DNA from: a virus
Length of the DNA stretch: 64,000 nucleotides
Direction: 5' to 3' (one strand)
Virus record (IMG/VR): IMGVR_UViG_3300045141_000130
Location: 9,358 to 73,357 of that record
In this document: positions 1 to 64,000 of the stretch, piece by piece
Numbering within the stretch: position 1 is the first letter of the stretch
Layout of the letters: the number at the start of each line of letters is the position of its first letter
The notes under the pieces: model-generated
Told to the model about the DNA's origin: nothing
Database searches by the model: none
Seen by the model: the letters and a program-made list of their open reading frames with translations, nothing else
Translations under genes and position numbers: made by a program

Positions 1-1658
1 GAATGCTTCGGAGTGGTCAGGCTCCACGGGGTCTTACGAGACTCGGCGACCCGGTGCCTCCCACCGCCGTAGACGGTCCTCTCGGCCGTACTGCGGGGGG
101 TGCGGTGCCGACCGATGTAGGTGTCGTCGGCCTTGGCGAGGTGCTTCGGCCCGACCGGTCCCCACGAATGTTCCGACTTCCGCTCGATCTGACGCCACTT
201 GTTGGTCTCAGTGGAGGCCTGATGCCTTGCACCGCCAGGGTTGACCGCCATCAGGCGATGCCTTCCAGGCGGCTTCGGCAGGGCCCTCGGACCGGCAGTG
301 GGGATGGGCCCCTTACCCAGGAACCGGAGCACCGGCATGTCGGCCTTGGTGAGCAGCATCGCAGGTATGCCGTGCAGCCCGGGTGGCATGCCCGCGTCCA
401 TGCTGCCGAGGTAGTCGTTGACGCCAGCGATCTTGTCGGCGTGCAGGTGCAGCAGGCCGCGCACCTTGTTGGCCCGCCTCACGCCGGGGTCGGAGGAATG
501 CCTCGGACCGTAGGCGATCCGGTGCAGGATCGGCTTGGCAGCCGCCTCGCCCGGCGCACTGTGCGCGCCCTTGGCGACGCTGTTGGCGATGCGGGCCGCG
601 GAGCCTTTGCTGTGGCCCTTGCGCCGCAGCGCGTGGTAGGTGTCCCAGTCCTTGACCTCCGGCCCCATCTTGGCGACCGTGGTGCGCGTACCGGTGCCGT
701 GAATGGAGAAGCCGGTGCGTTCGCCGGACTTCACCATCGCCCACTGCGCGTCGTCGTTGACGTGGAAGCCCACCCACCAGCCGATCGGCAGGGCGTCGGG
801 CGGCAGGCCCATCTTGGACAGCTTCTCCGGGGTGACGACGAAGGACTCGATCAGGTCGGAGGTGTGCTTCGGGGAGTCGTAGGCCTTCGCTACCCGGGCG
901 TGCATGTCGCCGCCCTTGCGGGACTCCAGCACATAGCGGTAGGCGGCCTTCTCCGTCTCCTCGATGGGGACGATGTCGCCCTGCAGGTCCAGCACCGGCC
1001 TGCCGCCCATCGAGGACACCGACGCCCAACCGAACACCTGACGCTTGTCGGCGTCGACCTTGGAGATGGTGCCGGTCCAGGTGACCGACTTGCCGAACAG
1101 GCGGCCCGGTGCGGTGGGGGTGATGCTCGGCCTGCGCGCCCGCAGGCTCGGCACCCGCGCACCCATCGGGTTGAGCGGCCGCAGCCGGAATGCCTTCGCA
1201 ACGCCCGCGGGCTGCACGCCCGGCTTCGGCTGCTTGTTCAACGCCTGGATCTGGGCCCGGGCACCCAAGGTGTCGCCCAGCAACTCCACGCCGTGTAGGG
1301 CCAGGGCCCCACCGCCCACCACCGCGGCGGCCTTTGCCGGGTTGAGACGAGTCACCCTAGCCACGGCCCGGGTGACCCGCCCCGTCTTACCGGCCACGGC
1401 TTCGCCAGAACGGACCTTGTTCTCTACCGTGGTGGCCTTGATGGCGTGCAACCCGGCCACACCGGCCAGGCCGGTGGACGCCAGGCCCACACCGGCCAGG
1501 ACCTTCTCGCGTCGGGCCTTCTTGGCGTTGACGTCCCCGTCGATGTGCACATCGGGGCTGTCCGACATGAACTTGGCGAGTTCACGCGGGTCGACACCAT
1601 CTCCGTAGATCGCCTTGGCGATCTCGGCGAACACCGGCGACACCGGCATGCGTGGCAT
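1..1658 (-). CDS. XkdF-like putative capsid maturation protease domain protein (3' end runs off the window)
   Basis: Not in the ORF track because it is open at the window edge. ATG at 1658 (alternative 1649). The frame contains GTISKVDADKRQVFGWASV...DLQGDIV...EKAAYRYV..GGDMH..LIESFVVT..GWWVGFHV..W.MVKSGERTGFSIHG, typical of XkdF-family proteases. It lies downstream of the portal and head genes. Confidence 0.8.
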   Translation of the reverse strand, partial: MPRMPVSPVFAEIAKAIYGDGVDPRELAKFMSDSPDVHIDGDVNAKKARREKVLAGVGLASTGLAGVAGLHAIKATTVENKVRSGEAVAGKTGRVTRAVARVTRLNPAKAAAVVGGGALALHGVELLGDTLGARAQIQALNKQPKPGVQPAGVAKAFRLRPLNPMGARVPSLRARRPSITPTAPGRLFGKSVTWTGTISKVDADKRQVFGWASVSSMGGRPVLDLQGDIVPIEETEKAAYRYVLESRKGGDMHARVAKAYDSPKHTSDLIESFVVTPEKLSKMGLPPDALPIGWWVGFHVNDDAQWAMVKSGERTGFSIHGTGTRTTVAKMGPEVKDWDTYHALRRKGHSKGSAARIANSVAKGAHSAPGEAAAKPILHRIAYGPRHSSDPGVRRANKVRGLLHLHADKIAGVNDYLGSMDAGMPPGLHGIPAMLLTKADMPVLRFLGKGPIPTAGPRALPKPPGRHRLMAVNPGGARHQASTETNKWRQIERKSEHSWGPVGPKHLAKADDTYIGRHRTPRSTAERTVYGGGRHRVAESRKTPWSLTTPKH

Positions 1659-1680
1659 ACCCCCAGTCTCGGAAGGCCCG

Positions 1681-3465
1681 CTAGACGCGGGGGTCGGGTC
1701 GCACCTTGACCTCACGGAGCCCGATGATCCCCGGAGGGGCCTGCGAACCGAGTTCGCCCAGCGCCGATCGGTAGCGCACCCAAGCGGTCTGGTACCTGCC
1801 GGTGAGGTCGTGCTTGCGGTTGACGTCGCGGGGGGTGAAACCGCCTGCGAAGCTGATGAAGCTGGGTATCTGGGCGTCGAGCAGCGCCTTGTAGCCGGGC
1901 CGCATGTCCCGCCACTCCCGCACGTTGTCGATGATGTCCCCGGCCTGTGCGACCACCTGCTGACGCTTCCCCTCCTGCGACATGGGCAGGTCGTCGACGT
2001 CTCTCATCATCTGGCGACCGAGTTCGACAAACACCTGCGGCTTGTGCCAGACCGCGTAGTCGCACATGGCCTCGATCGCGCTGCCGTCGTACTTCTCCGG
2101 GTGGTGCTCATAGTTGGCGGTGTTCTCGGTGATCTCTTTCTTGATCGTGTCGAGGGACGCCTTGTCGGAGAATCCGGCCCACTCCCCGAAGGTGTGGATC
2201 TCGGCGGGCGTCATCTGCTGCAGCACCTGTGCGGTATGCGCCAACGCGGTCGACCACAGCGAATGCATGACGTCGGAGATGTCCTCCCAGCCCTTCGGGT
2301 CGACGTAGGGCCGCGACTCCACGTCCACCCCCCACGGGTCGGGCGCCCGATGCGTGCCGATCTGCGCACCCTGGGCGTTGCGACCTTGGGCCAGGTGCAG
2401 GCCGATCTCACTGAAGTCGATGGGCTCCCCGTAGGCGTCCCCGGCGTTGGCGAACTCGCCACCCTTTCCGGTGAAGTAGCCCCCCAGGCTGGCCACCGGG
2501 ACGTAGTGCTTGTCCAGGTGCCGTTCCCTCGGGTCCTCCTTCAGGTCCTCCGGCTCCACATCGCCGGGCTGCTTGCGCATGAAGTAGACGTAGTTCTGCT
2601 GCTTCGGCTTGGCCTCGGCGAACAGGTCCTCCCCGGCAGCAGAGAAGTCGGCCTGCTTCTGCGACGGCCCGGCAGCGGCGAACGGGTCGGTCTTGGTCCT
2701 GGCCGCGGCGAACGGATCACCCCTGGCGGCAGCGAACGAGTCCCTCCGGGCGGCGGCGGCGAACGGGCCCGCGCCTGCGGCGGCGAACGGGTTGGCCCTG
2801 GCCGCGGTGAACGGATCGACCTGCGGCCTCTCCTCGGCGATCTGGATCCCGGCCAGCGGATCCTTCTCCTTCACCCTCTCCTTCACCGGCTTCCCGACCG
2901 GACCGCGGGTCCACTTGCCATCACTGTCGCGGCGCTCCTGTGGGTCATAGGCCTTGGCGACGGCATCTCGGGCGCCGTCCCAGGCCTTGATCTCGGTGCG
3001 CGCCAACGTTTCTGCGTACGCGAGTGTGGTACGCACAGCGGTGCGGGCGAGGGAGTCGGGAGCCGCGCCCGCACCACTGGCGTTCGGGGTCGGCATGGCC
3101 CCGCCTAACAGGCCGCGCAGCCTGCGGGCGTCCAGGCCGTACCCGGCCAGGACCCGCTGCCATGCAACCTCGGGATTCCAGCCACGATCGAGGAGGACGT
3201 CCATGCCGACGGCCAGACCTTTCGCCGCTGAGTCGGACAGCAGGTTGGCCAGCTGGTCGGCGTACTCCTCGGCTGCGAATCCGGCCAGATGTGCCGATGC
3301 ACCTTCGACCAGCTTCAGCCAGTGGGGCAGACACCGGTTGAACGTCGTCTTGGCCTGCGCCTCGATGCGACCCACCTCGGGCCGCTGCTCCTGCAGGTGC
3401 TGACGCACGACCTGCCACATCGCCAGGATCGACGCGGCCAGGTCGTCGTCAACGGCGGTCGTCAC
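1681..3465 (-). CDS. Head-region protein of unknown function (minor head protein candidate)
   Basis: 594-aa ORF overlapping the upstream stop. YDPQERRDSDGKWT motif as seen in phage head-associated proteins, plus internal DPFAAA repeats. Confidence 0.6.
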   Translation of the reverse strand: MTTAVDDDLAASILAMWQVVRQHLQEQRPEVGRIEAQAKTTFNRCLPHWLKLVEGASAHLAGFAAEEYADQLANLLSDSAAKGLAVGMDVLLDRGWNPEVAWQRVLAGYGLDARRLRGLLGGAMPTPNASGAGAAPDSLARTAVRTTLAYAETLARTEIKAWDGARDAVAKAYDPQERRDSDGKWTRGPVGKPVKERVKEKDPLAGIQIAEERPQVDPFTAARANPFAAAGAGPFAAAARRDSFAAARGDPFAAARTKTDPFAAAGPSQKQADFSAAGEDLFAEAKPKQQNYVYFMRKQPGDVEPEDLKEDPRERHLDKHYVPVASLGGYFTGKGGEFANAGDAYGEPIDFSEIGLHLAQGRNAQGAQIGTHRAPDPWGVDVESRPYVDPKGWEDISDVMHSLWSTALAHTAQVLQQMTPAEIHTFGEWAGFSDKASLDTIKKEITENTANYEHHPEKYDGSAIEAMCDYAVWHKPQVFVELGRQMMRDVDDLPMSQEGKRQQVVAQAGDIIDNVREWRDMRPGYKALLDAQIPSFISFAGGFTPRDVNRKHDLTGRYQTAWVRYRSALGELGSQAPPGIIGLREVKVRPDPRV

Positions 3466-6400
3466 GGACCAATCCGCCTGCGCGATGGGTTCGCGTCATC
3501 GTCCGCGTCGACGACGTTCTGGCGGTACATCTGCCCGGCCTGCTGGAGGTACGGGGCCAGCGCATCAGGGTCGTTCGGGTCGATCTTGTCCTGGACGACG
3601 ACCGTGACGTTGGGCTGGGGCAGACGCTGGGTGGGCGCAGGTGCTGGTGCGGCACGCTTGGCACGGTCGTGCAGCCGGTTCAGCTGGGTGCCGCGCATGA
3701 ACCCTTCGGCGGTTTCGAGGACCATCTTCTCGTCGTCCGGTCCGACGTTCCCGCTGCGATAGTCCTGCAGGTACTTCCCGTGCATGGTCCGGAGCGACTT
3801 CTCCGCGGTGCCGCGCTGGGTGACGAAGTTGGGATCGTCGACCTCCTTGGGTAGCCATCCGGCGCCGATGAGTGGGGCAATCACCGGATCGGTGCGATAG
3901 ACGTTCGCAATGTGTTCCGGGGTGGGCTGCTGTGCGGCGTCGTAGGCGATGGGGTCGGCACCGGGGAAGTTGTGGTCCTCGTGCAGTTCCATCATTCGCA
4001 GAGGTAGGGCCTTCGGGAGTTCCTTCGCTGCCGCACCCCTGCCACCGCCGAGATACTCCTGCTTGATCCCCGGATCGACGGCGACCGGGGGGTTCGGTCC
4101 GGTCGCCAGGGCGAGGACGTGATCCATCAGGGCGCGGGTCGCCGGTGCCGTCGCCGGGTTGGCGAGGTTTGCGGCATGGGTCTCCTTCGGGGTCTCGAAG
4201 AAGGTCTTGAAGCCCGCATAGTGCCCCCCGACAGGGAAGTACTGGTCGGCAATCGCGGCTCGGATGGGGGTGTTGCTCACCTGGATGGCGGCCTGGTTGT
4301 CGGCAGTAACCACCGCACCGTCTGCGAAGTTCTCCTGGTCCCGCAGGTGGTCCAGCATGTTCATGTCGGCGGCGTAGCGGGCCTGTTCCGCGGCCCGCTG
4401 AGCGGTAGGCGATGCAGCACGAGCACCGCCAGCGGCGGGCGCAGCAGCGCCAGCACCAGCACCAGCAGCAGCAGCGCCACCGGCCACCGGACGTGCGACA
4501 GCATGCTTGGGGGCTTTCGCGCCGCCGTGCACCCGGCGGTTCTGGTAGCGGATCGTCTGCGCCGACACCTTGCCGCTGTGCGTGTCGCCGACCTCGCCGA
4601 ACACGTCCATGGAGAAGTACCCGGCCTCGGCCTTCTCCGGCCGGTTGTGTCGGGGCTGCACGTAGCCGGTGTCGGGGGTGTTCTTGTGCGACTTGGCCGA
4701 AGGTTCCAAGCCGAACGCATCGGCCCACGGCTGGAACTTCACGCTGGCGATGTAGTAGGGGAACTGCTCCTGCAGGGCGTGCAGGGCGTCGTCGTATCCG
4801 CTGCCGTTCAGCGCCAGCGGGTGCACGCGCTGGATGTTCGCCTGCCGTGCCTTGTCCAGGGCGAGGTCCAGGCCCTTCAGGTTGCGCTCGCTGTTGGGCA
4901 GTTCCGCGACGATGTTGCGGATGCTGGCCTCGTCGTCACCTGGAACGATCAACCGCTCGGCCGCCAGGGCCTTGTAATGCTCCGGGCCGCCCTGTATCCG
5001 CTGGCCGCCCATCGTGTCGTTGAGGGCGAGCTTGGCCGCCATGGACGTGGCGGCACGGCTCGTCAGTTCCTCGGGTGTCGACCAGCCCTTGTTGCCGTCG
5101 TCGTAGCGCATGCCCAGCTGGTCCATCCATTCCCGGGCCGTCTCCCCCCTCTCCTCCCTGGACAGGATGGGATCCACCCGCTCGCCCTGCACCCGGCGCC
5201 TGACCTCGTCCTTGAACTCCTCGGAGTCCGGCGGCATCCGGGTCTCCCGGCCCACCTGGTCCCTGATCTCGGCGCGACGGGAGCCGGAGATGTCACCGCG
5301 GCCCACCTTGCCGCTGCGCAGCGCATCCAGCAGCTGGCCGTAGCGGCCCACCATCCGGGCAGCCTTGTCGTTGAACCGGCGGCCGCCGCGCAGGTTGCGG
5401 TCGAACTCGACGTTGTAGACGCCGTTGTGGCTGACCACCGTCAACTTGCGGGCACCGGAGATCAGACCGGTGTACAGGTCCTCGGTGGTGGGGCCGCCGA
5501 AGGTGCGGGTGCGGATGTAGTCGCCGCCCTTCAGCGACGCCAGGTGCTTGAGGTTGAACGGCAGGTACCAGTCATCGGCGTAGCCGACCGACTGGTGCTG
5601 CAGTGCACCCTCACGGGTGATGACGACACCCTCGCTGGGCGGGATCACCCCGGAGCGGCGCTGCAGTTCGTTCAGGTCCGGGTTGGGGAGGTGCTCGCGG
5701 AAGTAGTTCAGCACCTGACCGGGATCCCAGCCGATCTCCCGCTTCTCCGGGTCGGTGCCCCGGATGTGCCCACCCTCGGTGCGGGTGATGGTGGCGCCCC
5801 GGATCATGCTGCCCTCGGTGGCGGTCCGTCGGACGCCGTTGTGGCTCTGATCCCTGGAGGTGCGCTTGACCGCACCGAAGGCGTCCAGCAGGGCCCTGTC
5901 CGGGGTTCTCTCCGTGCCCCGGTAGCGGTAGGCGGTGCGGTCGGCGATGGGGCCGATCACCTTCTGCGCCTCCGGGCCGAACTGCCCGACGTGGTTGGCG
6001 ACCTCCAGGGCGTACTGCAGCTTCAGCGGGGCGTTCGGACCCAGGCCTTCCTGCAGCAGCTTGGTGCCGTGCTGCAGATGTCCGAAGGCCCGACTCGTCG
6101 CCGAATAGGGCTCGTTGCTGCCCGGCGCGTATTCCGCACCTTCTTCCGCGGCGAAGGTGTGGAACGCCTGGCCGGGCTTGCTGGCGGTGACGCCAGCGAG
6201 CCCCCGGGCGTTGTAGGCGGCCCCAGGTTGCGATGCGCCGATGCCCTGCAAGCCCATCATCATCGCGGAGGCCGGGGTGACGCTCGGCTGGACCGTGACG
6301 CCTGCCCCGACGACCCGCGAGTTCGCCTTCAGCTGGTCGTGGAAGGCCCCCATCTTGCCGTCCTTGTCGACATGGACGACGTGCTCGACCTGGGTCCCGT

Positions 6401-7016
6401 CCCCGTGCTCGATGTTCAGGTGGAGCATCGGGTTCATGCCCGCGCCCGAGTAGGGATGCAGCATGTCCCGGACCTGTTGGTATGCCTGCTGGTAGTGGGA
6501 CAGGTCCTTACCCTGCAGGTTGGCCTTCGGGACGCCGTACGCGGCCTTCATGGCGTCCTGGTCCTTGGCGGGCATTCCCTCGTGGGTGACGATCTCCTTC
6601 GGTCCCTCCGGGGCGAAACGGCCCTGGATGCGCCTACGGCTGGAGGCGTTCTCCTGCGAGTACTTGGACCGCTGTCCGAACGACCAGTCGAACGCCTTGC
6701 CGATCTCCACCAGGCAGGCGATCTCGTGGGTGTTGTCCTCCCCGCGGCGCTGCTTGGCCACGGCCTGGCGGCTGTAGTACCGGCGCAGCCGATCCGCCCG
6801 GTCGGCCGCACCAGCCTCGGCGGCCTTGGCGAGTTCCACGTAGTTGTGCCAGTAGTCGAAGTTGTTGCAGGCGGCCAGGACGATGTTGCCGAACAGCTGT
6901 GACTCGCCCTCGTCCATCGCGGCCATCGCCTTATAGATGACCTCGGCGGCCTGCCGGTTGAACCCCCGGGGCTGCCCGCCCCACGGGTCGTGGCGAACCA
7001 GGGTGGCGCGTGTCAT
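3462..7016 (-). CDS. Large (1184 aa) head-region protein, possible MuF-like or ejected protein
   Basis: Long ORF coupled to the portal stop (ATGA overlap). It has an Ala-rich linker and a degenerate JAB/MPN-like segment. Confidence 0.55.
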   Translation of the reverse strand: MTRATLVRHDPWGGQPRGFNRQAAEVIYKAMAAMDEGESQLFGNIVLAACNNFDYWHNYVELAKAAEAGAADRADRLRRYYSRQAVAKQRRGEDNTHEIACLVEIGKAFDWSFGQRSKYSQENASSRRRIQGRFAPEGPKEIVTHEGMPAKDQDAMKAAYGVPKANLQGKDLSHYQQAYQQVRDMLHPYSGAGMNPMLHLNIEHGDGTQVEHVVHVDKDGKMGAFHDQLKANSRVVGAGVTVQPSVTPASAMMMGLQGIGASQPGAAYNARGLAGVTASKPGQAFHTFAAEEGAEYAPGSNEPYSATSRAFGHLQHGTKLLQEGLGPNAPLKLQYALEVANHVGQFGPEAQKVIGPIADRTAYRYRGTERTPDRALLDAFGAVKRTSRDQSHNGVRRTATEGSMIRGATITRTEGGHIRGTDPEKREIGWDPGQVLNYFREHLPNPDLNELQRRSGVIPPSEGVVITREGALQHQSVGYADDWYLPFNLKHLASLKGGDYIRTRTFGGPTTEDLYTGLISGARKLTVVSHNGVYNVEFDRNLRGGRRFNDKAARMVGRYGQLLDALRSGKVGRGDISGSRRAEIRDQVGRETRMPPDSEEFKDEVRRRVQGERVDPILSREERGETAREWMDQLGMRYDDGNKGWSTPEELTSRAATSMAAKLALNDTMGGQRIQGGPEHYKALAAERLIVPGDDEASIRNIVAELPNSERNLKGLDLALDKARQANIQRVHPLALNGSGYDDALHALQEQFPYYIASVKFQPWADAFGLEPSAKSHKNTPDTGYVQPRHNRPEKAEAGYFSMDVFGEVGDTHSGKVSAQTIRYQNRRVHGGAKAPKHAVARPVAGGAAAAGAGAGAAAPAAGGARAASPTAQRAAEQARYAADMNMLDHLRDQENFADGAVVTADNQAAIQVSNTPIRAAIADQYFPVGGHYAGFKTFFETPKETHAANLANPATAPATRALMDHVLALATGPNPPVAVDPGIKQEYLGGGRGAAAKELPKALPLRMMELHEDHNFPGADPIAYDAAQQPTPEHIANVYRTDPVIAPLIGAGWLPKEVDDPNFVTQRGTAEKSLRTMHGKYLQDYRSGNVGPDDEKMVLETAEGFMRGTQLNRLHDRAKRAAPAPAPTQRLPQPNVTVVVQDKIDPNDPDALAPYLQQAGQMYRQNVVDADDDANPSRRRIGP

Positions 7017-8596
7017 GACTTCCCCTTCTTCGCCGGGGCCTTGCCGTTGGTCGCAGCGGTCTTCTTCGCTTCGGCCTTCTTCGCGTCGGCGGCATCCTGG
7101 CGACCAGCGACGAACTGGGCGCCCTTCAGGTCCTGGTCCTGTGCCGTCCCAGCGATCTGCTGCTCGCCCTGCGCGGCCTGCTGCTCCATTTGCAGGCCCT
7201 GCATCTTCATCTGCGCCAGTTGCATGACGGCCTGGTCGCGGGCCGCCTGGTCGTGCGCCGCGGTGATGTCCGGCCCCTGTTGCGGCAGCCGGGCCGCGTC
7301 GCGGATGAACTTCTCCAGTTCGCCGTCGGGGAACCAGGTCATGCCCGCCGAGGCGGTGGACATGATGAACTGCGCCAGCTGCGTCAGGTCCGGCGGGTCG
7401 ACGTCACTGGGCACCAGCTTGGGCAGCTTCTCCGGCTGGATGCCGTTGAGCTTGAGCAGCTGCGGGATCGCCTTGCGGTTGATCGGGTCGGCGATGGCCT
7501 TGGCGATGCCGTTCACACCGGTGCGGAAGATCCCCGACTTGTCGGTGTGCAGGGCGTAGGAGCCGCCGTTGTTCTCGTGCCCGGTCATGATGAAGTCGGC
7601 CATGACCGACATCAGCATCCGGGTCTCGTAGCGCTCGATGATGCCGTCGATGTTGAACTGGCGGGACCCGCCGGAGGCCAGCAGCTTGAAGTCGTACTGC
7701 AGGTTGCGGTCGTCGTCGTAGGACAGCGGCCACACCAGTCCGTCCTGCTCGTTGCGACGAACCGCCGTCACGGCCTGCTTCACGGCCTGCAGCATCTTGG
7801 CCTCGTCGCTGCCGGGCCGCGGGTTCAGCACGTTGGGCGGCACGTAGGCGACCGGCAGACCGGCCAGGTCGCGCTCGGCGCCGATGGCCTCGATCTCCTC
7901 CAGGCGCTTGATCATGAACCAGGGCCGGTAGGCGGTGCGGAGCAGCGACTTGCCCTCGGGCGAGCCCTTGTTGACCTGCGGTCGGAACAGCAGGCACCGC
8001 TTCATCGGCAACGTGATGCGCTGGTAGCGGGGTGCGGGCATCTGCACCATGGCCAGCACTTCGCCGGTTTCGCTGAACACCCAGCGCAGCATCGAATCCT
8101 GGGTGCGTGGGGAGAACTTGCGCCACCCCATGCGCCCGTCGGCGTGCTTGGAACGGTTCATCGGGTTCGGCGCCCACATCCCCATGCGGCGCTTGTAGAC
8201 GATCTCGTTCAGGGACCAGCCGTAGGTGAGGCAGGTGCAGGCCTCGGAGACGACGTCGGCGAACCCGACGTCCAGGTCGTCCAGGCATTCCTCGACGAAC
8301 TCGGCGATGGCCTTGTCGTTCGGGTCATCACTGGCCGGTTCGACCCGCCACTCGATCTGGCGCAGCAGTTGGGTGACCGTGTACAGCCAGGCCCCCAGCA
8401 CTGGACTGTTCTCGGACATCTCCCGGTAGACCTTGATGGCCTGCCGTCCGCGCAGCTGCGGCAGGAACTCATCCTGGACATATCCACCGGAGCGCTTCAG
8501 CCCGGTACGGCCGACCTCCAGCTGCGGCGGGAAGTTCTTGATCTCGTCGCCGAGGTCGGCATCAAGGATCTGATCGCCCGCAAAAGGTCGGGTCAC
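7013..8596 (-). CDS. Portal protein (DUF935/Mu gp29-like)
   Basis: 527 aa, directly after the terminase. Motifs EFLPQLRG, YGWSLNEIVY, GSPEGKSLLRTAYRPW, IGAERDLAGLP, GGSYAL. Confidence 0.88.
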   Translation of the reverse strand: MTRPFAGDQILDADLGDEIKNFPPQLEVGRTGLKRSGGYVQDEFLPQLRGRQAIKVYREMSENSPVLGAWLYTVTQLLRQIEWRVEPASDDPNDKAIAEFVEECLDDLDVGFADVVSEACTCLTYGWSLNEIVYKRRMGMWAPNPMNRSKHADGRMGWRKFSPRTQDSMLRWVFSETGEVLAMVQMPAPRYQRITLPMKRCLLFRPQVNKGSPEGKSLLRTAYRPWFMIKRLEEIEAIGAERDLAGLPVAYVPPNVLNPRPGSDEAKMLQAVKQAVTAVRRNEQDGLVWPLSYDDDRNLQYDFKLLASGGSRQFNIDGIIERYETRMLMSVMADFIMTGHENNGGSYALHTDKSGIFRTGVNGIAKAIADPINRKAIPQLLKLNGIQPEKLPKLVPSDVDPPDLTQLAQFIMSTASAGMTWFPDGELEKFIRDAARLPQQGPDITAAHDQAARDQAVMQLAQMKMQGLQMEQQAAQGEQQIAGTAQDQDLKGAQFVAGRQDAADAKKAEAKKTAATNGKAPAKKGKS

Positions 8597-8644
8597 TTCG
8601 GAAGCCTCCTCATGGCCTGATTGTCACCGGGGGTTCACGACGCA

Positions 8645-10213
8645 CTAGACGACGAGACTCATCGGCTGCAGCGGCTCCGATTCCAGTTCGTGCGCCACGT
8701 CCTTGGTCAGGTCCGGCACCAACTCGCCCTGCTGCTCGCCCTCGATCTCCTTCTGCAGATGCCCCAGCGGGTCGGTGCGCTTCACCGTCACCGGCCCGGC
8801 CTGGCCGGTGAACCGCTTGGCGGCGTACTCGGCCAGTGCGGCGGCGCACACCGTGTCCGGCAGGTGGTAGTCCTCCTTGTTGGAGTACAGGTCGCCGGTA
8901 CGGCAGTACTTGTGCTCGTAGAAGACGGCCGGGATGCGCGGGATACGCCAGGAGCCCTTCTCGATGGCGTTGACGTAGTCGGACAACAGCTTGGCCCGCT
9001 TGTCCCCGGTCATCGGGAACGGCCTGGCCCGGACGTCGAGGTAGTCGTTGACGACGTTGCCGAGGCCGGTCGAGTCGTGCCACACCCCTTTGACGGGCAC
9101 CCGGTAGTACCGGATCGCCTTGTTGAGGAAGCCGATCATCTGCGGATAGGGGCGACGGTTCACCCGGAGGAAGTAGACCAGTTGCCGCTTGTCACCGTCC
9201 ATCCGAGCCACCCAGATGACCGTCTTGTCCTGCTCCTTGGCCCAGTCGGCACCGGCGATGTAGTCGCCCAGTCGCTCCCGCTCGGCGAAGCGGTACTCCT
9301 CGAAGTCTTTGCCGACCTTGTGTTCGATGTAGCCCTTGCCCTGCCCGATCGGGTCCTCCGGCTTGAACTTCAGGCTGAACGCCGCCTCCACCGCGTCGGA
9401 GTCGAAGGCCCGGTTGCCGATGCTGGGCTCGCCGAGGTCGTACTCGATGCGGAACATCTCCGTCGAGACGCTGGCGCGCTTCTCCTCGATGGTGGCCTCG
9501 GTCAGCCAGCCGTCCACCAGGTTGGCACTCTCGCGGTAGCACCACTTGTAGACCGGCTGGTGGGCCTCCTCCGCCCGCCGCAGGATCTCCGTGAAGGTGC
9601 CGTCGCTGTTCTGCCAGGTCGAGGACACGACGGTGAAGGTGTCGACGGTGCGGCCCAGGTAGTTCTTCTGCGGCATCGGCTGGCCCAGCGCCGCGTCGTA
9701 GACCTCCTGCTCCATCTCGTCGGCCTCGTCGCACAGGAGTATCGAAGGGTGCGGCCCCCGGACGTTGCGCTGGGAGGCGGGCAGCGGGCGGATGCGCCCT
9801 GCGTTGGTGAGCTTGATCTTGGTGGCCGTCTGGTCGACGGTCATCGAGTCGGGGATGCCCTCGTACTCCATCGCCCGGGTCATGTACTCGTGCACGTTGG
9901 TGGACTGCGCGAGCGACCCACCGAGGATGGTGATGTCCGCACCGTCGATGTAGGCGAACGTCAGACCCAGCGTCGACATGGTGTAGCTCTTGCCTGCCAG
10001 GCCACGCGAGGCGTGCCACACCGCCCGGCTGATCGGTCCCTCGTAGCCGGGCAGTGTGCAGGTGCGGAAGTAGGCGTCGGCGAAGGCGTCGAACGGGGCG
10101 CAGTGGTCGGGGCACACCCGGGTGCGGGGGATCGTCACCCCGAACAGGACCTTCACCGCCCACCACAGCTGCTCCCGGTCGGTCGGCGGATACGGCAGGA
10201 TGATGCGGCGCAT
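8645..10213 (-). CDS. terL: Terminase large subunit
   Basis: Start trimmed to MRRIILPY (ATG 10213, overlapping the upstream stop). Walker A variant ASRGLAGKS, Walker B LLCDEADEM, and RNase H-like nuclease motifs GADWAKEQD, HDSTGLG, HLPDTVCA. Confidence 0.92.
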   Translation of the reverse strand: MRRIILPYPPTDREQLWWAVKVLFGVTIPRTRVCPDHCAPFDAFADAYFRTCTLPGYEGPISRAVWHASRGLAGKSYTMSTLGLTFAYIDGADITILGGSLAQSTNVHEYMTRAMEYEGIPDSMTVDQTATKIKLTNAGRIRPLPASQRNVRGPHPSILLCDEADEMEQEVYDAALGQPMPQKNYLGRTVDTFTVVSSTWQNSDGTFTEILRRAEEAHQPVYKWCYRESANLVDGWLTEATIEEKRASVSTEMFRIEYDLGEPSIGNRAFDSDAVEAAFSLKFKPEDPIGQGKGYIEHKVGKDFEEYRFAERERLGDYIAGADWAKEQDKTVIWVARMDGDKRQLVYFLRVNRRPYPQMIGFLNKAIRYYRVPVKGVWHDSTGLGNVVNDYLDVRARPFPMTGDKRAKLLSDYVNAIEKGSWRIPRIPAVFYEHKYCRTGDLYSNKEDYHLPDTVCAAALAEYAAKRFTGQAGPVTVKRTDPLGHLQKEIEGEQQGELVPDLTKDVAHELESEPLQPMSLVV

Positions 10214-10407
10214 CAGGCCTCGTCCTCGTCCTTCGCCTTGTCCTCGGTCACCAGCGGGACCGACAGTTTCCCCTCCAGGTGCGCGACCCGTTCGGCCAGC
10301 GTCGACACCCGTGCCCCGGTGTGCAGGACAGCCCGGGCGGTGATGATCCAGCCGATGAGCACCAGCGACACCGAACCGGCCCAGGCGACGATGTCGGGAG
10401 TCGTCAC
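10213..10407 (-). CDS. Small membrane protein (holin-like candidate)
   Basis: GTG after GGGGAGG RBS. One TM helix (IVAWAGSVSLVLIGWII) followed by a coiled coil. Confidence 0.55.
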   Translation of the reverse strand: MTTPDIVAWAGSVSLVLIGWIITARAVLHTGARVSTLAERVAHLEGKLSVPLVTEDKAKDEDEA

Positions 10408-10447
10408 GGCCCACCTCCCCCTTGATCGTCCCCGGGGAGGCACGACG

Positions 10448-10825
10448 CTAGAAGCTGACGGCGATGTCGCCCACCGCCACCCGCACCTGGCCGTAGGGCG
10501 CGGTCGTCAACGGTGTCGCCAACTGGATGACGTAGATGGCGTGCCCGCCGGACAGGGCCGTCCACACCGCGAAGTAGGGGATGGCGGCCGGGAGCAGGCC
10601 GGTGAACACCTGGGCGTTGACGCTGACCTTGGACCGGCTCGCCGACGCCGCGAACGAGATCGGCTGACGTGCGTACCCGCCGCCCACCAGTTCGGAGGAG
10701 GGGCTGCCCAGCGGGCTGGGGTCGTCGGTGTTCAGGCCCAGCCAGGTGGGCGCCTGCAGGGCCGCCTCCAAGGCGGTGTTGGCGCCCCAGTTGGTCAGAT
10801 AGCCGACGACCGTGGGTGTGGTCAT
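10448..10825 (-). CDS. Minor tail/fibre-associated protein
   Basis: True start MTTPTVVGY. The WLGLNTDDP..ELVGGGYARQPISF motif is typical of small siphovirus tail proteins. Paralogous to 14265-14687. Confidence 0.7.
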   Translation of the reverse strand: MTTPTVVGYLTNWGANTALEAALQAPTWLGLNTDDPSPLGSPSSELVGGGYARQPISFAASASRSKVSVNAQVFTGLLPAAIPYFAVWTALSGGHAIYVIQLATPLTTAPYGQVRVAVGDIAVSF

Positions 10826-13044
10826 CCCTCGCTCCCGGTGATCTGGTGGAAGAGGCGGCCCATGAAGTAGACCGTCTGCGGTGCGGGGCTCGGCGGTGCG
10901 GCACCGGCCGGGATCTGACAGAAGAACATCGCCCAGACCTGCAGGGCGTCGTCGCTGACCGTGCCGACCGGGGCCTGCGGGTCGTACTCCAGGTTGTTGT
11001 TGTCGGTCTTGTCGTAGTTCCAGGACAGGGCGTCCACCAGCAGTCCGGTGGGCTGGCCGCCGTCGGCCTCGCTGCCCGGGGAGAACCCGGCGCCGTTGTA
11101 GTGGGTGTTGCTCCGGTTGCCCCAGCCGACGATCAGGCTCTGCGGCGGCCCGAGCGTGGAACCGGGCGGCCACTCCTGGCCGGTGGAGGGGTCGACGGAC
11201 TCGAAGGCGTTGTCGATGAACGGGTCGGGCCCCAGCGCCGACGTGCCCTCCGGCATGTCGTCGGTGGTGACGTCCAGGTTGTAGATCGAGACGTGGTAGC
11301 GGGTCTTGAGCACGTTGCCGTACTTGTCGTAGAGGGCGAACTCGGTGCGGCTTATAGCGCCCTTTAGCGAGACTCGGATCGGGATCGGCCCCGCCCAGCA
11401 GCCTTCGTTGGTGGAGGCCTGCGCGGTGACCTTGACGTAGTACTCCGGGTAGTACACCGGGGGCCGCAGCTTGGTGAAGGCCGCGTAGGGGAACAGCAGG
11501 TTCGCGGGCCGGGCGACGTGGAAGTCGCGGGAGGGCCGCGGCACGTAGCCGCACCCGGCAGTGTCGTCCCACGGTGCCTGCATGTCGGGCACCTGGACGG
11601 ACTGCTTGTTGACCTGCAGCATCTTGACCGGCGTCAACGGGTCCCGGGTGCGGTTGATGGCCTCCTGCACGGTGAGCAAGTCCCGGTAGCGGGTATCGAC
11701 GGTGAGCGTCACAGTCCCGGCCTCGGGCGACACGCTGACCTCGGCGATGTGGAGCCGAACACCTCTGACACCTGAGCCCAGGAAGCCTTGGAGCACCATC
11801 GTCATCCCCGCCCTGACCTGCCAGCGCGACAGGCTGGCGCTGGGATCGGTGGCCAGGGTGACGCTGCCGGTCCAGCCCGGGTCCCGGTCGCGGGCCAGGA
11901 AGATCTGGGCCAGGCCGGTGGCGTCGGCCTGGCTGATGCCGGACTCGAACTTGGCGTTCACCTCGGTGACGAAGGCACCGGGCACCAGCAGTGGGTTGCT
12001 GTCGTAGGGCCAGACCGCCGGGTCCGCGGCCAGCGGCGTGTAGTCGGTCCGCGTGCCGTCCACGCTGATCTGGTTGTTGTTCCAGACCACGCCGTGCAGG
12101 TCGGTGCCCTGGCCGTAGATGACGTTCCCGGCCTGGGTGGAGTCGCCGGACATCTGCACCTGCACCCCGGGGGTGCCGACCCAGACGGAGAAGTCGGGGG
12201 GCCGGGACCGGGCCCGCACATACAACTGCGGTTGGCGGCCCATCGCGCTGTTGATCGTCCACGCATCGCCGGGCTGCACCGCGTCCCCATCACCCGGTCG
12301 GGTGATCATGCTGCCGAGCATGTCCTGGATGTAGCTGGTCAGCGAGGCGTCCCATGAGCCGGTGGAGCGAGACACGTACTCCGTCCAGTTCGCACCCGAA
12401 GGGATGACGGGGGCGTAGACCGCTGGGCTGGCGTCGGTGTACGGCGGTGCGGTGCGGGTCCAGCCGTCCGGCCAGATGACCTGCAGCGGCTGGGTGCGCA
12501 GGTTGGGCCGCCTGGTGTGGTCGAACTCCTGCGCGATCAGCGCCTCGATCGGCCACGGCCGGGCCGGGTAGAACGGCTTGGACTGGTAGCGGTCAAGCTG
12601 GAAGGTCGCCCCCTGGCACTGCACCTCGAAGCCGTCGTCGGAGAAGTCCATGGAGGCGATGAAGCCCTCCCAGACCTTGATCGCCCCGGCGTAAGGGTTC
12701 TGCACCGACCTGGTGTTGGTGATCGGGTCGAACACCCTGTCGGCGGGGGCGGTCGCACCGTCGGCGGGGATCGAGGGCGACCAGTAGACGTCGATGTCGG
12801 AGAAGAAGCGCAGCCAACGGCGCAACTCGATGGAGGTCGGGTCGTCCATCAGCGTGATGCCACCGAACTTCAGCACCGCGGTGGAATCACCGAACGGGTC
12901 CGCGTTGGAGTAGCTCTCCAGCACCGTCTGCACACCGCGCACCTGCGTGATGTCGACGTTGGCACCTTCCAGGCCGTGACCGGTGGCACTGATGAGGAAC
13001 CGGCCCGATCCGGGCCGGTCCTCGGAGAAGGTCCAGAGACCCAT
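10822..13044 (-). CDS. Minor tail protein (hub/Tal-like)
   Basis: True start MGLWTFSEDR (ATG 13044 overlapping the upstream TGA). 740 aa, beta-rich, in the tail cluster. Confidence 0.7.
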   Translation of the reverse strand: MGLWTFSEDRPGSGRFLISATGHGLEGANVDITQVRGVQTVLESYSNADPFGDSTAVLKFGGITLMDDPTSIELRRWLRFFSDIDVYWSPSIPADGATAPADRVFDPITNTRSVQNPYAGAIKVWEGFIASMDFSDDGFEVQCQGATFQLDRYQSKPFYPARPWPIEALIAQEFDHTRRPNLRTQPLQVIWPDGWTRTAPPYTDASPAVYAPVIPSGANWTEYVSRSTGSWDASLTSYIQDMLGSMITRPGDGDAVQPGDAWTINSAMGRQPQLYVRARSRPPDFSVWVGTPGVQVQMSGDSTQAGNVIYGQGTDLHGVVWNNNQISVDGTRTDYTPLAADPAVWPYDSNPLLVPGAFVTEVNAKFESGISQADATGLAQIFLARDRDPGWTGSVTLATDPSASLSRWQVRAGMTMVLQGFLGSGVRGVRLHIAEVSVSPEAGTVTLTVDTRYRDLLTVQEAINRTRDPLTPVKMLQVNKQSVQVPDMQAPWDDTAGCGYVPRPSRDFHVARPANLLFPYAAFTKLRPPVYYPEYYVKVTAQASTNEGCWAGPIPIRVSLKGAISRTEFALYDKYGNVLKTRYHVSIYNLDVTTDDMPEGTSALGPDPFIDNAFESVDPSTGQEWPPGSTLGPPQSLIVGWGNRSNTHYNGAGFSPGSEADGGQPTGLLVDALSWNYDKTDNNNLEYDPQAPVGTVSDDALQVWAMFFCQIPAGAAPPSPAPQTVYFMGRLFHQITGSEG

Positions 13045-14264
13045 CACTTGCCCTTGTAGGCGTCGAACTTGAACGAACTGGACAGCTGCGCGTACTGGTC
13101 GGCCATGTCGGACTCGGTCAGCGCCCGGTGCCAGAAGCGCATCTCGAAGACGTACATCTCGCAGCCCAGGTCCGGCGACAGCCACCCGTTGCGCCGCCCC
13201 AGGACGTAGTACCGGTGCTGGAAGCCGGTACCGCCCGCCACGGTGCCGTGCACCACCTGGGCGATGTCGGTGCCCTTCACCCACAGCATCGACTTGTTGC
13301 CGTTGTAGACCATCCCGTACATCCGTGGGGCCAGCAGCAGCGCCTTCGGTGGCAGCTGGAAGAACACCCCGTAGCCCTGGTTCTGGTTGACCGCGGTGTT
13401 CATCGAGGCGGTGGTCTGCCCGGCGACGCTCAAGGTGGTGCGGTAGGCCAGCCCGTCGTTGACGGTCAGCGGGTCGCCGAGCATCGACTCCTTGTAGGCC
13501 GGGGCGCCGGGGATGGTGATCGGGTTCTTGCCGCTGTCCAGGATGGTGTGCAGGCTGTTCGCGTCGTCGCACTGCATCGCCACGATGACCCAGGTGAACG
13601 GCTGCGCCACGACGGCGCCCATGTCCAGCCACATGTGGGCGTCCGACGCCATGGAGAAGTGCACCCCGGCCGGGTGCTTGTACGTCTGGCCGCTGACGGT
13701 GACGACGTCGCGGGCCGCCACGACGGGCTTGAACGGCGTCGCCGACTTCCACGGCGGGCCCCCGGTGGACAGGTCCGCGTCCCACTGCAGGCAGTTCAGC
13801 CCGTTCGCGCCGTTCGGGTAGTTGACCGAGTCGTCGTTGGGGTCCAGGTCGCCCAGCAGGTACATGCCGTCGGTGAAGGCCGGGAGCGAGTTCGGATCGG
13901 GCAGCGTGTAGACCGTCCAGCGCATGTCCCCCACCCCGGAGGCGGGAGGCGGGAACTTCCAGGTACCGCTGTCCGAGTTCCACTCCGGGTTCGGGTCGGC
14001 CCTGACGTAGATGTGGTTCGGATCCCCCTGGGTCGCCTTGGCCGTCGTCGGCAGCACGGCCGAATAGGCCGGTGTGGTGGGCACGCCACGCACCACGACC
14101 GGCTGGTCGTCGGCGGTCAGCACCACCGTCGGGGTGGCCCGCAGGTCCAGCGGCAGTGGCAGCAGCGGCTCGGTGAAGCGTTCGGAGGTGTCGCTGTAGA
14201 GCCGCCCGGCGACCCCGAAGTGGACAGGGATCGGTGCGTTGCCGAGGTCGACGGGATTGGTCAC
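13044..14264 (-). CDS. Minor tail protein with LamG/concanavalin-like C-terminus
   Basis: The C-terminal MYVFEMRFWHRALTESDM resembles the end of a LamG fold. Tail context. Confidence 0.6.
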   Translation of the reverse strand: MTNPVDLGNAPIPVHFGVAGRLYSDTSERFTEPLLPLPLDLRATPTVVLTADDQPVVVRGVPTTPAYSAVLPTTAKATQGDPNHIYVRADPNPEWNSDSGTWKFPPPASGVGDMRWTVYTLPDPNSLPAFTDGMYLLGDLDPNDDSVNYPNGANGLNCLQWDADLSTGGPPWKSATPFKPVVAARDVVTVSGQTYKHPAGVHFSMASDAHMWLDMGAVVAQPFTWVIVAMQCDDANSLHTILDSGKNPITIPGAPAYKESMLGDPLTVNDGLAYRTTLSVAGQTTASMNTAVNQNQGYGVFFQLPPKALLLAPRMYGMVYNGNKSMLWVKGTDIAQVVHGTVAGGTGFQHRYYVLGRRNGWLSPDLGCEMYVFEMRFWHRALTESDMADQYAQLSSSFKFDAYKGK

Positions 14265-14687
14265 CTAACCGCCCAACGGCATGGTGAGCACCAGGGCCCC
14301 AGGCGGGAAGTCCACCGCGATGTCCTGCACCACGTTCTGCGGGTTGCGTAGCTCCCCGAAGGCGTACAGGTTCCCGGCCCCGGCGTTGCTGCACACGATG
14401 ACGTGTGTCAGGTAGCCCCAGTCGGCGGAGGGACGGGGGAACAGGACCTGCGTGGCGTTGGACAGCACGCCGTTGGAGTCGACGCTCCAGTAGTTGGTGC
14501 CGGTGCTCATCACCTGGCGCTGATAGCCGCCGCCCTGCGGTTCGATCGCCATCACCGTGGTGCCGTCGTAGGACGACAGCGGTGCCGCGCTGGTCAGACC
14601 GATCCAGTACTGGGTGGGTGCGACGCCGATGCCGAACAGCTGCGGCAGCCACACCCCGGCGGCATAGGTGGTGATCCCGTTGGGCAT
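14265..14687 (-). CDS. Minor tail/fibre-associated protein
   Basis: YWIGLTSAAP..EPQGGGYQRQ..NATQVLFP..ADWG motif. Paralog of 10448-10825. Confidence 0.7.
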   Translation of the reverse strand: MPNGITTYAAGVWLPQLFGIGVAPTQYWIGLTSAAPLSSYDGTTVMAIEPQGGGYQRQVMSTGTNYWSVDSNGVLSNATQVLFPRPSADWGYLTHVIVCSNAGAGNLYAFGELRNPQNVVQDIAVDFPPGALVLTMPLGG

Positions 14688-14688
14688 G

Positions 14689-15132
14689 TCAGACGCCGAC
14701 CGCGGCTACCGGCCGCCTCGGCACTGTCAGCTGGACCTGGCCCTGCGCGGCCACCAGGCGGGGCGTCGTCCACATCAGGTTGGTGTAATCGGCCGCCTCG
14801 CAGTTGTAGATCCACAACTCGCCATCGACCCTGATTGTCATCGTGTAGGCGTCCTGGCAGAACGCCTCGATCAGGGTCTGGACGTAGTCCTTCAGGGTGG
14901 CCATGTCGGGGGCCATGATCTCGACGGCGAGCGGCTCCATCACCGTGCCGCGCCTACGGGAGGTGGTGGTGTCACCGTCGACCCAGCGGCTGGACACGGT
15001 CTGCCGGTCCCAGGACACCGAGGCGCCCAGGAACGGGGTGGCGGCCAGGTAGTACGGCGAGACCGCGATGTCCAGCGGCTGCAGCGCCAGTGCGTCCCGG
15101 TTGATCACTACTGACAGGTCGATGTCAGCCAT
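14689..15132 (-). CDS. Minor tail protein (distal-tail-like)
   Basis: About 147 aa, with a WDRQTVSSRWVDG segment like Dit-type proteins. Context. Confidence 0.5.
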   Translation of the reverse strand: MADIDLSVVINRDALALQPLDIAVSPYYLAATPFLGASVSWDRQTVSSRWVDGDTTTSRRRGTVMEPLAVEIMAPDMATLKDYVQTLIEAFCQDAYTMTIRVDGELWIYNCEAADYTNLMWTTPRLVAAQGQVQLTVPRRPVAAVGV

Positions 15133-15328
15133 CACCCACCGCTCTCGGCTTGCGGTGCGGGGTGTTCTCCTCGGCCTGTGCCGCCAGGGCCCGGCGCAGC
15201 GCGGCGTTGAGCGCCTCCAACTCGGCGTTGCGGCGCATCAGCGCGGCGATCTGCTGCGCGCTGATGTTGGACTGCGCGTTCAGCAGGTCCTGGACGTCGA
15301 TCTTCAGGTCGTCGTCGGGCATGGTCAT
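15125..15328 (-). CDS. Hypothetical small coiled-coil protein
   Basis: 67-aa ORF coupled to its neighbours, GAAGGTG upstream. Confidence 0.6.
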   Translation of the reverse strand: MTMPDDDLKIDVQDLLNAQSNISAQQIAALMRRNAELEALNAALRRALAAQAEENTPHRKPRAVGDG

Positions 15329-15789
15329 GCTTCACCTTCCGGATCTGGGTGGTCGTCTGTGACGAGGTGCGGCACCCGGACCGGTGGTTCGGCCCGGGGG
15401 TTGTCGACCTCGTACCGCCGCGCCCGAACGAAGGCGGCGAACTGCCGGTCGTCCTCCTCCTGTCGTTTGACCGCGGTCTGACTGGCCAACAAGGCCTCGG
15501 CTGCCTCGACTCGCGCAAGCACCTTGGCGACGACGGTCAGCACCGCATCACGGATCATCCCGTCGCCGATGACCGTCTCGTCGGCGCCTGGCTTGTAGCC
15601 TTCATCGTTGGCAATCGCATCAGCCGCCTTTGCCCATGCCCCCTCCCAGCCGGAGGTGGAGCAGATGCGCCAGATGTTGTCCTCCACGAAGCCCAGCACG
15701 CCGTCATCCTGTTCGGCCGCAACGCAGGCGACAATGCGCATCCGCAGATCCCAGTCGCCCACCATGGCGACGATGTCGGAGTAACTCAT
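15325..15789 (-). CDS. Conserved actinophage protein following the tail fibre (fibre-assembly candidate)
   Basis: True start MSYSDIVAM (ATGA overlap). Pattern MRIVACVAAE...PGADETVIGDGMIRDAV. Confidence 0.65.
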   Translation of the reverse strand: MSYSDIVAMVGDWDLRMRIVACVAAEQDDGVLGFVEDNIWRICSTSGWEGAWAKAADAIANDEGYKPGADETVIGDGMIRDAVLTVVAKVLARVEAAEALLASQTAVKRQEEDDRQFAAFVRARRYEVDNPRAEPPVRVPHLVTDDHPDPEGEA

Positions 15790-18700
15790 GCGTGCGCTCC
15801 CTCCAGGGCGGCCACCCGGGCCCGTAGCTCGTTGACCTCGTCGACCAGCCACTGGGTGTACCGGACGGTGTGGGCCATGATCGCAGGCTGCTGGATGGTC
15901 ATCGGCCTGCGATGCACGTCGTAGACGACGGTGTCCCGCAGACCGATCTTGTGCAGGTTCTCGGCGAGAAAGCCGGTGGACCGATCCCTGCCATTGGGGT
16001 GGCTGACCCGGACCGACATGGAGGCCAGGTTCGGCTTGTCCGACCAGGTCGAGGTCTCGATCGCCATGAACGCCGGGTCGAGGTCCAGGCTCTTGACCTT
16101 GGACTTGTACCGGCCGGAACTGGTGTAAGCGCCCACGTATCCGGCACCCGTGAGGGAGACGTACAGCTGCCCGTACCCGGCAATGGCCGGTACGGAGGAG
16201 TCCCGCAAGGCGGCAGAGGTGATCGACCCCTGGGCGCCGGTACCGTTGGCGACCTGGAACTGTCCGCCGCCGTTGTGGCTGTTGTAGCCGAACCACACCG
16301 AGTCGGAGGAGGTGTAACCGCGCAGCGTGACGTCGTTGGATGCGGTGTAGGCGTACAGCAGCCCGCGAAGGTTGCCGCCGGACCAGACCTGGATCTCGTC
16401 ACCGACCAGCACGATCCGGTTCGGACCGGTCGAGGTTTCGAGATAACCGTTGCCGATGCCGATGCTCGGGCTGTTGTAGGCCCCGCCACCCCAGGACGAC
16501 CCGGGGTTGTTGACGTTGCCCCCGCTCGCGTTGACGCCGTTGATCGTGCCGGTGATGATGCCGTTGAAGCTGCCGGTGGCGGCGGAGATGCTGCCACTGA
16601 AGCTGCCGTCGGCAGCGGTGAGGGTGCCGCCGAAGGTGCCATCCGCGGCGGTGATCGAGCCGGTGAAGTGGGCGCTGCCGTTGGAGGCGTACAGCGCCAC
16701 GTTGGGCGTCGACCCGGTGCTCGGATAGAGGAACAGGCCGGTGCTGGAGAGCACCACTCGGGCACCACTGGTGTCGGTCTTGAAGTTGATGCCCGCGGTC
16801 GCCGACCAGCTGGATAGGGCCACACCGCCCAGGTAGTGGGTGATCCCGGCATCGGCCATCTCGATGCGACTGGTACCGGAACTGGTGCGGACCACCGCGC
16901 CGGTGATCGTGGAGGTGGTGTCGATCGTGGAGCCGATGATCGCGGAGGCGGTCAGCGTCCCGATCATGGTGACGCTGCCGCTCTTGAAGTCGATCTGGAA
17001 CGGGATGATCCAGTTACCGGAGGAGTTCTTCTTCCCGCTGTAGAACCGGAAGTAGTTGAGGGAGTCGATCAGAAGCCGAGGCTGGTCGTGACCGACATTG
17101 GCAGCGACCGTCATCTGCGGGTTGCTGTCGAGAGTGAACGATGCGTTCGTGGCGACCTTGTCGGCCTTGAACAACACCAGGGTCGAGCCGTACTGGTCCT
17201 GCACCCAGAGGTTTGCGACCTGCGTCGCCCCATCACCGGTGGTGTTCATCGAGATCCGCGGGTTGTCCCCGGACTTGCTGGTCTGGATCAGCGAACCGGT
17301 GATGGTGGACAGCGCGTCGATGTTGCTGGCGGTGATGGTCCCCCGGAAGATCGCATCCCCGGCGGCGTGCCCGCTGGCAGCCGCGGCATAGACCCCGAAG
17401 GTCATGTGGGTGCCGTCGTACATGAACAGACCGGCGTCGGACAGCACCCACCCGGCGTCGAAACTGTTGGTGCGCCCCGGCTTGCTGGTCAGCATGACGT
17501 AGGGGGAGTTCGCGGCCGGGACATTCGTGAGGGCGAAGACCGGACTGCCCTTGGTGTTGTACATCTGCAGGCCGGTGGAGTCCATGACCACCCGCATCCC
17601 GCTACTGCCGGTCTGCAGGTAGCTGGAGGCAGGAGTGGCGCCCGCGGTGAACTTCGAGCCGGAGAGGTCGCCCTGGAAGAAGGCGCTGCCGTCCTTGGTG
17701 ATCAAGTTGATCGTCGGCGGGGCGGCGGTGCCCTGGGAGCCGTAGAACCGGATCCCGGCAGTGTCAAGCTGCCATTTGGACACGGTGCCGCTGGCGCTCG
17801 ACTGGAAGGACATCGCGCCGGTGCCGAAGAGGAACTGGAACAGCGGTGGAGCCGGAAGCGCGTCCTTCTGCCAGATCATCTGGGTCGCACTCAACTCGAA
17901 ATACGGGGGGACCGGCTTGGCGCTCGGAATCGGGACCGGCGGGTCCACCGTCGTATCCATGGGCATGTTGACGGTGCGGATCACCCCGGCGTTGACAAGG
18001 AATGCGCTCAGCGCATCGGCCCGCATGTCCCCGGCTTGGATCGTCCCGGTCTTGATGTGCTTGCTGTAGATCGAGTCGACACCGATGTTGGTGGCGCTGA
18101 TCGCCCCGGCTGCGATCTCCCCGCTGGTGATCGTGCCCGCCTCGATGTGGTCGGCGGTGATCGCGCCGTCCACGATGAGTTGGCCGGTGCCCTTGCGCCG
18201 CACCCACACCGAGGCGATCTGGATCTCCTGACCCAGTGCCAGGTTGGTGACGATGATCGACGCCCGGCCCTGGAAGGAGCCGGTAGGCAGTGTCTGGGTG
18301 ACCGGGGTCCACGGCTTGGACGGGTCTGACGGCTTGGGGTTGCCGCTCTGGTCCGGGGAGATGCTGCCGTTCTGCCCCAGCGGCGTCGCCACCCCCTGCG
18401 CGTCGAACAGGATCGGCAGCTGCGTCCAGGTCGTCGGCTTGTCAGCGGCGAGGAAGGTCTTGGAGAAGAAGACCGTCTTCGGGGTGGACAGGGTCGGGTC
18501 CGGGCTGGTGCCGCCAGCCTTGAGGTCCACCTCCAGCGCGAACGTGACCGTGCCGGTGGTCGCGGCACCGATCTTGCGGACCCACAGCTGACCGAAGAAC
18601 TGGTCGGTGCTCAACGCCGGGAAGGTGCGGACGTTGCGGATGGTCTGCTTGCTGGCGCCGGACAGACCGATGACCGAGTACACGTAGCCGGTGGAGGCGT

Positions 18701-20180
18701 TCGCCGTCGGGTGGTCGGTGATGGAACGTCGACCGTTCAGCCCGGCCGGGGCCGCGTTCGGGTCGTTCCACCCGAGGGGCTTCCACGGCGGGCTCAGCGG
18801 CAGGCCCTTGACCCGGTTCGGCGGCTTGGCGGTGTCGAAGGTGTCGGGGCCGACCGGGATGGCCCCGTCGAACTCCGGCTCGTCACACAGGTTGGCCAGG
18901 TCGGCGACGATCAGCTTCGTGGAGTCGATCGAGTCGGCATGGATGCGGCCCGCGTCGATGTAGCCGGTGTTGAGGATGGCGGCGTCCACCGTGCCGAACA
19001 GGCCCACGTTGGACGTGATCGAGTTGGTGGCGATGATGTCCGGCGCCTGGATCAGCTTCGTGGCCAGCAACAGCTGGGTCTGCACCACGTCCGGCAACAG
19101 GTAGGGGGCCGAGATGGCGATATGCCCGGAGGTGGTGTCGGAGAAGGCGTCGTTGACGATCTTGTCCCGATAGGGGATCCAGTTCGCCAGCTTGGTCGGA
19201 TCGACCCCCTGCAGGACGTACGGGATGTTGTTGTCGTTCGGGTTGAACCACAGGTCGCCGATCACGGCATGGGAGTCAGGGCTGGTGCCGTAGAAGATGT
19301 GGTTGCCCGGCAACGCGCCGCCCGGCGGTGGCGCGTTGGCTGCTGCCTGATTGACCAGCGCCATCAGGTCGGCGTTCATCTGGTCGGTGGTGATCGACCC
19401 GTTGGTGATGCTGTCGCCGTCGATGGTGCCCACGGTGGCCGGATTCGAGCCGCCCGGGGCGCCCGGCTGATCCAGCACGTTGTAGGCGACCAGCCGGTAG
19501 TACCAGGTGTCGCCCGGGGTCAGCGGGCCGTCGTAGAGGTCCCCCGCGCCGAGCAGTGCGCCGACCGGGACGATGTCGGACGTGGTGAACGCGGCCGAGT
19601 GCGCCCGCTGCACCTCGCAGTACTGGAAGTCGGCGGGCATCGGGACACCGCCCACCGCCAGACCGTCCCACCGGACCCGGATGACGATGCCCTCCGGGTC
19701 CACCGCAGGGGTGGACGGCGTCAGCGGCGTCCCGGCTGCCGAACTGTTCGGCATGTCCACGACGACGATGTTGGAGAACGCCGAGACCTTGCCGTTGGCG
19801 GCGACGCAGCGCACCTTGAACTGCCAGGTCGAGTCCGGCGCATACCCTGCGACGACCGTCGAGCGGTCCGGGTAGTCCAGCACCGTGACCTGGGAGAAGG
19901 CGCCCGGGGTCCCGGCGCCGCCGTACTGGTAGAGGTGGCTGGTCGCCGGGGCCATCGCAGAACCGTCGGTGGCCGTGGTGGGCAGCACCCAGGTCAGCGT
20001 CACGGTGCCCAGATAGGCACCGGCCTGGTAGCGGACCCCGAGGTTGCTGGGGGTCAGCGTGACCGGGCCGCTGGGCACCCGGTTGTCGCTGCCACTGGTG
20101 CCACCGCCACCGCCGCTCTGGGTGTTGGCAGCGGTGACGGTGCTGACGGCCTGCGTGCCGACCCGGTTACGTGTGACCAA
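15786..20180 (-). CDS. Large tail fibre/central tail-tip protein with FN3 domains and C-terminal S74-type intramolecular chaperone
   Basis: 1464 aa. FN3-like repeats (TWQFKVRCV, TWYYRLVAYN), ITADHIEAGTIT repeats, and C-terminal TSSGRYKSKV..GFLAENL..VDEVNELRARVAALE. Confidence 0.82.
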   Translation of the reverse strand: MVTRNRVGTQAVSTVTAANTQSGGGGGTSGSDNRVPSGPVTLTPSNLGVRYQAGAYLGTVTLTWVLPTTATDGSAMAPATSHLYQYGGAGTPGAFSQVTVLDYPDRSTVVAGYAPDSTWQFKVRCVAANGKVSAFSNIVVVDMPNSSAAGTPLTPSTPAVDPEGIVIRVRWDGLAVGGVPMPADFQYCEVQRAHSAAFTTSDIVPVGALLGAGDLYDGPLTPGDTWYYRLVAYNVLDQPGAPGGSNPATVGTIDGDSITNGSITTDQMNADLMALVNQAAANAPPPGGALPGNHIFYGTSPDSHAVIGDLWFNPNDNNIPYVLQGVDPTKLANWIPYRDKIVNDAFSDTTSGHIAISAPYLLPDVVQTQLLLATKLIQAPDIIATNSITSNVGLFGTVDAAILNTGYIDAGRIHADSIDSTKLIVADLANLCDEPEFDGAIPVGPDTFDTAKPPNRVKGLPLSPPWKPLGWNDPNAAPAGLNGRRSITDHPTANASTGYVYSVIGLSGASKQTIRNVRTFPALSTDQFFGQLWVRKIGAATTGTVTFALEVDLKAGGTSPDPTLSTPKTVFFSKTFLAADKPTTWTQLPILFDAQGVATPLGQNGSISPDQSGNPKPSDPSKPWTPVTQTLPTGSFQGRASIIVTNLALGQEIQIASVWVRRKGTGQLIVDGAITADHIEAGTITSGEIAAGAISATNIGVDSIYSKHIKTGTIQAGDMRADALSAFLVNAGVIRTVNMPMDTTVDPPVPIPSAKPVPPYFELSATQMIWQKDALPAPPLFQFLFGTGAMSFQSSASGTVSKWQLDTAGIRFYGSQGTAAPPTINLITKDGSAFFQGDLSGSKFTAGATPASSYLQTGSSGMRVVMDSTGLQMYNTKGSPVFALTNVPAANSPYVMLTSKPGRTNSFDAGWVLSDAGLFMYDGTHMTFGVYAAAASGHAAGDAIFRGTITASNIDALSTITGSLIQTSKSGDNPRISMNTTGDGATQVANLWVQDQYGSTLVLFKADKVATNASFTLDSNPQMTVAANVGHDQPRLLIDSLNYFRFYSGKKNSSGNWIIPFQIDFKSGSVTMIGTLTASAIIGSTIDTTSTITGAVVRTSSGTSRIEMADAGITHYLGGVALSSWSATAGINFKTDTSGARVVLSSTGLFLYPSTGSTPNVALYASNGSAHFTGSITAADGTFGGTLTAADGSFSGSISAATGSFNGIITGTINGVNASGGNVNNPGSSWGGGAYNSPSIGIGNGYLETSTGPNRIVLVGDEIQVWSGGNLRGLLYAYTASNDVTLRGYTSSDSVWFGYNSHNGGGQFQVANGTGAQGSITSAALRDSSVPAIAGYGQLYVSLTGAGYVGAYTSSGRYKSKVKSLDLDPAFMAIETSTWSDKPNLASMSVRVSHPNGRDRSTGFLAENLHKIGLRDTVVYDVHRRPMTIQQPAIMAHTVRYTQWLVDEVNELRARVAALEGAHA

Positions 20181-20244
20181 GCGACACCACCTTCGGCAGG
20201 CTGGGAATCATCCAGACCATACCTTTGGTGATGAATGGCCTTCG

Positions 20245-20577
20245 CTATTCGGCGACCGGCCCCTCGACCACCACGGTGTCGTGACCCTCGACGACAGCGT
20301 CCTCGTCCTCCGCGGCGTTCGCCTCGTCGGAACGGATGGCGGCCTCGACGCCGACGGGGTTCTCCGGGTCGGGCTCTACGCCGGAGTCGTAGGCGGAGTA
20401 TCCGCCGATGTTCCGCGCCGTGATCTCGGGTGCCTCGGCGTCGTTGGCCTCGGCCTCATCGGCCTCCTTGGCCTCCAACTCCTCCTGCGTGAGTTCACCC
20501 TCCGCGCCGTAGACGACGGCGGTGCCCTCCTCGGCGGCCTTGCCCTGGGGCTCGTCCTTGCTGCTCTTGCTGGCCAT
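20245..20577 (-). CDS. Acidic hypothetical protein
   Basis: 110 aa, very E/D-rich, AAGGAG RBS. Confidence 0.65.
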   Translation of the reverse strand: MASKSSKDEPQGKAAEEGTAVVYGAEGELTQEELEAKEADEAEANDAEAPEITARNIGGYSAYDSGVEPDPENPVGVEAAIRSDEANAAEDEDAVVEGHDTVVVEGPVAE

Positions 20578-20616
20578 GTCTGGTCTCCTTCGTCCTTCGG
20601 TGGGGTGGGGCTCTGG

Positions 20617-21516
20617 TCAGCGATCCTTCATCAGGTGGGCGAAGTCGTCACGCCAGACCTCGCCGAACCGGGTGGTGGTCTTCAGGTAGCGAGCACGCTG
20701 CCACTTGGTGACCGCGGCCTTGGTGGTCGGGCCGAAGTCGCCATCCACCCGTAGGCCCGCGTACTTGAGTTCGTTCATCCGGGTCTGGATCCACTTCACC
20801 CACGGCACGTCCTTGGCGACCCCGCCGCCATGGCTCTGCGGTGGACCCGACTTCAGTCCGAAGTAGTGGTTGGTCGGCAGCGGCCACGAGGTGCTGGGCG
20901 GCGGGGTGTACGGCGCCTTGACCGGAGGCTTGGCGACCGGAGGCTTGACCGGAGGCTTGGTGGCGACCCCGAGGATCGCCTTGGCCTTGACGATGTACGC
21001 GGCGACGGTGTTGGGCTTGCGGCAGAAGCCGTAGTGCATGCTGTCGTACTTCTGGCCCTGGTAACGCCCGCCCCAGTACAGGCCCAGGGATTCCAGGTCC
21101 TTGACCATCGCCGGGGGCATGTCGCACTGGAACGTGGTGCTGTACGGATTGAACGGAGCGTTCTCGTCCACCGAGAGCGCCCCGGAATGGCCGCTGGCGC
21201 GCTGGGTGCCAGCGATCGGACGGTTGCTGTACCCCCACGGACCCCAGGACTCGTTGTTCTTCCGCGCCCACACCGCGTAGTGGTACTTGCGGTCCTGGAT
21301 CTCGAAGATCAGGTTCCACAGCGGCACCAACTCCTTGCGCATGGTGACGCGCAACGTCTGGCCGGTAGTGCCGGAGGTGTAGTTGGTGGTGCCCAGCAGA
21401 CTGGCCGGGACACCCTTGGGCCAGGAGTGTCCGCCCCACGCGGCGAAGTCACCGTTGGCCGGATAGCCAGCGTTGGGGTTGCTCGTGCCATAGGCAGATC
21501 GGGCGTAGTTGGTCAT
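20617..21516 (-). CDS. Endolysin: M15-family peptidase plus peptidoglycan-binding domain
   Basis: WGYSNRPIAG..SGHSGALSVD (SxH-x6-D), WGGRY, DSMHY. Pro/Lys linker, then DGDFGPTTKAAVTKWQ PG-binding motif. GGAGGA RBS. Confidence 0.9.
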   Translation of the reverse strand: MTNYARSAYGTSNPNAGYPANGDFAAWGGHSWPKGVPASLLGTTNYTSGTTGQTLRVTMRKELVPLWNLIFEIQDRKYHYAVWARKNNESWGPWGYSNRPIAGTQRASGHSGALSVDENAPFNPYSTTFQCDMPPAMVKDLESLGLYWGGRYQGQKYDSMHYGFCRKPNTVAAYIVKAKAILGVATKPPVKPPVAKPPVKAPYTPPPSTSWPLPTNHYFGLKSGPPQSHGGGVAKDVPWVKWIQTRMNELKYAGLRVDGDFGPTTKAAVTKWQRARYLKTTTRFGEVWRDDFAHLMKDR

Positions 21517-21629
21517 CGAGGTGATCCTCCCACTCGTACAAAGACGCGGACCCGGCTAAAGTGTGAGCGTCCTCCCAAGGAGCATGGGGTTGACAACAGG
21601 GCCCGCTGAAGAGCGGGTCCTGTTGTGTC

Positions 21630-24600
21630 TCAGGCTCCGACGTACTGCACCGAGATGTATGCCGTGCCCGTGCTGGCGGTGGCCTGTCCGGTTTGGTAGA
21701 GGAACAAGCTGATCTTGTCGCCCGCGTTCAACGCGACGACCCCGGAACCGTTGCTGTACCAGGCGTAGGACGCTGCCATGTTGGCGTTGACCACGTAGAT
21801 CTGGGTGTTGGTGGCACTGTTGACCCCCAGCACCAGCTGCCTGATTCCGGCGGCAGAGGTGTTCTGCATGGACGCCTGCAGGGCGATCAGATACTTGCCA
21901 GCGACCGGTACGACGATCCGGCCGCTGTTCAGGCCCAGGCCGCCAGCCTGGAAGACGGCGGTGTTCATCAACTTCTCGGTGAACACCCCGGTGTTGATGT
22001 CGTTCGACCCGGCGGTTGCGCTGTAGTTGCCGTAGGCATTGGCCCCGTCCATCGACCAGTTGCCCCAGGTCGTCACGAACTGGCGGGTCCAGTGGCGGAC
22101 ACCGCTGCTCGTGGGGACGTAGACGTCCTGGATGTAGAACTGTCCGCCGTTCAGCGACCGGTGTTCGAGGAGCCCGCTGGAGGCTGCGGCCTCCGGCCCG
22201 TTGGCGGGCATGCTGCCGTTGATCCAGTCGTACCAACCGGACACGGTGAGCGAGTTGCAGTCGTTCCCCGAGAGCAGCCTGACCGGCGCGAAGGTGGTCG
22301 GCACCTGGTTGACCATTGGCACCCAGGGACTGGACGAGGCCGACAGCAACGTGCGGAACCAGATGTCCGGAGTCGAACTGGACTGCCGGACCCAGAACTG
22401 CCAGCACTGCGTGCCGTTCGAGTTGATCGTCGTGACCGAGGCTGCGTTGCCGAAGGGGAAGCCACCGTCCGCACCTCCCTGTGCGGTCGAGAGGGTGAAG
22501 ACCGACACTCCCAGCGGGTACGCGCCACCGAAGGATGCCGACGGAACCGGCGCTGGCAGGAGGACGACGTTGGCGCCGTTCCCGGAGAACTGCTGCCACG
22601 CCGTCCAACCGGAGGTGTTGCCCGAGCGGACGTAGCCAGCCGTGATCGCACCGGCGGTACCGGCGGCGTAGGTGACCATCTGCGTGGTCGAGGACGAACC
22701 GGGGACCCGCCAAGTGGTGACGATGCTGGTCATGCCCTGCGGCCAGCCACCGGTGGTGGCCTGGGTGTTCGTCAGGGACCAGCAGGAGATGCCGGTCGGA
22801 TAGGTCGAGTAGTCGTCGGTGGCGTTCTTGTCGCCCGAGAACCACACCGTGACACCAGGGTCGATGGCGGTCGCCAACGCCTGGATAGCCGCCGGACCGG
22901 CCTGCACCGCGTCCGTACTCAGCGGGTAGGGCAGGCCCTTCGTCGTCGCACCGCGGACGTCCGCACCCGCAGGCTGCGCACCCCACGAGTTCGAGGTCAG
23001 CGCGATCGCCCCCACGCTGGCGGCGGTGAGCGTGGACCACGCGGTGGCGAAGTCGGTGGCCGAGGTCTTGGTGAGCGCCTGACCGGTGGTGCCGCCTGCG
23101 GCCACGCCCGGCCCTGCCGGACCCGTCGTGCCCTGCGGCCCGGTGGAACCGGTAGGCCCGGTCGGTCCGGTGGCGCCGGTCGTCCCCTGCGCGCCCTGCA
23201 CGCCCTGCGTGCCCTGCGGTCCGGTCGGCCCCGGCACCGGCCGGGAGAACGTCATGAAGATCACTTGGGACTCGGGCGGGAAAGAGCCCACCATGCTGTC
23301 GACCGGGATCTTCCAGCTGGCGTTCGCCGCCGAGACGGCCACCCCGGTGACCCGGGCGGTGATCGTGCTGGTTCCCCAGGTGACGGTGACCCAGTCGCCG
23401 GACTTCAACGCCTGGATCTGGATGGACCGGTCGATGCCGCCGTTCTGCTTCCCCACCATCCACAGCTGGGGGGTGGTGATCTGCACCTGGCCGTTCTGGG
23501 CGGGACTGGACCCGCTGGTGTAGTTCCAGTAGTCCTGGAGCATCAGCGCGTCCGGCGGCCCCTGCGGGCCGGTGGGGCCGGTGGCGCCCGGATTCCCCTG
23601 CGTCCCCTGACTTCCCGTGGGGCCCGTGCTGCCCGTCGGACCCTGGGTGCCGATCGGGCCCTTGAGGTTGCCCGCCAGGGTCCAGGTGCTCGCCCCGGTC
23701 TTGACGTAGGTGTCCCCGTTGGCGGTGTTCAGGTAGTGGTCGTTGACCACGCCCGTACCGGTGCCCGGCACGCCCGAACCCTGGAACCACACCGAACCCG
23801 CGGTGCCGGTGGTGCCGGTCGGGCCAGGGTTGCCCTGCGGCCCCTGGCTTCCCGTCGCGCCACCACTGCCGGTGGCACCGGCGGGACCCTGCGGCCCGAC
23901 AGGCAGTCGCATGAACGTCACGGCGACGAACGTGCCGGAGCCGTAGTTCTTCCAGCCGACGATCGACGTCAGGCTGACGGTCCAGACACTGCCCGCCACC
24001 GTCGGCTTGACGGACAGGACACCCGACATCACGTCGTTGTTCGATCCGGCCACGAACAGGGCCGTGTCGCCGATCGCAAGGCCGTTGAACTGGGCGGTGT
24101 GGTCGACGGCGTAGAGGTCGGTGCGGTTGAAGGTCAGGACCGCACCAGTGGCGCTCCAGACCACGACACCGGAGACACTCGCGTCGCCCTGCGTGCCCCA
24201 TGAACCCGTGAGGATGGTGCCACCGGGATTGCCCTGGACTCCCTGGACCCCCTGGGCCCCGGTGGTGCCCGCAGTGCCCTGCGGCCCCTGGGTGCCCTGC
24301 GGGCCCTTGATGCTCCCGCTGTAGGACCAACTACCGCTGTGGTAGTTGAAGACGTCGCCGCTGGCCGGGTAGATGAACTGGTCGCCCTCGTGCGGACTGG
24401 GCACGTTGCCGTAGTCGCCGTACGGGTTGCCGGAGGTGTACCACACCGCACCGGGCGTTCCGATTGGACCCTGCGGCCCGGTGAGGTTGCCCTGCTTGGT
24501 CCAGGTGCTCGCCGCCGTCTTGGTGTAGGTGTCGCCGTTGGCGGTGTTCAGGTACAGGTCGCCCACCACGCCGGTGGCCGGGTTGGGGGCGGAGGTGCCG

Positions 24601-25961
24601 TAGTACCAGGTCGATCCGCTCGGTCCGGCCGGGCCGGTCGTGCCGGTGGCACCTGCCGGGCCCTGCGGCCCGGCACCACCCGTCGTGCCGGGCGGGCCCT
24701 GGATCCCCTGACTGCCGGTCGGCCCGGTCGGGCCGGTCGGGCCCGGGTCGCCCTTCGTGCCGGTGCCAGCCGGGCCGATGTCGCCCTGTGGTCCCTGCGA
24801 GCCAGCCGGGCCGACAGGCCCGAGCGGTCCCTGGTCGCCGGTCGGCCCTGCGGCGCCCGTCGCACCGGTGGTGCCTGCCGGGCCGACCGCGCCCGCGTTG
24901 CCCTGCGCGCCGGGGGGGCCGATGGCGCCGGTGGCGCCGGTGGGGCCGGTGCTGCCCTGCGGGCCGGTCGGTCCTGCCGGTCCGGTCGCCCCCGGCGGGC
25001 CGACGATGACGCCCGCGTCCACCCACTTGGTGCCGTCCCACACCCACAGGTGGCCGGTGTCGACGGTGATGTAGGCGACGCCCGTCGAGGTGGCGTCCAG
25101 CCCGGCGGGCAGCGACGCCTGGTTGGGCACCGAACCCTTGATGTTGACACCGGTGCCGGGCGCACCGGTAGCCCCGGTCGGACCCTGCAGGCCGGTCGGC
25201 CCGGCAGGGCCCTGCACACCGGGATCGCCACGAGGGCCCTGGGTGCCGACACTGCCGGTGGCGCCCTGCGGACCTTGGGCCCCGGTCTGCCCGGTGGTGC
25301 CGGGCGGCCCGGCCGGTCCCTGGACGCCCGTCCCGGTGGCGCCGGTATTGCCCTGCGGCCCCTGGGCTCCGGTGCTACCGGTCGGCCCGGCAGGACCGGT
25401 CGCACCCGGAGGCCCGAGTGGGCCGACCGGACCTTGCGAGCCGGTCGGCCCGGCAGGACCTGTCACGCCCGGAGGGCCGGGCACCGGGGCGACGACCCGC
25501 GAGACCTGCATCAGCGTGGCGGGCGCCGGGACCGTGCCCTGCTGGGTGACGGTGCCGGTGTAACGGCTCATACCCGCGGCACCGGCCGTCACCACCGTCG
25601 CCGCGGTGATCACCATGACGAAGCCCTCGCGGACCGGGTCACGCACCACCAGGTACTCGCCGACCTGGGCGTCGGCGCTCCACATCACGCCGTGGAAGTC
25701 GGTGTGGTGCAGATAGACGTCGACGACGGAGTTGAGGGGGGCGTTGCTCGGCACCACGCCGACCTGGCCCGTCGCGGGCGCCTGATTGTTTGCGACGTAG
25801 CCCCACTGGCCGGACTCGACGGTGTTGCCGGGAGGGCCGATGGGGCCGTTCGGGCCCTGCAGGTTACCGGCCAGTACGGGGTTGTTGGCCGAGTCCAACG
25901 GATTGATCGCGTAGCCCAGTGCACTGCGCATCGGGCCGATCAGTGTGGGCGCCGCCATCAC
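21630..25961 (-). CDS. Collagen-like tail fibre protein
   Basis: 1443 aa with extensive Gly-X-Y repeats, interrupted by GSxWxxG..[13 protein letters not shown] modules. C1q/TNF-like beta C-terminus. Confidence 0.85.
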
Positions 25962-26632
25962 AGCGTCCAGACGTTGCCGGTGTCGACGTCGAGGTACAGG
26001 TCACCTGCGATCGAGCCGTGCACCGGCGGCACCGGTGCGCCGTGCCCGGTGAACCAGGCGGTGCCACGCGGACCTGTCGGCCCCGGTGGGCCCGCCAGCC
26101 CGGTCGGCCCGGTCGGTCCCGGCGGACCGCCGGACGGACCGGGGACGCCCTGCGGACCCGGCGCACCGGCAGGGCCGACCGTCACCGACTGCCCGGTACT
26201 GGACGGCACCGGCGAGTTCAAGGTGATGTCGTAGCTGCCGTCCGGGCTGGCGTTGTTGAACCCCATCGAGAAGTTGGCCGGGCTGCGGCCCGGGATGTCC
26301 ACGGTGACGCCCAGTGTGTACTTGTTCGGCGTCAGGTCGGTGTCGTTGGGGTTGATCACCCACACGCCCTGGTTGCCCTCGGCGTCGAGCATGTAGCCCT
26401 GGTTATCCACCTGACAGACGATCTTCTGCAGGTAGATCGTGGCCGGTGGGACGCTGCCGATGTCGAACACCCGGTCCACCGGGAACTTCAGCGTGACCGT
26501 GGACCCGGCGGGCACCGCCTTCCAGTCCGGGTTCGCATCCGGGTCTGCAGGCGAGTCGGCCCATACGTCCAGCAGCCGGTAGGTGATCTTGACGTAGCTG
26601 ACGTTCGGGTCGGGTGTCACAGGCGAGGACAC
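25958..26632 (-). CDS. Collagen-like minor tail protein
   Basis: Start estimated at the GTG after GGAAGGGGAG. Short Gly-X-Y stretch and a [20 protein letters not shown] module. Confidence 0.7.
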
Positions 26633-26687
26633 GAGCACTCCCCTTCCGACGAACCTGCCCCTATCGTCGCGGCGCCAGCCAGACGCA

Positions 26688-28730
26688 CTAGCTGGCGACC
26701 CGCTGCACCGACAGGCGCCGGTTGCCGAGCGTCGCGTTCGCGGCGGCGTTGTGGAAGAACCAGACACCTATCGTGTCGCCGATGTTGTAGGGGATCAGCC
26801 ACGACCCGCAGGCCACCCAGGAACTGGCGTCGCAGAAGTTGCTGACCCGATAGAAGCCGCTGCCCACGGCCGACAGGGAGCCCAGGCTGACGGTGGCGGT
26901 GACGTTGCCCCCGGCGTTGCCGTTCATGGTGAGCACCAGGTCCACCCGGTACATCCCGGCCCGGTTGATCTGGAAGCCGTTGCCGCTGGGCACTATGTCG
27001 GTGCCGTTGTTGGCCTCATTGGTCGTAGCGATCGGCACCACGACGTAGGCACCGGGCGCGATCGACGGCGCGGTGGTGGAGTTGCGGCTGTAGTAGGACG
27101 GATCGCCCAGCTGGATCCACGGGGCGTTGCTGGCGGACAGCATGTTGCGGTACCACATGTCGGTGGCGGTCGTGTCCTGCCGCGCCCAGATCTGGTAGCC
27201 CGCAACGGTACTGCTCTGCCGCCAGGTCACCACCTGGCCCGCGGTGGAGGTGGCACCGAGCGGCCAGCCGCCATCGGTGGCCGACTGGGCTGCGGTCAGC
27301 GCGAACATCGACATGCCGACCGGATAGGCGCTGATGGACGCCGCGCTGGCGAGCACAGCCTGGTTCGGGATGACGAACTGACCGTCCGTGGTGGACCACA
27401 CCATCGCGTAGTCCGTGCCGGAGGACTTGATCAGCGGCCTGCCCACCGAGCCGCCTGCGGGGACCCCCTGGGTGGCCAACGCCGCAGCCGGGGTGAGGTC
27501 GCCGGGCGCCAAGGTGTGCCAGACCGAGTCGTAGCCAGCGGCCGAGTTCTTCATCAGGAACTGACCGGCGCTGCCCGCGGGATAGGTGGGCGGTCCCGGC
27601 AGGCCCTGGCCGGACGGTGTGGCGCCGACGTCGACCGGGCCCAGGATCTTCCACAGCGTGTCGAAGTCGGCCGAGGTGTTCTTGATCAGCGAGGCGGCCG
27701 GTACGCCGCCCGTCTTCACCCCCGGCCCGGCCGGGCCGACCGAGCCGGTGGGGCCGGTGGGACCTGCCGCACCGGTGGAGCCGACAGGGCCCTGGTTGCC
27801 CTGCGCGCCCTTGATGTTGCCCTGCAGGCTCCAGGTGCTGGACCCGGTCTTGAGGTACAGGTCGCCGTTGGTGTTGTTGACGTACACGTCGCCGGTGGCA
27901 CCCAGCGTCCCGGCCGGAACGCCGGTGCCGAACAGCCAGCGCGAGCCGGGCGTGCCCGGTGCCCCGGTGAGCCCGGCCGGGCCCTGGCCGCCGGGCGCAC
28001 CCAGCATCGAGCCCTGGCCCACCCAGGTGGTGCCCGACTTGGCGTAGACGTTGCCGGTGTCGTTGGCCATGTAGGCATCGCCACTGGTGCCCAGGCCTGT
28101 GGCCGGTGCGCCGGTGCCGAACCACCACACGGAGCCGGGCACACCGGGCGCCCCTGATGCACCCGGCGGCCCGGCCGTTCCAGGTGGGCCCTGCGGTCCC
28201 GGCACACCTGGCGACCCGTCCTGCCCGTCCTGCCCGTCGACGCCGGAAGGGCCGGGTGGACCTGTGGGACCGGTGGGCCCTGTGGGCTTGGCACCCTCGA
28301 CCATGAACACGCCGGTGACCGGATCGAAGGTGATGGTGAACGGCCCGCCGGTGTTGACCACGTCCTGCTGTGCGGTGTCCAGCAGGACCGCAGCGATGAG
28401 CGGCGAGGTGGCCGGGTCGCCGGTCTGCTTGTAGACCAGCGCCCAGTAGCAGGTCAGCGTCGCGCCGCCGGGCACCGTCCAGGACGCCGGGCCGGACAGC
28501 CATGCCGTGAAGCCGGGCGGGTTGGTGACGGTCCGGTTGGGCAACGCAACGCCGCCCGCGGTGTAGCCCGCGCCGTCGGCGATCTCGACCGCACCCAGGT
28601 CGGCGAAGAACTCGTCGGTGTGGTCCAGGGCGTAGCCGTGGGTGAGCAACGCGCAGCGCACGTCGTCGTTGACCCAGTCGACGTCGGCGTCCAGGTGGAA
28701 TACCGCACGGTCGTAGACGTAGGTCTGCAT
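26688..28730 (-). CDS. Collagen-like tail fibre protein
   Basis: 680 aa with Gly-X-Y repeats and the same interrupting modules. A C-terminal region is similar to 21630-25961. Confidence 0.85.
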
Positions 28731-28731
28731 G

Positions 28732-28971
28732 TCAGGTCCTGATCACACCGAGCCGCGAGGCGACCCCATCCACCCGCAGCCACACCTGATGGCCGGTGTA
28801 TTCGCTGCGGAAGACGATGGCGGCGGTGCGCCTGCCCCGGCCGTCGTAGTCGCGGAACGCGGACTGCCAGTCGTTGTCCTTGGGGTCGTCGGACACCGCG
28901 ATGTGCACCACCGCGATGTCGTCGGCGTCGCAGGGCACGGAGAGCCAGCCGCCGTCCACGGCTGGGCGCAT
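28732..28971 (-). CDS. Small hypothetical protein (virion-associated candidate)
   Basis: 79 aa, coupled to its neighbours. Confidence 0.55.
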
Positions 28972-29294
28972 CAGAGCACCGTCACGGTGTCGAGCTTGCG
29001 CACGATGTTCTCGGTGGCGGTCTTGACCAGGGCCCAGCGCTGGTAGACGCCCGCCACCAACTGGATGTCGCCACCGGGGCCGACGAGGGTGAGGATGTCG
29101 ATGTTGCTGCCGTCGGCCATGGGGTTGGGCGGCACGACGAGGGTGGACTGCTGGAAGTCGGCCAGCGTCGGCGTGTGGTTGGGGTCGACGCCGTGGTAGA
29201 CGCCCACCCAGGTGATGTCGGCGGCGGAGCCGCGCTTCATGGTGATCGCGTTGGCGGTGTACTCGGTTCCCGGCGAGTACAGGGTGATGGCCAT
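28971..29294 (-). CDS. Small beta-rich virion protein candidate
   Basis: 107 aa, AGGAG RBS, Ig-like GVYQRW pattern. Confidence 0.6.
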   Translation of the reverse strand: MAITLYSPGTEYTANAITMKRGSAADITWVGVYHGVDPNHTPTLADFQQSTLVVPPNPMADGSNIDILTLVGPGGDIQLVAGVYQRWALVKTATENIVRKLDTVTVL

Positions 29295-29297
29295 CGT

Positions 29298-29621
29298 CTA
29301 GCTCCTGTTCCGCTGCACTCGGGTGCTGCCGATGTCGGCACTGAGGCGGGTGCCGCCCATGCCGAACTGGGCTGAACTACTGGTATTCGGGTCCACGGCC
29401 CAGCTGATGCGCGTCTCGGCGATGTCGGCCGAGCTTGTCCGTGTGGGGGCTACGGACAGCGCCGCCCGTAGGCGGGCGTAGTCGATGGCGGTGGACGGGC
29501 GCGTGGGACCGATGTCGACGGTGACGTCCCGGCCGCGGGAGGTGTACAGCAGCGGCGGCTGCGGCGCCGAGTACTCCACGACGCCCGAGGTGACGTGGAT
29601 GTTCAGGGTGGACTGGGTCAT
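29298..29621 (-). CDS. Hypothetical protein
   Basis: 107 aa, GAGGTAGGG upstream, first gene of the fibre cluster. Confidence 0.5.
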   Translation of the reverse strand: MTQSTLNIHVTSGVVEYSAPQPPLLYTSRGRDVTVDIGPTRPSTAIDYARLRAALSVAPTRTSSADIAETRISWAVDPNTSSSAQFGMGGTRLSADIGSTRVQRNRS

Positions 29622-29771
29622 CGGTCCCTACCTCTCAGCACCGATCGTCCCAGCAGCGACCAGACGCAAAGACGCCCCCGACCCGAAAGCCGAGGGCGCC
29701 ACCCAGGGCGGTGAGCCGCTCACGCGCTCGAAGGCGACAGGCGGACTAGACGGCCCCAGGCACGAAGAAGG

Positions 29772-29939
29772 CTAGCCCTCTTCGCCTTCCGGCCCCCGCA
29801 CGGAGTCGAGCAGGTCACGGAAGGCGTCGAGCAGCCGTCCGGCTGCGGCCTCGGCCTCCTGGTACCGCTCGGTGTAGTCGCGCAGCGCGTCCTCGGCCCG
29901 GCCGAGAAGGTCTTGCACGGGGGTGGCGGGATCGGTCAT
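29772..29939 (-). CDS. Hypothetical protein
   Basis: Start MTDPATPVQ, GGAGAG RBS, ATGA overlap. Confidence 0.55.
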   Translation of the reverse strand: MTDPATPVQDLLGRAEDALRDYTERYQEAEAAAGRLLDAFRDLLDSVRGPEGEEG

Positions 29940-30037
29940 GGCACTCTCCGGTGTCCGAGGATGAACAGGATGCAGGCGATGGCGAACAGTACTCCCCAAA
30001 TGACGCCTACGACGTAGAAGGTCGTCTGCCAGTTCAT
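29936..30037 (-). CDS. Small membrane peptide (33 aa)
   Basis: MNWQTTFYVVGVIWGVLFAIACILFILGHRRVP. ATGA overlaps on both sides. Too short for the ORF track. Confidence 0.55.
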   Translation of the reverse strand: MNWQTTFYVVGVIWGVLFAIACILFILGHRRVP

Positions 30038-30393
30038 GCCTTCACGCTCCCACCGGTGTCCACCCGCACGGGCCAATCCCACTGGCCGAGCCCTCCGCCC
30101 TGGGCGACGGAGTATTCGCGGTAGTCGCGGCCCAGGCCGTGCACGAGGAGGTCGACGGTGGTGTCGTCGGGCAGCACGTCTTCGACGCCGGGCGGGCGGG
30201 GCGTGGTGGCGTGCCGGACGTCGGGGTCGGTGGCGGATTGCACGGTGCGCGGCTCCGGCCCCCAGCGTTGCGACACGGCGGGCACGCAGGTGTCCTTGGT
30301 GCGGATCACCACGGCGGGCGAGAGGACGTCATTGCCGGGCCCGTTGTCGATCTTGGAGCGGTACAGCACGATGCGGCCGAGGGTGGGGTTCAC
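30034..30393 (-). CDS. Conserved phage hypothetical protein
   Basis: GTG start after AAGGAG. PTLGRIVLY...PAVVIR...GQWDWP pattern, common in phage small proteins. Confidence 0.65.
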   Translation of the reverse strand: MNPTLGRIVLYRSKIDNGPGNDVLSPAVVIRTKDTCVPAVSQRWGPEPRTVQSATDPDVRHATTPRPPGVEDVLPDDTTVDLLVHGLGRDYREYSVAQGGGLGQWDWPVRVDTGGSVKA

Positions 30394-30653
30394 GTGGGCT
30401 CCTTGGGTCGGGTGACGGCGCAGCAGATCTCGATGGTGACGGGCACGGTGAGCGCGTTGGCGCCGTCGAGCAGGATCAGGCTGTCCTCGCCGTAGCGGTA
30501 CTCGTAGCCTCGCAGGCGTAGGTGGCATTCGGTGCGGGCGCCGAGGGTGACCAGCTGGCTGCTGGTGATCTCCCAGGTGCCGACCTGGACGCTGCCGAGC
30601 CCCATCGCCGTGGTGAGTTCGTGGGGCCCGCCCGGATCACAGGGGGAGTGCAT
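30390..30653 (-). CDS. Hypothetical protein
   Basis: 87-aa coupled ORF. Confidence 0.5.
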   Translation of the reverse strand: MHSPCDPGGPHELTTAMGLGSVQVGTWEITSSQLVTLGARTECHLRLRGYEYRYGEDSLILLDGANALTVPVTIEICCAVTRPKEPT

Positions 30654-30838
30654 CAGTCCTCCGTGATCTTGAGTGCGTCGACGGCGGCAAGCAGTGCCAG
30701 TTCGGTGCGATCCAGGTCGGCGTAGGCCGCATCGAGGGGGCTATCGCCGCGCATGACGGACCGGTGGGCCTTGGCCCACTCCTGCGCAGCCACCACGACG
30801 GCGGAGACCGAGTTCACGAACGGGACTCCGGTCAACAT
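30653..30838 (-). CDS. Hypothetical protein
   Basis: 61-aa coupled ORF, GAAGGA RBS. Confidence 0.5.
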   Translation of the reverse strand: MLTGVPFVNSVSAVVVAAQEWAKAHRSVMRGDSPLDAAYADLDRTELALLAAVDALKITED

Positions 30839-30893
30839 CAGTAGTCCTTCCGACGCGGGTGCCTCTGGTTGTCATGCCCCCAGGGTCGCCCTG

Positions 30894-31400
30894 TCAGCCG
30901 GGGCGATAGACCCATGCGAGGCTTGTGGGCGAGACCCAGTCGCGCTTGTAGCGGCTGGTGTGGGCGGCCTCGACGGGGTAGTTCTCGTAGTTCTTGGTCC
31001 ACCTGAGCGGTTCGCTCTGCTCGGGCAGGACGATCTCGGGCGGTGGCCAGCCGCGGTTGTTGCGCCGCAGTCCGTCGATGCGCATGCCGTCGCTGCGCCC
31101 GCCCCAGATCTCGACGGGCAGGAAGCCTTTGGTCTGGGCGACGATGACGCGGGCGACGGCTTCGCGCACGTCTTCGGGGATGAGTTGGGCGAGTGCCTGG
31201 TCGACGACGGTGAGGGTGGCCTCGTCGGGGAGGTCTTCGACGGTGACCGCGGTGAGGTGTTGCACGGTGGTGGTGCCGCGTGCGATCCAGGCGACGTCGA
31301 TGATGTCGGCGTGCTTGGAGCGATCGTGTTGGCGGGTGACGTTGAGTTGGTGTCCCATCGCATTGAGGGCGTCGAGCACGAGTTGGCCGTTGATATCCAT
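30894..31400 (-). CDS. Hypothetical protein
   Basis: 168 aa, AGGAGG RBS. Confidence 0.65.
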   Translation of the reverse strand: MDINGQLVLDALNAMGHQLNVTRQHDRSKHADIIDVAWIARGTTTVQHLTAVTVEDLPDEATLTVVDQALAQLIPEDVREAVARVIVAQTKGFLPVEIWGGRSDGMRIDGLRRNNRGWPPPEIVLPEQSEPLRWTKNYENYPVEAAHTSRYKRDWVSPTSLAWVYRPG

Positions 31401-31436
31401 GCGGTAAGGCCTCCTGACCGATGTTTCGTCGGTCTG

Positions 31437-31940
31437 CTAAGCGATCTTGTCTGGTTGGGCGGTCTTGTCGGCGGCGAGGACGGCGAGCGCGTAGGCACTC
31501 CAGACGTCCTGGGCGAAGCCGTAGAACCACCCTGGTGCCCCTTTTGTCCCTTTGCCGTGGTTGCGCGTGCCGGTGGCGAACCTGTCGACGAGGGCCTGAC
31601 GGATGGTGGCGTCCCCGGCGTTGACGGAGTGGCAGAAGTGCATCTTGACGGCCATCCGTTCGATGAGTTCGCAGGGCACCCTGGCACGGTCGAGGGCCTC
31701 GAAGAACCGGCCGATCCACAGCACGGTGGTGAAGACCTCCTTGCCGACGGGCATGCCGTAGCTGGCGACCATCTCGATGACGGCGATGTCGGGCTGTTCG
31801 GCCCTGGGCCGGTAGCGCAGCATGGGCAGCAGTTCGGAGTTGGGGATCTTGGCGTGGGCGAGCGGCCGGTAGCTGTCGGTGTCGAGGTAGGCGTAGCCGC
31901 TCTGGGTGGGGCCTGGGTCGATGGCCAGGACGATGGACAT
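31437..31940 (-). CDS. RuvC-like Holliday junction resolvase
   Basis: Start MSIVLAIDPGPTQSGY after GAGGAG. Motifs IAVIEMVASYG, WIGRF, DVWSAYALA. Confidence 0.8.
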   Translation of the reverse strand: MSIVLAIDPGPTQSGYAYLDTDSYRPLAHAKIPNSELLPMLRYRPRAEQPDIAVIEMVASYGMPVGKEVFTTVLWIGRFFEALDRARVPCELIERMAVKMHFCHSVNAGDATIRQALVDRFATGTRNHGKGTKGAPGWFYGFAQDVWSAYALAVLAADKTAQPDKIA

Positions 31941-31948
31941 CGTGCTCC

Positions 31949-32368
31949 TCAAAACGGGATGTCGTCGAATGTGTGGACGGGCTTCGGGGGCTCTTTGAGC
32001 ATCGTCGCAGCCCAGGGAAGTGGCGGGGGGACGCCGCACTGGTGGGCGGCGAGCACGTCCACGCCGGGGCTGGCACCCGCGGGGCGTTCCTTGCGCCGCC
32101 ACTGGTCACGGCTGTCCAGGTCGTAGTGGGGGTGCAGGTGTCGCAGTTCGTAGGTGGCACGCCCCATGAGCAGGCACACGGCCTCGGCTGCCGCCGTCAG
32201 CGGCCAGGGGTCCACGTCCACCGAGATGGCCATGGGGAAGGCGGTGAGCCCGCGCAGGACTGGTTTGCGGCAGCCGGTGCAGGTGCGTGCCGCGGTGTTG
32301 CGGGAGGCCGCTGTGGCCGCGTCGATCCAGCCCGCCTGGTCGAGGCGGTCCACGAGCCATTGCGGCAT
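31949..32368 (-). CDS. Zn-binding hypothetical protein ending in an SSB-like tail (FDDIPF)
   Basis: CTGC..HQC ligands. C-terminus HTFDDIPF. Start uncertain. Confidence 0.6.
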   Translation of the reverse strand: MPQWLVDRLDQAGWIDAATAASRNTAARTCTGCRKPVLRGLTAFPMAISVDVDPWPLTAAAEAVCLLMGRATYELRHLHPHYDLDSRDQWRRKERPAGASPGVDVLAAHQCGVPPPLPWAATMLKEPPKPVHTFDDIPF

Positions 32369-32481
32369 TTCTTGTGATTCACGATTCTTGTTGAATGCGG
32401 CGGACAACTGGACGCTCCTAACGAGTCGGATGAGGCCATTTCGTGGTGCCCGCCATTTGTCCGGCGGTTTGGCCCGGGGCA

Positions 32482-34935
32482 CTATTCCTCCGCTGCGGGG
32501 TCGATGACCTCACCGGTGTCGGCGTTGATGAGGTGACCCTCGTCGTCGATGGTGACGTTGTCGTAGGTCCGCTGGCCCGCTTCTGAGGCGAGGTCAGGCC
32601 CTTCAAGATCATCAAACAGACCCCCGGGACCTCGCCTCTCGCCTCTCGACGAAGTCGAGGTTAGGCGAGGTGGGCGAGAAGACCCTCCGGCGACCTCGCC
32701 CGGCGAGGTCGAGGCGAGGTCAGGCGAGGTAGGCGAGGTGGTCCTGCCACTGAAGGGATCTATCCGGTATGCCCGGATCGAGGTGTGCTCGATGGAGCGC
32801 CCGACACGCTCCTGACCGATGTAGCCCTCGATGACCAGCCGGTCGATGGCATCGCGTTTGGTGTCGGTGGCAGCACCCCGGACCGCCCTTTCTATGGCCG
32901 CACCGGATACCGGTCCATCCATTCTTTCGAGGAACTCGGAAATGGCCTGCATCAATGGCTGCAGGGCCGGGTCGGTGCCGCGCACCGGTATGCGGGTGGC
33001 CGGTTCGATGCGGATGGTGACGTGGCCGGTGACGGGGTCGGAGTTGAGGTGTGCGGTGCCCAGGACGCTGGTGCCCGGCGGGCAGTGGCCACGGACCACA
33101 CCGGAGCGGTCCTTGTCGACGGTCAGTTGCACCTCGCCGTGCTGACCCTCCCCGAACACCCGTTCCACTTTGACCTTGATGGCACAGCCGGTGGTCATGG
33201 CCCTCTTGGCCTGGGCGCCGATGGCACCGGCCAGGTCGTTGTCCGCCTTGGGCAGGTGGTCGACGTAGGACACGGCCGCCCCGGTGCGGGCGATGGGCTT
33301 GAGGATCTTCTGGCTGAACATGGTGGCGTCCTTGTTGGACAGCAGGTCCCAGCCGTTGAGCGTCATACAGGCGTTCACACCGTCCATCACGACCAGCTGT
33401 GGCCGGAAGTCGCCGAGCATCTCGGCGAGCATCCGCTCGGCGACGGCGTCGAAGGCCCGGTCCGGGTTGATGTAGGCGATGCCCGACCAGATCTGCTCCC
33501 TGGTCAGGCCCAGGTGGACCAGGCGCCCGGTGATGCCACGCCAGCCGTCCTCGAAGTCGACGTAGGCGACGGGTATCCCGGCCTCGACGGCCTGCCTGAC
33601 GCCTTCGAGCATGATCCAGGTCTTGGCCGATTCGGAGGCTCCGATGATGCCGTTGACCCTGCCCGGATAGAACAGGGCCAGGCCGTTGGTGAGGCGGAGG
33701 AACTCGGGTGGCGGCTCGGAGATGTCGCCCTGCAGGAGGCTCTGAAGGTCGGCCCGGGCCCAGCTGTCAGGCTCCGCGACCTCGCCTGGGACTTCAGGCG
33801 AGGTCGGGCGAGGTTGGGTGGTGGTTGTGGCTGTATTCGCAGCTAGGAGCATTGCGATGACCTCGCCTGTCGGGTCAGGCGAGGTCGAGGCGAGGTCAGG
33901 CGAGGTCGAGTCGACCACCCGTTGGGTTCGTGGTGGCACCCGCAGCGTGGCGATGACAGGTGGGCAGGGGTCGCCCTCGGTCATGGTGATCTCGGGGTTG
34001 CCTGCGACGATGCGCACCGCACCGGTGACGATGCGGCCCCACTCGCTGCTGGCCTCGCGCAGGGTGCGGGAGTTGTCCCCGACGACGTTGCGGATGAAGC
34101 TGGCCCGCAGCCTGTCCAGGGCGACGCTGGTGCCGGTGTGCCCCTGCTCCCCGAAGCGGATGACGGCCAGCACCTGGTTACGGGTGGTGTCGTGGCGTGA
34201 GTCGCCGTGGGTGGTGATGGCCTGGACCGCCCTGGCCGTCCACTCGGCCATGAACGTGCACATGGCGGTGTTGTGGTTGGGCAGCTGCCCGATCCACGTC
34301 CAGGACTGGTCGTTGTCAAGGTCGGCCCTGGCCTGCGCGACGTGCTGGCCCAGGGACAGGCCGATGATCCATTCCACCGGCAGCGGCGGCATGTCGGCGG
34401 GGCCGGGGATGGTGGTGGAGGTCAGGCCCTCCCGGGTGATCCAGCGGTAGGGCCGCTGCTCCGGGTGCAGCGAGGGTGCCACCACCGCGTACCGGTGTCC
34501 GCGATGGACGAGTTCGACACCACCGCCGGGCAGCACACCCGGCCATTCGAGGCCTGGCGGCACCCGGAAGAACCGGATGCCAGAGATGCCATCGTCACGG
34601 CTGGTGGACCGCCAGGTGGGTGGCAGGACCCCCCACTTGGCCTCACACTCCTCCAACGTCAACCGGCCGCGCTTGTCGCCGTAGGAGTCCACGTCGATGC
34701 CGAGCACGTCGGGGGGCATGCGCAGTCCCACGTTGGAGTGGGGGCGGTCCTCGGTCCAGGCCATGACATCGGCGTAGCTGGGCTCGTCGCCCTCCCAGCC
34801 GGTCCAGCCTTCCGGTGGTGGGCTCTTGCGCCCGAACGGCAGGGGCAGGATGCCCCGCCACCCGGCGGTCCAGTACTGCTCGGCGGCTGACTCGTAGGGG
34901 CGTGCTGCCGGTTGGTCGGCGGTCGGTTTGGTCAT
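32482..34935 (-). CDS. Bifunctional primase/polymerase (Prim-Pol) fused to an AAA/RepA-type helicase
   Basis: NVGLRM..GIDVD, YAVVAPSLHP..YRW (Prim-Pol). GASESAKT Walker A variant, VAYVDFED, LVVMDG, GAQAKRA. C-terminal winged helix. Confidence 0.88.
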   Translation of the reverse strand: MTKPTADQPAARPYESAAEQYWTAGWRGILPLPFGRKSPPPEGWTGWEGDEPSYADVMAWTEDRPHSNVGLRMPPDVLGIDVDSYGDKRGRLTLEECEAKWGVLPPTWRSTSRDDGISGIRFFRVPPGLEWPGVLPGGGVELVHRGHRYAVVAPSLHPEQRPYRWITREGLTSTTIPGPADMPPLPVEWIIGLSLGQHVAQARADLDNDQSWTWIGQLPNHNTAMCTFMAEWTARAVQAITTHGDSRHDTTRNQVLAVIRFGEQGHTGTSVALDRLRASFIRNVVGDNSRTLREASSEWGRIVTGAVRIVAGNPEITMTEGDPCPPVIATLRVPPRTQRVVDSTSPDLASTSPDPTGEVIAMLLAANTATTTTQPRPTSPEVPGEVAEPDSWARADLQSLLQGDISEPPPEFLRLTNGLALFYPGRVNGIIGASESAKTWIMLEGVRQAVEAGIPVAYVDFEDGWRGITGRLVHLGLTREQIWSGIAYINPDRAFDAVAERMLAEMLGDFRPQLVVMDGVNACMTLNGWDLLSNKDATMFSQKILKPIARTGAAVSYVDHLPKADNDLAGAIGAQAKRAMTTGCAIKVKVERVFGEGQHGEVQLTVDKDRSGVVRGHCPPGTSVLGTAHLNSDPVTGHVTIRIEPATRIPVRGTDPALQPLMQAISEFLERMDGPVSGAAIERAVRGAATDTKRDAIDRLVIEGYIGQERVGRSIEHTSIRAYRIDPFSGRTTSPTSPDLASTSPGEVAGGSSRPPRLTSTSSRGERRGPGGLFDDLEGPDLASEAGQRTYDNVTIDDEGHLINADTGEVIDPAAEE
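32587..32739. repeat. GGCGAGGT iteron-like cluster 1 (8 copies, 2 inverted)
   Basis: Copies at 32587, 32664, 32702, 32713, 32723 and 32732. Inverted copies at 32629 and 32693. Confidence 0.8.
33779..33906. repeat. GGCGAGGT iteron-like cluster 2 (7 copies, 2 inverted)
   Basis: Copies at 33797, 33807, 33878, 33889 and 33899. Inverted copies at 33779 and 33860. The 29 bp at 33878-33906 are identical to 32702-32730. Confidence 0.8.
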
Positions 34936-35154
34936 GTCAGGGGGATCCGATGTTCGATGGCGTGCCGCCGGGGTGGAGCGGGCCCTCGACGGCGGAAACC
35001 CTCATCCTCATCCCCGAAACCGTCGGTGGCAACCGACGGACGGGTGACTACAGATGGGTCAAGGTGTAGGCGATGCCGAGTCCCAGACAGATGCAGGCCG
35101 TGCAGAGCAGCACCCACAGGGCTGCCTGCACGGCCCGCCCCCGCCAGGGGGGCA

Positions 35155-35865
35155 CTACTGGGGGATGGAGCGCACCGCTGCCAGCACGTCCGGCGTGGCC
35201 TGCGGCACCGCCGCCCTGATCTGTGCGTCGTCCAGGCCCAGCCCGATCAGGCCCTTGATCTGGGTGAGCAGCGCCATCGCCTGGTCGTTGGGCACCGGCG
35301 CCGGGGTGGCCGTCGGCTGGAGTGCGCTAGCTGTAGCGAACGGTGCAGCCGGGGTAGACGCGGTAACCCCGGCGTTCGGAGGGTCCGACACCGCGGGTGC
35401 AGCAGCCGCCACGGCGTGGCCGTTGCTGGTGTTCTGCTGTACCGAGAACGGGTCGTGCGGGGCGATCTTGACGGCGTACTGCTTGGCCGGGTTGAGCCGC
35501 GGGTTGGTCTCGTTGGGCCGCTCGCCGACGAAGCTGATGGTGATGGTGTCGCCGATGGCCATCCGCTGGCCGTTGTCGCCCTGGGCGGAGACCACCGCTG
35601 CGAACAGCGAGGACGGCTTGGGGCACCACACGGAGCGCTCCTCGCCGTTGATCTCGACGTGGAACACGGCGGTCATCATCGGGTTGCCGTCCGGCCAGAA
35701 CTTCAACTCGTTGGACTCGAAGTCCCGCTGCTGCACCAGGCTGGGCAGCCGCACCACCTTGCCGACGTAGGTGGTGCCGATGGGGGCGTCCCGGAAGGAC
35801 AGCGACGGCACGCTCGGCGGCACGTCGAACGGGTCGGGGGGCAGCGTGGTGTTGGGACTGGTCAT
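35155..35865 (-). CDS. ssDNA-binding protein-like (actinophage type)
   Basis: Start MTSPNTT after GGAGGA. QQRDFES..KFWPDGNPM..GDTITISFVGE..PAKQYAV pattern with an Ala/Pro-rich tail. Sits between the exonuclease and primase. Confidence 0.6.
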   Translation of the reverse strand: MTSPNTTLPPDPFDVPPSVPSLSFRDAPIGTTYVGKVVRLPSLVQQRDFESNELKFWPDGNPMMTAVFHVEINGEERSVWCPKPSSLFAAVVSAQGDNGQRMAIGDTITISFVGERPNETNPRLNPAKQYAVKIAPHDPFSVQQNTSNGHAVAAAAPAVSDPPNAGVTASTPAAPFATASALQPTATPAPVPNDQAMALLTQIKGLIGLGLDDAQIRAAVPQATPDVLAAVRSIPQ

Positions 35866-35887
35866 GGTCTGTGTTCCTCCCACGGAA

Positions 35888-36625
35888 CTAGAACGAGAGC
35901 GCGAACGGATTGTCCGCGCTCGCCACCCGGGGCTGTCCCGGGCGGATCTTGCTGGGGTCGTGGCAGGTGCGGCACCACTCGTCGTCGCACGGCGGGTAGG
36001 CCTCCATCGCCGCCTTCGCCCCCAAGGTCTGGGCCTGCCGCAGCAGGCCGTCGGCTCGCAGCAGGGCGAGCAGGCCGAGCAGCGGTTCGTACGGTGCGGA
36101 CCAGGAGAAGCCGTCGTGCAACTCCCCGTCCCGCGGCAGGAACTCGATCATCACCCGTTTGACGGTGTAGCCGAGGGTGGCATATCCGAGTCCGTACAGC
36201 TGGGCCTGGGTGATGTACTTGGCGCCCGGTCCGAACCGCTTGTGCTTGTTCATGGTGGTCTTGCCCTTGGACTTCCAGTCGACGACCGTGCCCGAGGGGA
36301 TGTGGAACAGGTCGCACCGTCCGACGATGGGCTCGCCGCCGATGTAGCCGACCATCACGTCCTTCTCGGTGATGAAGTCCGGGTCGTTGAACATGGGTTC
36401 CAGGTCGGCATGGATCGCAGTCCCCACCTCTGCTTTCCAGTTTGGTTTCTCCGGCTTCTGGGGCGTGTTCGTCAGCCTGGCGATCAGGGCCCGGTTGCAG
36501 GGGTCCCCGACCTCCGATGGGCCTATCGCCTTCTGCACGTCGCGGGGCCGGGACTTGACGAAGTGCCCGATCCGCCCGATCAGTAGCTCGTGCAGGTCTA
36601 GCCCCTGCGGCGCAGGACTATCCAT
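35888..36625 (-). CDS. Cas4-like PD-(D/E)XK exonuclease
   Basis: Start MDSPAPQ after GGGGGAG. IGPSEVGDPC, GTAIH, GRCDLF, VVDWKS, QAQLYGLG, C-terminal CDDEWCRTC. Confidence 0.85.
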   Translation of the reverse strand: MDSPAPQGLDLHELLIGRIGHFVKSRPRDVQKAIGPSEVGDPCNRALIARLTNTPQKPEKPNWKAEVGTAIHADLEPMFNDPDFITEKDVMVGYIGGEPIVGRCDLFHIPSGTVVDWKSKGKTTMNKHKRFGPGAKYITQAQLYGLGYATLGYTVKRVMIEFLPRDGELHDGFSWSAPYEPLLGLLALLRADGLLRQAQTLGAKAAMEAYPPCDDEWCRTCHDPSKIRPGQPRVASADNPFALSF

Positions 36626-36918
36626 GTCGTCTCCCCCTTCTGGCACCGCGAGGCGATCCTCTCGGTGAGCCACTCTGCCGCAGCGGGCAGACAGACCGGC
36701 AATGCGAACAGCCGGGCCGCCTCCCACTCGGTGTCCGCCGTCAAGGTTTTGACGATGTAGAAGTCGGCCCGCTTCGGCCAGTCCTTCTCGCTGTCGTGGA
36801 CGGACAGGGTGGCCCGGCCCGGGATGCATTCCCGCACCATGGGCGGCACGGAGGCCTTGGGCCCCCACACGCTGACCCGGCCCAGTTTCAGGTCGACGGA
36901 CGGCTGGTAGCTGGGCAT
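36598..36918 (-). CDS. Hypothetical protein
   Basis: Start MPSYQPS overlapping the upstream TGA. Confidence 0.5.
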   Translation of the reverse strand: MPSYQPSVDLKLGRVSVWGPKASVPPMVRECIPGRATLSVHDSEKDWPKRADFYIVKTLTADTEWEAARLFALPVCLPAAAEWLTERIASRCQKGETTWIVLRRRG

Positions 36919-37337
36919 CAGATGGTCCCGAGCGCACCGAAGTTGGGCATCATGGGCTCGCCTGATGCCTTGCCCCACAGGTGCAGGGCGTCGGCCCGGA
37001 GGTTGACGTGCTCGTCCTCCGGTGCGAACACCTGGTAGGCCCAGCGCCGCCGCCCGTACACGGCCCGGTGCAGCAGGCACAGGTCCTCGTAGGTGGGTAT
37101 GCCTGGCAGGCTGATGCTGGCGTGCAGGTACTCGGTGGGGTCGCCCAAGGCGTCGGACTGGGACACGATGATGGAGCCCATCCGCCCGTCGGGCATCATC
37201 ACGGTCAGCGCGATCCCGGACGGGCCGTAGTTCAGACGCTGGCGGATCTTCACCCCCGCAGCGGCCAACTCGTCGAAGAAGCTGTGGTTGAGGGCGAAGG
37301 GCAGGACCGGGGTGACCGCGGCCTTACCTTTGGTCAT
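36918..37337 (-). CDS. Conserved phage hypothetical protein
   Basis: AAGGAG RBS. YLHASIS..PTYEDL..EHVNL..ALHLW pattern. Confidence 0.65.
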   Translation of the reverse strand: MTKGKAAVTPVLPFALNHSFFDELAAAGVKIRQRLNYGPSGIALTVMMPDGRMGSIIVSQSDALGDPTEYLHASISLPGIPTYEDLCLLHRAVYGRRRWAYQVFAPEDEHVNLRADALHLWGKASGEPMMPNFGALGTI

Positions 37338-37549
37338 CGGGTCTCCTTGTGGATGTAGGGGCCGGTGAGGTCCCGCCAGGTGGTCTGCGGGACGTAGTCG
37401 GCCGGGTAGCCCCACACGTCGTGGTCGCTGTAGTCCTCGACGGCCGGGGTCTGCCGCTCCCCGCAGGTGAGGCACTGGGTGTACTGGTCGAAGGTCTTCC
37501 AGGTGTGGGCCCAGAAGTGCATGCAGAAGCTCTCGCGCTCGACGCTCAT
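37334..37549 (-). CDS. Small Zn-binding hypothetical protein
   Basis: CMHFWAH..CLTC. Coupled ORF. Confidence 0.55.
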   Translation of the reverse strand: MSVERESFCMHFWAHTWKTFDQYTQCLTCGERQTPAVEDYSDHDVWGYPADYVPQTTWRDLTGPYIHKETR

Positions 37550-37869
37550 CCAGCGACCCACACGGCCAGGACGCGGGCGTGACTGGACGGTCGGGCGCAT
37601 TTGGCGTACCCGATGCGACGTATCAGCCGGGCCTTCGCCGCCGCGGAGAACACCGCGCCGACGGCATTGTTCCGGTTGGTGCCCTCGGCGGGACGGGGCA
37701 GCCCGACCAGCCGGACCAGGTCCTCGGAGGTGAACGCCGCCCCGGTGGCGACGAGCGCCACGATCCCGGCCCGGGCGACGTCGGACCAGTCGGGGACGGC
37801 GTTGCGGGCCAGTTCCATCCCCGAATCCTTCAGCGCCTCCCCGTCCGGGTCGAACAGCGGGTAGGTCAC
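37546..37869 (-). CDS. Hypothetical protein (winged-helix-like)
   Basis: FTSEDL..NAVGAVF..LIRRIGY..RPSSHARVLAVW. Confidence 0.6.
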   Translation of the reverse strand: MTYPLFDPDGEALKDSGMELARNAVPDWSDVARAGIVALVATGAAFTSEDLVRLVGLPRPAEGTNRNNAVGAVFSAAAKARLIRRIGYAKCARPSSHARVLAVWVAG

Positions 37870-38150
37870 GTCATCACGCCTTCCATCGCCTCGGCGATCG
37901 GCACCAAGCAGAGGAAGATGCGGTCGACCGCCTCGGTGTAGCTGTCGGGTACCGGGGACAGGGACAGGATCTTCAGGTCGATGAGGGCCTGCAGGACGGC
38001 GTCGCCGACCTTGCGCAGCGCAGCGTTCTCGGCCCGCAGCCGGTCCAGTTCGCTGGGCACCGGGGGTCCGGCACCCAGCGCGTTGACAGCCTGCTGGGCG
38101 CGGGCCGACCGGGTGAAGGCGTCCATGAACTGGTTCAGGTCGTCAGGCAT
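37866..38150 (-). CDS. Hypothetical protein
   Basis: Start MPDDLNQF, coupled. Confidence 0.55.
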   Translation of the reverse strand: MPDDLNQFMDAFTRSARAQQAVNALGAGPPVPSELDRLRAENAALRKVGDAVLQALIDLKILSLSPVPDSYTEAVDRIFLCLVPIAEAMEGVMT

Positions 38151-38521
38151 CAGATGCGCCGCACGACGGGGCGGTCGCCCGCCACCAGGCACAGTTCGAC
38201 CAGGGCGCCGGGCAGCAGCGCATCGGCCTGCTTGCGGTCGGGCACCATGACGCTGATGGCCTGCAGTTGCGCGGGGGTGAGCACCTTGCGGGCCTGGTTG
38301 ACGTCCCAACGCCGGGCCGGGCGGGACACGGTGACGCCGACGCCTTTCACGACCTCGTGGCGTCCGCCGGGGCCGAGGATGCTGGCGATCTCGCCTGCGA
38401 TCTCGCGCTTGCGGTCCTCGTACTTCTCCAGCGCGGACGAGACGTCCAGGTATTCGTTGACGATGTCGTCGAGCAGTTGCCTGTGGGCGCGCTCGGCGAG
38501 TTGTTCGACGGTCTCGGTCAT
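38150..38521 (-). CDS. Hypothetical protein
   Basis: 123 aa, AAGGAG RBS. Confidence 0.65.
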   Translation of the reverse strand: MTETVEQLAERAHRQLLDDIVNEYLDVSSALEKYEDRKREIAGEIASILGPGGRHEVVKGVGVTVSRPARRWDVNQARKVLTPAQLQAISVMVPDRKQADALLPGALVELCLVAGDRPVVRRI

Positions 38522-38712
38522 GATGTGGGCTCCTTGAAGGCGTCGTAGGTGCCGTTGGATCGGATGAGGTGTTCGATGGCGTCGACGATGGCCAGCAGGG
38601 CGTTGACCTGGGCGCGGGCCATCATGATCTGGATGACTGCCGTGCTGGCGGTCATCCGGGTGGAGTCCATCTCCATCTGGGCGAGGGTGTAGTGGTCCTC
38701 GGGGTCGGTCAT
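38518..38712 (-). CDS. Hypothetical protein
   Basis: Start MTDPEDHY after AGGGAG. Confidence 0.55.
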   Translation of the reverse strand: MTDPEDHYTLAQMEMDSTRMTASTAVIQIMMARAQVNALLAIVDAIEHLIRSNGTYDAFKEPTS

Positions 38713-38924
38713 CGGTCTGACTCCCTGTGTCGGGTTTGGGCGTTGATGTGGACGAGCACGTCGTGCCAGCCCGCCATCGCCCGGTAACGGCGGCGCCGTC
38801 GATGCCAAATCTTCATACGTGAAAGCCACGACATTGGGTTATCCTTTCCTCGGAGCGCAGTGGCACTTAGGCCCCGCAGTGGTATGAGCCCGACCGGTTT
38901 CATCCGATGGATCGGTCACCGGCC

Positions 38925-39125
38925 TCACTGGGGGGCCTTCGTGTTTTCGCGGTACTCCCACACCTGGGGGGCGGACAGCAGAAACGGCCCGGTCGCCGTG
39001 TCGAGCGGCTTCCAGGCCGTGAGTGTCCCTCGGTGGATGAGTCTGCGGACGGTTTGCGTGCTGCAGCCCAGGAGGACGGATGCCTGCTGCACCGTCATCG
39101 TGGACTTCGGGGGGGAGTGAGTCAT
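38925..39125 (-). CDS. Excisionase-type helix-turn-helix DNA-binding protein
   Basis: MTVQQASVLLGCSTQTVRRLIHRGTLTA, an HTH_17-like pattern. Confidence 0.8.
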   Translation of the reverse strand: MTHSPPKSTMTVQQASVLLGCSTQTVRRLIHRGTLTAWKPLDTATGPFLLSAPQVWEYRENTKAPQ

Positions 39126-39185
39126 CCGTCGAGGCTATATATATGTGTTGCAGCTGCGACAGCCCCGAACGGGTGATTTTGAGGA

Positions 39186-39722
39186 CTACCCCTCGCGCTC
39201 CTTCGCAGCAGCCTGCAACTGCTTGACGTACTCGACCGGGTCCGCACTGATCACCAGCGTCTCGCGGGTGATGACCGTGTCGCCGTCCGTCAGCCGCTGC
39301 ACCCGCTCCAGCTGCTGCAAGGTGCGCAGCAACACCGCGGCTGCCTTCTCGTCATGGCCCTTGGTGCCCAACTCCCACCACTCGTTGAGGATCACCTCGT
39401 AGCGGTCCACCTGCATCTGCAGGGCCTCCGCCAGGTGGGTGACCGAGGCGTTGCGGGCCGCCTTCTGCAGGTAGGTGGACACCGCCATGGCCGCCGAGTT
39501 GCCGCTGCCGTAGCCGGTCTTCTTCGCCACCTCCGGCCAGGCCACCCCCGCCATGCGCAGCTTGTAGGCCTCGAACGGGGCGTCGAACGGCGCGTCGCCG
39601 TTCAGGCCCGCCATCTTGTCGCGGTCCGCGTCGCTGATCTCCCGGCCCTTCGCCGAGATCGCCACCGGTCCCACCGTGGCGATCGGCTCCACGCCCCGCT
39701 TCCCGGCGCCTACCCGAGCCAT
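39186..39722 (-). CDS. HTH protein, terminase small subunit-like
   Basis: Start MARVGAG. AYKLRMAGVAWPEVAKKTGY HTH, followed by QVDRYEVIL..W..G.D.KAAAVLLR..LERVQRL. Confidence 0.55.
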   Translation of the reverse strand: MARVGAGKRGVEPIATVGPVAISAKGREISDADRDKMAGLNGDAPFDAPFEAYKLRMAGVAWPEVAKKTGYGSGNSAAMAVSTYLQKAARNASVTHLAEALQMQVDRYEVILNEWWELGTKGHDEKAAAVLLRTLQQLERVQRLTDGDTVITRETLVISADPVEYVKQLQAAAKEREG

Positions 39723-40252
39723 CTGTCCACCAGGTCGGTGATCCGCACGCCGGTGGCGATCTGGAGGCGCATCTTCTCCCGCTGCTTGCCGCTGGTGCCG
39801 CCCCACACCCCGTAGCGCATGTCGTGCTCCAAGGCGTACGTCAGGCACTCCAGGTCCACCGGGCACACGGCGCACACCCGGCGGGCCGTCTCCACCGCCA
39901 CGATCAGGTCCTCCGGCGCCTGCCGGTCCTCCGTCCCGAAGAACAGCGGCTCCGACAGGTCCAGCGGCAACTTGCGGCACAACGCCCGGCCATGCCAGGA
40001 CGCCTGGGAGTACCGGGACCGTGGGGCCGGAGGGTCCGCGTCAGGAAGGTCCGGCAGGTCGGCCGCTGTATCGACACTCCCAGGCGTCGACCAGTGACGG
40101 TATCGGATCGTCCACACCCCGAGCGCGATCTGCACCCGGTCCCCGGGGCTGTCACCCTCGGGTGGTGCCGACAGCCATCGCATGTCGACCGACACGTCAA
40201 GCACCGGACCCGGGTGGAATGCGACAGGGTCCGCGCCGAGGGTGGCGAGCAT
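39710..40252 (-). CDS. whiB: WhiB family transcription factor (N-terminally extended)
   Basis: WHGRALC..LFF..ARRVCAVCPVDLECL..YGVWGGTS: four Cys plus GVWGG. Confidence 0.9.
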   Translation of the reverse strand: MLATLGADPVAFHPGPVLDVSVDMRWLSAPPEGDSPGDRVQIALGVWTIRYRHWSTPGSVDTAADLPDLPDADPPAPRSRYSQASWHGRALCRKLPLDLSEPLFFGTEDRQAPEDLIVAVETARRVCAVCPVDLECLTYALEHDMRYGVWGGTSGKQREKMRLQIATGVRITDLVDRWLG

Positions 40253-40263
40253 CGAGGGTTCCC

Positions 40264-40515
40264 CTAACGGGTAGCCCGAAGCGTGATGGTTCCCTCGGCG
40301 TCCCGCCAGGCCATCAGGTCCGGCTGATCCACCACCGCGCTGTCGGAGACCTGAATCTCATTGCTGTGCGAAAGCTGCTGGACCATCTCCACCAGAACGG
40401 CGAGGACTTGGATAGTCACTGCGTACTCGACTTCCAGGTCGCACAACCGCTCAACGCTTTTGAGTAGCTGGTCGTCACGCTTCACTAGACGTGAGGGTAA
40501 CGGATTGATGATCAA
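40264..40515 (-). CDS. Hypothetical protein
   Basis: 83-aa ORF between coupled genes. Confidence 0.5.
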   Translation of the reverse strand: MIINPLPSRLVKRDDQLLKSVERLCDLEVEYAVTIQVLAVLVEMVQQLSHSNEIQVSDSAVVDQPDLMAWRDAEGTITLRATR

Positions 40516-40522
40516 TCAGGCG

Positions 40523-41008
40523 CTACGCCTCCGAACCTTTCGCCAACTCGGCGACCCGGCGGGCCTTCCCCTCGTCCAGTTCGGCCTCCACGGCAACGGC
40601 CATGTCGAGCAGCCGCACCGACTTCTCGACCTTCCCCGCCTCCGCGTACTCCTTGCCCCGCTTCCGGTAGTCGCGCACCCGCCCCGCCAGGCGACGGCGG
40701 TGCTGCAACTCCGATGCCGTGAACATCCGCTGGCGACCCCGCAGTCCGCCCTCCCGTCGTGTGGTGAGGAACTGACGGATGTGCTCGACGCGATCCGGTG
40801 TGTACAGCAGTATCTCGACGTCCTCGTAGCTGGCCCGGTGGGTGGCCCCCAGGTTGTCCTCGGGGTAGGTCTTGGCGAGGTAGGACAGCATCGACAGGGT
40901 GATGCCGAGGCTCTCGGCCACCTCATATCGCAGGAAGAAGGGGTGTTCCAGCGATCTGACCCACTGGACCATGGGGTGGTCGGCGTACGGGGACCCTAAT
41001 CTGGGCAT
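40523..41008 (-). CDS. Hypothetical HTH-like protein, first gene of the leftward arm
   Basis: AAGGAG upstream. FLRYEVAESLGITLSML HTH-like pattern. Confidence 0.6.
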   Translation of the reverse strand: MPRLGSPYADHPMVQWVRSLEHPFFLRYEVAESLGITLSMLSYLAKTYPEDNLGATHRASYEDVEILLYTPDRVEHIRQFLTTRREGGLRGRQRMFTASELQHRRRLAGRVRDYRKRGKEYAEAGKVEKSVRLLDMAVAVEAELDEGKARRVAELAKGSEA

Positions 41009-41051
41009 TCCTGAGACTCCTTGTCTCCCAACGGGTCTGGCGACCCGAACG

Positions 41052-41081
41052 TTGCATTACTGCACAAAAGGATGCTACAAT
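41052..41081 (+). promoter_or_regulatory. SigA-like promoter of the rightward accessory arm
   Basis: TTGCAT-N18-TACAAT with a TGn extended -10, at the strand switch. Confidence 0.7.
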
Positions 41082-41226
41082 AGAGATATGCGTTGCGGCG
41101 TGCCCAAAAACAGGGCCGCCGGGGCCCACGGAGCAGATCTCCGTGGGCCCTTCCCATATCGGGGCGCACACCCACAAGCCGTCCGGCTCACCCCGGGCGG
41201 CTTTCGTGTCTGGAGAGGACACTGCA

Positions 41227-41850
41227 ATGTTCAAGTTCCACCGCAGCAACGGCAAGCACGTCGCCGCCGAGCACACCTGCCCGCTGGCCGTCACCCTCCC
41301 CACCGTCGGCCGCCACGTCGACGCCCGGACCACCGCGAAGTTCATCGTGGCCGGTGCCAAGGTGCAGGCCGAGGCGATCATCGCCGAGGGCAAGGCGCAG
41401 GCCGAGTCGGTCCTCAAGGCCGACGCGGAGTTGCGCGTCAAGCTGGCCCAGATGACCGCTGACGCCAAGGCCGAGGCTGACGCCAAGGCCAAGGCGCAGC
41501 GCGACGCCCAGAGGGCGGCGGACAACGCCATCGCCGACTGGCGCTACGAGGCAGCCCGCGCCGACCGCCGCGAGCGCAAGCACCAGGTGCGTCTTGCCAA
41601 GGCGCAGAACGCCACCGCGGCGATGAGGGCCGCTGCCGACGAGAAGATCGCGGCGTTCAACGCCCAGGCCGCGAGCGCGGCAGCCGCGAACGACACGATC
41701 GACCTGGCCTTCCAGGCGAGCGAGATCCAGATGCTTGCCGAGCAGGTTGCGAAGCTCGCTGGTGACCTGGCTGCCAAGCAGGTCGAGAAGGACCTCGCCG
41801 ACCTGGCGATCCAGCACCTGATCGACCGGACGGTCCCTGCGGCCGCCTGA
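41227..41850 (+). CDS. Ala-rich coiled-coil hypothetical protein (first early gene)
   Basis: ATG after GGAGAGGA. 207 aa, starts MFKFHRSNGKHV. Confidence 0.75.
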   Translation: MFKFHRSNGKHVAAEHTCPLAVTLPTVGRHVDARTTAKFIVAGAKVQAEAIIAEGKAQAESVLKADAELRVKLAQMTADAKAEADAKAKAQRDAQRAADNAIADWRYEAARADRRERKHQVRLAKAQNATAAMRAAADEKIAAFNAQAASAAAANDTIDLAFQASEIQMLAEQVAKLAGDLAAKQVEKDLADLAIQHLIDRTVPAAA

Positions 41851-41990
41851 GACTTGGCGTGGCACGGCACGGCTGGGCTTGGCCTGGCGTGGCGTGGCCG
41901 GGCAAGCCATGGCTTGGCAAGGCATGGTTTGGCTGGGTCCGGCCTGGCAAGGCACGGCGCGGCAAGGTAAGGGTCCCTCGCAAGGGGGAC
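41851..41990 (+). repeat. GGY-NN pentamer array 1 (24 units) plus GCAA-loop hairpin; putative guide RNA
   Basis: GACTT GGCGT GGCAC GGCAC GGCTG...GGTAA GG, then GTCCCTC-GCAA-GGGGGAC. Confidence 0.92.
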
Positions 41991-42115
41991 AAGTAGTACC
42001 CGCAATACAGCAGCCCCCCAGCATCCGTGCTGGGGGGCTGCTGGCGTTTTTCGGCGTATTACCCCCAGGCCAACCGGTCTGGGGTCCCTGCGTTTCTCCT
42101 GAGAGGAGAAAGCAG

Positions 42116-42484
42116 TTGAGCGACACCAGTGGTATCCAGCCCTTCTTCCAAGGCCTGGGGTCCTACCTCGGCGACTACGTCCGCCAGGCGACCGAAGCGT
42201 CCTCCTTCCACGTCGGTGACGGGGTGCGCTACCACGGCTCGAAGGTGGCCGACCACGGCTACTGGAGAGTCCAGGCCGTCCCCGGCAATGGGACGGTCGA
42301 GATCGGGCGGCGCGGGGAGCGCCGGTACCTGGTCGTTCGGCCGCAGTCGATCGACAACCTCCGCGACGAGGTCTGCCGACACTGCGACGCTGCCGAGGTC
42401 TGGCACTACGCGATGCGCGTCGACGACATCGTCGACGGGGATCTGCCGGTGCAGGACCTCTGCTACTCCTGCGAAAACAGGTAG
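42116..42484 (+). CDS. Hypothetical protein (SH3-like plus Zn ribbon)
   Basis: TTG start after GAGGAG. FHVGDGVRY, CRHC..CYSC. Confidence 0.6.
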   Translation: MSDTSGIQPFFQGLGSYLGDYVRQATEASSFHVGDGVRYHGSKVADHGYWRVQAVPGNGTVEIGRRGERRYLVVRPQSIDNLRDEVCRHCDAAEVWHYAMRVDDIVDGDLPVQDLCYSCENR

Positions 42485-42500
42485 CAAACAGCAGCAACGC

Positions 42501-42561
42501 TTCAAGCCCCCCGGCCGCTCGGCCGGGGGGTTCCTGCGTGTCTGGAAAGGACATGGCAATG
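42501..42561 (+). repeat. 61-bp hairpin+RBS leader repeat, copy 1
   Basis: 57/61 identical to 43028-43088. Confidence 0.85.
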
Positions 42562-43017
42562 AGCAACACCAAGAAGCACCGAGGAAGGTTCGCCTTCCTC
42601 CTGGCGGGCATCATCACGGCCCTGCTGATCGCGTCGGCGTTCAGCGTCGGGTGGGTGTCCAACGCGGCGCCCGACCCGGTGCTGAGGCCGCAGCCCGCCG
42701 TCACCGTGCTGACCCACACGGTGCCCACCACCGTGCCCACCACCGTGGTCCACACCCAGGTGGAGACGCAGACCAAGACGGTGACGCGGGTCAGCGCCTA
42801 CTGCGCGGCGGCCATCGCGGATGCCGACGGCATCCAGGCCGAGTGGCTGCAGGTCGCCACCGACATGGGCAACGCCACCTCCGACATGGTCTACGGGGGG
42901 GCGAACGCCGCCAGCAACAGCGAGGTCGAGTCGGCCACCGCGCTGTTGAAGAAGTTGAACGACACCGACATCCCGCAGTACACCGCCGACAAGATCAAGT
43001 GCCAGGCGGGCGAGTAG
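42559..43017 (+). CDS. Membrane-anchored/secreted protein
   Basis: N-terminal basic stretch plus TM helix, Thr/Val-rich stalk, two Cys. Confidence 0.72.
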   Translation: MSNTKKHRGRFAFLLAGIITALLIASAFSVGWVSNAAPDPVLRPQPAVTVLTHTVPTTVPTTVVHTQVETQTKTVTRVSAYCAAAIADADGIQAEWLQVATDMGNATSDMVYGGANAASNSEVESATALLKKLNDTDIPQYTADKIKCQAGE

Positions 43018-43027
43018 CACTCGCAGT

Positions 43028-43088
43028 TTCAAGCCCCCCGGCCGACCGGCCGGGGGGTTCCTGCGTGTCTGGAAAGGACACTGCAATG
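43028..43088 (+). repeat. 61-bp hairpin+RBS leader repeat, copy 2
   Basis: TTCAAGCCCCCCGGCCG-AC-CGGCCGGGGGGTTCCTGCGTGTCTGGAAAGGACACTGCAATG. Confidence 0.85.
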
Positions 43089-43661
43089 CCCACAGAAGTT
43101 CAGCAGTTGAAGGCCGAGCTTGATGCCCTGCGTCTCCGGGTCATCCGGCTTGAAAGCACCACCCGGGGTATGCAGCGCGGCATCACGGCGCTGAAGGCGG
43201 TCGACAAGCCCGACCTGTCGGTGGTCGACTCCCCGGACGTCGAGCACATGGTCAGCCGTCTCGCCGGTGACCTGGCGAAGCGCCTGGGGCTGACCGACAT
43301 CACCCTCACCCCGGAGCAGCGGGAGGCGGAGGTCCAGTCGCGCCGCGACATCGAGCTTCGCGGGCTGCGGGTCGTCAACGAGCAGCTGCTCGCCGAGAAT
43401 GCGAAGCTCCGCGGCGACATCGAGTACCTGCGCAACGAGGCGTCCAGGCTCCGCGGGCTGAAGCTCACCGCCGAGGACGCCCTGGCCAACGATCAGCATG
43501 TGATCGAGGCGCTGCGCAAGGAACTCCGGCAGTTGACGGCCGAGACGATGCGCAGGGTCAACGCCGACAGGCTCGTCACCGAGGCCCCGGTCCTGACCGA
43601 CCCGTGGGAGGGTCTGACCGACCGGCAGCCCCGCAGCCACGGCAAGCCGGTCCGCGGCTGA
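43086..43661 (+). CDS. Coiled-coil hypothetical protein
   Basis: Start MPTEVQQLK after GGAAAGGA. Confidence 0.7.
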   Translation: MPTEVQQLKAELDALRLRVIRLESTTRGMQRGITALKAVDKPDLSVVDSPDVEHMVSRLAGDLAKRLGLTDITLTPEQREAEVQSRRDIELRGLRVVNEQLLAENAKLRGDIEYLRNEASRLRGLKLTAEDALANDQHVIEALRKELRQLTAETMRRVNADRLVTEAPVLTDPWEGLTDRQPRSHGKPVRG

Positions 43662-43867
43662 TGAACCCCTACGAGCAGGTCAGCTTCCGCCTGGCCGTCG
43701 GCGACGTCGTCCACCTGTTCCTGCCCCAGTCGAAGCTGACCGGGGTGGTGGACAGGATCGAGCTTCGCCTCGGCGGGCTCGACTGGACCCGGATCCACGT
43801 ACGGGTCGACGCGGACGGCGTCACCCGCGAATACCCCGTCGGGATGGTCTTCCCGGCGGGCTGCTAG
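43661..43867 (+). CDS. Small SH3-like hypothetical protein
   Basis: MNPYEQ..LAVGDVVHL. TGATG coupling. Confidence 0.6.
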   Translation: MNPYEQVSFRLAVGDVVHLFLPQSKLTGVVDRIELRLGGLDWTRIHVRVDADGVTREYPVGMVFPAGC

Positions 43868-43881
43868 TCCGCAAAAAGCGG

Positions 43882-43913
43882 TACAATGGAGGAGTCGCGT
43901 TGCGGCGTGCCCA
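43882..43913 (+). promoter_or_regulatory. Second early-promoter-like element
   Basis: TACAAT followed by GCGTTGCGGCGTGCCCA, the same 17-mer as at 41090-41106. Confidence 0.6.
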
Positions 43914-43999
43914 CTTTCGGGCCGCTGCGGCGCGATTTCTCGTTTCACCCCCCGGCGACCGTCGGGGGTTTCTTCGTTTCTCGGGAAAGGGAAACAGCA

Positions 44000-44116
44000 A
44001 TGAACGTCCCAGCGCACCACCTCAGGACCGGCCTGATCGTCGCCGTGGTCATGGCGATCATCACCGCGATCTGGGCGGCCGTGTTCGGCCTCGGCCTGAA
44101 GGAGAAGCAGTCGTGA
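44000..44116 (+). CDS. Small membrane protein
   Basis: 38 aa with a TM helix, after GGAAAGGG. Confidence 0.55.
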   Translation: MNVPAHHLRTGLIVAVVMAIITAIWAAVFGLGLKEKQS

Positions 44117-44313
44117 TCAGGATCTTGGTCGTCCTCTTCATCATCTGGGTCTTCGGCGATAAGGACCGCCCCGCCGAGCGCAACAACGACTGACGCATTC
44201 GGCGGGGCCCGGTTTCGACCGGGCCCCTGCCGTGGGTGCCAGTCACACCCAAACGGCCCCCCAGCACTCCCGCTGGGGGGCTTACTTCGTTCCCACGAAA
44301 GGGGAACAGCACC

Positions 44314-44643
44314 ATGAGCAACGCATTCACGCAGTACTGCCAGGCCCTCGGCAAGGGTCTGGGCCAGGGCACCACGGCGACCTGGCGCCAGACGAACACC
44401 CTGGCCGGGTTCGCCCAGGTCGTCCTCACCCCGATGGCCATGCGCCCCGCGGTGCTGGTGGGCAACCTGGCCACCAACGTGGTGATCCACTCCACCACGG
44501 CGTTCAAGGAGACGGCAGCGGTCCGCAAGGCCGCGGCGCCCGTCGCCGCCCTGCCCCAGGCGGCTGCCGCAGCCGCTGGCGCCCAGGCCCAGCCTGGGGC
44601 GATCTTCATCGTCCCGCCGGTCAAGACGGCCAGCGGGTCCTGA
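44314..44643 (+). CDS. Hypothetical protein
   Basis: Start MSNAFTQY after GAAAGGGG. Confidence 0.65.
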   Translation: MSNAFTQYCQALGKGLGQGTTATWRQTNTLAGFAQVVLTPMAMRPAVLVGNLATNVVIHSTTAFKETAAVRKAAAPVAALPQAAAAAAGAQAQPGAIFIVPPVKTASGS

Positions 44644-44709
44644 AGTACCGCCGGGGGGCCGCCTGGCCCCCCGGCACCCTTCGTTCCCACAGAAAGGGGA
44701 ACTTGCACC

Positions 44710-45039
44710 ATGTCCACTCCATCAACACCCACCACCGGCCCGGTCACGCTCATCCCGGCCGGGTCCATCGAGTGGGGCGTCATCCAGCAGAACGCCAAGG
44801 ACGTCGTGGCGTTGCGCGCCGAGGTCGCCCTCCTCAAGGAGGCCAAGGAGATCCGCGACCGCCGCATCTCCTGGCTGGAGTCCACCCTCGGCGAGAAGAT
44901 CGCCGAGGTGGTCGCCCTGCGTCGGGAGGCCGCAGTGGCCGGGCTGTCGCTCGACCGCTACCGCGGGCTGATCGACAGCCTCGCCGCACTCAGCAAGGCG
45001 CAGTCCCCGGAGACGGCCGCACCCGCGGCTGCCTCCTGA
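44710..45039 (+). CDS. Coiled-coil hypothetical protein
   Basis: GAAAGGGG RBS, 109 aa. Confidence 0.65.
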   Translation: MSTPSTPTTGPVTLIPAGSIEWGVIQQNAKDVVALRAEVALLKEAKEIRDRRISWLESTLGEKIAEVVALRREAAVAGLSLDRYRGLIDSLAALSKAQSPETAAPAAAS

Positions 45040-45107
45040 TCGACACCGTGGGGCGGGGAGCGCATCCCCGCCCCACGGCCCCAACCCACCAACTCCAAGG
45101 AGGAGTG

Positions 45108-45461
45108 ATGCGCAACCCGTTCCGCAGCAAGGCTGTCGCGTTCGACCCCGAACCGTGGCGGCCCGGTGAACTGTTCACCGAGTACCGCGCCGTCGTCAGT
45201 TCGTTCGACGACGACAAGCAGTTCCCGATCGTCTCGGTGTTGGCCGCCAACGCCGAGCAGGCCCAGCAGGCGATCACCCACGCGGTGAACGCCAAGGCGC
45301 TGGAGATGGGTGTGAGCATGGACTACCTGCAGGTCCAGATGCTGGCCTCCCCGGAGGTCGTCCGGGTCTGGAACCAGGACATCAACACCCGGTCGTGGGG
45401 CGTGTTCGCCACGCCCGCCAACCACGCCGCCATCGAGGCCCCGAAGAGGAAGGCCTCCTGA
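45108..45461 (+). CDS. Hypothetical protein
   Basis: Start MRNPFRSK after AAGGAGGAG. Confidence 0.7.
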   Translation: MRNPFRSKAVAFDPEPWRPGELFTEYRAVVSSFDDDKQFPIVSVLAANAEQAQQAITHAVNAKALEMGVSMDYLQVQMLASPEVVRVWNQDINTRSWGVFATPANHAAIEAPKRKAS

Positions 45462-45916
45462 TGACGACCCCCCGGCGGAAGCTCCCCAAGATCAACCCCG
45501 CCATGGCGATCGCCGGGGGGATCGGCATGGGGGGACTTGCCCCGGTCCGCCCCCGCCGGTCCCTGGGGCGGGTCAAGGACGCGGCGTTCCAGCCCGTGGA
45601 GCGCAAGTACGTGGACGTGTCCGACAACCCGCAGTGGCTGGCCCTGGAACCCCAGCTAGACAGGGCACGCAAGGCCGTGGAGCGCTGGGAGGACAAGGAG
45701 GTCGACGCCAACACCGCCATGCGAGAGATCGCGGGCGACCAGGATGTCGAAGGCCTCCGGTTCCGCCTGTTCCACAGCCACCCGCAAGGTCCCGTCAACC
45801 TGGAACTGCTGGCCGCCCACTTCGGCGTCAGCATCGGGTTCCTCGACAGGTTCCGGGACCCGCGGCGGCACAGCGTCACCATCCAGCGCATCGTCGGGCG
45901 GAGGCGGAAGCGATGA
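45461..45916 (+). CDS. Hypothetical protein
   Basis: TGATG coupling, GAGGAAGG RBS. Confidence 0.6.
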   Translation: MTTPRRKLPKINPAMAIAGGIGMGGLAPVRPRRSLGRVKDAAFQPVERKYVDVSDNPQWLALEPQLDRARKAVERWEDKEVDANTAMREIAGDQDVEGLRFRLFHSHPQGPVNLELLAAHFGVSIGFLDRFRDPRRHSVTIQRIVGRRRKR

Positions 45917-46134
45917 CCGAGCACGTCTACACGGTCACCATCACCCACCTCACCCTGGAGGCGAAGGAGGCCGACGCGATGATGACGACGGCCATCGAGG
46001 CGCTGGGCGGCATGCTGTACGAGTACTCCGGGGGCCTGGCGGCGTACGAGGTGACCGGCTTTCGCCACGGCGACGGCGAGGTCATCGGGTACGTCCACGA
46101 CCCGGACGAGTTGGAAGATGAGGAGGGGACATGA
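45913..46134 (+). CDS. Hypothetical protein
   Basis: Start MTEHVY, ATGA overlap. Confidence 0.6.
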   Translation: MTEHVYTVTITHLTLEAKEADAMMTTAIEALGGMLYEYSGGLAAYEVTGFRHGDGEVIGYVHDPDELEDEEGT

Positions 46135-46469
46135 ACGCCGCCCCCGCTGCCGATACCGGCGGCCTGTGCTGGGAGCAGCTGCCCAGCGACCAGGCCGCCG
46201 CGCTCGTCCTCGTCGACCTGTACCGGGCGCACCTGTCCACCAGCGAGTCCAGCCGCCGCTACCGCATCGTGGTGGCGGCGTACAACCAGTGGCTGGGCGC
46301 CGTCAAGGTGATGGGCTTCGTCTGGCACCGCAGTCCCGACGACATCCGCGATGCGGTCATCGACACCGTGATGGCCGTCGGCCGGGCCTACCACAGCGAC
46401 GACAAGGCGCAGTGGCAGGACCGGGCGATGTACGGCGTGCTGGGAAAGCTGCACCTGCACGACGACTGA
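46131..46469 (+). CDS. Hypothetical protein
   Basis: GAGGAGGGG RBS, 112 aa. Confidence 0.65.
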   Translation: MNAAPAADTGGLCWEQLPSDQAAALVLVDLYRAHLSTSESSRRYRIVVAAYNQWLGAVKVMGFVWHRSPDDIRDAVIDTVMAVGRAYHSDDKAQWQDRAMYGVLGKLHLHDD

Positions 46470-46479
46470 CGCAGTCTCT

Positions 46480-46502
46480 GGCCCACCCTTCGGGGTGGGC
46501 CA
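46480..46502 (+). terminator. Hairpin, terminator candidate
   Basis: GGCCCACCC-TTCG-GGGTGGGCC with a T-run shortly downstream. Confidence 0.5.
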
Positions 46503-46619
46503 GGGGTCTGCGATTTTTTGCGTTTCCGGGGAAAAGATGATCTTGAACCCTCCGATTGGTGTCGGAGGGTCGATTCATGCTGTCCGGAACCACCGGCAGC
46601 ACCCGAAAGGAGGGCCGCT

Positions 46620-47975
46620 GTGACAACAGCGAGTCCCGAGCGCATCGGAAATGCGCACACCGCAGTAGCGCGAGGTGCCGAGTTCGGCGACATCCTCGCG
46701 TTGCTCAACAAGCAGCAGGCCAGGAAGGTCGACATCGTCATTCCTGGCAGCAAACTGCTCGTCCGGGACGGCATGCTCGTCGTCGCCGACGACGTCGTCG
46801 ACATGAGCGACGAAGGGGTGACCCGGGTCGGCGGCGAGTATTGGCCCACCACCTGGTTCGACGCCCACGTCGCCGAACGGTTGGACATTCCTGTTGCCTA
46901 TCTGCGCCGCCTGCGCAACGGCAGGGAGATCGTCGGCACCAGGGGTCGCAGCCGCACCCTCGGCCCGCGACTGGACCTGTACGACAGCAACGTCAACGGG
47001 TTGTTCCGCGGCAACGACGACGTCCCGCCGGACCTGCGGAACTTCTACGCCCGGCTGCTCGTCCCCGACGACCAGGACACCAACGGCATCGCCTACGCGC
47101 TGATGTCCTCCAAGTACTGGAGGCTGGACAACTACGACGCGATCATGGCCACCCTGTCCGGCATCCGCAAGGCCGGGATCGACCCGCTGTCGTTGCACAT
47201 CTACGGCGACCTGTCGGAGACGAAGCTGTACCTGCACGTCCACGCGCCGCAGGTGCTCACCGCCGCACCCGAACTGCTGCGCAACTACCGCAGCCCGTTC
47301 GACATCCAGGGCGAGGCAAGCAAACGCCAGGTTCCGGCCTACACGCTGGAGCAGAGGGTGGCCATGGGCCGCCAGTGGCGGGAGACCCACCGGCTGGACG
47401 AACACATCCAGCCCGGCTCCGAACCGCTCGTCCACTCCGGTTTCCTGATCACCAACTCGGAGATCGGGCAGGGCCGCTGGTCCATCCAGAAGGAGATCGT
47501 CTTCCTGGCGTGCACCAACGGGATGACCTTGACGGCGGGCCGTTTCGAGCGGCGGCACGTCGGCAGCGACCAGGAGGAGGGCCAGGTCGAATGGTCGGCG
47601 GAAACCCGTGACGCCGAGTTGCAGTGGATCGTCTCCTCGACCGCCGACATCGTGGCCGATGCGCTCAACCCGGAATCCCTGGAGAACACCGTCACCGCCC
47701 TGGAGCAGAAGGCGGGGCGCACCGTGGACGACCCGCGACGCACCATCGCGGTCGTCGCCCAGAAGCACCTGTTCAACAAGGACGAGGAGGAGGCGATCCT
47801 CCGCCACTTCGAGTTGGGTCAGGCCTTCACCAGTGCCGGTGTGGCGCAGGCCATCTCGTCCGTCGCCCAGATGTACGAGGACCCGGACCGGGCGCACAAG
47901 CTGACCGACGCCGCCATCCCCGCGATGGAACTCGTCCACTCCCTGAGAAGTACCGGGAGTCGGGCATCCCTCTGA
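46620..47975 (+). CDS. DUF932-family protein
   Basis: GTG after AAGGAGGG. AERLDIPVAYLRRL, ALMSSKYWRLDN, GFLITNSEIGQG, FLACTNGM, ERRHVG. Confidence 0.78.
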   Translation: MTTASPERIGNAHTAVARGAEFGDILALLNKQQARKVDIVIPGSKLLVRDGMLVVADDVVDMSDEGVTRVGGEYWPTTWFDAHVAERLDIPVAYLRRLRNGREIVGTRGRSRTLGPRLDLYDSNVNGLFRGNDDVPPDLRNFYARLLVPDDQDTNGIAYALMSSKYWRLDNYDAIMATLSGIRKAGIDPLSLHIYGDLSETKLYLHVHAPQVLTAAPELLRNYRSPFDIQGEASKRQVPAYTLEQRVAMGRQWRETHRLDEHIQPGSEPLVHSGFLITNSEIGQGRWSIQKEIVFLACTNGMTLTAGRFERRHVGSDQEEGQVEWSAETRDAELQWIVSSTADIVADALNPESLENTVTALEQKAGRTVDDPRRTIAVVAQKHLFNKDEEEAILRHFELGQAFTSAGVAQAISSVAQMYEDPDRAHKLTDAAIPAMELVHSLRSTGSRASL

Positions 47976-48356
47976 GACCTGGCAAGGCCGGGAGAGGCCG
48001 GGCGAGGCATGGCTAGCTTTGGCACGCAAGGGCGAGGCTTGGCTTGGCTAGGCGTGGCAAGGCGTGGCTAGGCGGGGAATGGCAAGGCGAGGTATGGAAT
48101 GCCGAGGCGGTGCATGGCCGGGCTAGGCCAGGTTCGGCGCGGTATGGCTCGGCAAGGCATGGCGAGGCTCGGTTGGGTCGGCCATGGCGAGGCAAGGCTA
48201 GGCGAGGCGCGGTGTGGCAAGGCGGGGTTCGGCAAGGTCAGGTTCGGCGTGCTCCGGTTTGGTATGGCCAGGTCGGGCTAGGCACGGTCGGGTCCGGTTC
48301 GGCGGGCCTGGGCATGGTATGGGCTCCCCGTAAGTCCCTCATTTGGGCCGGGGAGC
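47976..48356 (+). repeat. GGY-NN pentamer array 2 (69 units) plus UAAGU-bulged hairpin; putative guide RNA
   Basis: GACCT GGCAA GGCCG...GGCAT GGTAT GG in unbroken 5-nt register 47976-48320. Hairpin 48323-48356. Confidence 0.93.
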
Positions 48357-48391
48357 AAACAACAAATCCCTTGAGAGGAAAGGATTTTCGC

Positions 48392-48802
48392 ATGACAGGA
48401 GGACCATCAGACGGGGCGTACGAAGTCCTGAACACGATGCTTCACGACATGCTTCACAGCCCGGGGGCGCAGGCCACGTTCAACATGGACACGCCGATGG
48501 CGACACTCATCGACACGTTCGATCTGGCCTTGCCGCCGGACTCCGACGAGAACTTCACCTGCGATCTGTGCGACCAGGTACACCGGGAGGGCCTGGACCG
48601 CATCGTCACCGCATTCGAGCCTGGCGAGCCACCCACCGACGGCAGCCCCGGGTACGTCAAGATGATCGCCGCCGCGGGCAAGAGCCCCACAGATCTGGCC
48701 ATGGAGAAACTCGACCGACCGAGGGTGATCCTGGTCCTGTACTCGTGCCGCAACTGCTCGCTGGAGATCCAGCAGGGGATGGACCGCCAGGAAACCTTCT
48801 GA
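48392..48802 (+). CDS. Zn-binding hypothetical protein
   Basis: Start MTGGPSD after GAGGAAAGGA. CDLC...CRNC. Confidence 0.65.
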   Translation: MTGGPSDGAYEVLNTMLHDMLHSPGAQATFNMDTPMATLIDTFDLALPPDSDENFTCDLCDQVHREGLDRIVTAFEPGEPPTDGSPGYVKMIAAAGKSPTDLAMEKLDRPRVILVLYSCRNCSLEIQQGMDRQETF

Positions 48803-49226
48803 GACGTGCTGTGGCATGGCGTGACTCGGTGGGGCGAGGCGGGGCATGCTTTGGCGCGGCGAGGCGGGGCTAGGCGTGGCCAGGCACGGCGCGGTTCGGC
48901 TCGGCGGGGCGAGGCGAGACATGGCAGGCCAAGGCAGGGCACGGTGCGGTTCGGCTGGCCATGGCTTGGTGTTGGCACGGCTGGGCTCGGCAGGGAATGG
49001 CTAGGCCTGGTTTGGTGCGGCCGGGAGTGGCTCGGCTAGGCAAGGTCGGGTTAGGCGTGGCTCGGCGTGGCAAGCCTTGGCGCGGCGCGGTGTGATCAGG
49101 TTGGGTGTGCCGCGGTTTGGCTTGGTCGGGTTAGGCGCGGCGTGGCATGACTTGGCTCGGTGTGGCTCGGCATGGAAGGCCAGGGCACGGTTTGGGTTCT
49201 CCGTAAGTCCCTTCGGGCCGGAGAAC
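48803..49226 (+). repeat. GGY-NN pentamer array 3 (78 units, one 6-nt unit) plus UAAGU-bulged hairpin; putative guide RNA
   Basis: GACGT GCTGT GGCAT...GGCAC GGTTT GG. Hairpin GTTCTCCG...CGGAGAAC at 49196-49226. Confidence 0.93.
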
Positions 49227-49280
49227 AAAGGGGGATTGGGGGGGGCGTATACAACCTCGAAACTCTTTGGGAGAACAAGA

Positions 49281-50339
49281 ATGACGAGTACGGAAACACA
49301 GATACGTGCAGTGTCTGACGCACCGTTCGCAATGACGCCGCATTTGTTGCGGATGCTGCGCGAGCGGCCTGTCGGGGTCCAGCGGATCCTGCGCAGGACC
49401 GACACCGGGGAGTTGAGGGCGTTCCTCGACCCCACCGCCGCAGACCAGGGCTTCTGGACCGCCCTCCCCGTCTGGCGTTCGGCGGAATGGCGCTACGACG
49501 ACAGCCGCTGGCTGGCCAGCACCGGCAGCCTGTCGTCGCCGGAGAACCTGGTGGACAACCTCGGCTGGTTCGACGTCCCGATCGTCTGGGCCATCACCGA
49601 GACCCCGTACTTCGCGGAGTTGCTCGCGGCCCGGTCGGACGACACGGTGCTGGTGATGGGTGACCCGCGGGACGGCGAACTGCGGTGCTACAAGGAGCGG
49701 AACTGGGACGAGTACCCCGCCCAGAGCGGCTGGCAGGCGTGGCCGACCGTCCGCGATCCCCTCAACCGGTCCTACGGCCCGGATCTCAACTGGCTGACCC
49801 ACAACTTCGGCGCCGTCTCCCTGCAGCAGGTCAAGGACGCCGGTTTCATCAAGGTGTGGGAGAAGGCCGAGGAGAACCCCATCCTCGTCGAGGTCAACCC
49901 GGAGGTGAACCGGCTGCAACTGCGCATCACCGACCTGGAGTCCACCCTGGCCACTCTGCGCACCCAGAACCAGACGCAGCAGCGGCGCCTGGAGCAGATG
50001 TCCAACGACCACGAGCGGTTCAAGGAGTTGGTGTCCTCCACCGCCACCAAGTACGCCCGGCGGCACGACTGGTGCTCCGTCGTCGACGAGGCGCTGGAGG
50101 AGATGGGACTGGAGAGGGAGCCGGTCAGCTTCAGCGGGGTCATCAGCGTCCGCATCAACTTCACCGCCAACCGCACCGACGGTGAACGTGGCACCCCGAA
50201 CGCCCGTGACGTCAACCGCTGGCTGTACGGCGAGGATGACGTGCGTGAAGCCATCGGCGAGAACCTCAGCCTCGACGAGGATTACGCCGGTGACTTCGAG
50301 ATCGACAGCTACAGCTTCGAGGTCATCTCCACCTCGTAG
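49281..50339 (+). CDS. Hypothetical protein (Trp-rich N-terminus, coiled coil)
   Basis: Start MTSTETQIR after GGGAGA. 352 aa. Confidence 0.72.
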   Translation: MTSTETQIRAVSDAPFAMTPHLLRMLRERPVGVQRILRRTDTGELRAFLDPTAADQGFWTALPVWRSAEWRYDDSRWLASTGSLSSPENLVDNLGWFDVPIVWAITETPYFAELLAARSDDTVLVMGDPRDGELRCYKERNWDEYPAQSGWQAWPTVRDPLNRSYGPDLNWLTHNFGAVSLQQVKDAGFIKVWEKAEENPILVEVNPEVNRLQLRITDLESTLATLRTQNQTQQRRLEQMSNDHERFKELVSSTATKYARRHDWCSVVDEALEEMGLEREPVSFSGVISVRINFTANRTDGERGTPNARDVNRWLYGEDDVREAIGENLSLDEDYAGDFEIDSYSFEVISTS

Positions 50340-50420
50340 TGCGCTACGCAGTAGCAGCCCCCCTGCCACCCGGCAGGGGGGCTTCCTTGTCCGCAAAAAC
50401 ACCTGAAAGGTGGTTCTGCT

Positions 50421-51041
50421 GTGCCAGACGTCGACGACGAAGACCCGTCACGACACACGTACGAGAGCCGGGAGATGGCCGAACGGGAACTGGCGGGCTG
50501 GTTCCCGCCGTCGGTCCCCGAGGAGGCCAAACCGGAACTCATGCGCATCGCCATCGTCGAACACCCCGGGCAGGAACCCCTGCGCACCCTGTGGAGCATC
50601 CACCCGGAGTTCGTCTACCTGACGAACCCCGAACTGTGGATGCTCGTCACCTGGATCACCGGTGACGAGCGTTCCCGCGGCAGCCTCCGCGGGATACCGC
50701 TGCTACTGGTCCAGCTGGCAGCGCTGCGCGATCACCATGTCGCGCTCATCGGGCAACTCAACGAACTGACATCCAACCAGGAGGCAAACACCATGACCGA
50801 ACCCATCAACGTCGACCCCAGCACCGTGATCCATCAGGGAACGATCAGCATCGCCATCGACTTCCGGGCAACCTTGGCGCCCACCGAGTTCCTGGAGGGC
50901 GACGACATCGAGGAGGCGCTGAACAAGTTCGCCGACCTGGAGGCGATCAAGAACGCCATCAAGGCCGCTCCCCGGCTCGACGGCATCTCCATCGAGAGCA
51001 TCTCGTTCGGTGCTCAGGTGGCCAGCTTTTTGACCAGCTGA
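50421..51041 (+). CDS. Hypothetical protein, with a strong internal in-frame start at 50793
   Basis: GAAAGGTGG before GTG 50421. AGGAGG before ATG 50793. Confidence 0.55.
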   Translation: MPDVDDEDPSRHTYESREMAERELAGWFPPSVPEEAKPELMRIAIVEHPGQEPLRTLWSIHPEFVYLTNPELWMLVTWITGDERSRGSLRGIPLLLVQLAALRDHHVALIGQLNELTSNQEANTMTEPINVDPSTVIHQGTISIAIDFRATLAPTEFLEGDDIEEALNKFADLEAIKNAIKAAPRLDGISIESISFGAQVASFLTS

Positions 51042-51047
51042 CCTTCT

Positions 51048-51218
51048 GACGTGGCCAGGGCTTGGCAAGCCGTGGCGGGGTCGGGTCGGCCGTGGCGTGG
51101 CTAGACAGGGCCGGGTTTGGTGTGGCTCGGAATGGTGCGGCGAGCCAGGGTTCGGCTCGGCATGGCATGGCCGGGTTCGGTGAGGTATGGGGCCCCCCAG
51201 CCTTCGGGCTGGGGGGCC
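51048..51218 (+). repeat. GGY-NN pentamer array 4 (~28 units) plus cUUCGg hairpin; putative guide RNA
   Basis: GACGTG GCCAG GGCTT GGCAA...GGTGA GGTAT GG, then GGCCCCCCAGCC-TTCG-GGCTGGGGGGCC. Confidence 0.93.
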
Positions 51219-51240
51219 ATCCTCGTCGCAGGGGGGTTGC

Positions 51241-51429
51241 GGCGAGGCTGGCTGAGGCGCGGCGCGGCGGGGCAGGGTCCGGCTTGGCCAGGCATGGCTG
51301 GGCGAGGTTGGGTGTGGGGTGGTTAGCCGAGGTCCGGCGCGGCTGGCTGGGGTTCGGCGGGGTGGGGCTTGGTCTGGCGTGCCCAGGCACGGTGAGGTAT
51401 GGGGCCCGCCACGGGGGGTGTGGCGAGCC
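51241..51429 (+). repeat. GGY-NN pentamer array 5 (32 units) plus hairpin; putative guide RNA
   Basis: GGCGA GGCTG...GGTGA GGTAT GG, then GGCCCGCCAC...GTGGCGAGCC. Confidence 0.92.
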
Positions 51430-51431
51430 AT

Positions 51432-51789
51432 GGATAGGACTGGCAAGGCTGGACCTGGCGGGGCAAGGTCGGACAGGGCAAGGCGTGGCCTGGTGCGGCT
51501 GGGTTAGGCACGGCCTGGTGCGGCTAGCTTCGGCGGGGCGTTGGCTCGGCATGGCCTGCCGTGGAAAGGTTGGCCGAGGCAAGGCGTGGCAAGGCGCGGC
51601 GAGGTGAGGCCTGGCAGGGCAGGGCGCGGCGAGGCGGGGCAGGCCACGGCGGGGCGAGGTGTGGTCAGGTTCAGGTGGGGTCTGGGTCTGGCGTGGCAGC
51701 GGCTGGGCCAGGCCCGGTTTGGCCAGGCGCGGCGTGGTATGGGCCGCCCGTAAGTCCTTAGCCGCCGGATGCGGCTAAGGCCGGGCGGC
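51432..51789 (+). repeat. GGY-NN pentamer array 6 (~61 units, four 6-nt units) plus UAAGU-bulged hairpin; putative guide RNA
   Basis: GGATA GGACT GGCAA...GGCGT GGTAT GG. Hairpin 51743-51789. Confidence 0.9.
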
Positions 51790-51814
51790 GAAACAAGTCT
51801 TCCTTCCAATCTCA

Positions 51815-51937
51815 GGCTAGGCATGCCGAGCACAGGCATGGCCTGGATAGGTGCGGCGCGCTGCGGTTGGCCGTGGCTCGGCAGGGAAAGGCTTGGCAAG
51901 GCGAGGTATGGGTCCCCAAGGAGAAGCCTTGCGGGAC
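51815..51937 (+). repeat. GGY-NN pentamer array 7 (19 units) plus hairpin; putative guide RNA
   Basis: GGCTA GGCAT...GGCGA GGTAT GG, then GTCCCCAAGG-AGAAG-CCTTGCGGGAC. Directly upstream of the RAMP gene. Confidence 0.9.
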
Positions 51938-51956
51938 AAGAACAAAGGAGCACGCC

Positions 51957-52640
51957 GTGGTTACACGGAGCCGCAGTACCGCAGTGAAGCCGGACCCGGA
52001 GCCGAACGCTCTGGACGGTGATGTGAGCGACTCGGGCAACGCCACGTACGAGGCCAACCGGCCCTTCCGGGCGGCCGTCGAGATCACCGGCGACTCGGTG
52101 ATCCTGTTCCACCGTTGGCAGTCCGACGCGGTCGACGCGAAGGCCGCTGCCGCCAAGGGGTCCCGAGCGAAGAAGACCGATGATGTTGATTCTTACGTTT
52201 GGGAGAACGAGAACGGGGTGCTGTGCCTGCCCGGCGAGTACCTGCGTTGCTCGCTCACCAACCCGCAGAACGGTGCCGCGAAGTACCTTCAGGACCCGCG
52301 GTCCCCCCGCAAGTCGGCCTTGGATTTGTTCAAGGCTGGTGTTGTCAGCCTCACCGACCTGGCCCCGATCACCAAGGCGGACGGCACACCGGCCGAGGGC
52401 TGGGACCACCTGGACCGCCGCCGCGTGGTGGTGCAGAGGTCGGGCGTCACCCGCTCCCGGCCCGCATTCGCCACCGGCTGGAAGGCGGAGATCATTTTGA
52501 TGTCTCTGCTGCCTCAATACATCAGCCCGTCATTGCTGCGGACGACGCTGTCCGACGCTGGGAAACTCGTTGGGGTGGGCGACTTCCGGCCCACCTTCGG
52601 CCGGTTCAGCGTCACGAAGTTTGAGGTCCTCCAGGACTAG
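51957..52640 (+). CDS. Stand-alone RAMP/Cas7-like RNA-binding protein (putative effector of the GGY-NN arrays)
   Basis: GTG after AAAGGAG, 227 aa. N-terminal strand AAVEITGDSVILFH. GVLCLPGEYLRCSL resembles the Cas7-group IPGSSxKG motif. Basic thumb-like DRRRVVVQRSGVTRSRP. C-terminal Gly-rich loop AGKLVGVGDFRPTFGRFSV. Confidence 0.78.
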   Translation: MVTRSRSTAVKPDPEPNALDGDVSDSGNATYEANRPFRAAVEITGDSVILFHRWQSDAVDAKAAAAKGSRAKKTDDVDSYVWENENGVLCLPGEYLRCSLTNPQNGAAKYLQDPRSPRKSALDLFKAGVVSLTDLAPITKADGTPAEGWDHLDRRRVVVQRSGVTRSRPAFATGWKAEIILMSLLPQYISPSLLRTTLSDAGKLVGVGDFRPTFGRFSVTKFEVLQD

Positions 52641-52901
52641 GCGAGGCTGGGCTGGGCATGGCGCGGCTGGGCGCGGCAAGGCCTGGCTAGGAATGGCAAG
52701 CCGGGGCGCGGCTAGGCGAGGCTGGGCGGGGTCAGGTGGGGCTAGGTTCGGCGTGGCATGGCGAGACATGGCTCGGCTGGGCAAGGCGTGCCTTGGCAAG
52801 GCGCGGCGCGGCTGGGAAAGGCAAGGTCGGGTGGGGCCTGGCGAGGTCCGGCCGGGTATGCCGAGGCTCGGTGAGGTATGGGTTTCACCCTCGGGTGAGA
52901 C
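52635..52901 (+). repeat. GGY-NN pentamer array 8 (49 units) plus hairpin; putative guide RNA
   Basis: GACTA GGCGA (overlapping the TAG stop)...GGTGA GGTAT GG, then GTTTCACC-CTCG-GGTGAGAC. Confidence 0.93.
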
Positions 52902-52918
52902 GAGAAGTATTGGCCTGC

Positions 52919-52947
52919 TTGCGTTCTCGGTTTTGACCCCATACAAT
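52919..52947 (+). promoter_or_regulatory. SigA-like promoter
   Basis: TTGCGT-N17-TACAAT. Confidence 0.65.
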
Positions 52948-53075
52948 GGGGACATGCCTTCCGAACAACTGGGCGCCGCTGAGGCGAACACCAGCGGGAG
53001 GCGAAGCACTGGATGTCCGTTGCGGGGTGCAAGTCCCCGGTTCCTGCAAAGAGCCACGGAGTCCGGTTCGACCTA

Positions 53076-53111
53076 GAGGCCCCGCCTGATTCGTCAGGCG
53101 GGGCCTCTTTC
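53076..53111 (+). terminator. Intrinsic terminator-like hairpin
   Basis: GAGGCCCCGCCTGA-TTCG-TCAGGCGGGGCCTC followed by TTT. Confidence 0.65.
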
Positions 53112-53170
53112 GTTGTGTGCCCGGCAGCATTCCCGCTGCCGGGCTTTCGCATTTCTCCAAGGAGGAGAGC

Positions 53171-53479
53171 ATGACAACAGCGGTTGTGAAGAAGGCAAAA
53201 GCGGGGACCGTGCTCGTCACGGCCGAGATGTACGCCGTGATCCGCGAGACGAAGAAGGGCCACGTCAAGGTGGACCTGATGCTCCGCCTGCCGAAGCCGA
53301 GCCAGCAGGGACTGGTACGGCTGTGCCGCCGCACCTTCTACGCCTACGGGCACACCGGCTACCGGTCCCAGGACGCACAGCGCTGGGCTGAGGCGGAGGC
53401 CTGGGCCAACGCCCGGCTGTACGCGCTGAGCACCGGCCCACGCCGCCAGTTCCTGTATCTCACCGGGGCGCAGAACTGA
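53171..53479 (+). CDS. Hypothetical basic protein
   Basis: Start MTTAVVKK after AAGGAGGAG. Confidence 0.65.
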   Translation: MTTAVVKKAKAGTVLVTAEMYAVIRETKKGHVKVDLMLRLPKPSQQGLVRLCRRTFYAYGHTGYRSQDAQRWAEAEAWANARLYALSTGPRRQFLYLTGAQN

Positions 53480-53874
53480 TGGCCGGGATGATCACCAGGC
53501 TGGACGGGACGCCGCTGGACGAGTCGGACTCGGCCATGGTCGCTGCGTGGTTGGGCAAACGGGCGGTGCAGCGTGGCCCCAGGGTGGGGGACCATGTCGA
53601 GTTCGCCGATGGCAAGACCCTGGTCATCGCCACCCGCTGGGGCAGCGGCATCCAGGTCACCACGGGGGGGACGTTCTATCTGCGAGACAACGGCAGGCTC
53701 GTCTGCGAGAGCCCGTCGTTCCAGTCCGTCAACGACCAGGGCCTCACCCGGTCGGCCAGGACGGTGTACACGAAGGTCTGGTTCTACCATCGCGGCGAGC
53801 CTGTCGCGGGCGGTGGGATCGAGATCAATGTTCCTTCACGGTGCTACCGCTCTCCGACGCGGTCGCCGAAATAA
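53479..53874 (+). CDS. Hypothetical protein
   Basis: TGATG coupling. GPRVGDHVEFADG..IQVT.GGTFYL pattern. Confidence 0.65.
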   Translation: MAGMITRLDGTPLDESDSAMVAAWLGKRAVQRGPRVGDHVEFADGKTLVIATRWGSGIQVTTGGTFYLRDNGRLVCESPSFQSVNDQGLTRSARTVYTKVWFYHRGEPVAGGGIEINVPSRCYRSPTRSPK

Positions 53875-53892
53875 TCCAACAGGAGAAGTTGA

Positions 53893-54126
53893 ATGACAGA
53901 TGTTGAACCGCCGCTCGCACAGGTGATCCGGTTGGTGTTGGGGGAGGCGGCGCACGAGTCGACCCCGGAGGCCAACCCCAGGGATCGGATGTTGGTGGCG
54001 GCGACCCTGCTGGTCGTCGCCATAGTCGTGGCGTGGCCGAAGGACCGTCCGGCACCGGCACCGGTGGCAGCGGCCTACCGGTTCGGGCAGGACGTGTGGA
54101 CGCGCCGCGGTTGGTGGATGAACTGA
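53893..54126 (+). CDS. Small membrane protein
   Basis: AGGAGA RBS, one TM helix. Confidence 0.55.
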   Translation: MTDVEPPLAQVIRLVLGEAAHESTPEANPRDRMLVAATLLVVAIVVAWPKDRPAPAPVAAAYRFGQDVWTRRGWWMN

Positions 54127-54182
54127 TAGCCCTCGATGCCCCCGGGTCCGCCCGGGGGCATCGCCACATCAAGGAGGAACAG

Positions 54183-54509
54183 ATGGGAAGACACAGCGCA
54201 CCCGAGGGTGCGGAAGAGCCCGACGTCGTGACGGTGCTCTATCACGGCAGGCATCGCAACGAGGAAGCGAACGCCGCGGAGGCGGAGGCGAACCACCGCC
54301 TGTTCCAGTGCGCCTGGTGCCTGCTCGGGGACGGTGACGGCCGGGACTGGGACACCAACCAGGAGTACGCCAGGGCGATCTACGAGTTGGTCGGCGACTT
54401 CTTCGAGTTCGACAAGACCGAGGTGCCCGCCCTGCTCAAGGCGGGCCGTTACATGAACGCCGAGGGTCTGGACTGGCTGCTACGGCTGCTCCAGGACGGT
54501 CGGCGGTGA
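54183..54509 (+). CDS. Hypothetical protein
   Basis: Start MGRHSAPEG after AAGGAGG. Confidence 0.65.
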   Translation: MGRHSAPEGAEEPDVVTVLYHGRHRNEEANAAEAEANHRLFQCAWCLLGDGDGRDWDTNQEYARAIYELVGDFFEFDKTEVPALLKAGRYMNAEGLDWLLRLLQDGRR

Positions 54510-54724
54510 CCTACCCCAGGAACAGCCCGGACTTCGCCGGGCCTTGTCCCCGCTGCGGCGGGGGTGTGCCCAGCGACGGGCAGCCGGGCGCCTACCCGGG
54601 GGCGCTGTCCCGGCTGGACAACAAGACATACATCTGTTCCGGCTGCGGGCAGCAGGAGGCGCTGTACAACTTCTTCCACCCGGGGAGGCCGCTGCCGCCC
54701 ATCGACGAGCAGGTGCTGGTGTGA
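54506..54724 (+). CDS. Small Zn-finger phage protein
   Basis: CPRC..GALSRLDNKTYICSGCGQQEAL. Confidence 0.7.
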   Translation: MTYPRNSPDFAGPCPRCGGGVPSDGQPGAYPGALSRLDNKTYICSGCGQQEALYNFFHPGRPLPPIDEQVLV

Positions 54725-54888
54725 CCCGCATCGGCAGCCTGCTGGTGCAGGACGTGGACGGCACCGGGGTGGTGATCGTGGACGAGTCCTCCGGTGACGA
54801 GGTGTTCATCCGGCTGGATCGTGTGGAGGCCGTCCGGGACTCGTTGAACCGCTTCGTCGACGCCTACCGGGAGCAGAGGCTCCTGTGA
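54721..54888 (+). CDS. Hypothetical protein
   Basis: GTGA overlaps at both ends, 55 aa. Confidence 0.55.
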   Translation: MTRIGSLLVQDVDGTGVVIVDESSGDEVFIRLDRVEAVRDSLNRFVDAYREQRLL

Positions 54889-55328
54889 GTGACCGTCATC
54901 CAGTCAATCCGATCATCAACGCCGTCGGTGTCTACTCGTGGACCAGTCAGGCACGGCAGTACCCGAAGCTCGGCAAGCCGGGGATCGGCTACTTCCCGGG
55001 CCCGACACCGCACGGAGTCGTCGACTGTCTGCTCTGGCGGGACACGGCGGGCCACCTGCGGGGGATCTTGAACCACTATCCGTTCAACGCTCCGCACCTG
55101 GAGCAGAAGGGCAACGTCAACGTCTGGGTCCAGCCCGGCTGGCAACGCCGGGGGATCGCCACCGCCCTGGTGCAGGAGGCCCAGGCACGGTGGGGCGTCA
55201 ACTTCGCCCAGCAGCGTTTCACCACGGCCGGGGCCGCCCTCGCGGATGCCCTGGACCCGGACCCGAGACCACCCGCGCTCCGCGGAAAGCCGCGGAGTAC
55301 CCCAACCCAGAAGGAGAAACAATCATGA
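54885..55328 (+). CDS. GNAT-family acetyltransferase
   Basis: Acetyl-CoA-binding motif VWVQPGWQRRGIATALV, plus FTTAGAALA. Confidence 0.8.
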   Translation: MSDRHPVNPIINAVGVYSWTSQARQYPKLGKPGIGYFPGPTPHGVVDCLLWRDTAGHLRGILNHYPFNAPHLEQKGNVNVWVQPGWQRRGIATALVQEAQARWGVNFAQQRFTTAGAALADALDPDPRPPALRGKPRSTPTQKEKQS

Positions 55329-55504
55329 CCGTCCTCGATTTCCCCAAGGGGAGGGTGACCGCCGTGGAGGAGCCGCCGTCACGCACCCGGCGGGTGCTGG
55401 ACTACCTGGGCCTGTACAGGGCGGGCGACTGGGTGGCGCTGTTCCTCATCCTGGGCCTGGCGGCGTTCCTGGCGGCGCTGTGGATCAGCCGGTGGGCCGC
55501 ATGA
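55325..55504 (+). CDS. Small membrane protein
   Basis: AAGGAG RBS, C-terminal TM helix. Confidence 0.6.
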   Translation: MTVLDFPKGRVTAVEEPPSRTRRVLDYLGLYRAGDWVALFLILGLAAFLAALWISRWAA

Positions 55505-55848
55505 GCGCGGCGAGGAAGCCGCGGACCACCTCGATCGAGACGGCCGTCAGCCGGATGACGTTCGAGCAGCTGGAGTGCCGCGACTTCGGGCACTCCTGGA
55601 AGCCTTACACCGCAAGGCTTCTCGGCGGTCGCCTGGGCGGCTACGAGTTCACCTTGATCTGCGACCGGTGTAAGACGCAGCGGTACCGGCAGATCGGCCG
55701 CACCGGGGCGCTGGTGAAGAGCAAGTACGCCTACGAGCCGGGCTACCTGATCCACGGGCTCGGCCAACTCACCCGCGAGGACCGCGACGAGTTCCGGCTC
55801 GCCACGGTCGTCGCGGTCATCAAAGGGCTGCAGACGGAGGTCTCATGA
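55501..55848 (+). CDS. Zn-binding hypothetical protein
   Basis: ECRDFGHSW..CDRC..YAYEPGYL. Confidence 0.65.
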   Translation: MSAARKPRTTSIETAVSRMTFEQLECRDFGHSWKPYTARLLGGRLGGYEFTLICDRCKTQRYRQIGRTGALVKSKYAYEPGYLIHGLGQLTREDRDEFRLATVVAVIKGLQTEVS

Positions 55849-55869
55849 ATGTTCCGCCCCAGATGTAGG

Positions 55870-55900
55870 CCCGGACACCCAGCAGGGGTCCGGGTTTTTT
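55870..55900 (+). terminator. Intrinsic terminator
   Basis: CCCGGAC...GTCCGGG followed by TTTTTT. Confidence 0.6.
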
Positions 55901-55928
55901 GTTGTCCCGACACACGAAAGAGAAAGGC

Positions 55929-56084
55929 ATGACCACTGGAATCAGGCTGTTCGTCTGGGCTGCCGCCGCCATGGCGATGTTCATCGTGGCAACCCTCGGC
56001 AACGACGAGGAGCCCAGACCCGTATCCGTCTACATCCCGGATCCCGACCCGGAGATGGAGGCACTGATCGTCGATGGTGTCTAA
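55929..56084 (+). CDS. Small membrane protein
   Basis: GAAAGG RBS, TM helix. Confidence 0.5.
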   Translation: MTTGIRLFVWAAAAMAMFIVATLGNDEEPRPVSVYIPDPDPEMEALIVDGV

Positions 56085-57174
56085 TCCGCGGCCCTTCCGG
56101 GACGCGGAGAAGACGGCGGTGGACGTCCTCCTGGAGGGCGTCACCGTCGCCGAACCCCTGCTGCTGCCCCCCGTCGTCGACGTGTGGGCAGCAGCGGGGG
56201 CGGCGGACCCATGGGCGAGAGCCAGGCCCGATCGTTGGGCCAGTGACCCGTGGGCCGCCGCGAAGGTGGACCCGTGGGCCGCCGCTTCATCCCCGACCAG
56301 GACAGCCGTCCTGGTCGACCCGTTCCGCTGGGTGAAGGCGAGGCTTCACGGCACTCGCCCTCGACCCCAGGTGACGATCGTCCTGACGGCGGAGAGAGGC
56401 CGACCCACACCAGGCGGTGGCGTGCTGTGGCTGCCTGCAAAGGAGTTCTACGACTGCTACGAGTACGAGTGGGACGACTCGGTACTCCCGCCCGGGGGCG
56501 TGCTCGGCCTCTCGGAGGCAGCGGAGAGCGCACACGACACCGGGGAGTGCGGCAACGACGACAGCGACTACTTCCTGTACGGGGTGCCGATCAACGGCGA
56601 GGTGGAGACCCACCAACCCTGCGACTGCGTGGCATGCGAGGAGTTCGGACCCCAGCCGGAACTCCTGGAGCATTCCCGGATCCTGCGGGCCGACCTGGTG
56701 GCCGAGCCGGACGAGTTCGCCAGCAGCCTGAAGTTTGCCGACCTGCACCTCGCCCGGGAATGGGCAGGGTTGAGGCACACCCCAAGCCGGGAGGAGGTGC
56801 TGTACGGCATCCTCACCGATCCTCTGCACGGCGTCGGGGCGGCGGCCCTGGATTGCGTGCTGTGGAACCACCCGGAGGATTACGGCCGGTCCGGTGAGCA
56901 CATGTGGGAGTTGCTGGAGAACGTGGAGCGGAGTGTCTACATCCGCAGGGCCCCGGTGGAGTCGTTCATCCTGCACGAGGACGACCTGCACCATGGGACG
57001 GAACTGGTAAAGCCGAGGTGGGCGAGCACCTACATGTTCCGGCTGTTCGGGGACTATGTGATCGACAAGGTGGAGTACACGTCCGACCCGACGATGACGG
57101 TGCTGTGCGGCTGGCGGTCGTTGTGGTTGCGTCCGGGCGACGACACCGATCTGCCCGACTTTGCAAAAGGCTGA
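56074..57174 (+). CDS. Hypothetical protein with DPWAAA repeats and an acidic Cys/His domain
   Basis: 366 aa, last gene of the + arm. Confidence 0.65.
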   Translation: MVSNPRPFRDAEKTAVDVLLEGVTVAEPLLLPPVVDVWAAAGAADPWARARPDRWASDPWAAAKVDPWAAASSPTRTAVLVDPFRWVKARLHGTRPRPQVTIVLTAERGRPTPGGGVLWLPAKEFYDCYEYEWDDSVLPPGGVLGLSEAAESAHDTGECGNDDSDYFLYGVPINGEVETHQPCDCVACEEFGPQPELLEHSRILRADLVAEPDEFASSLKFADLHLAREWAGLRHTPSREEVLYGILTDPLHGVGAAALDCVLWNHPEDYGRSGEHMWELLENVERSVYIRRAPVESFILHEDDLHHGTELVKPRWASTYMFRLFGDYVIDKVEYTSDPTMTVLCGWRSLWLRPGDDTDLPDFAKG

Positions 57175-57180
57175 CCCTTT

Positions 57181-57226
57181 GGGGGCCGCTCCTTCGGGAG
57201 CGGCCCCCAGGATCGGCCCTTTTTTT
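57181..57226 (+). terminator. Terminator at the convergence of the two arms
   Basis: GGGGGCCGCTCC-TTCG-GGAGCGGCCCCC followed by a T7 run. Confidence 0.7.
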
Positions 57227-57253
57227 GTGCCCAAATCCAGGTGATTTGTCCGT

Positions 57254-60200
57254 TTAGTGCTTTATCGGGTTGACGAGCCGCTTCAGCTTCGCCTTCTTCT
57301 GCAGTTCCAGCGCCATCTTGTTGGCATCGGAGGCCACCACCTTGATCTGTGCGCCCGCGAACGACACCGTGCTGTCGTTCTTCTGCACCAGCTGACGCAG
57401 CAGGCCCTCCTCCACCTTCAGCGCGGGCACGATCGCCGCCGCCAGGGACTTGGTCAGGATGCTGGCCAACTGCTGCGCCGTGGCCATGGCGATGGTCTGG
57501 GCGGCCGGAGTGGTGGCGGCGTGGGCTGCGGGTTTTGCGGCAGCGGGATGGGCAGCCGCTGGATGGGCCGCCGGGTGGGCAGCCGGATGAGCGGGCCCTG
57601 CGTTCTTCTTCTTGGCGGCGTCCTCGGCCTCCTTCTTCTTGTTGGCCACCTCGGCGTCGTGCTGGCGCTTCGCCGCCACGGCCGCGTCGTGCTTCTTCTG
57701 GTTCGCCTCCTCGGCGTCGTGGCGCTCCTTGGCCGCCTTGTTGTCCGCGGCCTTGCGTGCCGCCAACTCGGCCATCTCCTTGCGGCGCTTCTCGTCTTCG
57801 AGGTACCGCTGCTTGGCCTCGTTCTCCTTCGCCTTCTTCTTCGCCGCGTCCTCGGCCGCCCGCTTGGCCGCCTTCTCCTTTTCGTCCTTGCGCTGCCGCA
57901 TCTCGTTCCCGGCCTCGGAGAACTGGCCGCCGACGAGGCCGCCCACGGCGTTCGACATCAGGTTGCCCATGAACTTCTCGCCGGTCATGTTCAGCGGCAG
58001 GATCAGTTCGTGGCCCGCCTCGCCGACGGTCGCCACATGCTGGGCCATGGTGATGCCGCCGGTGGCGTGGCCGGGACCGTGACCGGTGGTCCCCCCGGAC
58101 GGGCCTGATGCGTAGTGGGCGGGGTCCTGGTCGTGACTGGTGGCACTACCGGGCTGGCCGTAGTTGACGCCGCCCGCGGCGGGCTGCGGCACCTGGGCGG
58201 CGGCGTTGCCGATCGCCTGGGCGGCGGTGTTGATCCAGTTGATGTAGTCCTGCACGGCCTGCGGTCCGTACTCCGCCAGCTGACCCTTCGCCTGGTCGGC
58301 CATTTGGATGAGGCTGGAGTTCAGGTTGCCGGTCACCGACTGGAAGGAGTTCTTCAGATCCTCCCCGGCCCGTGTGAGGGTCAGGTTGTACTGGGTCTCC
58401 ATCTGCGACATGGCGATGCCGTGGTCGCGGGCCGCCTGCGATTGGGCGGTCGAGAAGTCCTGCTGCATGTCGGACAGGCTGCGGGTCTCGTCGGCCTTGG
58501 CGTTCTTGCGGGCGAGCAGGAAGTCGGCCTGCTGGTCTGACATTGACCGGTGGAAGTCGTCGACGGCGTTCTTCATCTGGGTGGAGAAGTCCACCGCCTG
58601 GTCGGCCAGGGAGGTCTTCAGGTCGTCCTTGGCCCGCTTCGACGTCTTGGCGAAGTCGGCCTCCCCGTCCTTCAGACTGGTCTGCAGGTCGGTCCACTGG
58701 TCCTTCAGGGACTGCTTGAAGTCGGCGCTCTCCCGGGCCGTGGTCTTCCGGAAGTCGGATGCCTCGTTGGCCATCGCCACCGCGTGGTCATGTTCGGACC
58801 GGCCCAGGTTCTTGGACTGGTCCTGCTGGGCCCGGGTGGTCTCCTTGACGAAGTCCGCGTACTGCTCCTTCATCGACAGGGTCAGGTCGGCGGTCGCGTC
58901 CTTGACGCTCTGCTGGTAGTCCTGCCAGGCGCGGGTCTGGGACTTCTGGAAGTCGGCCAGCTGACCGGCGTAGTCCAGGTTGCCGAGGTTCTGGGTCAGC
59001 TTCTGGGTGTCGGCCACCCTCGTCTTGACCTGGGCGTTGATCTGCCCGACCGTGTTCGGGTTGCGCTGCATCGACTTGATCAGAGCGTCCAGTTCCTGGG
59101 CGTTGGCCGGGTTGGCCAGGTCGAGGGTCTGGATGGTCTGGAGGGACACGCCCAGCGCCTTGGCCTTGTCCAGGTTCTTCAGCTGCTTCTCCAGGGCGGC
59201 GTTCTGTCGGGACAGGTTGCGCAGCATCCCACCGGCCCCCACGGTGGCCTGGCGCTGGATGCGCTGCATCGGGTTGTAGATGGCCTGGGCGGTCTTGGCA
59301 GCCTGCCGCTCCATCTGGGTGTTGAAGTCTTCCTGGGCCCGGTTGCGGTTCTTGTAGTAGTCGCGCTCCGACCGTTCCTGGCTGATCTGGAAGTGCTCCA
59401 ACTCCCGGGACTGGCTGGTGTGGAAGTCCTGGGAGGCCCGCAGCTGCTGGGTGTTGAAGTCCTCGACAGAGCGGGAGCGGTCCAGCTGGTACTGCGTCTC
59501 CTCCCGTTGGCGGCTGGTGTTGAAGTCCTCCCGGGACCGCGCCTCCTGCTTGTCGAAGTCGCGGGTCGCCCGGTTCGTCTGCGTGTGGTAGTCGCGCATC
59601 TGCCGGGTCCGCTGGGTGGTGAAGTCCTCCTCCGCCCGGGCCTGGGACTTGTTGGCGTCGCGGATCTCCCGGGTGCGGCTCAACTCGTACTGGTTGGTGT
59701 TGCGCTGCTGGGAGATCCCGAAGTCGCGGTAGGACCGGCCGCGCTGCGTGTAGTACTGCTGATCGCTGCGTTCCTGGCTGGTCTGGAAGTCCCGTTCGGT
59801 GCGTGACCTCTGGCGTCCGTACGACAGGGCCTGGTCGGCCATCTGGTTGTTGTAGGACTGGTCGGCCTGCTTGACGCTGGTCTGGTAGTCCTGGTAGGCG
59901 CGGGTCTGCTGGATGCCGAAGTCCTTGACCGCCTGGATCTTCTGGTGCGCCTGCTGGGTCAGGTCGCCCTCGCCCTGGGCCACCTGGATCACCGCGCCTG
60001 GCACCGCCGCGGCCTGCTCCGTCGAGGCACCCGGTGCGGTCCCGGCGGCGATGGCTGCTTTGCCTGCGGAGATCGAGTCGATCGCGTTCTGCAGGGGCGA
60101 GAAGTTGACCTGCGCGATCTGCTGCAGCTGCCCGGCGGCCTCAGCCGCCGCGTTGGACACATCCTTCAACGTCCCGGACAGGTCCTTGGACATGCCCAGG

Positions 60201-63200
60201 ATCAGCTGCTGGGCCTGCGCCGCCTGGTTGGGCCCGGCCCCGGCCTGCTTCATGGCGGTGCCGAGGACCGCGGCGACGGCCGCCTGCTGGACGCCCGGCT
60301 GGCCCGTCTGCGTCACCGCGGTTGCGATGCTCCCCATCGGGGCCAGGGTCTGTCCGAGCCGACCACCCATCTTGGACAGCTGTGCCAGGTCCGTCTGCTG
60401 GGGGGACGTGGGCGACGGCAGCGGAGCGTTCTGGGGTGCCGTGACCCCGGCGATCAGCTGTTCCTTCGTCATGTTGTGGTCTTGCAACCACTTCTTGCCG
60501 CTGTCGGAGTTCGCAACAGCGTTCGCCCAGGCAACCGTCCCCTGCTGGCCGGTGTCGAACAGGGACTGCACCATGCCGCCGGTGGCCTGCGACCCGGGGG
60601 TCCTGTACTTCTCGTTCAGGTTGTAGGAGTACCGCTTGTCATTGGGGGCCAACGGGTTGATGAGTTCCGCCGTGCCCTGCTGGGTGGAGTATCCGGCCAG
60701 CGCCTGCTGCAGTTGGTCACCCTGAAGTCCGAACTCGGTCGCCAGGGAGCCCGCGCCCGTCTGGATCCGGTTTCGCTGCGTCGTGTCCCGCCCGGCAGTG
60801 GCCTTTCCCATCATTCGCAGGGTGTTGATCATCTGCGCTGGTGAGGCCTGGTCGGTGACGCCGACGGTGCCCGCCTCGATGGCGGCCGTACCGCCGGTGA
60901 GCAGGCTCTTGAAGATGTCCGGGTTGCCCCCCTGCCCGGCGGCGGCGGCGCCGAACAGGGAGAAGTCCGGCTTGGAGGCCGCAACCCCACCCTTCTGACC
61001 CATCTCGTTGCCGAACTCGGTGAGGATCCCCTGGGCCAGCTTCTTGCGACTGTCGGCATTGCCGATCCCGGTCTTGTCGACGGCCGCAAGAACGTCGGTG
61101 CTGATCTGCTTGCCCTGCGTCCCGGACATGTCCGGGTTCTGGATGCCCAAGCCCTGCAGGTAGGTCAGGGTGTTCTTCTTGATCGCATCCTCGTTGCCAC
61201 CGGCCGACGCTACGGCCGTCCCCAGGCTGGCGTCGACCATCTTGTAGTCGCCCCTGCGGGCAGCGGTGACGTCCTCCGGTTGCAGCTGCAGGGACGTCTT
61301 CAACGGCACGTTCGCCATCGCGGCCAGCTTGTCGGCGGCTATGGCGGCCGAATCACCCAGCTTGGCCAGGTTGGAGGACGTCTGATCCAGCGCCTGGTCG
61401 TATTTGGCGGCGGGGTTGGCGGCCTGCATCGTGCCCGCGTCCATCGCAACGTCCTGCTGATGCCTCTTCACCGAGGACTGGATGGCACCTACGACCCCCA
61501 TTCCAGCCATTGCGCCCACCCCGATGAGTGGGTTCTCGGCGAGGAGGCCCATCGCACCGCCGATGCCCTTGGACAGCCACGACGCACCGGTGGCCGCGCC
61601 CTGCACGCCCCGCAGCAAGCCCTTCCCGGCGACCCCCATAGGAGTCGTCGGCAGCTTGCGAGCACCGGCACCGGCCAGGTCGGCGACGGTTCCGGTGAGC
61701 GTCTCGGCCATCTCGGGTCCGGCCCGGGCTAGGCCGCCGCGAAGCTGCTTCGCGTTCGACTTGCCCCCGGAGACGTCGACCCCGGCGGCCTTGAGTTCCC
61801 CCGTTCGGTCCAGGCCCTCGGTGTTGCGTTCCCGCATCGGGATCTGGTTTGACTGCAGCACCCAGTTCGCAACCCCGGCAACCTTGTCGCCGAGGCCGCT
61901 GCCCGAGATCGTGGGCATCTTGAACCCGGAAGTTGCGGCCGCGGCACCCGCCGGAGCCGCCTTCGTCGCGGCGGCCGTCGCGGCGGTCGCTGCGGCAGCG
62001 GCTGTTGCCGCATTGGTCGCCGCGGCGGCCGGAGGCTGGCCTCCCTGGCCTTGCTGCCATCCAGCGCCCCAGGCCCCGCCGACGCCGCCGCCGAACAGCT
62101 TGCCCAGGAACCCGCCGAAGCTGCCCCCGCCGCTGGTGCCGCCCATCAGGTTGGGGTTGCGGCGGCCCAGGTCGAATGCGGCAGCGGTGTGCCCGGACAG
62201 CTTGCCGCCCACGAACCGCCTGCCGTACGGGTCGGCCATCAGGGCGTCGGCCTCGTCCATACCGCCTGCGACAGCAGCGGACACGCTCTGCCCGGCGCCG
62301 ATCGCCTGGCGCCAGGCGGCCTTCTTGCCGAAGGCGTACTTGGCAGTCCCTGCGGCGGCGGCCAACCCTGCGTGGGCCAGCCCGAACGCAGCCGGTACGG
62401 CAGCCACGCCGACTGCGGTGGCGGCAATGCCAGGAATCGGGCCGAGCGCCTTCAAGAAGCTGTCGAGCCCACCGACCGCCTTGCCGAACAGGTCGACCAG
62501 GGTTGTCAGCGGCTTGAGCAGGGGGTCGCCGATGATCTGCGCCAGGTCGGTGAACTTGTTGCGCACGCTGGTCAGCGAGTCGGTGAGCCCCGACATGGCC
62601 GCCTTCGATGCGGTGTCCAGTTGGTTGCCACCCTGGTAGGCGCCCTGCCCGACACCCATCAGCTGTTGGATGCCGCCGGTCTGCGCCATCTTCTGGATGG
62701 CGCCCTGCACCCGGATGCCACCCAGGTCCTGGCTGAAGACGTCGGCCCGCGCCCCGCCCTTGGCGATCTGGTTGAAGATCCCGCCGGTGGCCTGCAGTGC
62801 TGACATCTGTCTGAACTGCTGCTGGCTGACACCGAGGAAGCCGGAGTACTTGCTTACGTCGCCGCCGGAGGTCTTCAGCTGCTGGATGGTGGACAGCAGG
62901 GAACTGAAGGCGTTCGCGGCGACCTGACCGTCCGCACCGGCCTTCTGGAACGCTGCCGACAGGGCCAACGTCTGGCTCTCGGCGACGCCCGCCTGGCGGG
63001 CGAAGGGTGCGATGGCGGAGGCGAAGTCGGTGATCGACTGGGCGGAGACACCGGCCGTCTTGGACAGCACCAGGAGTTCGTTGTTGAACTTCTCGATCTT
63101 CGAGGTGTCCAGGTTGCCCATCTGCTTGGCCAGCGTGATGCCGCTGGACGCAAGGGAGGTGGAGTCCTCGCCGGTGGCCGCGCCCATCTTGGTGTAGCTG

Positions 63201-63655
63201 GCGGTCAGCCGGGTGATGTCGGGGGCCTTGACGACCCCCATGTTGCTGATGGCGGTGGCCAGCTGGACGACCTGTTCGCGCCACACGGGGAACTGGTTGA
63301 AGACGCCGGTGAGGCCCGCCTTCAGCTGGTTCATGTTGGTGCCGGTGACGGTGGCGGTCGCCGACAGGGTGCCCAGCTGGGACTCGAAGCGGGCCGCCAC
63401 GCCCACCGCGGCACCGAGTGAGGCGAAGTCCCCCACCGAGAAGTGCATCAGCGTCTTCCCGGCCCGCTTCGCCAGCCCCTCGGCGTGCTGCGCGGCGACG
63501 CCCAGCGCGGAGGCCAGCTGCTGGGCCTGGGCGGTGGCCTGCTGCATCCCCTGGGTGAAGCCGGAGACGTCGGCGTTCAGGTCGACGGTGACGGCGCGGG
63601 AGACCTGGCCGCCCATGCCGGGGTCGGCGAAGGACTGCGAGAAGGGGGAACTCAT
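57254..63655 (-). CDS. Tape measure protein
   Basis: 2133 aa, Ala/Gly-rich. N-terminal VTVDLNADVSGF, TP901-like core, long 11-residue RxxxDF periodic helix. Follows the tail chaperone. Confidence 0.92.
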   Translation of the reverse strand: MSSPFSQSFADPGMGGQVSRAVTVDLNADVSGFTQGMQQATAQAQQLASALGVAAQHAEGLAKRAGKTLMHFSVGDFASLGAAVGVAARFESQLGTLSATATVTGTNMNQLKAGLTGVFNQFPVWREQVVQLATAISNMGVVKAPDITRLTASYTKMGAATGEDSTSLASSGITLAKQMGNLDTSKIEKFNNELLVLSKTAGVSAQSITDFASAIAPFARQAGVAESQTLALSAAFQKAGADGQVAANAFSSLLSTIQQLKTSGGDVSKYSGFLGVSQQQFRQMSALQATGGIFNQIAKGGARADVFSQDLGGIRVQGAIQKMAQTGGIQQLMGVGQGAYQGGNQLDTASKAAMSGLTDSLTSVRNKFTDLAQIIGDPLLKPLTTLVDLFGKAVGGLDSFLKALGPIPGIAATAVGVAAVPAAFGLAHAGLAAAAGTAKYAFGKKAAWRQAIGAGQSVSAAVAGGMDEADALMADPYGRRFVGGKLSGHTAAAFDLGRRNPNLMGGTSGGGSFGGFLGKLFGGGVGGAWGAGWQQGQGGQPPAAAATNAATAAAAATAATAAATKAAPAGAAAATSGFKMPTISGSGLGDKVAGVANWVLQSNQIPMRERNTEGLDRTGELKAAGVDVSGGKSNAKQLRGGLARAGPEMAETLTGTVADLAGAGARKLPTTPMGVAGKGLLRGVQGAATGASWLSKGIGGAMGLLAENPLIGVGAMAGMGVVGAIQSSVKRHQQDVAMDAGTMQAANPAAKYDQALDQTSSNLAKLGDSAAIAADKLAAMANVPLKTSLQLQPEDVTAARRGDYKMVDASLGTAVASAGGNEDAIKKNTLTYLQGLGIQNPDMSGTQGKQISTDVLAAVDKTGIGNADSRKKLAQGILTEFGNEMGQKGGVAASKPDFSLFGAAAAGQGGNPDIFKSLLTGGTAAIEAGTVGVTDQASPAQMINTLRMMGKATAGRDTTQRNRIQTGAGSLATEFGLQGDQLQQALAGYSTQQGTAELINPLAPNDKRYSYNLNEKYRTPGSQATGGMVQSLFDTGQQGTVAWANAVANSDSGKKWLQDHNMTKEQLIAGVTAPQNAPLPSPTSPQQTDLAQLSKMGGRLGQTLAPMGSIATAVTQTGQPGVQQAAVAAVLGTAMKQAGAGPNQAAQAQQLILGMSKDLSGTLKDVSNAAAEAAGQLQQIAQVNFSPLQNAIDSISAGKAAIAAGTAPGASTEQAAAVPGAVIQVAQGEGDLTQQAHQKIQAVKDFGIQQTRAYQDYQTSVKQADQSYNNQMADQALSYGRQRSRTERDFQTSQERSDQQYYTQRGRSYRDFGISQQRNTNQYELSRTREIRDANKSQARAEEDFTTQRTRQMRDYHTQTNRATRDFDKQEARSREDFNTSRQREETQYQLDRSRSVEDFNTQQLRASQDFHTSQSRELEHFQISQERSERDYYKNRNRAQEDFNTQMERQAAKTAQAIYNPMQRIQRQATVGAGGMLRNLSRQNAALEKQLKNLDKAKALGVSLQTIQTLDLANPANAQELDALIKSMQRNPNTVGQINAQVKTRVADTQKLTQNLGNLDYAGQLADFQKSQTRAWQDYQQSVKDATADLTLSMKEQYADFVKETTRAQQDQSKNLGRSEHDHAVAMANEASDFRKTTARESADFKQSLKDQWTDLQTSLKDGEADFAKTSKRAKDDLKTSLADQAVDFSTQMKNAVDDFHRSMSDQQADFLLARKNAKADETRSLSDMQQDFSTAQSQAARDHGIAMSQMETQYNLTLTRAGEDLKNSFQSVTGNLNSSLIQMADQAKGQLAEYGPQAVQDYINWINTAAQAIGNAAAQVPQPAAGGVNYGQPGSATSHDQDPAHYASGPSGGTTGHGPGHATGGITMAQHVATVGEAGHELILPLNMTGEKFMGNLMSNAVGGLVGGQFSEAGNEMRQRKDEKEKAAKRAAEDAAKKKAKENEAKQRYLEDEKRRKEMAELAARKAADNKAAKERHDAEEANQKKHDAAVAAKRQHDAEVANKKKEAEDAAKKKNAGPAHPAAHPAAHPAAAHPAAAKPAAHAATTPAAQTIAMATAQQLASILTKSLAAAIVPALKVEEGLLRQLVQKNDSTVSFAGAQIKVVASDANKMALELQKKAKLKRLVNPIKH

Positions 63656-63999
63656 GACTTCTCCGTCAACCTGCGTTGCGCTGCATGGCGTCTCAGCGTC
63701 TCCGCCGAGTTGTCGTTACGTGCCAACTCGATGGTGATGCCGTCCATGTTGCGGCCCGGGTCGGAGGAACGGGCCGCGGCCTTCATGTAGCAGCCGGGGC
63801 AGTACTTCTCCACCGGCTCGTACGCCCGGCGGTTGCCGCCCGCCTTGGGGTCCCACTCCCAGTCGGCGGTACCGCACATGATGCAGCGCGCCGCCTTCTC
63901 AGCCATGAAGGCGACGAGCTTTGCCTTGTCGACCGGGTCCCATTTCAGGAACTCGGAGTGGGGAATGCCGTGTTCGTTGCAGAACTGAAGCTCCAGGAA
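63652..63999 (-). CDS. Tail assembly chaperone, C-terminal part (5' end outside the window)
   Basis: Frame open to the window edge: FLELQFCNEHGIPHSEFLKW..CIMCG..YEPVEKYCPGC. Immediately upstream of the tape measure. Confidence 0.7.
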   Translation of the reverse strand, partial: FLELQFCNEHGIPHSEFLKWDPVDKAKLVAFMAEKAARCIMCGTADWEWDPKAGGNRRAYEPVEKYCPGCYMKAAARSSDPGRNMDGITIELARNDNSAETLRRHAAQRRLTEKS

Positions 64000-64000
64000 G

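What the first reader, a model, noticed from the sequence alone, without database searches (positions are those of the whole stretch)
41851..52879. The array code is readable: NN dinucleotides correspond to codon positions 1+2 of target genes, skipping the wobble base
Seen: removing the GGY triplets and treating each NN as the first two bases of a codon gives, in blocks of about 10-15 units, several well-known conserved protein motifs. Some read in sense and others in reverse-complement orientation (see the separate findings). Inference: the target is NNxNNxNNx, so synonymous third-position changes cannot escape it and one guide can cover a gene family. Long arrays appear to be concatenated multi-target guides. 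Use of both orientations argues for dsDNA rather than mRNA as the target. Caveats: two-base codes are ambiguous (D/E, N/K, H/Q, C/W, F/L, S/R, I/M), motifs were recognised by eye, and many blocks (arrays 6, 7, 8 and much of 2) are not assigned.
Basis: partly seen in the sequence, partly recalled or inferred. Interest (0 to 1): 0.95.

Follow-up and report, generated by a model that had tools for sequence, protein, structure and literature searches.

The report
Phage VIPR guide arrays, code confirmed
This soil phage carries a VIPR system, a recently described CRISPR-like RNA-guided DNA silencer, and its repeat arrays really do spell the first two bases of codons in genes of rival genetic elements.

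Summary
The window (a complete 73-kb soil virus) holds 8 strand-specific arrays with 368 GGY-NN pentamers. Each array ends in GGUAUGG plus a hairpin. The arrays flank a 227-aa Cas7-like protein that is homologous to Vipr of phage SUSP1 (profile E 1.9e-45).

Three 2026 bioRxiv preprints describe VIPR systems. In these, the NN dinucleotides pair with dsDNA while skipping one base, usually the codon wobble base.

I tested the rule on this locus:
- The block at 51316-51395 matches motif I of real N6-methyltransferase genes in 22 of 30 HMM-selected actinobacterial loci. It does so only at a 1-nt gap, in frame, in sense orientation.
- The block at 48261-48315 matches IHPEGRVYRWI of primase-polymerase homologues in antisense orientation (11/11 units; 22/22 bases in four metagenome loci). 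The phage's own primase differs at two codons.
- An AlpA/excisionase block is partly supported.
- The NYN block and the array-1 self-match are not above chance.

About 87% of units remain unassigned. What is unusual is the array length: 19-78 units per tail here, against 9-16 published. No vap gene was recognised.

Verdict: a new member of a known kind.

The parts
51957..52640 (+). vipr gene (227 aa): single-RRM RAMP / Cas7-like protein, expected to polymerise on the pentamer repeats
   Evidence: phrog_4652, E 3.8e-13; no Pfam hit. AlphaFold model: pLDDT 89.9, pTM 0.80. Best Foldseek PDB hits are Csm3, type VII Cas7 and Cas7-11, E 4e-6, prob 1.00, TM about 0.47. A profile built from 81 family members hits SUSP1 Vipr YP_009199429.1 over its full length, E 1.9e-45.
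41851..42000 (+). array 1 (24 units, 41851-41970) plus tail GGUAAGG and hairpin; starts at the stop codon of ORF 41143-41850
47976..48360 (+). array 2 (69 units, 47976-48320) plus tail GGUAUGG and hairpin; starts at the stop codon of ORF 46620-47975
48261..48315 (+). tail-adjacent guide block; its reverse complement reads IHPEGRVYRWI (Prim-Pol motif)
   Evidence: Protein level: 11/11 units in P0003, 10/10 in P0020 and P0028. Real maximum 11.0 against at most 8.5 in 100 shuffles. DNA level: 22/22 bases in L278, L279, L282 and L283, at a 1-nt gap only. That locus set was chosen by a pattern overlapping the motif.
48171..48215 (+). internal block of array 2, sense WR(I/M)(D/E)(K/N)Y(D/E)AV; candidate guide against an allele of the gene just upstream (phrog_1362 family)
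   Evidence: 9/9 units in P0121, the 99%-identical cluster representative, which reads WRMDNYDAV. The window's own gene reads WRLDNYDAI and matches 15 of 18 bases by my reading. Score 9.0 against a shuffle maximum of 8.0 in 40 shuffles. Borderline.
48803..49230 (+). array 3 (78 units, 48803-49193) plus tail GGUUUGG and hairpin; starts at the stop codon of ORF 48392-48802
51043..51222 (+). array 4 (29 units, 51043-51188) plus tail; starts after the stop codon of ORF 50421-51041
51054..51113 (+). 5' block of array 4, sense SFKVGRRVVY(S/R)R; candidate guide against the AlpA / HTH_17 excisionase wing
   Evidence: 17/20 bases on an HTH_17 ORF (L290:403-669) that lies next to a Prim-Pol gene. 10/11 units in P0127; GRRVVYR in most of the 49 homologues. 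Score 8.5 against at most 7.0 in 200 shuffles. The database was chosen through the partial match.
51232..51430 (+). array 5 (34 units, 51232-51400) plus tail
51316..51390 (+). tail-proximal guide block of array 5, sense VYDPACGSGGFLVQT (motif I of N6_Mtase / HsdM-type methyltransferases)
   Evidence: 25/26 bases in L172. 22 of 30 HMM-selected actinobacterial N6_Mtase loci score 15 or more at a 1-nt gap, all in frame and in sense; 0 do so at gaps of 0, 2 or 3; the shuffle maximum is 15.0.
51403..51795 (+). array 6 (67 units with 5 phase slips, 51403-51740) plus tail with nested hairpin
51815..51940 (+). array 7 (19 units, 51815-51909) plus tail, just upstream of vipr
52640..52905 (+). array 8 (48 units without a phase slip, 52640-52879) plus tail; starts in the vipr stop codon
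34438..34470 (-). own primase-polymerase codons 156-166 (LHPEQRPYRWI); they differ from the guide at Q160 and P162
   Evidence: In the 27 of the first 30 listed family members where my regular expression found the motif, all except the window's own cluster (P0001) read HPEGR at this place.

Best explanation
This is a VIPR (Viral Interference Programmable Repeat) system of a tailed soil phage.

How it most likely works: the eight + strand arrays are transcribed as vrRNAs. The 227-aa Vipr protein polymerises along them, one protomer per pentamer. It holds each GGY and exposes each NN. The exposed dinucleotides pair with one strand of double-stranded target DNA while every third target base is skipped. 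In coding targets the skipped base is the wobble base, so synonymous changes cannot escape and one guide covers many members of a gene family. Binding silences transcription of the target.

Shown here, in silico only: (1) the anatomy; (2) homology of the protein to SUSP1 Vipr and to the Cas7 fold; (3) conservation of the tail motif; (4) two guides that obey the 1-nt-gap, codon-phased rule on real genes, one in sense orientation (N6-adenine methyltransferase motif I) and one in antisense orientation (Prim-Pol motif IHPEGRVYRWI).

Taken from the preprints: filament formation, dsDNA binding and silencing.

Inferred: the natural targets are rival mobile elements carrying AlpA plus Prim-Pol, and methyltransferase-bearing defence or mobile genes, in an actinobacterial host.
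For: Anatomy:
- 368 units in 8 arrays, + strand only.
- 8 of 8 arrays end in GGU(A/U)(U/A)GG with a hairpin starting at nt 8. SUSP1 vrRNAs end in the same GGTATGGG plus hairpin.

Partner protein:
- The DNA pattern (GGCNN)7GGC alone pulled at least 119 viral contigs.
- 85 of the 119 encode one homologue of the 227-aa protein. It lies on the array strand in 83 of 85, mostly 0-100 nt from an array.
- The model has a Cas7/Csm3 fold.
- tblastn to phiSUSP1 gives 40.5% identity over 74 aa, E 4e-4. The family profile hits SUSP1 Vipr with E 1.9e-45.
- The GGY-contact residues named in 10.64898/2026.04.26.720927 (section 5 read) are H17, R138, D177, W178 and R179. They align with H52, R168, D209, F210 and R211 of this protein.

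The code:
- Methyltransferase guide: 25/26 bases, and 22 of 30 loci at a 1-nt gap against 0 at gaps of 0, 2 or 3.
- Prim-Pol guide: 11/11 units at protein level against at most 8.5 in 100 shuffles, and 22/22 bases at DNA level.
- No self-target above background in the phage's own genome. The preprint reports the same for its systems.
- One sense and one antisense guide. A sense-identical guide cannot pair with the mRNA.
Against: - No expression, RNP or binding data exist for this phage. No RNA run holds it.
- Only about 47 of 368 units (13%) are assigned.
- Gapped scans found nothing above shuffles at any gap in 1.24 Mb (own genome plus 132 viral loci) or in 0.56 Mb (related phages plus 28 genomic VIPR loci).
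- NN composition (45% G+C) fits codon positions 1+2 far better than positions 2+3 or 3+1 (by more than 150 log-likelihood units). It does not fit better than a uniform model (-1009 against -998).
- The Prim-Pol DNA set was selected by a peptide pattern that overlaps the motif. The AlpA protein set was reached through the partial match.
- Array length is 19-78 units per tail, outside the published 9-16.
- No vap gene was recognised.
Confidence: 0.9

Rival explanations
1. The locus is a VIPR system, but only the 10-17 units next to each 3' tail act as guides. The long upstream stretches would then be decayed, decoy or merely structural repeats, not concatenated guides.
For: Both strongly validated guides lie next to the tail: 48261-48315 ends one unit before the tail, and 51316-51390 ends two units before it. 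Across 85 Vipr-bearing loci the longest in-phase run has a median of 14 units (quartiles 12-17), as in the published 9-16. Non-GGY anchors (GCC, GAC, GGA, GCT) are scattered through the long arrays. NN composition is close to uniform.
Against: Two tail-distal blocks have matches at or above the shuffle maxima: AlpA at the 5' end of array 4 and the phrog_1362 allele in the middle of array 2. Long arrays recur in this Vipr clade: 140, 60 and 56 units in L015, L086 and L047. Strict 5-nt phase is kept over 48 units in array 8. The preprint mentions 'staggered arrays with overlapping vrRNAs', but I could not see that figure.
Confidence: 0.3
2. The arrays act on RNA (mRNA of the targets) rather than on double-stranded DNA.
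For: The Prim-Pol guide is complementary to the coding strand and so to the mRNA. Vipr has the fold of RNA-targeting Csm3/Cas7.
Against: The methyltransferase guide, and the AlpA block, are identical to the coding strand in every hit and so cannot pair with the mRNA. The preprints show dsDNA binding and silencing from either strand.
Confidence: 0.04
3. The repeats are not guides at all. They would be a period-5 binding platform or sponge for a multimeric RNA-binding protein (as with TRAP and its GAG/UAG repeats), or a G-rich structure (two-tetrad quadruplexes, R-loop-prone DNA), with the NN carrying no meaning. This was my own first reading.
For: GG recurs every 5 nt, on one strand only, in 3' UTR positions. 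NN composition is near uniform.
Against: NN blocks match real gene families only at a 1-nt gap and in codon phase, far above shuffles. The partner protein is a Vipr homologue.
Confidence: 0.02

Closest known systems
VIPR system of Escherichia phage SUSP1 (type II VIPR; bioRxiv 10.64898/2026.04.26.720920, 10.64898/2026.04.26.720927, 10.64898/2026.10.15.759431)
   Same: Both have a homologous Vipr protein (profile E 1.9e-45) and GGY-NN pentamer arrays on the vipr strand on both sides of the gene. Both arrays end in a tail that begins GGUAUGG followed by a hairpin. Both use 1-nt-gap, codon-phased matches in either orientation, with no self-target. Both target genes of rival mobile elements: an excision function and replication genes.
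   Different: Here there are 19-78 units per tail, against 9-16 in SUSP1, and 368 units spread over 11 kb. Five arrays start at the stop codon of a protein gene. No vap1 homologue was found. The genome is high-G+C and probably an actinobacterial phage, not an enterobacterial one. One guide reads the catalytic motif I of N6-methyltransferases, a target class not named in the parts of the preprints that I read. The supplements were closed, so I could not place this locus among types I-VII or compare it with the 'staggered arrays'.
Class 1 CRISPR backbone (Cas7 / Csm3 filament on crRNA)
   Same: Both have the RAMP fold with a G-loop and a thumb (Foldseek E 4e-6 to Csm3, type VII Cas7 and Cas7-11). 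In both, one protomer binds per RNA repeat unit and base pairing is interrupted periodically.
   Different: There is no repeat-spacer array and I saw no other cas gene in the locus. The period is 5 nt with 2 paired bases, instead of 6 nt with 5 paired. The guide information sits inside the repeats. TM is only about 0.47 and sequence identity 7-15%.
TRAP (trp RNA-binding attenuation protein) and its (G/U)AG repeats spaced by 2-3 nt (recalled, not tested)
   Same: Both have a fixed triplet plus a variable spacer at a period of about 5 nt on one RNA strand, bound by a protein oligomer one unit per subunit.
   Different: TRAP is an unrelated ring protein whose spacers carry no information. Here the spacers match target genes.

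Membership tests
VIPR system | Vipr protein: a single-RRM RAMP homologous to the characterised SUSP1 Vipr | tested here: met
   Foldseek finds a Cas7/Csm3 fold. tblastn to phiSUSP1 gives E 4e-4. The family HMM hits SUSP1 YP_009199429.1 with E 1.9e-45, residues 1-189.
VIPR system | Residues that hold GGY (SUSP1 H17, R138, D177, W178, R179) | tested here: met
   By alignment these are H52, R168, D209, F210 (aromatic in place of W) and R211. R168 and R211 are at least 90% conserved in 81 sequences. H52 and D209 are invariant in the 8-sequence set. The link to the SUSP1 numbering goes through the HMM alignment, not a direct pairwise alignment.
VIPR system | vrRNA arrays of alternating GGY / NN pentamers beside vipr, on its strand | tested here: met
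   8 arrays, 368 units, + strand only.
VIPR system | Conserved structured 3' tail after the repeat tract | tested here: met
   8 of 8 arrays have GGU(A/U)(U/A)GG plus a hairpin from nt 8. The stems differ in sequence. SUSP1 has the same GGTATGGG.
VIPR system | 9-16 repeats per vrRNA (as described for the characterised clades) | tested here: not met
   This locus has 19-78 units per tail. The median of the longest run in 85 other loci is 14. The preprint says array architectures vary among types, so this is a described property rather than a strict criterion.
VIPR system | Targets read by the 1-nt skip rule, with the skipped base at the codon wobble position, on either strand | tested here: met
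   Two guides: N6_Mtase (sense) and Prim-Pol (antisense). Both match only at gap 1, in frame, and above shuffles.
VIPR system | vap accessory gene next to vipr | tested here: inconclusive
   blastp at E 1e-5 finds no similarity between the window ORFs and SUSP1's downstream gene, or the 162-aa downstream gene shared by 16 loci. In the window, vipr is followed directly by array 8.
VIPR system | vrRNA expression, Vipr-vrRNA RNP formation, dsDNA binding and silencing | not testable with these tools
   No RNA holder is listed. The virus is known only from metagenomes.
CRISPR-Cas | Repeat-spacer array and cas operon | tested here: not met
   Rfam finds nothing at gathering score. Tandem and periodic repeats in the locus are 5-nt units only. 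The neighbouring ORFs have no Pfam hit and no functionally annotated PHROG hit; one matches phrog_1362, of unknown function. I ran no dedicated cas gene scan of the whole genome.

The most novel reading that the evidence does not exclude
In this Vipr clade, one tail serves a whole series of guides. The clade comprises the window with up to 78 units per array, and L015, L086 and L047 with in-phase runs of 140, 60 and 56 units. A single long transcript would either carry a very long Vipr filament or be cut into tail-less guides. This would be a multiplexed architecture not yet characterised. The phage would use it for two purposes beyond silencing satellites. First, it would hit the invariant catalytic motif I of N6-methyltransferases, so that type I R-M or BREX-like defence or mobile-element genes of many hosts are silenced by one guide. 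Second, it would hit allelic variants of its own genes (primase; the phrog_1362 gene) as carried by sibling strains, while its own copies escape by two codon changes.
Probability: 0.3. Interest if true: 0.7.

Novelty: new member of a known kind. Interest (0 to 1): 0.45.

Why it matters
It shows that the gapped, codon-phased guide code just described for enterobacterial and Pseudomonas phages also holds in a high-G+C soil phage, where it can be read directly from sequence. It also points to target classes that are easy to test:
- a family-wide guide against methyltransferase motif I;
- a guide against a primase motif from which the phage's own gene has diverged at two codons.

The long single-tail arrays pose a concrete question about how vrRNAs are processed and how long a Vipr filament can be.

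Tried and rejected
Ideas considered and dropped:
- My first idea was a TRAP-like protein platform, a G-quadruplex or an R-loop tract. I dropped it after the protein association, the literature and the gap-specific matches.
- The first HMM iteration drifted onto translated arrays and was discarded. I repeated it with the arrays masked.

Searches that found nothing useful:
- Rfam at gathering score: no hit.
- megablast of 46500-52900 against GenBank phages: no hit.
- tRNA scan: none.
- Gapped scans of the own genome plus 132 viral loci, and of the related phages G006-G009 plus 28 genomic VIPR loci: no excess at any gap.
- HTH_17 (30 loci), NYN (5 loci) and Prim-Pol (9 loci) from five genomes: nothing above shuffles.
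- NYN in 30 more actinobacterial loci: only VIVSGD, 6 units, in 6 loci, at background score.
- The other arrays do not converge on the Prim-Pol-bearing contigs.
- A gap-3 hit of score 17 for array 6 lies in ordinary coding DNA and is a chance hit.
- The array-1 'antisense copy of the upstream gene' (21/30) is reached by 2 of 50 shuffles.
- The own proteome gives no match above shuffles.

Dead ends in fetching sequence:
- The primase has no close relative in viral contigs or in the related phages.
- P0003's contig was found neither in viral contigs nor in metagenome contigs.
- The search for homologous proteins for the phrog_1362 protein gave only 3 proteins.

Sequencing runs:
- No RNA holder is listed.
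- Laying contigs of four soil runs showed the same or related phage, but in pieces too short to study array variation.

Not done:
- I did not search the large collections with gapped NNx patterns. That would mean typing a changed sequence, so all gapped patterns were derived inside scripts and applied only to sequence already fetched.
The type assignment (I-VII), the 'staggered array' figure and the lists of natural targets could not be compared.
- Unpublished genomes G098, G028 and G236 and G130, G028, G058 and G011 enter only the tallies '88 of 251' and '73 of 151'. No locus that I analysed comes from them.

Full report
WHAT IS IN THE SEQUENCE

The window is bases 9358-73357 of a 73,357-bp virus record with direct terminal repeats, rated complete. 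It has 68% G+C. It encodes a portal, a large terminase and tail-fibre proteins on the - strand.

Between 41851 and 52879, and only on the + strand, lie tracts built of 5-nt units: a constant GGC or GGT followed by two variable bases.
- One search finds 13 in-phase runs of 8-48 units there, and only three 5-unit runs anywhere else.
- The pattern (GGYNN)6GGY occurs 75 times forward, 0 times reverse and 0 times in a backwards-read control in the whole genome.
- A parse that tolerates phase slips gives 8 arrays of 24, 69, 78, 29, 34, 67, 19 and 48 units, 368 in all.

Five arrays begin at or in the stop codon of a protein gene. Every array ends in GGU(A/U)(U/A)GG followed at once by a hairpin. The stem sequence of that hairpin differs from copy to copy, but it starts at the same nucleotide in 8 of 8.

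THE PARTNER PROTEIN

Scanning IMG/VR with the bare DNA pattern (GGCNN)7GGC returned at least 119 contigs, from 39 to 76% G+C. Of these, 117 carry arrays on one strand only, and 112 have at least four different NN.

Of all window ORFs, only the 227-aa ORF at 51957-52640 has real relatives in those loci. With the arrays masked, an iterated profile finds exactly one homologue in 85 of the 119 loci. It lies on the array strand in 83 of 85, mostly within 100 nt of an array.

Its AlphaFold model (pLDDT 89.9, pTM 0.80) matches Csm3, type VII Cas7 and Cas7-11 (Foldseek E 4e-6, probability 1.00, TM about 0.47). Pfam has no model for it, and PHROGs files it under phrog_4652, 'unknown function'.

WHAT IS KNOWN

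A full-text search led to bioRxiv 10.64898/2026.04.26.720920. I read its Results, its Discussion and three Methods sections. It describes VIPR systems as follows:
- a ~20-kDa ancestral RAMP protein, Vipr;
- vrRNAs of 9-16 YNNGG repeats capped by a conserved 3' tail;
- NN dinucleotides that recognise dsDNA by a '1 nt skip rule', with the skipped base usually at the codon wobble position;
- targets on either strand, with no PAM;
- natural targets in satellites and prophages.

Three further preprints bear on this:
- 10.64898/2026.04.26.720927 (abstract and section 5 read) gives the filament structure and the GGY-contact residues.
- 10.64898/2026.10.15.759431 (abstract and section 6 read) shows silencing of a satellite recombinase.
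- 10.64898/2026.10.21.760802 (passages read) recovers 99 period-5 clusters.

MEMBERSHIP IN THE VIPR FAMILY

- tblastn of the window protein hits the phiSUSP1 genome inside the gene that sits between GGY-NN tracts (40.5% over 74 aa, E 4e-4).
- A profile of my 81-sequence alignment hits that SUSP1 protein over its full length at E 1.9e-45.
- The GGY-contact residues align with H52, R168, D209, F210 and R211.
- SUSP1's vrRNAs end in the same GGTATGGG plus hairpin.

Two features do not fit the published description:
- The number of repeats per tail is 19-78 here. Across the 85 loci the longest in-phase run has a median of 14, and long runs occur only in this protein's own clade (L015 140, L086 60, L047 56).
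- No vap gene is recognisable.

TESTING THE CODE ON THIS LOCUS

All gapped patterns were built inside scripts from the parsed NN. They were slid over fetched DNA on both strands with gaps of 0-3 nt, scoring +1 per matched base and -1.5 per mismatch and taking the best local segment. Controls were arrays with the order of their units shuffled.

Negative results come first.
- In 1.24 Mb (own genome plus 132 viral loci) the top scores are 15.5, 14.5, 15.0 and 15.0 for gaps 0-3.
- In 0.56 Mb (related phages G006-G009 plus 28 bacterial and archaeal VIPR loci) the four gaps are likewise alike.

So there is no self-target and no target among relatives.

Methyltransferase guide. In N6_Mtase genes found by Pfam HMM, not by motif, the picture is different.
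- In 10 loci from five genomes, the block at 51316-51380 scores 23.5 at gap 1 (25/26 bases, VYDPACGTGGFLV). The other gaps score at most 14, and 10 shuffles score at most 13.5.
- In 30 loci drawn from 251 actinobacterial genomes, 22 score 15 or more at gap 1 and none does so at gaps 0, 2 or 3. The shuffle maximum is 15.0.
- Every hit is to the same block, in the gene's reading frame and in sense orientation. Examples are VYDPACGSGGMFVQ at 26/28 and VYDPCCGSGGMFVQTE at 28/32.

Prim-Pol guide.
- Among 120 homologues of the phage's own primase-polymerase, fetched by homology, the reverse complement of 48261-48315 reads IHPEGRVYRWI.
- It matches P0003 at 11/11 units, and P0020 and P0028 at 10/10. 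The real maximum is 11.0, against at most 8.5 in 100 shuffles.
- The phage's own gene has LHPEQRPYRWI, which differs at two codons.
- At DNA level, four metagenome loci match 22/22 bases with the guide equal to the antisense strand. That locus set was chosen by the tool through the peptide pattern EGR[TVP]YRWI, so its counts are not independent.

Weaker or negative blocks.
- AlpA/excisionase. SFKVGRRVVY(S/R)R at the 5' end of array 4 matches an HTH_17 gene next to a Prim-Pol gene at 17/20 bases. It matches a homologue at 10 of 11 units, score 8.5 against at most 7.0 in 200 shuffles. That protein set was reached through the partial hit, and 30 HTH_17 loci from five genomes gave nothing.
- NYN. 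The NYN reading is not confirmed. Real NYN genes read VIVSGDSDF and share only 6 units with the block.
- Array 1. The array-1 'self-antisense' match (21/30) is at chance level.
- A new lead. Units 40-48 of array 2 read WR(I/M)(D/E)(K/N)Y(D/E)AV. They match WRMDNYDAV in the 99%-identical cluster representative of the gene just upstream (9/9 units, score 9.0 against a shuffle maximum of 8.0). The window's own copy reads WRLDNYDAI. This is borderline and rests on protein sequence only.

COMPOSITION OF THE NN

The NN are 45% G+C in a 68% G+C genome. A codon-position-1+2 model built from the phage's own genes beats the 2+3 and 3+1 models by more than 150 log-likelihood units. It does not beat a uniform model. 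This fits guides, but it does not show that every unit encodes a target.

SURROUNDINGS AND HOST

A related phage, G006 (85% complete, 65-80% nucleotide identity in structural genes), has no arrays and no vipr. So the module is accessory.

The named relatives of the primase and of the AlpA-like targets are Actinomycetota: Thermomonospora, Serinicoccus, Nanopelagicales, Nocardioides and Solicola. The nearest cultured portal relatives are Arthrobacter phages at 46% identity. The DNA occurs in soil metagenomes.

The closest genomic Vipr relatives point elsewhere. They are 48-59% identical, and 18 of 28 lie in Planctomycetota MAGs. The host is therefore probably actinobacterial, but this is not shown.

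VERDICT

The finding is correct and its mechanism is right. It re-derives a system published as preprints in 2026. What this locus adds:
- independent in-silico confirmation of the rule in a distant, high-G+C phage;
- a family-wide guide against methyltransferase motif I;
- a primase guide from which the phage's own gene has diverged at two codons;
- unusually long single-tail arrays whose processing is unknown.

Noticed in passing
window 34438-34470 (-): The phage's own primase-polymerase reads LHPEQRPYRWI. In the 27 of the first 30 listed homologues where the motif was found, all except the window's own cluster read HPEGR. The two deviating codons are exactly those that break the match to the phage's own guide.
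   Followed up: partly
window 47118-47144 and 48171-48215: A block in the middle of array 2 matches WRMDNYDAV in the 99%-identical cluster representative (P0121) of the gene just upstream. The window's own copy reads WRLDNYDAI. This could be strain-level targeting or autoregulation. It is borderline statistically.
   Followed up: partly
L022, L025, L036 and 13 other loci, just downstream of vipr: A gene of about 162 aa directly downstream of vipr is shared by 16 of the 85 Vipr-bearing loci, and a second gene of about 172 aa by 6 loci. They are candidate vap genes. Neither resembles SUSP1's downstream gene or any window ORF by blastp.
   Followed up: no
G006 (L223-L226), a 64,992-bp related phage: It shares structural genes (65-80% nucleotide identity) and the phrog_1362 gene with this phage but has no arrays and no vipr. 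The VIPR region is an accessory module in this lineage.
   Followed up: partly
window 41849-41856, 47973-47980, 48800-48807: Arrays 1-3 begin with TGAGAC. The stop codon of the upstream ORF runs directly into a first, degenerate GAC unit. This suggests co-transcription with the upstream gene.
   Followed up: no
GenBank OR003939.1 (Phage DSL-LC04) 22435-23016: This is the closest GenBank phage relative of this Vipr (54% identity over 90% of the protein). It is annotated there as 'helix-turn-helix transcriptional regulator', which is probably a misannotation.
   Followed up: no
L290:403-669 and 1314-2243: A metagenome contig carries an AlpA/HTH_17 gene directly upstream of a Prim-Pol gene. These are the two gene kinds that the phage's guides resemble, and the layout is typical of integrative or satellite-like elements.
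   Followed up: partly
window 24250-25222 (-): Tandem repeats of period 9, 18 and 27 lie inside the 1443-aa ORF 21630-25961. They may be collagen-like repeats of a tail protein. The neighbouring ORF 26688-28730 hits tail-fibre and collagen-like PHROGs.
   Followed up: no

What the first reader, a model, noticed from the sequence alone, without database searches (positions are those of the whole stretch)
41851..41970. Array 1 encodes a gapped antisense copy of the RBS and first codons of the gene just upstream of it
Seen: the reverse-complemented NN of units 15 to 1 (at tt aa at tt cg ac ac ag aa ca gt gt ac aa) align to codon positions 1-2 of 41227-41271 (ATG TTC AAG TTC CAC CGC AGC AAC GGC AAG CAC GTC GCC GCC GAG). 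The match is 21/30 identities, and three more positions would be G:U pairs. Units 23 to 16 (tt gc gt tt ag gg ca aa) match the leader at 41202-41225, including the AGAGGA RBS, at 11/16 with a 1-nt offset. Inference: either imperfect autoregulation of the first early gene, or a guide against the orthologous first gene (roughly MFKIFRTTSKHVVTK) of a sibling phage, as superinfection exclusion.
Basis: partly seen in the sequence, partly recalled or inferred. Interest (0 to 1): 0.85.

Follow-up and report, generated by a model that had tools for sequence, protein, structure and literature searches.

The report
Phage guide RNA mirrors neighbour gene start
A repeat array in this soil phage is a guide RNA of the recently described VIPR system, and its variable bases spell an imperfect copy of the start of the gene beside it, most likely so that it can silence that gene in closely related rival phages while sparing its own.

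Summary
Array 1 is 24 NN-GGY pentamers (41854-41973). Read antisense with one base skipped per dinucleotide, it matches the first 15 codons of the upstream gene at 21/30. It matches the RBS leader at 11/16 with a 1-nt register shift. Over all 24 units the score is 32/48. None of 1600 shuffled arrays reaches that anywhere in the 73-kb genome.

The geometry is the published "1-nt skip rule" of VIPR systems (bioRxiv 10.64898/2026.04.26.720920). The window holds a full VIPR locus:
- a Vipr homologue at 51957-52640 with a Cas7/Csm3-like fold, related to the phage SUSP1 protein (BLASTP E 2e-11);
- about 317 GGY/NN units, all on the + strand;
- eight tails with the GGTATGGG junction also seen in SUSP1.

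The self match (67-70%) lies below the 80% used for natural targets. The only full-length homologue found comes from a 73,213-bp sibling contig. It differs at three of the first 15 codons, and all three changes move towards the guide (predicted 24/30).

Best reading: a guide against the first early gene of sibling phages. Autoregulation is not excluded. This is a new member of a known kind. No sibling DNA could be fetched, so the cognate target is inferred.

The parts
41199..41226 (+). Leader and RBS (GGAGAGGA at 41212-41219) of the first rightward gene. This is the near-target of the tail-proximal units 24-16 of vrRNA1, one base out of register with the coding part.
   Evidence: 11/16 for units 23-16 at 41202-41225. 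Offsets -4..+4 give 4-7, except -1 which gives 11 of 18.
41227..41271 (+). First 15 codons of the gene. This is the near-target of units 15-1, with NN on codon positions 1-2 and the skipped base at the wobble position.
   Evidence: 21/30, the single maximum in the window.
41227..41850 (+). First gene of the rightward (early-looking) gene block: 207 aa, alanine-rich and predicted mostly coiled coil, no known family.
   Evidence: GC3 0.90 ORF. No Pfam or PHROG hit. Only two homologues in 5.8 billion proteins. The atlas gives no family.
41854..41973 (+). vrRNA1 repeat tract: 24 pentamers NN-GGY. It starts 3 nt after the stop codon of the gene.
41966..41993 (+). Junction and tail of vrRNA1: GGTAAGGG, then a 7-bp hairpin with a GCAA loop, then AAG.
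   Evidence: Regex and alignment by eye with seven other tails. The hairpin is present in the MFE fold. The same GGTATGGG junction occurs in phage SUSP1 vrRNAs.
42008..42052 (+). Intrinsic terminator (16-bp stem plus T run) that closes the transcription unit of gene plus vrRNA1.
47979..48360 (+). vrRNA array region 2: blocks of 7, 13, 29 and 13 units, with a tail at 48316.
48811..49235 (+). vrRNA array region 3: blocks of 7, 24, 24 and 15 units, with a tail at 49189.
51057..51945 (+). vrRNA array region 4: blocks of 26, 18, 10, 17, 21, 8, 5 and 9 units, with tails at 51184, 51396, 51736 and 51905.
51957..52640 (+). vipr: a 227-aa RAMP (Cas7-like) protein with the C-terminal glycine-rich motif GVGDFRPTFGRF. 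The GTG start at 51957 is inferred.
   Evidence: tblastn hits in 38 of 119 array-bearing viral loci at E<1e-3. BLASTP E 2e-11 to the SUSP1 protein that sits between that phage's arrays. AF2 pLDDT 87.9. Foldseek top hits are Cas7/Csm3, E 8.6e-7. VIA Z 11.1.
52638..52905 (+). vrRNA array region 5: 48 in-phase units, with a tail at 52875.

Best explanation
Array 1 is a VIPR guide RNA (vrRNA).

Inferred from the sequence layout:
- It is transcribed with the first rightward gene (stop codon, 3 nt, array, tail hairpin, terminator).
- Vipr protomers encoded 10 kb downstream would bind each GGY and present the NN dinucleotides.

Taken from the published mechanism, not tested here:
- The filament reads double-stranded DNA with one base skipped per dinucleotide and represses transcription.

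Inferred cognate target:
- A 72-nt site covering the RBS and first 15 codons of the orthologous first early gene in closely related (sibling) phages. Silencing it would block a co-infecting or superinfecting rival at its first transcription unit.
- The phage's own copy is spared by 16 mismatches in 48 positions and a 1-nt register shift between RBS and ATG.
- Guide and resistant target allele lie 600 bp apart, so recombination between siblings would rarely separate them.
For: - Geometry is identical to the published rule: NNx target, skip at the wobble base, GGY not pairing. Only skip 1 gives the match.
- The match is non-random: 32/48 against 0 of 1600 genome-wide shuffles.
- The locus is VIPR. 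There is a Vipr homologue with a Cas7-like fold related to the SUSP1 protein. There are 317 GGY/NN units in 18 in-phase blocks, all on the + strand. Eight tails carry the SUSP1-type GGTATGGG junction.
- The self match of 67-70% is below the 80% used for natural targets, and the papers report no self hits at 80% or more. Here too, none of the window's guides reaches 20/24 on its own genome.
- Sibling protein P0002 (78% identical, from a 73,213-bp contig) differs from self in codons 1-15 only at S7T, N8T and A14T. The guide specifies AC (Thr) at all three, so the predicted match rises from 21/30 to 24/30.
- A relative in run X4 has a contig identical over 41954-42100 (last four units, tail and terminator) but with different repeat units just upstream. 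Siblings therefore share the tail and vary the guide.
- Precedent: SUSP1-family vrRNAs aimed at relatives' vipr early codons or vrRNAs, with self-match lower than non-self match.
Against: - No sibling DNA could be fetched. The 24/30 is inferred from amino acids, and nothing is known about the sibling's leader or register.
- Even 24/30 is only at the published threshold. No perfect or near-perfect target was seen.
- S/A/N-to-T changes are common substitutions, so 3 of 3 is suggestive, not decisive.
- Near-self matches are not general. The other 17 blocks of this phage show nothing above shuffles on its own genome. In 171 blocks of 119 other loci, own-locus scores barely exceed shuffles: mean 15.9 against 15.7; 19/24 in 4 of 171 against 6 of 855.
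- The 15-unit match alone is reached somewhere in the genome by 19 of 400 shuffles.
- vrRNA1 has 24 units, whereas the characterised vrRNAs have 9-16.
- Expression, RNP formation and DNA binding are untested for this clade.
Confidence: 0.6

Rival explanations
1. Autoregulation. Vipr loaded with vrRNA1 binds the phage's own RBS/start region despite imperfect pairing. It turns down the first early transcription unit once Vipr has accumulated, acting as an early-to-middle switch or negative feedback.
For: - The best match of vrRNA1 in the whole genome is its own transcription unit's 5' end.
- The guide is co-transcribed with the target.
- Sites at identities from 0.72 are counted among REP decoy sites in the third VIPR paper (passage), so about 70% may not be inert.
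Against: - Identity is 67-70%, with a register shift that puts either the tail-proximal or the distal part out of phase.
- The published natural targets are at 80% or more, and no self hit at 80% or more is reported.
- Selection for self-regulation should keep complementarity high.
- The sibling's three substitutions move towards this phage's guide.
- Mismatch tolerance is not given in the text read.
Confidence: 0.13
2. Decaying or retired guide. vrRNA1 once matched a target homologous to this site, and guide or targets have since drifted. The similarity is historical and has no present function.
For: - Only 32/48 match, and no target at 80% or more was found in anything searched.
- The tail junction is a variant: GGTAAGGG rather than GGTATGGG.
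Against: - 22 of 24 units keep GGY.
- The tail hairpin and terminator are intact.
- The stretch 41954-42100 is identical in a relative, which argues for maintenance by selection.
Confidence: 0.12
3. Chance resemblance. Array 1 is a genuine vrRNA whose real target lies elsewhere, and the match to the neighbouring gene start is coincidental.
For: - 19 of 400 shuffles reach 21/30 somewhere in the genome.
- The +1/-1 segment score is unexceptional.
- The split point and the shift were chosen after seeing the data.
Against: - 0 of 1600 shuffles reach 32/48 even when split point, shift, strand and position are left free.
- The hit lies in frame at the start codon of the adjacent, co-transcribed gene. 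Fixed-site P is 2.8e-6 for the coding part, and 12 of 146,670 genome positions reach 11 for the leader part.
- The sibling changes go towards the guide.
Confidence: 0.05

Closest known systems
VIPR systems (Vipr RAMP protein plus vrRNA), type II of Escherichia phage SUSP1 and a Pseudomonas fulva prophage; bioRxiv 10.64898/2026.04.26.720920 and 10.64898/2026.04.26.720927
   Same: - GGY/NN pentamer guide.
- A 3' tail that begins at a GGTATGGG junction.
- A small Cas7-like protein homologous to the SUSP1 one (E 2e-11).
- NNx target geometry with the skip at the wobble base.
- No self match at 80% or more.
- Phage-encoded.
   Different: - High-GC (68%) uncultivated soil phage.
- GGC rather than mostly GGT scaffold.
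- Tracts of 24-48 in-phase units against 9-16.
- Tail is a simple GC-rich hairpin; a pseudoknot was not examined.
- No vap gene identified next to vipr.
- One vrRNA sits 10 kb from vipr, directly behind the gene whose orthologue it appears to target.
- The VIPR type could not be assigned, because the classification data are in supplements that were closed.
Solo and rival-directed vrRNAs of SUSP1-family phages; bioRxiv 10.64898/2026.10.15.759431
   Same: - vrRNAs aimed at close relatives.
- Footprints on early codons.
- Self-match lower than non-self match, read there as avoidance of autoimmunity.
   Different: - There the targets are vipr or other vrRNAs, and the carriers are often vipr-null.
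- Here the carrier is vipr-positive.
- The inferred target is the RBS and start of the first early gene of unknown function.
- The guide is physically linked to the resistant allele.
Class 1 CRISPR-Cas effector backbones (Cas7/Csm3/Cmr4 filaments on crRNA)
   Same: RAMP fold. Per the papers, protein subunits periodically interrupt guide-target pairing.
   Different: - No CRISPR repeat-spacer array or cas genes were seen.
- Period is 5 in the guide and 3 in the target, instead of 6 and 6.
- The guide is encoded as a hard-wired tandem repeat.

Membership tests
VIPR system | Vipr protein: a small stand-alone RAMP (RRM core, glycine-rich loop, thumb) homologous to published Vipr | tested here: met
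   - BLASTP E 2e-11, 30% over 193 aa, to SUSP1 AVU07_agp039. That gene lies between SUSP1's arrays, as the paper describes.
- AF2 pLDDT 87.9.
- The listed Foldseek top hits are all CRISPR Cas7/Csm3-type chains, best E 8.6e-7.
- VIA Z 11.1, rmsd 4.4, 165 aligned.
- Conserved C-terminal GxGDFRPxFGRF.
- The thumb was not inspected separately.
VIPR system | vrRNA: tandem pentamers with conserved GGY alternating with variable NN, on the strand of vipr | tested here: met
   Array 1 has 22 of 24 units GGY. There are 18 in-phase blocks with 317 units, all on the + strand and none on the - strand of the whole genome.
VIPR system | Conserved structured 3' tail after the repeat tract | tested here: met
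   Eight sites GGT[AT][AT]GGG plus hairpin follow arrays. SUSP1 vrRNAs end in GGTATGGGTAG. The array-1 hairpin appears in the MFE fold. Covariation and a pseudoknot were not tested.
VIPR system | Natural target matching the NN by the 1-nt skip rule at 80% or more | tested here: inconclusive
   Own genome: 32/48, or 21/30 for the coding part. Sibling: predicted 24/30 from protein only. No target in 1.04 Mb of fetched viral loci. Large collections could not be searched with a gapped query.
VIPR system | No self-targeting at 80% or more | tested here: met
   At L=12, no window guide reaches 20/24 on the 73-kb genome; the maximum is 19.
VIPR system | Accessory vap gene next to vipr | not tested
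   vipr is flanked by arrays on both sides. Pfam found nothing in 10 proteins of the rightward gene block, among them the genes either side of the arrays. No fold was made for them.
VIPR system | vrRNA expression, Vipr-vrRNA RNP, dsDNA binding and repression | not testable with these tools
   All runs that hold the stretch are DNA contigs; no RNA run was found.
VIPR system | 9-16 repeats per vrRNA (a description of the characterised clades, not a stated requirement) | tested here: not met
   Array 1 has 24 units before one tail, and other tracts reach 48 in-phase units. The first paper mentions other architectures, such as staggered arrays, whose figures were not available.
Rfam families (including hammerhead-interspersed vrRNA arrays) | Match to a curated RNA family in 40500-54500 | tested here: not met
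   0 matches at E up to 0.1.

The most novel reading that the evidence does not exclude
The gene-plus-guide pair at 41227-41993 is a linked kin-discrimination cassette. Each sibling lineage would carry a first-early-gene allele that resists its own guide, and a guide tuned to the alleles of its rivals. The two would be kept together by their 600-bp linkage, like a poison-antidote pair. VIPR would then drive allele diversification at the very first codons and the RBS spacing of an essential early gene, and would set mutual exclusion groups among otherwise near-identical soil phages. A bolder variant holds that the residual 67-70% self-pairing is itself used as a weak timer on early transcription.
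Probability: 0.25. Interest if true: 0.7.

Novelty: new member of a known kind. Interest (0 to 1): 0.5.

Why it matters
VIPR was described only in 2026, and it has been tested experimentally only in enterobacterial and Pseudomonas systems.

This window shows a complete, much larger VIPR locus in a high-GC soil phage: about 317 repeat units and eight to nine vrRNA tails. One guide's nearest match is the translation start of its own neighbouring gene.

If the sibling-target reading is right, this is a compact natural example of self/non-self discrimination by an RNA-guided system that works through mismatches and a single-base register shift. It also points to the first early gene as a vulnerable point in phage-phage competition.

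It further shows that the 1-nt skip code can be recovered from a single genome, without a target database.

Tried and rejected
Searches for sibling DNA, all empty:
- megablast of 40000-46000 against phages;
- tblastn of the gene against phages;
- The search for related loci with the protein and with the 3-protein alignment in viral and metagenome contigs;
- an exact 45-nt tail stretch in viral and metagenome contigs;
- shorter protein fragments of the N-terminus.

Laying contigs of runs X3-X6:
- A 151-nt X4 contig covers 41131-41281 with 12 differences, but their positions were cut from the table. It cannot be used.
- Its spectrum of changes is not evidence either way.

Target searches with the window's guides:
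- Against 119 fetched array-bearing loci: no excess over shuffles.
- Generalisation of near-self matches to the other 17 blocks: none above shuffles.
- The same test on 171 blocks of other loci: barely above shuffles.

Cross-search of 188 blocks against 1.1 Mb:
- Hits at 20/24 or more: 71 for skip 1, 35 for skip 0, 23 for skip 2, 33 for shuffled guides.
- The best hit (L117 on L058, 23/24) falls on a tandem repeat, so it was not used.

Ideas considered before the literature search and dropped:
- a TRAP-like ring-protein binding array;
- G-quadruplex tracts;
- Chi-like arrays;
- pentapeptide-repeat coding.
The Vipr homology and the published code explain the arrays better.

Other negatives:
- No sigma-70 promoter passed the simple scan in 40900-42600. 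A TTGCAT-18-TACAAT pair near 41054-41083 was seen by eye only.

Not done: a gapped NNx pattern search of the large collections. It would have required typing a sequence derived from the array.

Full report
**What is there**

The window is bases 9358-73357 of a 73,357-bp virus record with direct terminal repeats. It is 68% G+C. Leftward genes end at 41008, and a rightward block starts with an ORF at 41227-41850 (GC3 0.90).

Three bases after its stop codon begin 24 pentamers of the form NN-GGY (19 GGC, 3 GGT, 1 GCC, 1 GGG). They are followed by GGTAAGGG, a 7-bp hairpin with a GCAA loop, and then a 16-bp-stem terminator with a T run at 42008-42052. The gene and the array therefore form one transcription unit.

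Array 1 is not alone. Eighteen in-phase blocks with 317 units lie between 41854 and 52877. All are on the + strand, and there are none elsewhere in the genome.

**Check of the observation**

- Reverse-complemented NN of units 15-1 against codon positions 1-2 of 41227-41271 give 21/30, plus 3 G:U.
- Units 23-16 against 41202-41225 give 11/16, one base out of register.

Chance tests:
- At the fixed site, 0 of 200,000 shuffles reach 21. A pool model gives P = 2.8e-6.
- With the same 15-unit query, 21 is the single maximum on both strands of the window, and the next best is 17.
- With every 15-unit sub-window, both strands and the whole genome left free, 19 of 400 shuffled arrays reach 21 somewhere.
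- A +1/-1 segment score is unexceptional. The 15-unit match alone is therefore only marginal genome-wide.
- The whole guide is decisive. All 24 units, with one register shift of up to 2 nt at any split point, score 32/48 at 41199-41271. None of 1600 shuffles reaches 32 anywhere in the genome; their maximum is 31.
- Skip lengths of 0 and 2 give only 19 and 17 of 30, at unrelated places.

**What it is**

A literature search found bioRxiv 10.64898/2026.04.26.720920. I read its Results, Discussion, methods sections 18, 20, 26 and 27, and some passages. Its supplements were closed. It describes the following:
- VIPR systems consist of a small RAMP protein (Vipr) and vrRNAs of 9-16 GGY/NN repeats with a conserved 3' tail.
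- The NN pair with double-stranded DNA with one target base skipped per dinucleotide, mostly the wobble base.
- Binding represses transcription.
- Natural targets, called at 80% NN match or more, lie in competing phages, satellites and prophages.
- No guide hits its own contig at 80% or more.

**The window carries the rest of the system**

Of 21 translated ORFs, only 51867-52640 is shared with other array-bearing viral contigs. tblastn gives hits in 38 of 119 loci at E<1e-3 and in 44 at E<=0.01.

From its likely GTG start at 51957, this protein:
- hits phage SUSP1 by tblastn (E 4e-4);
- aligns to SUSP1 AVU07_agp039 at E 2e-11, 30% over 193 aa.

That SUSP1 gene lies between intergenic regions holding one upstream and three downstream GGY/NN arrays, as the paper describes.

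Structure evidence:
- A 40-sequence alignment gave an AlphaFold model at pLDDT 87.9.
- Its best Foldseek matches are Cas7/Csm3 chains, with E down to 8.6e-7.
- VIA-align gives Z 11.1 (rmsd 4.4, 165 aligned) to a Cmr subunit and 10.6 to Csm3.

Eight array ends in the window carry GGT[AT][AT]GGG plus a hairpin, and SUSP1's vrRNAs end in GGTATGGGTAG. The protein family is large, with 4854 proteins at E<=1e-5, all unnamed. Rfam has no match and there are no tRNAs.

**How it most likely works**

The own-genome match is 67% overall and 70% for the coding part, below the 80% used for natural targets. It is broken by a 1-nt register shift between RBS and ATG. No guide of this window reaches 20/24 on its own genome.

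The upstream gene has only two homologues among 5.8 billion proteins: a C-terminal fragment, and P0002, which is 78% identical and comes from a 73,213-bp contig, that is, a sibling phage.

In the first 15 codons P0002 differs from self at three positions: S7T, N8T and A14T. The guide specifies AC (Thr) at exactly these three, so the predicted match rises from 21/30 to 24/30. No position moves away from the guide.

Contigs of a soil run (X4) include one that is identical to 41954-42100 (last four units, tail and terminator) but has different repeat units just before. Relatives therefore keep the tail and vary the guide.

A later preprint (10.64898/2026.10.15.759431; I read the abstract, sections 8, 17 and 26, and some passages) reports SUSP1-family vrRNAs aimed at relatives' vipr early codons or vrRNAs. 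Their self-match scores are lower than their non-self scores, which the authors read as avoidance of autoimmunity.

The structural preprint (10.64898/2026.04.26.720927; abstract and passages) shows one protomer per repeat, with complexes resolving from the tail-proximal end. In this phage that is the end facing the out-of-register RBS part.

I therefore read vrRNA1 as a guide against the RBS and start of the orthologous first early gene of sibling phages. Its own allele is protected by mismatches and the register shift. Which steps are shown and which are inferred:
- Shown here: the match, the geometry, VIPR membership of protein, repeats and tail, and the direction of the sibling's substitutions.
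- Taken from the papers: RNP formation, dsDNA binding and repression.
- Inferred: the identity of the cognate target, the protective role of the register shift, and the value of guide-allele linkage.

**Rivals**

- Autoregulation of the phage's own early unit remains possible, because the mismatch tolerance of VIPR is not given in the text I could read. The low identity, the register break and the sibling's substitutions argue against it.
- A decaying guide is argued against by 22 of 24 intact GGY units, an intact tail, and identity of the tail region in a relative.
- Pure chance is argued against and by the position at the adjacent start codon.

**Results that limit the claim**

- No sibling DNA could be obtained.
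- The X4 contig covering the target site differs at 12 positions that the output did not list.
- No target at 80% or more was found in any sequence held.
- Near-self matches are not a general property of vrRNAs, either in this phage or in 171 blocks of 119 other loci.
- The target gene's function is unknown.
- The VIPR type and the meaning of the very long tracts could not be assessed without the papers' supplements.

**Novelty**

The system and its code are in print (2026), and rival-directed guides with reduced self-match are too. This is a new member. It is a high-GC soil phage with an unusually large array complement, and one guide sits directly behind the gene whose orthologue it seems to target.

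Noticed in passing
window 47979-52905: The main VIPR locus is far larger than the published examples. It has about 294 further GGY/NN units in 17 in-phase blocks, with tracts of up to 48 units without a tail, and only seven to eight tails. This suggests long or internally processed vrRNAs, or overlapping ones.
   Followed up: partly
window 48091-48098: A GGTATGGA junction-like motif sits inside array region 2 with no obvious hairpin after it. It may be a degenerate tail or a chance unit.
   Followed up: no
window 52930-53112: Downstream of the last vrRNA tail lies a less GC-rich stretch (including TTGACC...TACAAT-like hexamers too close together), then a structured-looking segment, then a hairpin with a T run near 53078-53112. 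There is no Rfam hit and no tRNA.
   Followed up: partly
L117 (minus strand, block from reverse-complement position 10258) and L058:9238-9272: A guide in one IMG/VR contig matches another contig at 23/24 NN under the 1-nt skip rule. Both the guide and the target are internally repetitive (a 15-nt tandem repeat in the target), so the match may be low-complexity.
   Followed up: partly
L128 (Phage DSL-LC04, OR003939.1) 3680-4588: A cultured-lake phage record carries the closest named Vipr homologue (54% identity), annotated there as a helix-turn-helix regulator. GGY/NN arrays of 20 and 11 units lie just upstream of it.
   Followed up: partly
window 41090-41226: The leader of the first rightward gene holds a strong hairpin (GGGCCCACGGAG...CTCCGTGGGCCC, about 41124-41156). 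On the opposite strand there is a terminator-like site at 41127-41113. A relative's contig (run X3) is 96% alike over 41000-41222.
   Followed up: no
window 57254-63655 (minus strand): A very large ORF of 2133 aa with GC3 0.91 lies on the minus strand. It was not examined.
   Followed up: no

What the first reader, a model, noticed from the sequence alone, without database searches (positions are those of the whole stretch)
48261..48315. Guide block against a Prim-Pol gene (IHPEGRVYRWI) that differs from the phage's own primase at two codons
Seen: NN at 48261-48310 = at ca cg ta ac cg cc tc gg tg. The + strand at 34438-34467 (own primase, HPEQRPYRWI) read as xNN gives AT CA CG TA GG CG TG TC GG TG, so 8 of 10 dinucleotides are identical. 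The reverse-complement decode is (I)HPEGRVYRWI, a canonical Prim-Pol motif variant. Inference: it targets the replication gene of a related competing phage or element, and the two mismatched codons spare self. Caveat: an 8/10 match somewhere in 64 kb is not by itself far above chance. The support comes from landing on a conserved motif in codon phase.
Basis: partly seen in the sequence, partly recalled or inferred. Interest (0 to 1): 0.82.

Follow-up and report, generated by a model that had tools for sequence, protein, structure and literature searches.

The report
Phage guide RNA aimed at rival primases
A soil phage carries a recently described RNA-guided silencing system (VIPR), and one of its guides exactly matches the primase gene of other phages while missing its own at three codons, so it looks like a weapon against competitors.

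Summary
The system itself is already published.

**The locus is a VIPR system** (bioRxiv 10.64898/2026.04.26.720920):
- A Cas7-like Vipr gene lies at 51957-52640. It is 30% identical to the characterised SUSP1 Vipr (E 2e-11).
- Eight co-oriented GGYNN arrays each end in GGUAU-G plus a hairpin.

**The own-genome match is weak evidence.** The 8/10 match to the phage's own primase is near chance: 18 of 256 real blocks and 17 of 768 shuffled blocks score as well. Codon phase adds little, because about 48% of chance hits are also in phase.

- Exact 10-unit pattern: 1 of 1 IMG/VR hits and 7 of 9 JGI metagenome hits lie on the homologous Prim-Pol motif, with the skipped base at wobble.
- Four high-GC contigs read IHPEGRVYRWI. 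They match all 11 units of 48261-48315 (22/22 nt).
- The 5 remaining hits, including all 3 in GTDB genomes, are background.
- The match stops at the conserved last unit before the tail. This fits the published 11-12-subunit filament.

**Not shown:** expression of the guide, its processing from a 68-unit array, binding, and whether 16/20 really spares self.

**Verdict:** a new member of a known kind, of moderate interest.

The parts
48261..48315 (+). Guide block of a vrRNA. [quoted passage not shown]
   Evidence: Units were parsed. There are 22/22 nt matches to L030, L034, L035 and L036, and 20/20 to L002, L028, L029 and L033. The block is identical in contigs of soil runs X2, X3 and X4.
48316..48356 (+). 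Conserved last unit GGTAT, a G, and the 3' hairpin tail of array 2.
   Evidence: The last unit never matches the targets (0/2 in the four 11-unit targets). All 8 arrays end in a GGTAT-like unit (GGTAT in six, GGTAA and GGTTT in one each), then G, then a hairpin starting 2 nt later. SUSP1 vrRNAs end in the same GGTATGGG junction.
47981..48320 (+). Array 2: 68 in-phase pentamers upstream of one tail. The guide block is its tail-proximal part.
   Evidence: A strain variant in run X4 swaps units 48176-48215 only. This suggests that several guide modules share one array.
51957..52640 (+). vipr gene (227 aa), encoding a Cas7-like RAMP protein. It is flanked by arrays on both sides.
   Evidence: No Pfam match; phrog_4652 of unknown function. 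The AF2 model has pLDDT 82. The top Foldseek PDB hits shown are Csm3, Cas7-11, type VII and Cmr effector chains; 49 hits have E<=1e-3, best 5e-5. BLASTP to SUSP1 gp039 gives 30% identity over 193 aa, E 2e-11. 4854 homologues were found.
41856..41995 (+). Array 1 (23 units) with its hairpin tail.
48808..49226 (+). Array 3 (about 77 units, with one 1-nt phase slip) and its tail.
51063..51937 (+). Arrays 4-7, with four tails at about 51189, 51401, 51741 and 51910.
52635..52901 (+). Array 8 (49 units) with its tail, directly downstream of vipr.
34438..34470 (-). Near-target site in the phage's own Prim-Pol gene (LHPEQRPYRWI). It matches 8 of 11 units, 17/22 nt.
   Evidence: The gene 32482-34935 is Prim-Pol plus AAA_25.

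Best explanation
The block is the targeting part of a VIPR guide RNA (vrRNA).

**Proposed mechanism, by analogy with SUSP1:**
- The + strand arrays are transcribed.
- One Vipr (Cas7-like) protomer binds each GGYNN unit. It hides the GGY and presents the NN.
- The 11 NN pairs of 48261-48315 pair with double-stranded DNA two bases out of every three, skipping the codon wobble base.
- The last unit (GGUAU) and the hairpin act as the constant 3' handle.

**Target and effect:**
- The cognate target is the conserved '...PS[ILV]HPEGRVYRWI' stretch of bifunctional primase-polymerase genes of other actinophage-like elements.
- Binding there would block transcription of the rival's replication gene, as shown for SUSP1 VIPR.
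- The phage's own primase differs at three of the eleven codons (L for I, Q for G, P for V). This is inferred to keep it from being silenced.

**Shown here:** the VIPR anatomy, homology to a characterised Vipr, and exact natural targets.

**Inferred:** transcription, processing, binding, repression and self-sparing.
For: **The locus is VIPR.**
- The Vipr fold resembles Cas7/Csm3.
- It is 30% identical to SUSP1 gp039, E 2e-11. That gene is flanked by one upstream and three downstream GGYNN arrays, as the paper describes.
- The GGTATGGG array-tail junction is shared with SUSP1.
- 8 of 8 arrays end in a hairpin at the same offset.
- 75 of 80 IMG/VR loci with a Vipr homologue carry co-oriented GG-period-5 arrays.

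**The 1-nt skip rule holds in this clade.**
- Cross-matches of 2320 guide blocks against the 80 loci gave 16 hits at 9/10 units under skip 1.
- Skips 0, 2 and 3 gave 0, 4 and 0 hits, and shuffled guides gave 0.
- Most of the 16 lie in open frames with x at wobble, including vipr genes of other phages.

**This guide has exact natural targets.**
- IMG/VR: 1 of 1 exact hit is on the Prim-Pol motif.
- JGI metagenomes: 7 of 9 exact hits are on it.
- GTDB genomes: 0 of 3. This gives the background rate.
- Four contigs match 11/11 units. The match ends exactly at the conserved last unit.
- 11 targeting units plus one handle unit equals the 11-12 protomers of complete SUSP1 filaments (passages of 10.64898/2026.04.26.720927).
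- With the two self-mismatch units left open, 13 of 19 IMG/VR hits are on the Prim-Pol motif, and all 13 carry Gly as the guide reads.

**The guide is maintained.** It is unchanged in contigs of runs X2, X3 and X4 (two studies), while a neighbouring 8-unit module is swapped in X4.

**Family context.** In 120 homologue clusters, Gly is at motif position 4 in 107. One cluster (P0124, 64% identical, from a 75-kb contig) reads IHPEGRVYRWI exactly.
Against: - No RNA data exist for this phage, so transcription and processing are unseen.
- The guide sits in a 68-unit array with a single tail, unlike the 9-16-repeat vrRNAs that have been characterised. How an 11-unit guide would be released or used is unknown.
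- Only this one block matches the target contigs. No other block reached more than 17/20 in the roughly 207 kb of fetched loci scanned, which include the target-bearing ones, or more than 16/20 in the 24-kb contig G001. The several-guides-on-one-element convergence reported for SUSP1 is therefore not seen.
- The self site scores 16/20 = 80%, the very threshold the VIPR paper uses for calling targets. Self-sparing is unproven.
- Perfect targets are found only in uncultured contigs. Four cultured phages examined match 8, 6, 6 and 3 of 11 units.
- 401 genomes of the order of the Nocardia genome G002 had no hit at <=2 mismatches, apart from the background seed hit.
- Three further guide blocks of this phage gave no convincing IMG/VR target.
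- No conserved accessory (vap) gene was found: 0 of 80 loci for each of 11 neighbouring proteins.
Confidence: 0.77

Rival explanations
1. Autoregulation. The guide acts on the phage's own primase gene through the 8/10-unit match, for example to time or limit replication. The perfect matches elsewhere would then merely reflect the guide's descent from an ancestral primase sequence.
For: The own primase site is the unique best match of this block in the genome. 16/20 equals the 80% NN threshold used in the VIPR paper to call targets. Real blocks have about 2.4 times more >=16/20 self hits than order-shuffled blocks: 20 against 8.5 per replicate.
Against: Matches of this quality occur for 18 of 256 blocks and in 2-4% of control blocks. 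The guide agrees with foreign genes at all 11 units and with the family-wide Gly (107 of 120 clusters) where the own gene has Gln. The paper reports that perturbing NN pairing abolished silencing, and that no self hits >=80% occurred in its sets.
Confidence: 0.08
2. Coincidence or relic. The block is an ordinary stretch of a repeat array with no current target. A chance 8/10 self match is completed to 10-11/11 by one of many primase variants in very large databases.
For: - The self match is chance-level.
- The databases are huge, and five background exact hits were found.
- The motif is highly conserved. So once 8 units match, only two or three variable codons need to fit.
- The Val variant is in the minority: 1 of 13 IMG/VR motif hits, and Val at that position in 10 of 120 clusters.
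Against: - The gene, the site and the exact peptide were predicted before any search.
- Only 3 residue pairs occupy the two open codons among the 13 IMG/VR motif hits, out of 256 possible dinucleotide pairs. The 11th unit also fits in four contigs.
- The match ends exactly at the conserved handle unit.
- A control 8-unit block from the same array gave 12 IMG/VR hits, none in a homologous gene.
- The block is conserved across runs while its neighbour varies.
Confidence: 0.12
3. Not a guide RNA at all. The period-5 GGC arrays would be DNA-level elements, such as protein-binding or structural repeats, or odd coding repeats.
For: No transcript data are available. Some ORFs can be drawn across the arrays.
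Against: The arrays co-occur and are co-oriented with a Cas7-like gene in 75 of 80 loci. That gene is homologous to the experimentally characterised SUSP1 Vipr, and the array-tail junction is shared. The variant strain changes mainly NN positions (12 of 17 listed substitutions) and keeps or restores every GG.
Confidence: 0.03

Closest known systems
VIPR system of Escherichia phage SUSP1 (type II VIPR; bioRxiv 10.64898/2026.04.26.720920, 10.64898/2026.04.26.720927, 10.64898/2026.10.15.759431)
   Same: - The Vipr protein is homologous: 30% identity over 193 aa, E 2e-11, with a shared C-terminal GVGD[FW]RPxFGRFSV motif.
- Both have GGYNN tandem units on the vipr strand, up- and downstream of vipr.
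- Both arrays end in GGTATGGG followed by a structured tail.
- Targets are read by the 1-nt skip with the skipped base at codon wobble.
- A guide of 11 units plus a handle unit fits the 11-12-protomer filament.
- The target is an essential gene of another mobile element, at a conserved protein motif. This is the same logic as in the abstract and discussion of the October 2026 preprint.
   Different: - Arrays here hold 19 to about 77 units per tail, against 9-16 repeats per roughly 100-nt vrRNA.
- Eight arrays are spread over 11 kb among unrelated genes.
- The tails are simple hairpins, three of which share a GTAAGTCC loop element, rather than the SUSP1 pseudoknot sequence.
- No vap homologue was found.
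- The phage is a high-GC soil phage with an actinophage-type primase.
- The target is a Prim-Pol gene. The word 'primase' occurs in neither the first nor the third preprint, and no held paper contains both 'vrRNA' and 'primase'. Supplementary target tables could not be seen.
Class 1 CRISPR Cas7 backbone (Csm3/Cmr4, Cas7-11, type VII Cas7)
   Same: The predicted fold matches: Foldseek probability 1.0, TM about 0.45, best E 5e-5, and 49 chains with E<=1e-3. One protomer binds per repeat-length step of guide RNA, with periodic unpaired bases.
   Different: There is no CRISPR repeat-spacer array, no cas genes and no second RRM domain. The guide is read 2 of every 5 RNA bases against 2 of every 3 DNA bases.
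'Staggered' VIPR arrays without intervening tails (fig. S18 legend of 10.64898/2026.04.26.720920)
   Same: Long uninterrupted pentamer arrays in which several guides appear to share one array. Supporting observations: internal blocks of relatives' arrays hit targets, and a module is swapped in a strain variant.
   Different: Only the figure legend could be read. Whether this phage's clade is the one shown, and where its processing sites lie, is unknown.

Membership tests
VIPR (Viral Interference Programmable Repeat) system | Vipr protein: a minimal RAMP/Cas7-like protein homologous to published Vipr proteins | tested here: met
   The top Foldseek hits shown are CRISPR Cas7-family effector chains. 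BLASTP to the SUSP1 gene flanked by the published vrRNA arrays gives 30% identity, E 2e-11.
VIPR (Viral Interference Programmable Repeat) system | Tandem YNNGG/GGYNN units with conserved GGY and hypervariable NN next to vipr, on the same strand | tested here: met
   Eight arrays lie on the + strand only. 75 of 80 relatives carry co-oriented arrays. A strain variant changes mainly NN positions: 12 of 17 listed substitutions.
VIPR (Viral Interference Programmable Repeat) system | Constant structured 3' tail after the repeat tract | tested here: met
   8 of 8 arrays end in GGTAT-like unit + G + a hairpin starting at the same offset. Individual z-scores range from -0.1 to -4.6. The junction is shared with SUSP1. 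The tail sequence itself is not conserved with SUSP1.
VIPR (Viral Interference Programmable Repeat) system | Natural targets obey the 1-nt skip rule, with the skipped base at codon wobble | tested here: met
   This guide matches 22/22 nt in four contigs and 20/20 in four more, all with x at wobble of a Prim-Pol ORF. Clade-wide, there are 16 hits at 9/10 units under skip 1, against 0, 4 and 0 under other skips.
VIPR (Viral Interference Programmable Repeat) system | vrRNA is expressed, about 100 nt long, and bound by Vipr | not testable with these tools
   No RNA run holds this phage. This is listed only as something tried.
VIPR (Viral Interference Programmable Repeat) system | Accessory vap gene next to vipr (typical, not universal) | tested here: not met
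   None of 11 neighbouring proteins has a homologue in any of the 80 relatives' loci, while vipr is found in 80 of 80. The paper says loci 'typically' hold a vap, so this does not exclude membership.
Bifunctional Prim-Pol (PF09250) as the targeted gene | The target ORF is a Prim-Pol, and the site is homologous to the own-gene site | tested here: met
   The own gene and the L036 gene both score PF09250 + PF13481. BLASTP alignment puts SLHPEQRPYRWI opposite SLHPEGRVYRWI. The motif columns are aligned in 120 homologues.

The most novel reading that the evidence does not exclude
The phage carries a broad-spectrum 'anti-primase' guide that reads the near-consensus catalytic-region motif of a whole Prim-Pol clade. 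The family consensus [LI]HPEGRTYRWI is one residue from the guide's decode. The phage makes itself immune by recoding its own primase at the guide-read codons. This includes Gln in place of a Gly that 107 of 120 homologue clusters keep. That would be self/non-self discrimination achieved by target-site divergence in an essential enzyme, not by any feature of the guide system. In addition, its 19- to 77-unit arrays would be multi-guide cassettes whose modules are exchanged between strains, as seen at 48176-48215.
Probability: 0.3. Interest if true: 0.7.

Novelty: new member of a known kind. Interest (0 to 1): 0.52.

Why it matters
VIPR was described only in 2026, and mostly in enterobacterial and Pseudomonas phages. 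This case adds several things.
- A sequence-only prediction of a natural target (gene, site and exact peptide) was confirmed in independent metagenome collections. This shows the 1-nt-skip code can be read directly from raw phage sequence in a distant, high-GC clade.
- It points to DNA replication (a primase-polymerase) as a target in phage-phage conflict. 'Primase' appears in neither VIPR preprint text-searched for it (the first and third; the structural one was not searched for that word), and no held paper pairs 'vrRNA' with 'primase'.
- It offers a natural test pair for mismatch tolerance and self-avoidance: a perfect site against an own site with three codon differences.
- The very long arrays and the strain-level module swap may help show how VIPR guides are organised and renewed.

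Tried and rejected
**Targets sought and not found**
- Other array blocks do not hit the target contigs. Nothing scored above 16/20 in the 24-kb contig G001. In the 27 scanned loci the only other hit at 17/20 or more was a single 17/20.
- Relatives' guides do not target this phage. Hits >=17/20 numbered 8 under skip 1, against 9, 4 and 12 under the other skips and 5 for shuffled guides.
- No similar anti-primase guide occurs in the 80 relatives' arrays. The best was 12/20.
- A second candidate guide (48171-48220) resembles the own gene 46518-47975 at WRLDNYDA. It had 0 exact 10-unit hits, and 12 hits with 8 units, none in a homologous gene.
- The 9 tail-proximal units of array 7 gave 0 IMG/VR hits.
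- GTDB genomes gave 3 exact hits, none in a Prim-Pol.
- 401 genomes of the order of the Nocardia genome G002 gave only the background seed hit at <=2 mismatches.
- The self-version of the pattern gave 0 IMG/VR hits. This was already implied.

**Context searches**
- There is no close cultured relative. Megablast of window 1-25000 found nothing. Cultured-phage Prim-Pols are all under 60% identical to the own primase, and the best match to the L036 target region is 60.4%.
- Rfam gave no family at E<=0.1 in 41000-54000, so there is no hammerhead ribozyme between the arrays.
- No RNA holder was listed for this phage.
- The idea that the own Gln is unique was tempered. Five homologues with a one-residue-longer motif read HP[DE]TQR[PA]YRWI.

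**Tools and limits**
- The earlier-findings tool was not open.
- Supplementary tables of the VIPR papers, which hold the target lists, were not seen.

Full report
**What is there**

The window is 64 kb of a 73,357-bp virus record. It has 64-74% GC and no close cultured relative. Between 41.8 and 52.9 kb the + strand carries seven stretches of period-5 GG repeats. The minus strand has none.

Parsed into pentamers, these stretches are GGYNN units forming eight arrays. Each array ends in a GGTAT-like last unit (GGTAT in six, GGTAA and GGTTT in one each), followed by G and GG plus a hairpin. When folded, all eight hairpins start at the same offset after that last unit. Individual z-scores run from -0.1 to -4.6. 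Rfam has no family here.

**The system**

A full-text search found the 2026 preprint that describes VIPR (outline and sections read). Its main points:
- Phages encode a minimal RAMP protein (Vipr) and vrRNAs made of 9-16 YNNGG repeats plus a constant 3' tail.
- The NN bases read double-stranded DNA while skipping every third base, usually the codon wobble base.
- Natural targets are competing mobile elements.

The ORF at 51957-52640 lies between arrays. Evidence that it is a Vipr:
- It has no Pfam match and one PHROG of unknown function.
- It has 4854 homologues.
- Its AlphaFold model has pLDDT 82. The top Foldseek PDB matches shown are CRISPR Cas7-family effector chains, best E 5e-5, with 49 chains at E<=1e-3.
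- tblastn against GenBank phages finds phage SUSP1 itself.
- BLASTP to SUSP1 gp039 gives 30% identity over 193 residues, E 2e-11, with the C-terminal glycine-rich motif shared.
- That SUSP1 gene is flanked by one upstream and three downstream GGYNN arrays, and their 3' ends carry the same GGTATGGG junction.

In IMG/VR, 341 stretches encode a relative of this Vipr. Of the best 80 loci, 75 carry co-oriented arrays. None of 11 neighbouring proteins recurs in those loci, so no accessory gene is evident.

**The observation**

The NN list, the xNN reading of 34438-34467, the 8/10 agreement and the decoded peptide are all correct. The own gene is a Prim-Pol plus AAA_25 protein.

By itself the self match is unremarkable:
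- 18 of 256 real blocks reach 16/20 or better somewhere in the genome under the 1-nt skip.
- Under skips 0, 2 and 3 the counts are 7, 6 and 11 of 256. Order-shuffled blocks give 17 of 768.
- About half of chance hits also fall in wobble phase: 41 of 85 shuffled, against 11 of 20 real.

| Collection | Exact 10-unit hits | On the Prim-Pol motif |
|---|---|---|
| IMG/VR | 1 | 1 |
| GTDB species genomes | 3 | 0 |
| JGI metagenome contigs | 9 | 7 |

Details of the hits:
- The IMG/VR hit lies in an open Prim-Pol frame reading ...WPSLHPEGRVYRWIGPG..., with x at wobble. That protein is 33-44% identical to the own primase.
- The GTDB result gives the background rate.
- Of the 7 metagenome hits, three read VHPEGRVYRWI. 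Four read IHPEGRVYRWI, all in contigs of 65-67% GC.
- The unit before the block (GGTTT) matches at 1 of 2 bases. The last unit, GGTAT, matches at 0 of 2.
- The 5 remaining hits, including all 3 in GTDB genomes, are background.

Eleven reading units plus one constant unit agree with the 11-12-protomer complete filaments seen by cryo-EM for SUSP1 (passages read).

One target contig (L036, 14.6 kb) carries a Prim-Pol+AAA_25 gene (Pfam). It also has WhiB-like regulator, DNA methyltransferase and exonuclease PHROG matches. It therefore looks like an actinophage replication module.

**How far above chance**

- With the two self-mismatching units left open, IMG/VR gives 19 hits. Thirteen are on the Prim-Pol motif: 11 with G,T; 1 with G,V; 1 with G,E. 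The other six are background, from three distinct sequences.
- So even granting a lucky 8/10 self match, only 3 of 256 possible dinucleotide pairs at the two open units would complete a match in IMG/VR. The 11th unit fits as well.
- A control 8-unit block from the same array gave 12 hits, none in a homologous gene.
- I put the chance or relic reading at about 0.12.

**Independent support for the rule in this clade**

I scanned 2320 guide blocks (from relatives and from this phage) against the 80 relatives' loci. There were 16 hits at 9/10 units under skip 1. Skips 0, 2 and 3 gave 0, 4 and 0, and shuffled guides gave 0.

The clearest of these hits are in coding frames with x at wobble:
- One guide hits the vipr genes of three other phages.
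- Four related arrays hit one conserved gene. There the matched units again sit directly before a single non-matching unit and the hairpin.
- Other matched blocks lie at the 5' end or inside long arrays. Long arrays therefore seem to hold several guides.

**Population data**

The phage is present in soil metagenome runs, and no RNA run is listed.
- Contigs of three runs from two studies cover 48261-48315 with no listed difference.
- One variant (run X4) has units 48176-48215 replaced. It shows 17 listed substitutions plus two 1-nt indels. Twelve substitutions are at NN positions, four are at the Y position, and one restores a GG.
- This is the 'conserved GGY, hypervariable NN' signature, at the scale of a guide module.

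**Self against non-self**

Among the 120 closest primase clusters, H, Y and W of the motif are invariant:
- Position 4 is Gly in 107.
- Position 6 is Thr in 66, Pro in 15 and Val in 10.

The guide's decode matches 11/11 residues in one cluster (P0124, 64% identical, from a 75-kb contig), 10/11 in 17 clusters and 9/11 in 37. The own protein scores 8/11.

The own Gln is shared only with five homologues that have a one-residue-longer motif. It may therefore be a lineage trait rather than a dedicated escape change.

Whether three mismatched units prevent binding is not known. No mismatch-tolerance data were found in the passages searched. In addition, 16/20 equals the paper's 80% calling threshold.

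**Against the reading**

- There are no transcript data.
- One tail serves 68 units.
- Only this one block hits the target contigs.
- Perfect targets occur only in uncultured contigs. Four cultured phages match as follows: Corndog 8/11, TinyDot 6, GTE8 6, ChewyVIII 3.
- 401 genomes of the order of the Nocardia genome G002 gave nothing at <=2 mismatches beyond the seed.
- Three other guide blocks gave no convincing target.

**Novelty**

The kind of system, its code and the logic of aiming at conserved protein motifs in codon phase are all in print. Three things appear new:
- the clade: a high-GC soil phage with arrays of 19 to about 77 units;
- the target class: 'primase' occurs in neither of the two preprints text-searched for it (the first and third), and no held paper has both 'vrRNA' and 'primase' (the supplementary target tables were not seen);
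- the natural perfect-site / own-site pair.

I rate it a new member of a known kind.

Noticed in passing
window 48176-48215: In contigs of soil run X4, eight pentamer units are replaced by different NN while the GG scaffold is kept or restored. There are 17 listed substitutions, 12 of them at NN positions, plus two 1-nt indels. The flanks, including the primase guide, show no listed difference apart from single changes at 48343 and 48527. This looks like exchange of one guide module between strains.
   Followed up: partly
window 48171-48220 versus 47118-47147: A second block of array 2 resembles the gene just upstream (46518-47975, phrog_1362) in wobble phase. The guide decodes roughly as W-R-I-D-N-Y-D-A-V, against the own W-R-L-D-N-Y-D-A-I, with 16/20 in three consecutive windows. 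No homologous target was found in IMG/VR. This block overlaps the module that is swapped in run X4.
   Followed up: partly
window 41921-41965 (array 1, the 9 units before the last unit): This block decodes (reverse complement, x at wobble) as F-A-V-F-[S/R]-G-[H/Q]-[K/N]-[I/M]. One of two exact IMG/VR hits lies on ...DFAVFSGHKMYGP... of a class-V aminotransferase ORF (Pfam PF00266, E 2e-57) in a 37% GC locus. The other lies in a 41-codon open frame. With 18 specified bases, about one chance hit is expected, so this may be coincidence.
   Followed up: partly
L001 (Mycobacterium phage Philus 36610-36854) and 26 other Mycobacterium phage records: blastn of the locus against GenBank phages matches only the arrays, at about 70% identity, in Cheoctovirus-type mycobacteriophages. 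In some records a 'hypothetical protein' is annotated over the array. tblastn with this Vipr finds no Mycobacterium phage. Those phages may carry a divergent Vipr or orphan arrays.
   Followed up: no
L069 3129-3190; L079 7525, L084 3447, L087 11122, L081 8997: Two sets of guides in relatives have targets:
- A guide at the 5' end of a long array matches the vipr genes of three other phages (L037, L097, L115) at 9/10 units, over the ...RPAF.AGW... motif.
- Four related arrays match a conserved gene reading ...GIYSAGLKRKDLGYAVTVAGIQSIW... in five loci.

   Followed up: partly
GenBank OR003939.1 (Phage DSL-LC04) 22435-23016: This record holds the closest Vipr homologue in a named phage: 54% identity over 90% of the query. 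The gene is annotated there as a helix-turn-helix transcriptional regulator.
   Followed up: no
window 48392-48802, 49281-50339, 50421-51041: Three genes sit between the arrays. They have no Pfam or PHROG match and no homologue in any of the 80 Vipr-bearing loci. The 136-aa product has two CxxC pairs. It is unknown whether any of them is an accessory factor.
   Followed up: partly
window 23137-26141: A dense run of period-9, -18 and -27 tandem repeats occurs in the structural-gene half of the window, in the highest-GC stretch (72-74%). It may encode Gly-X-Y (collagen-like) repeats of a fibre protein.
   Followed up: no
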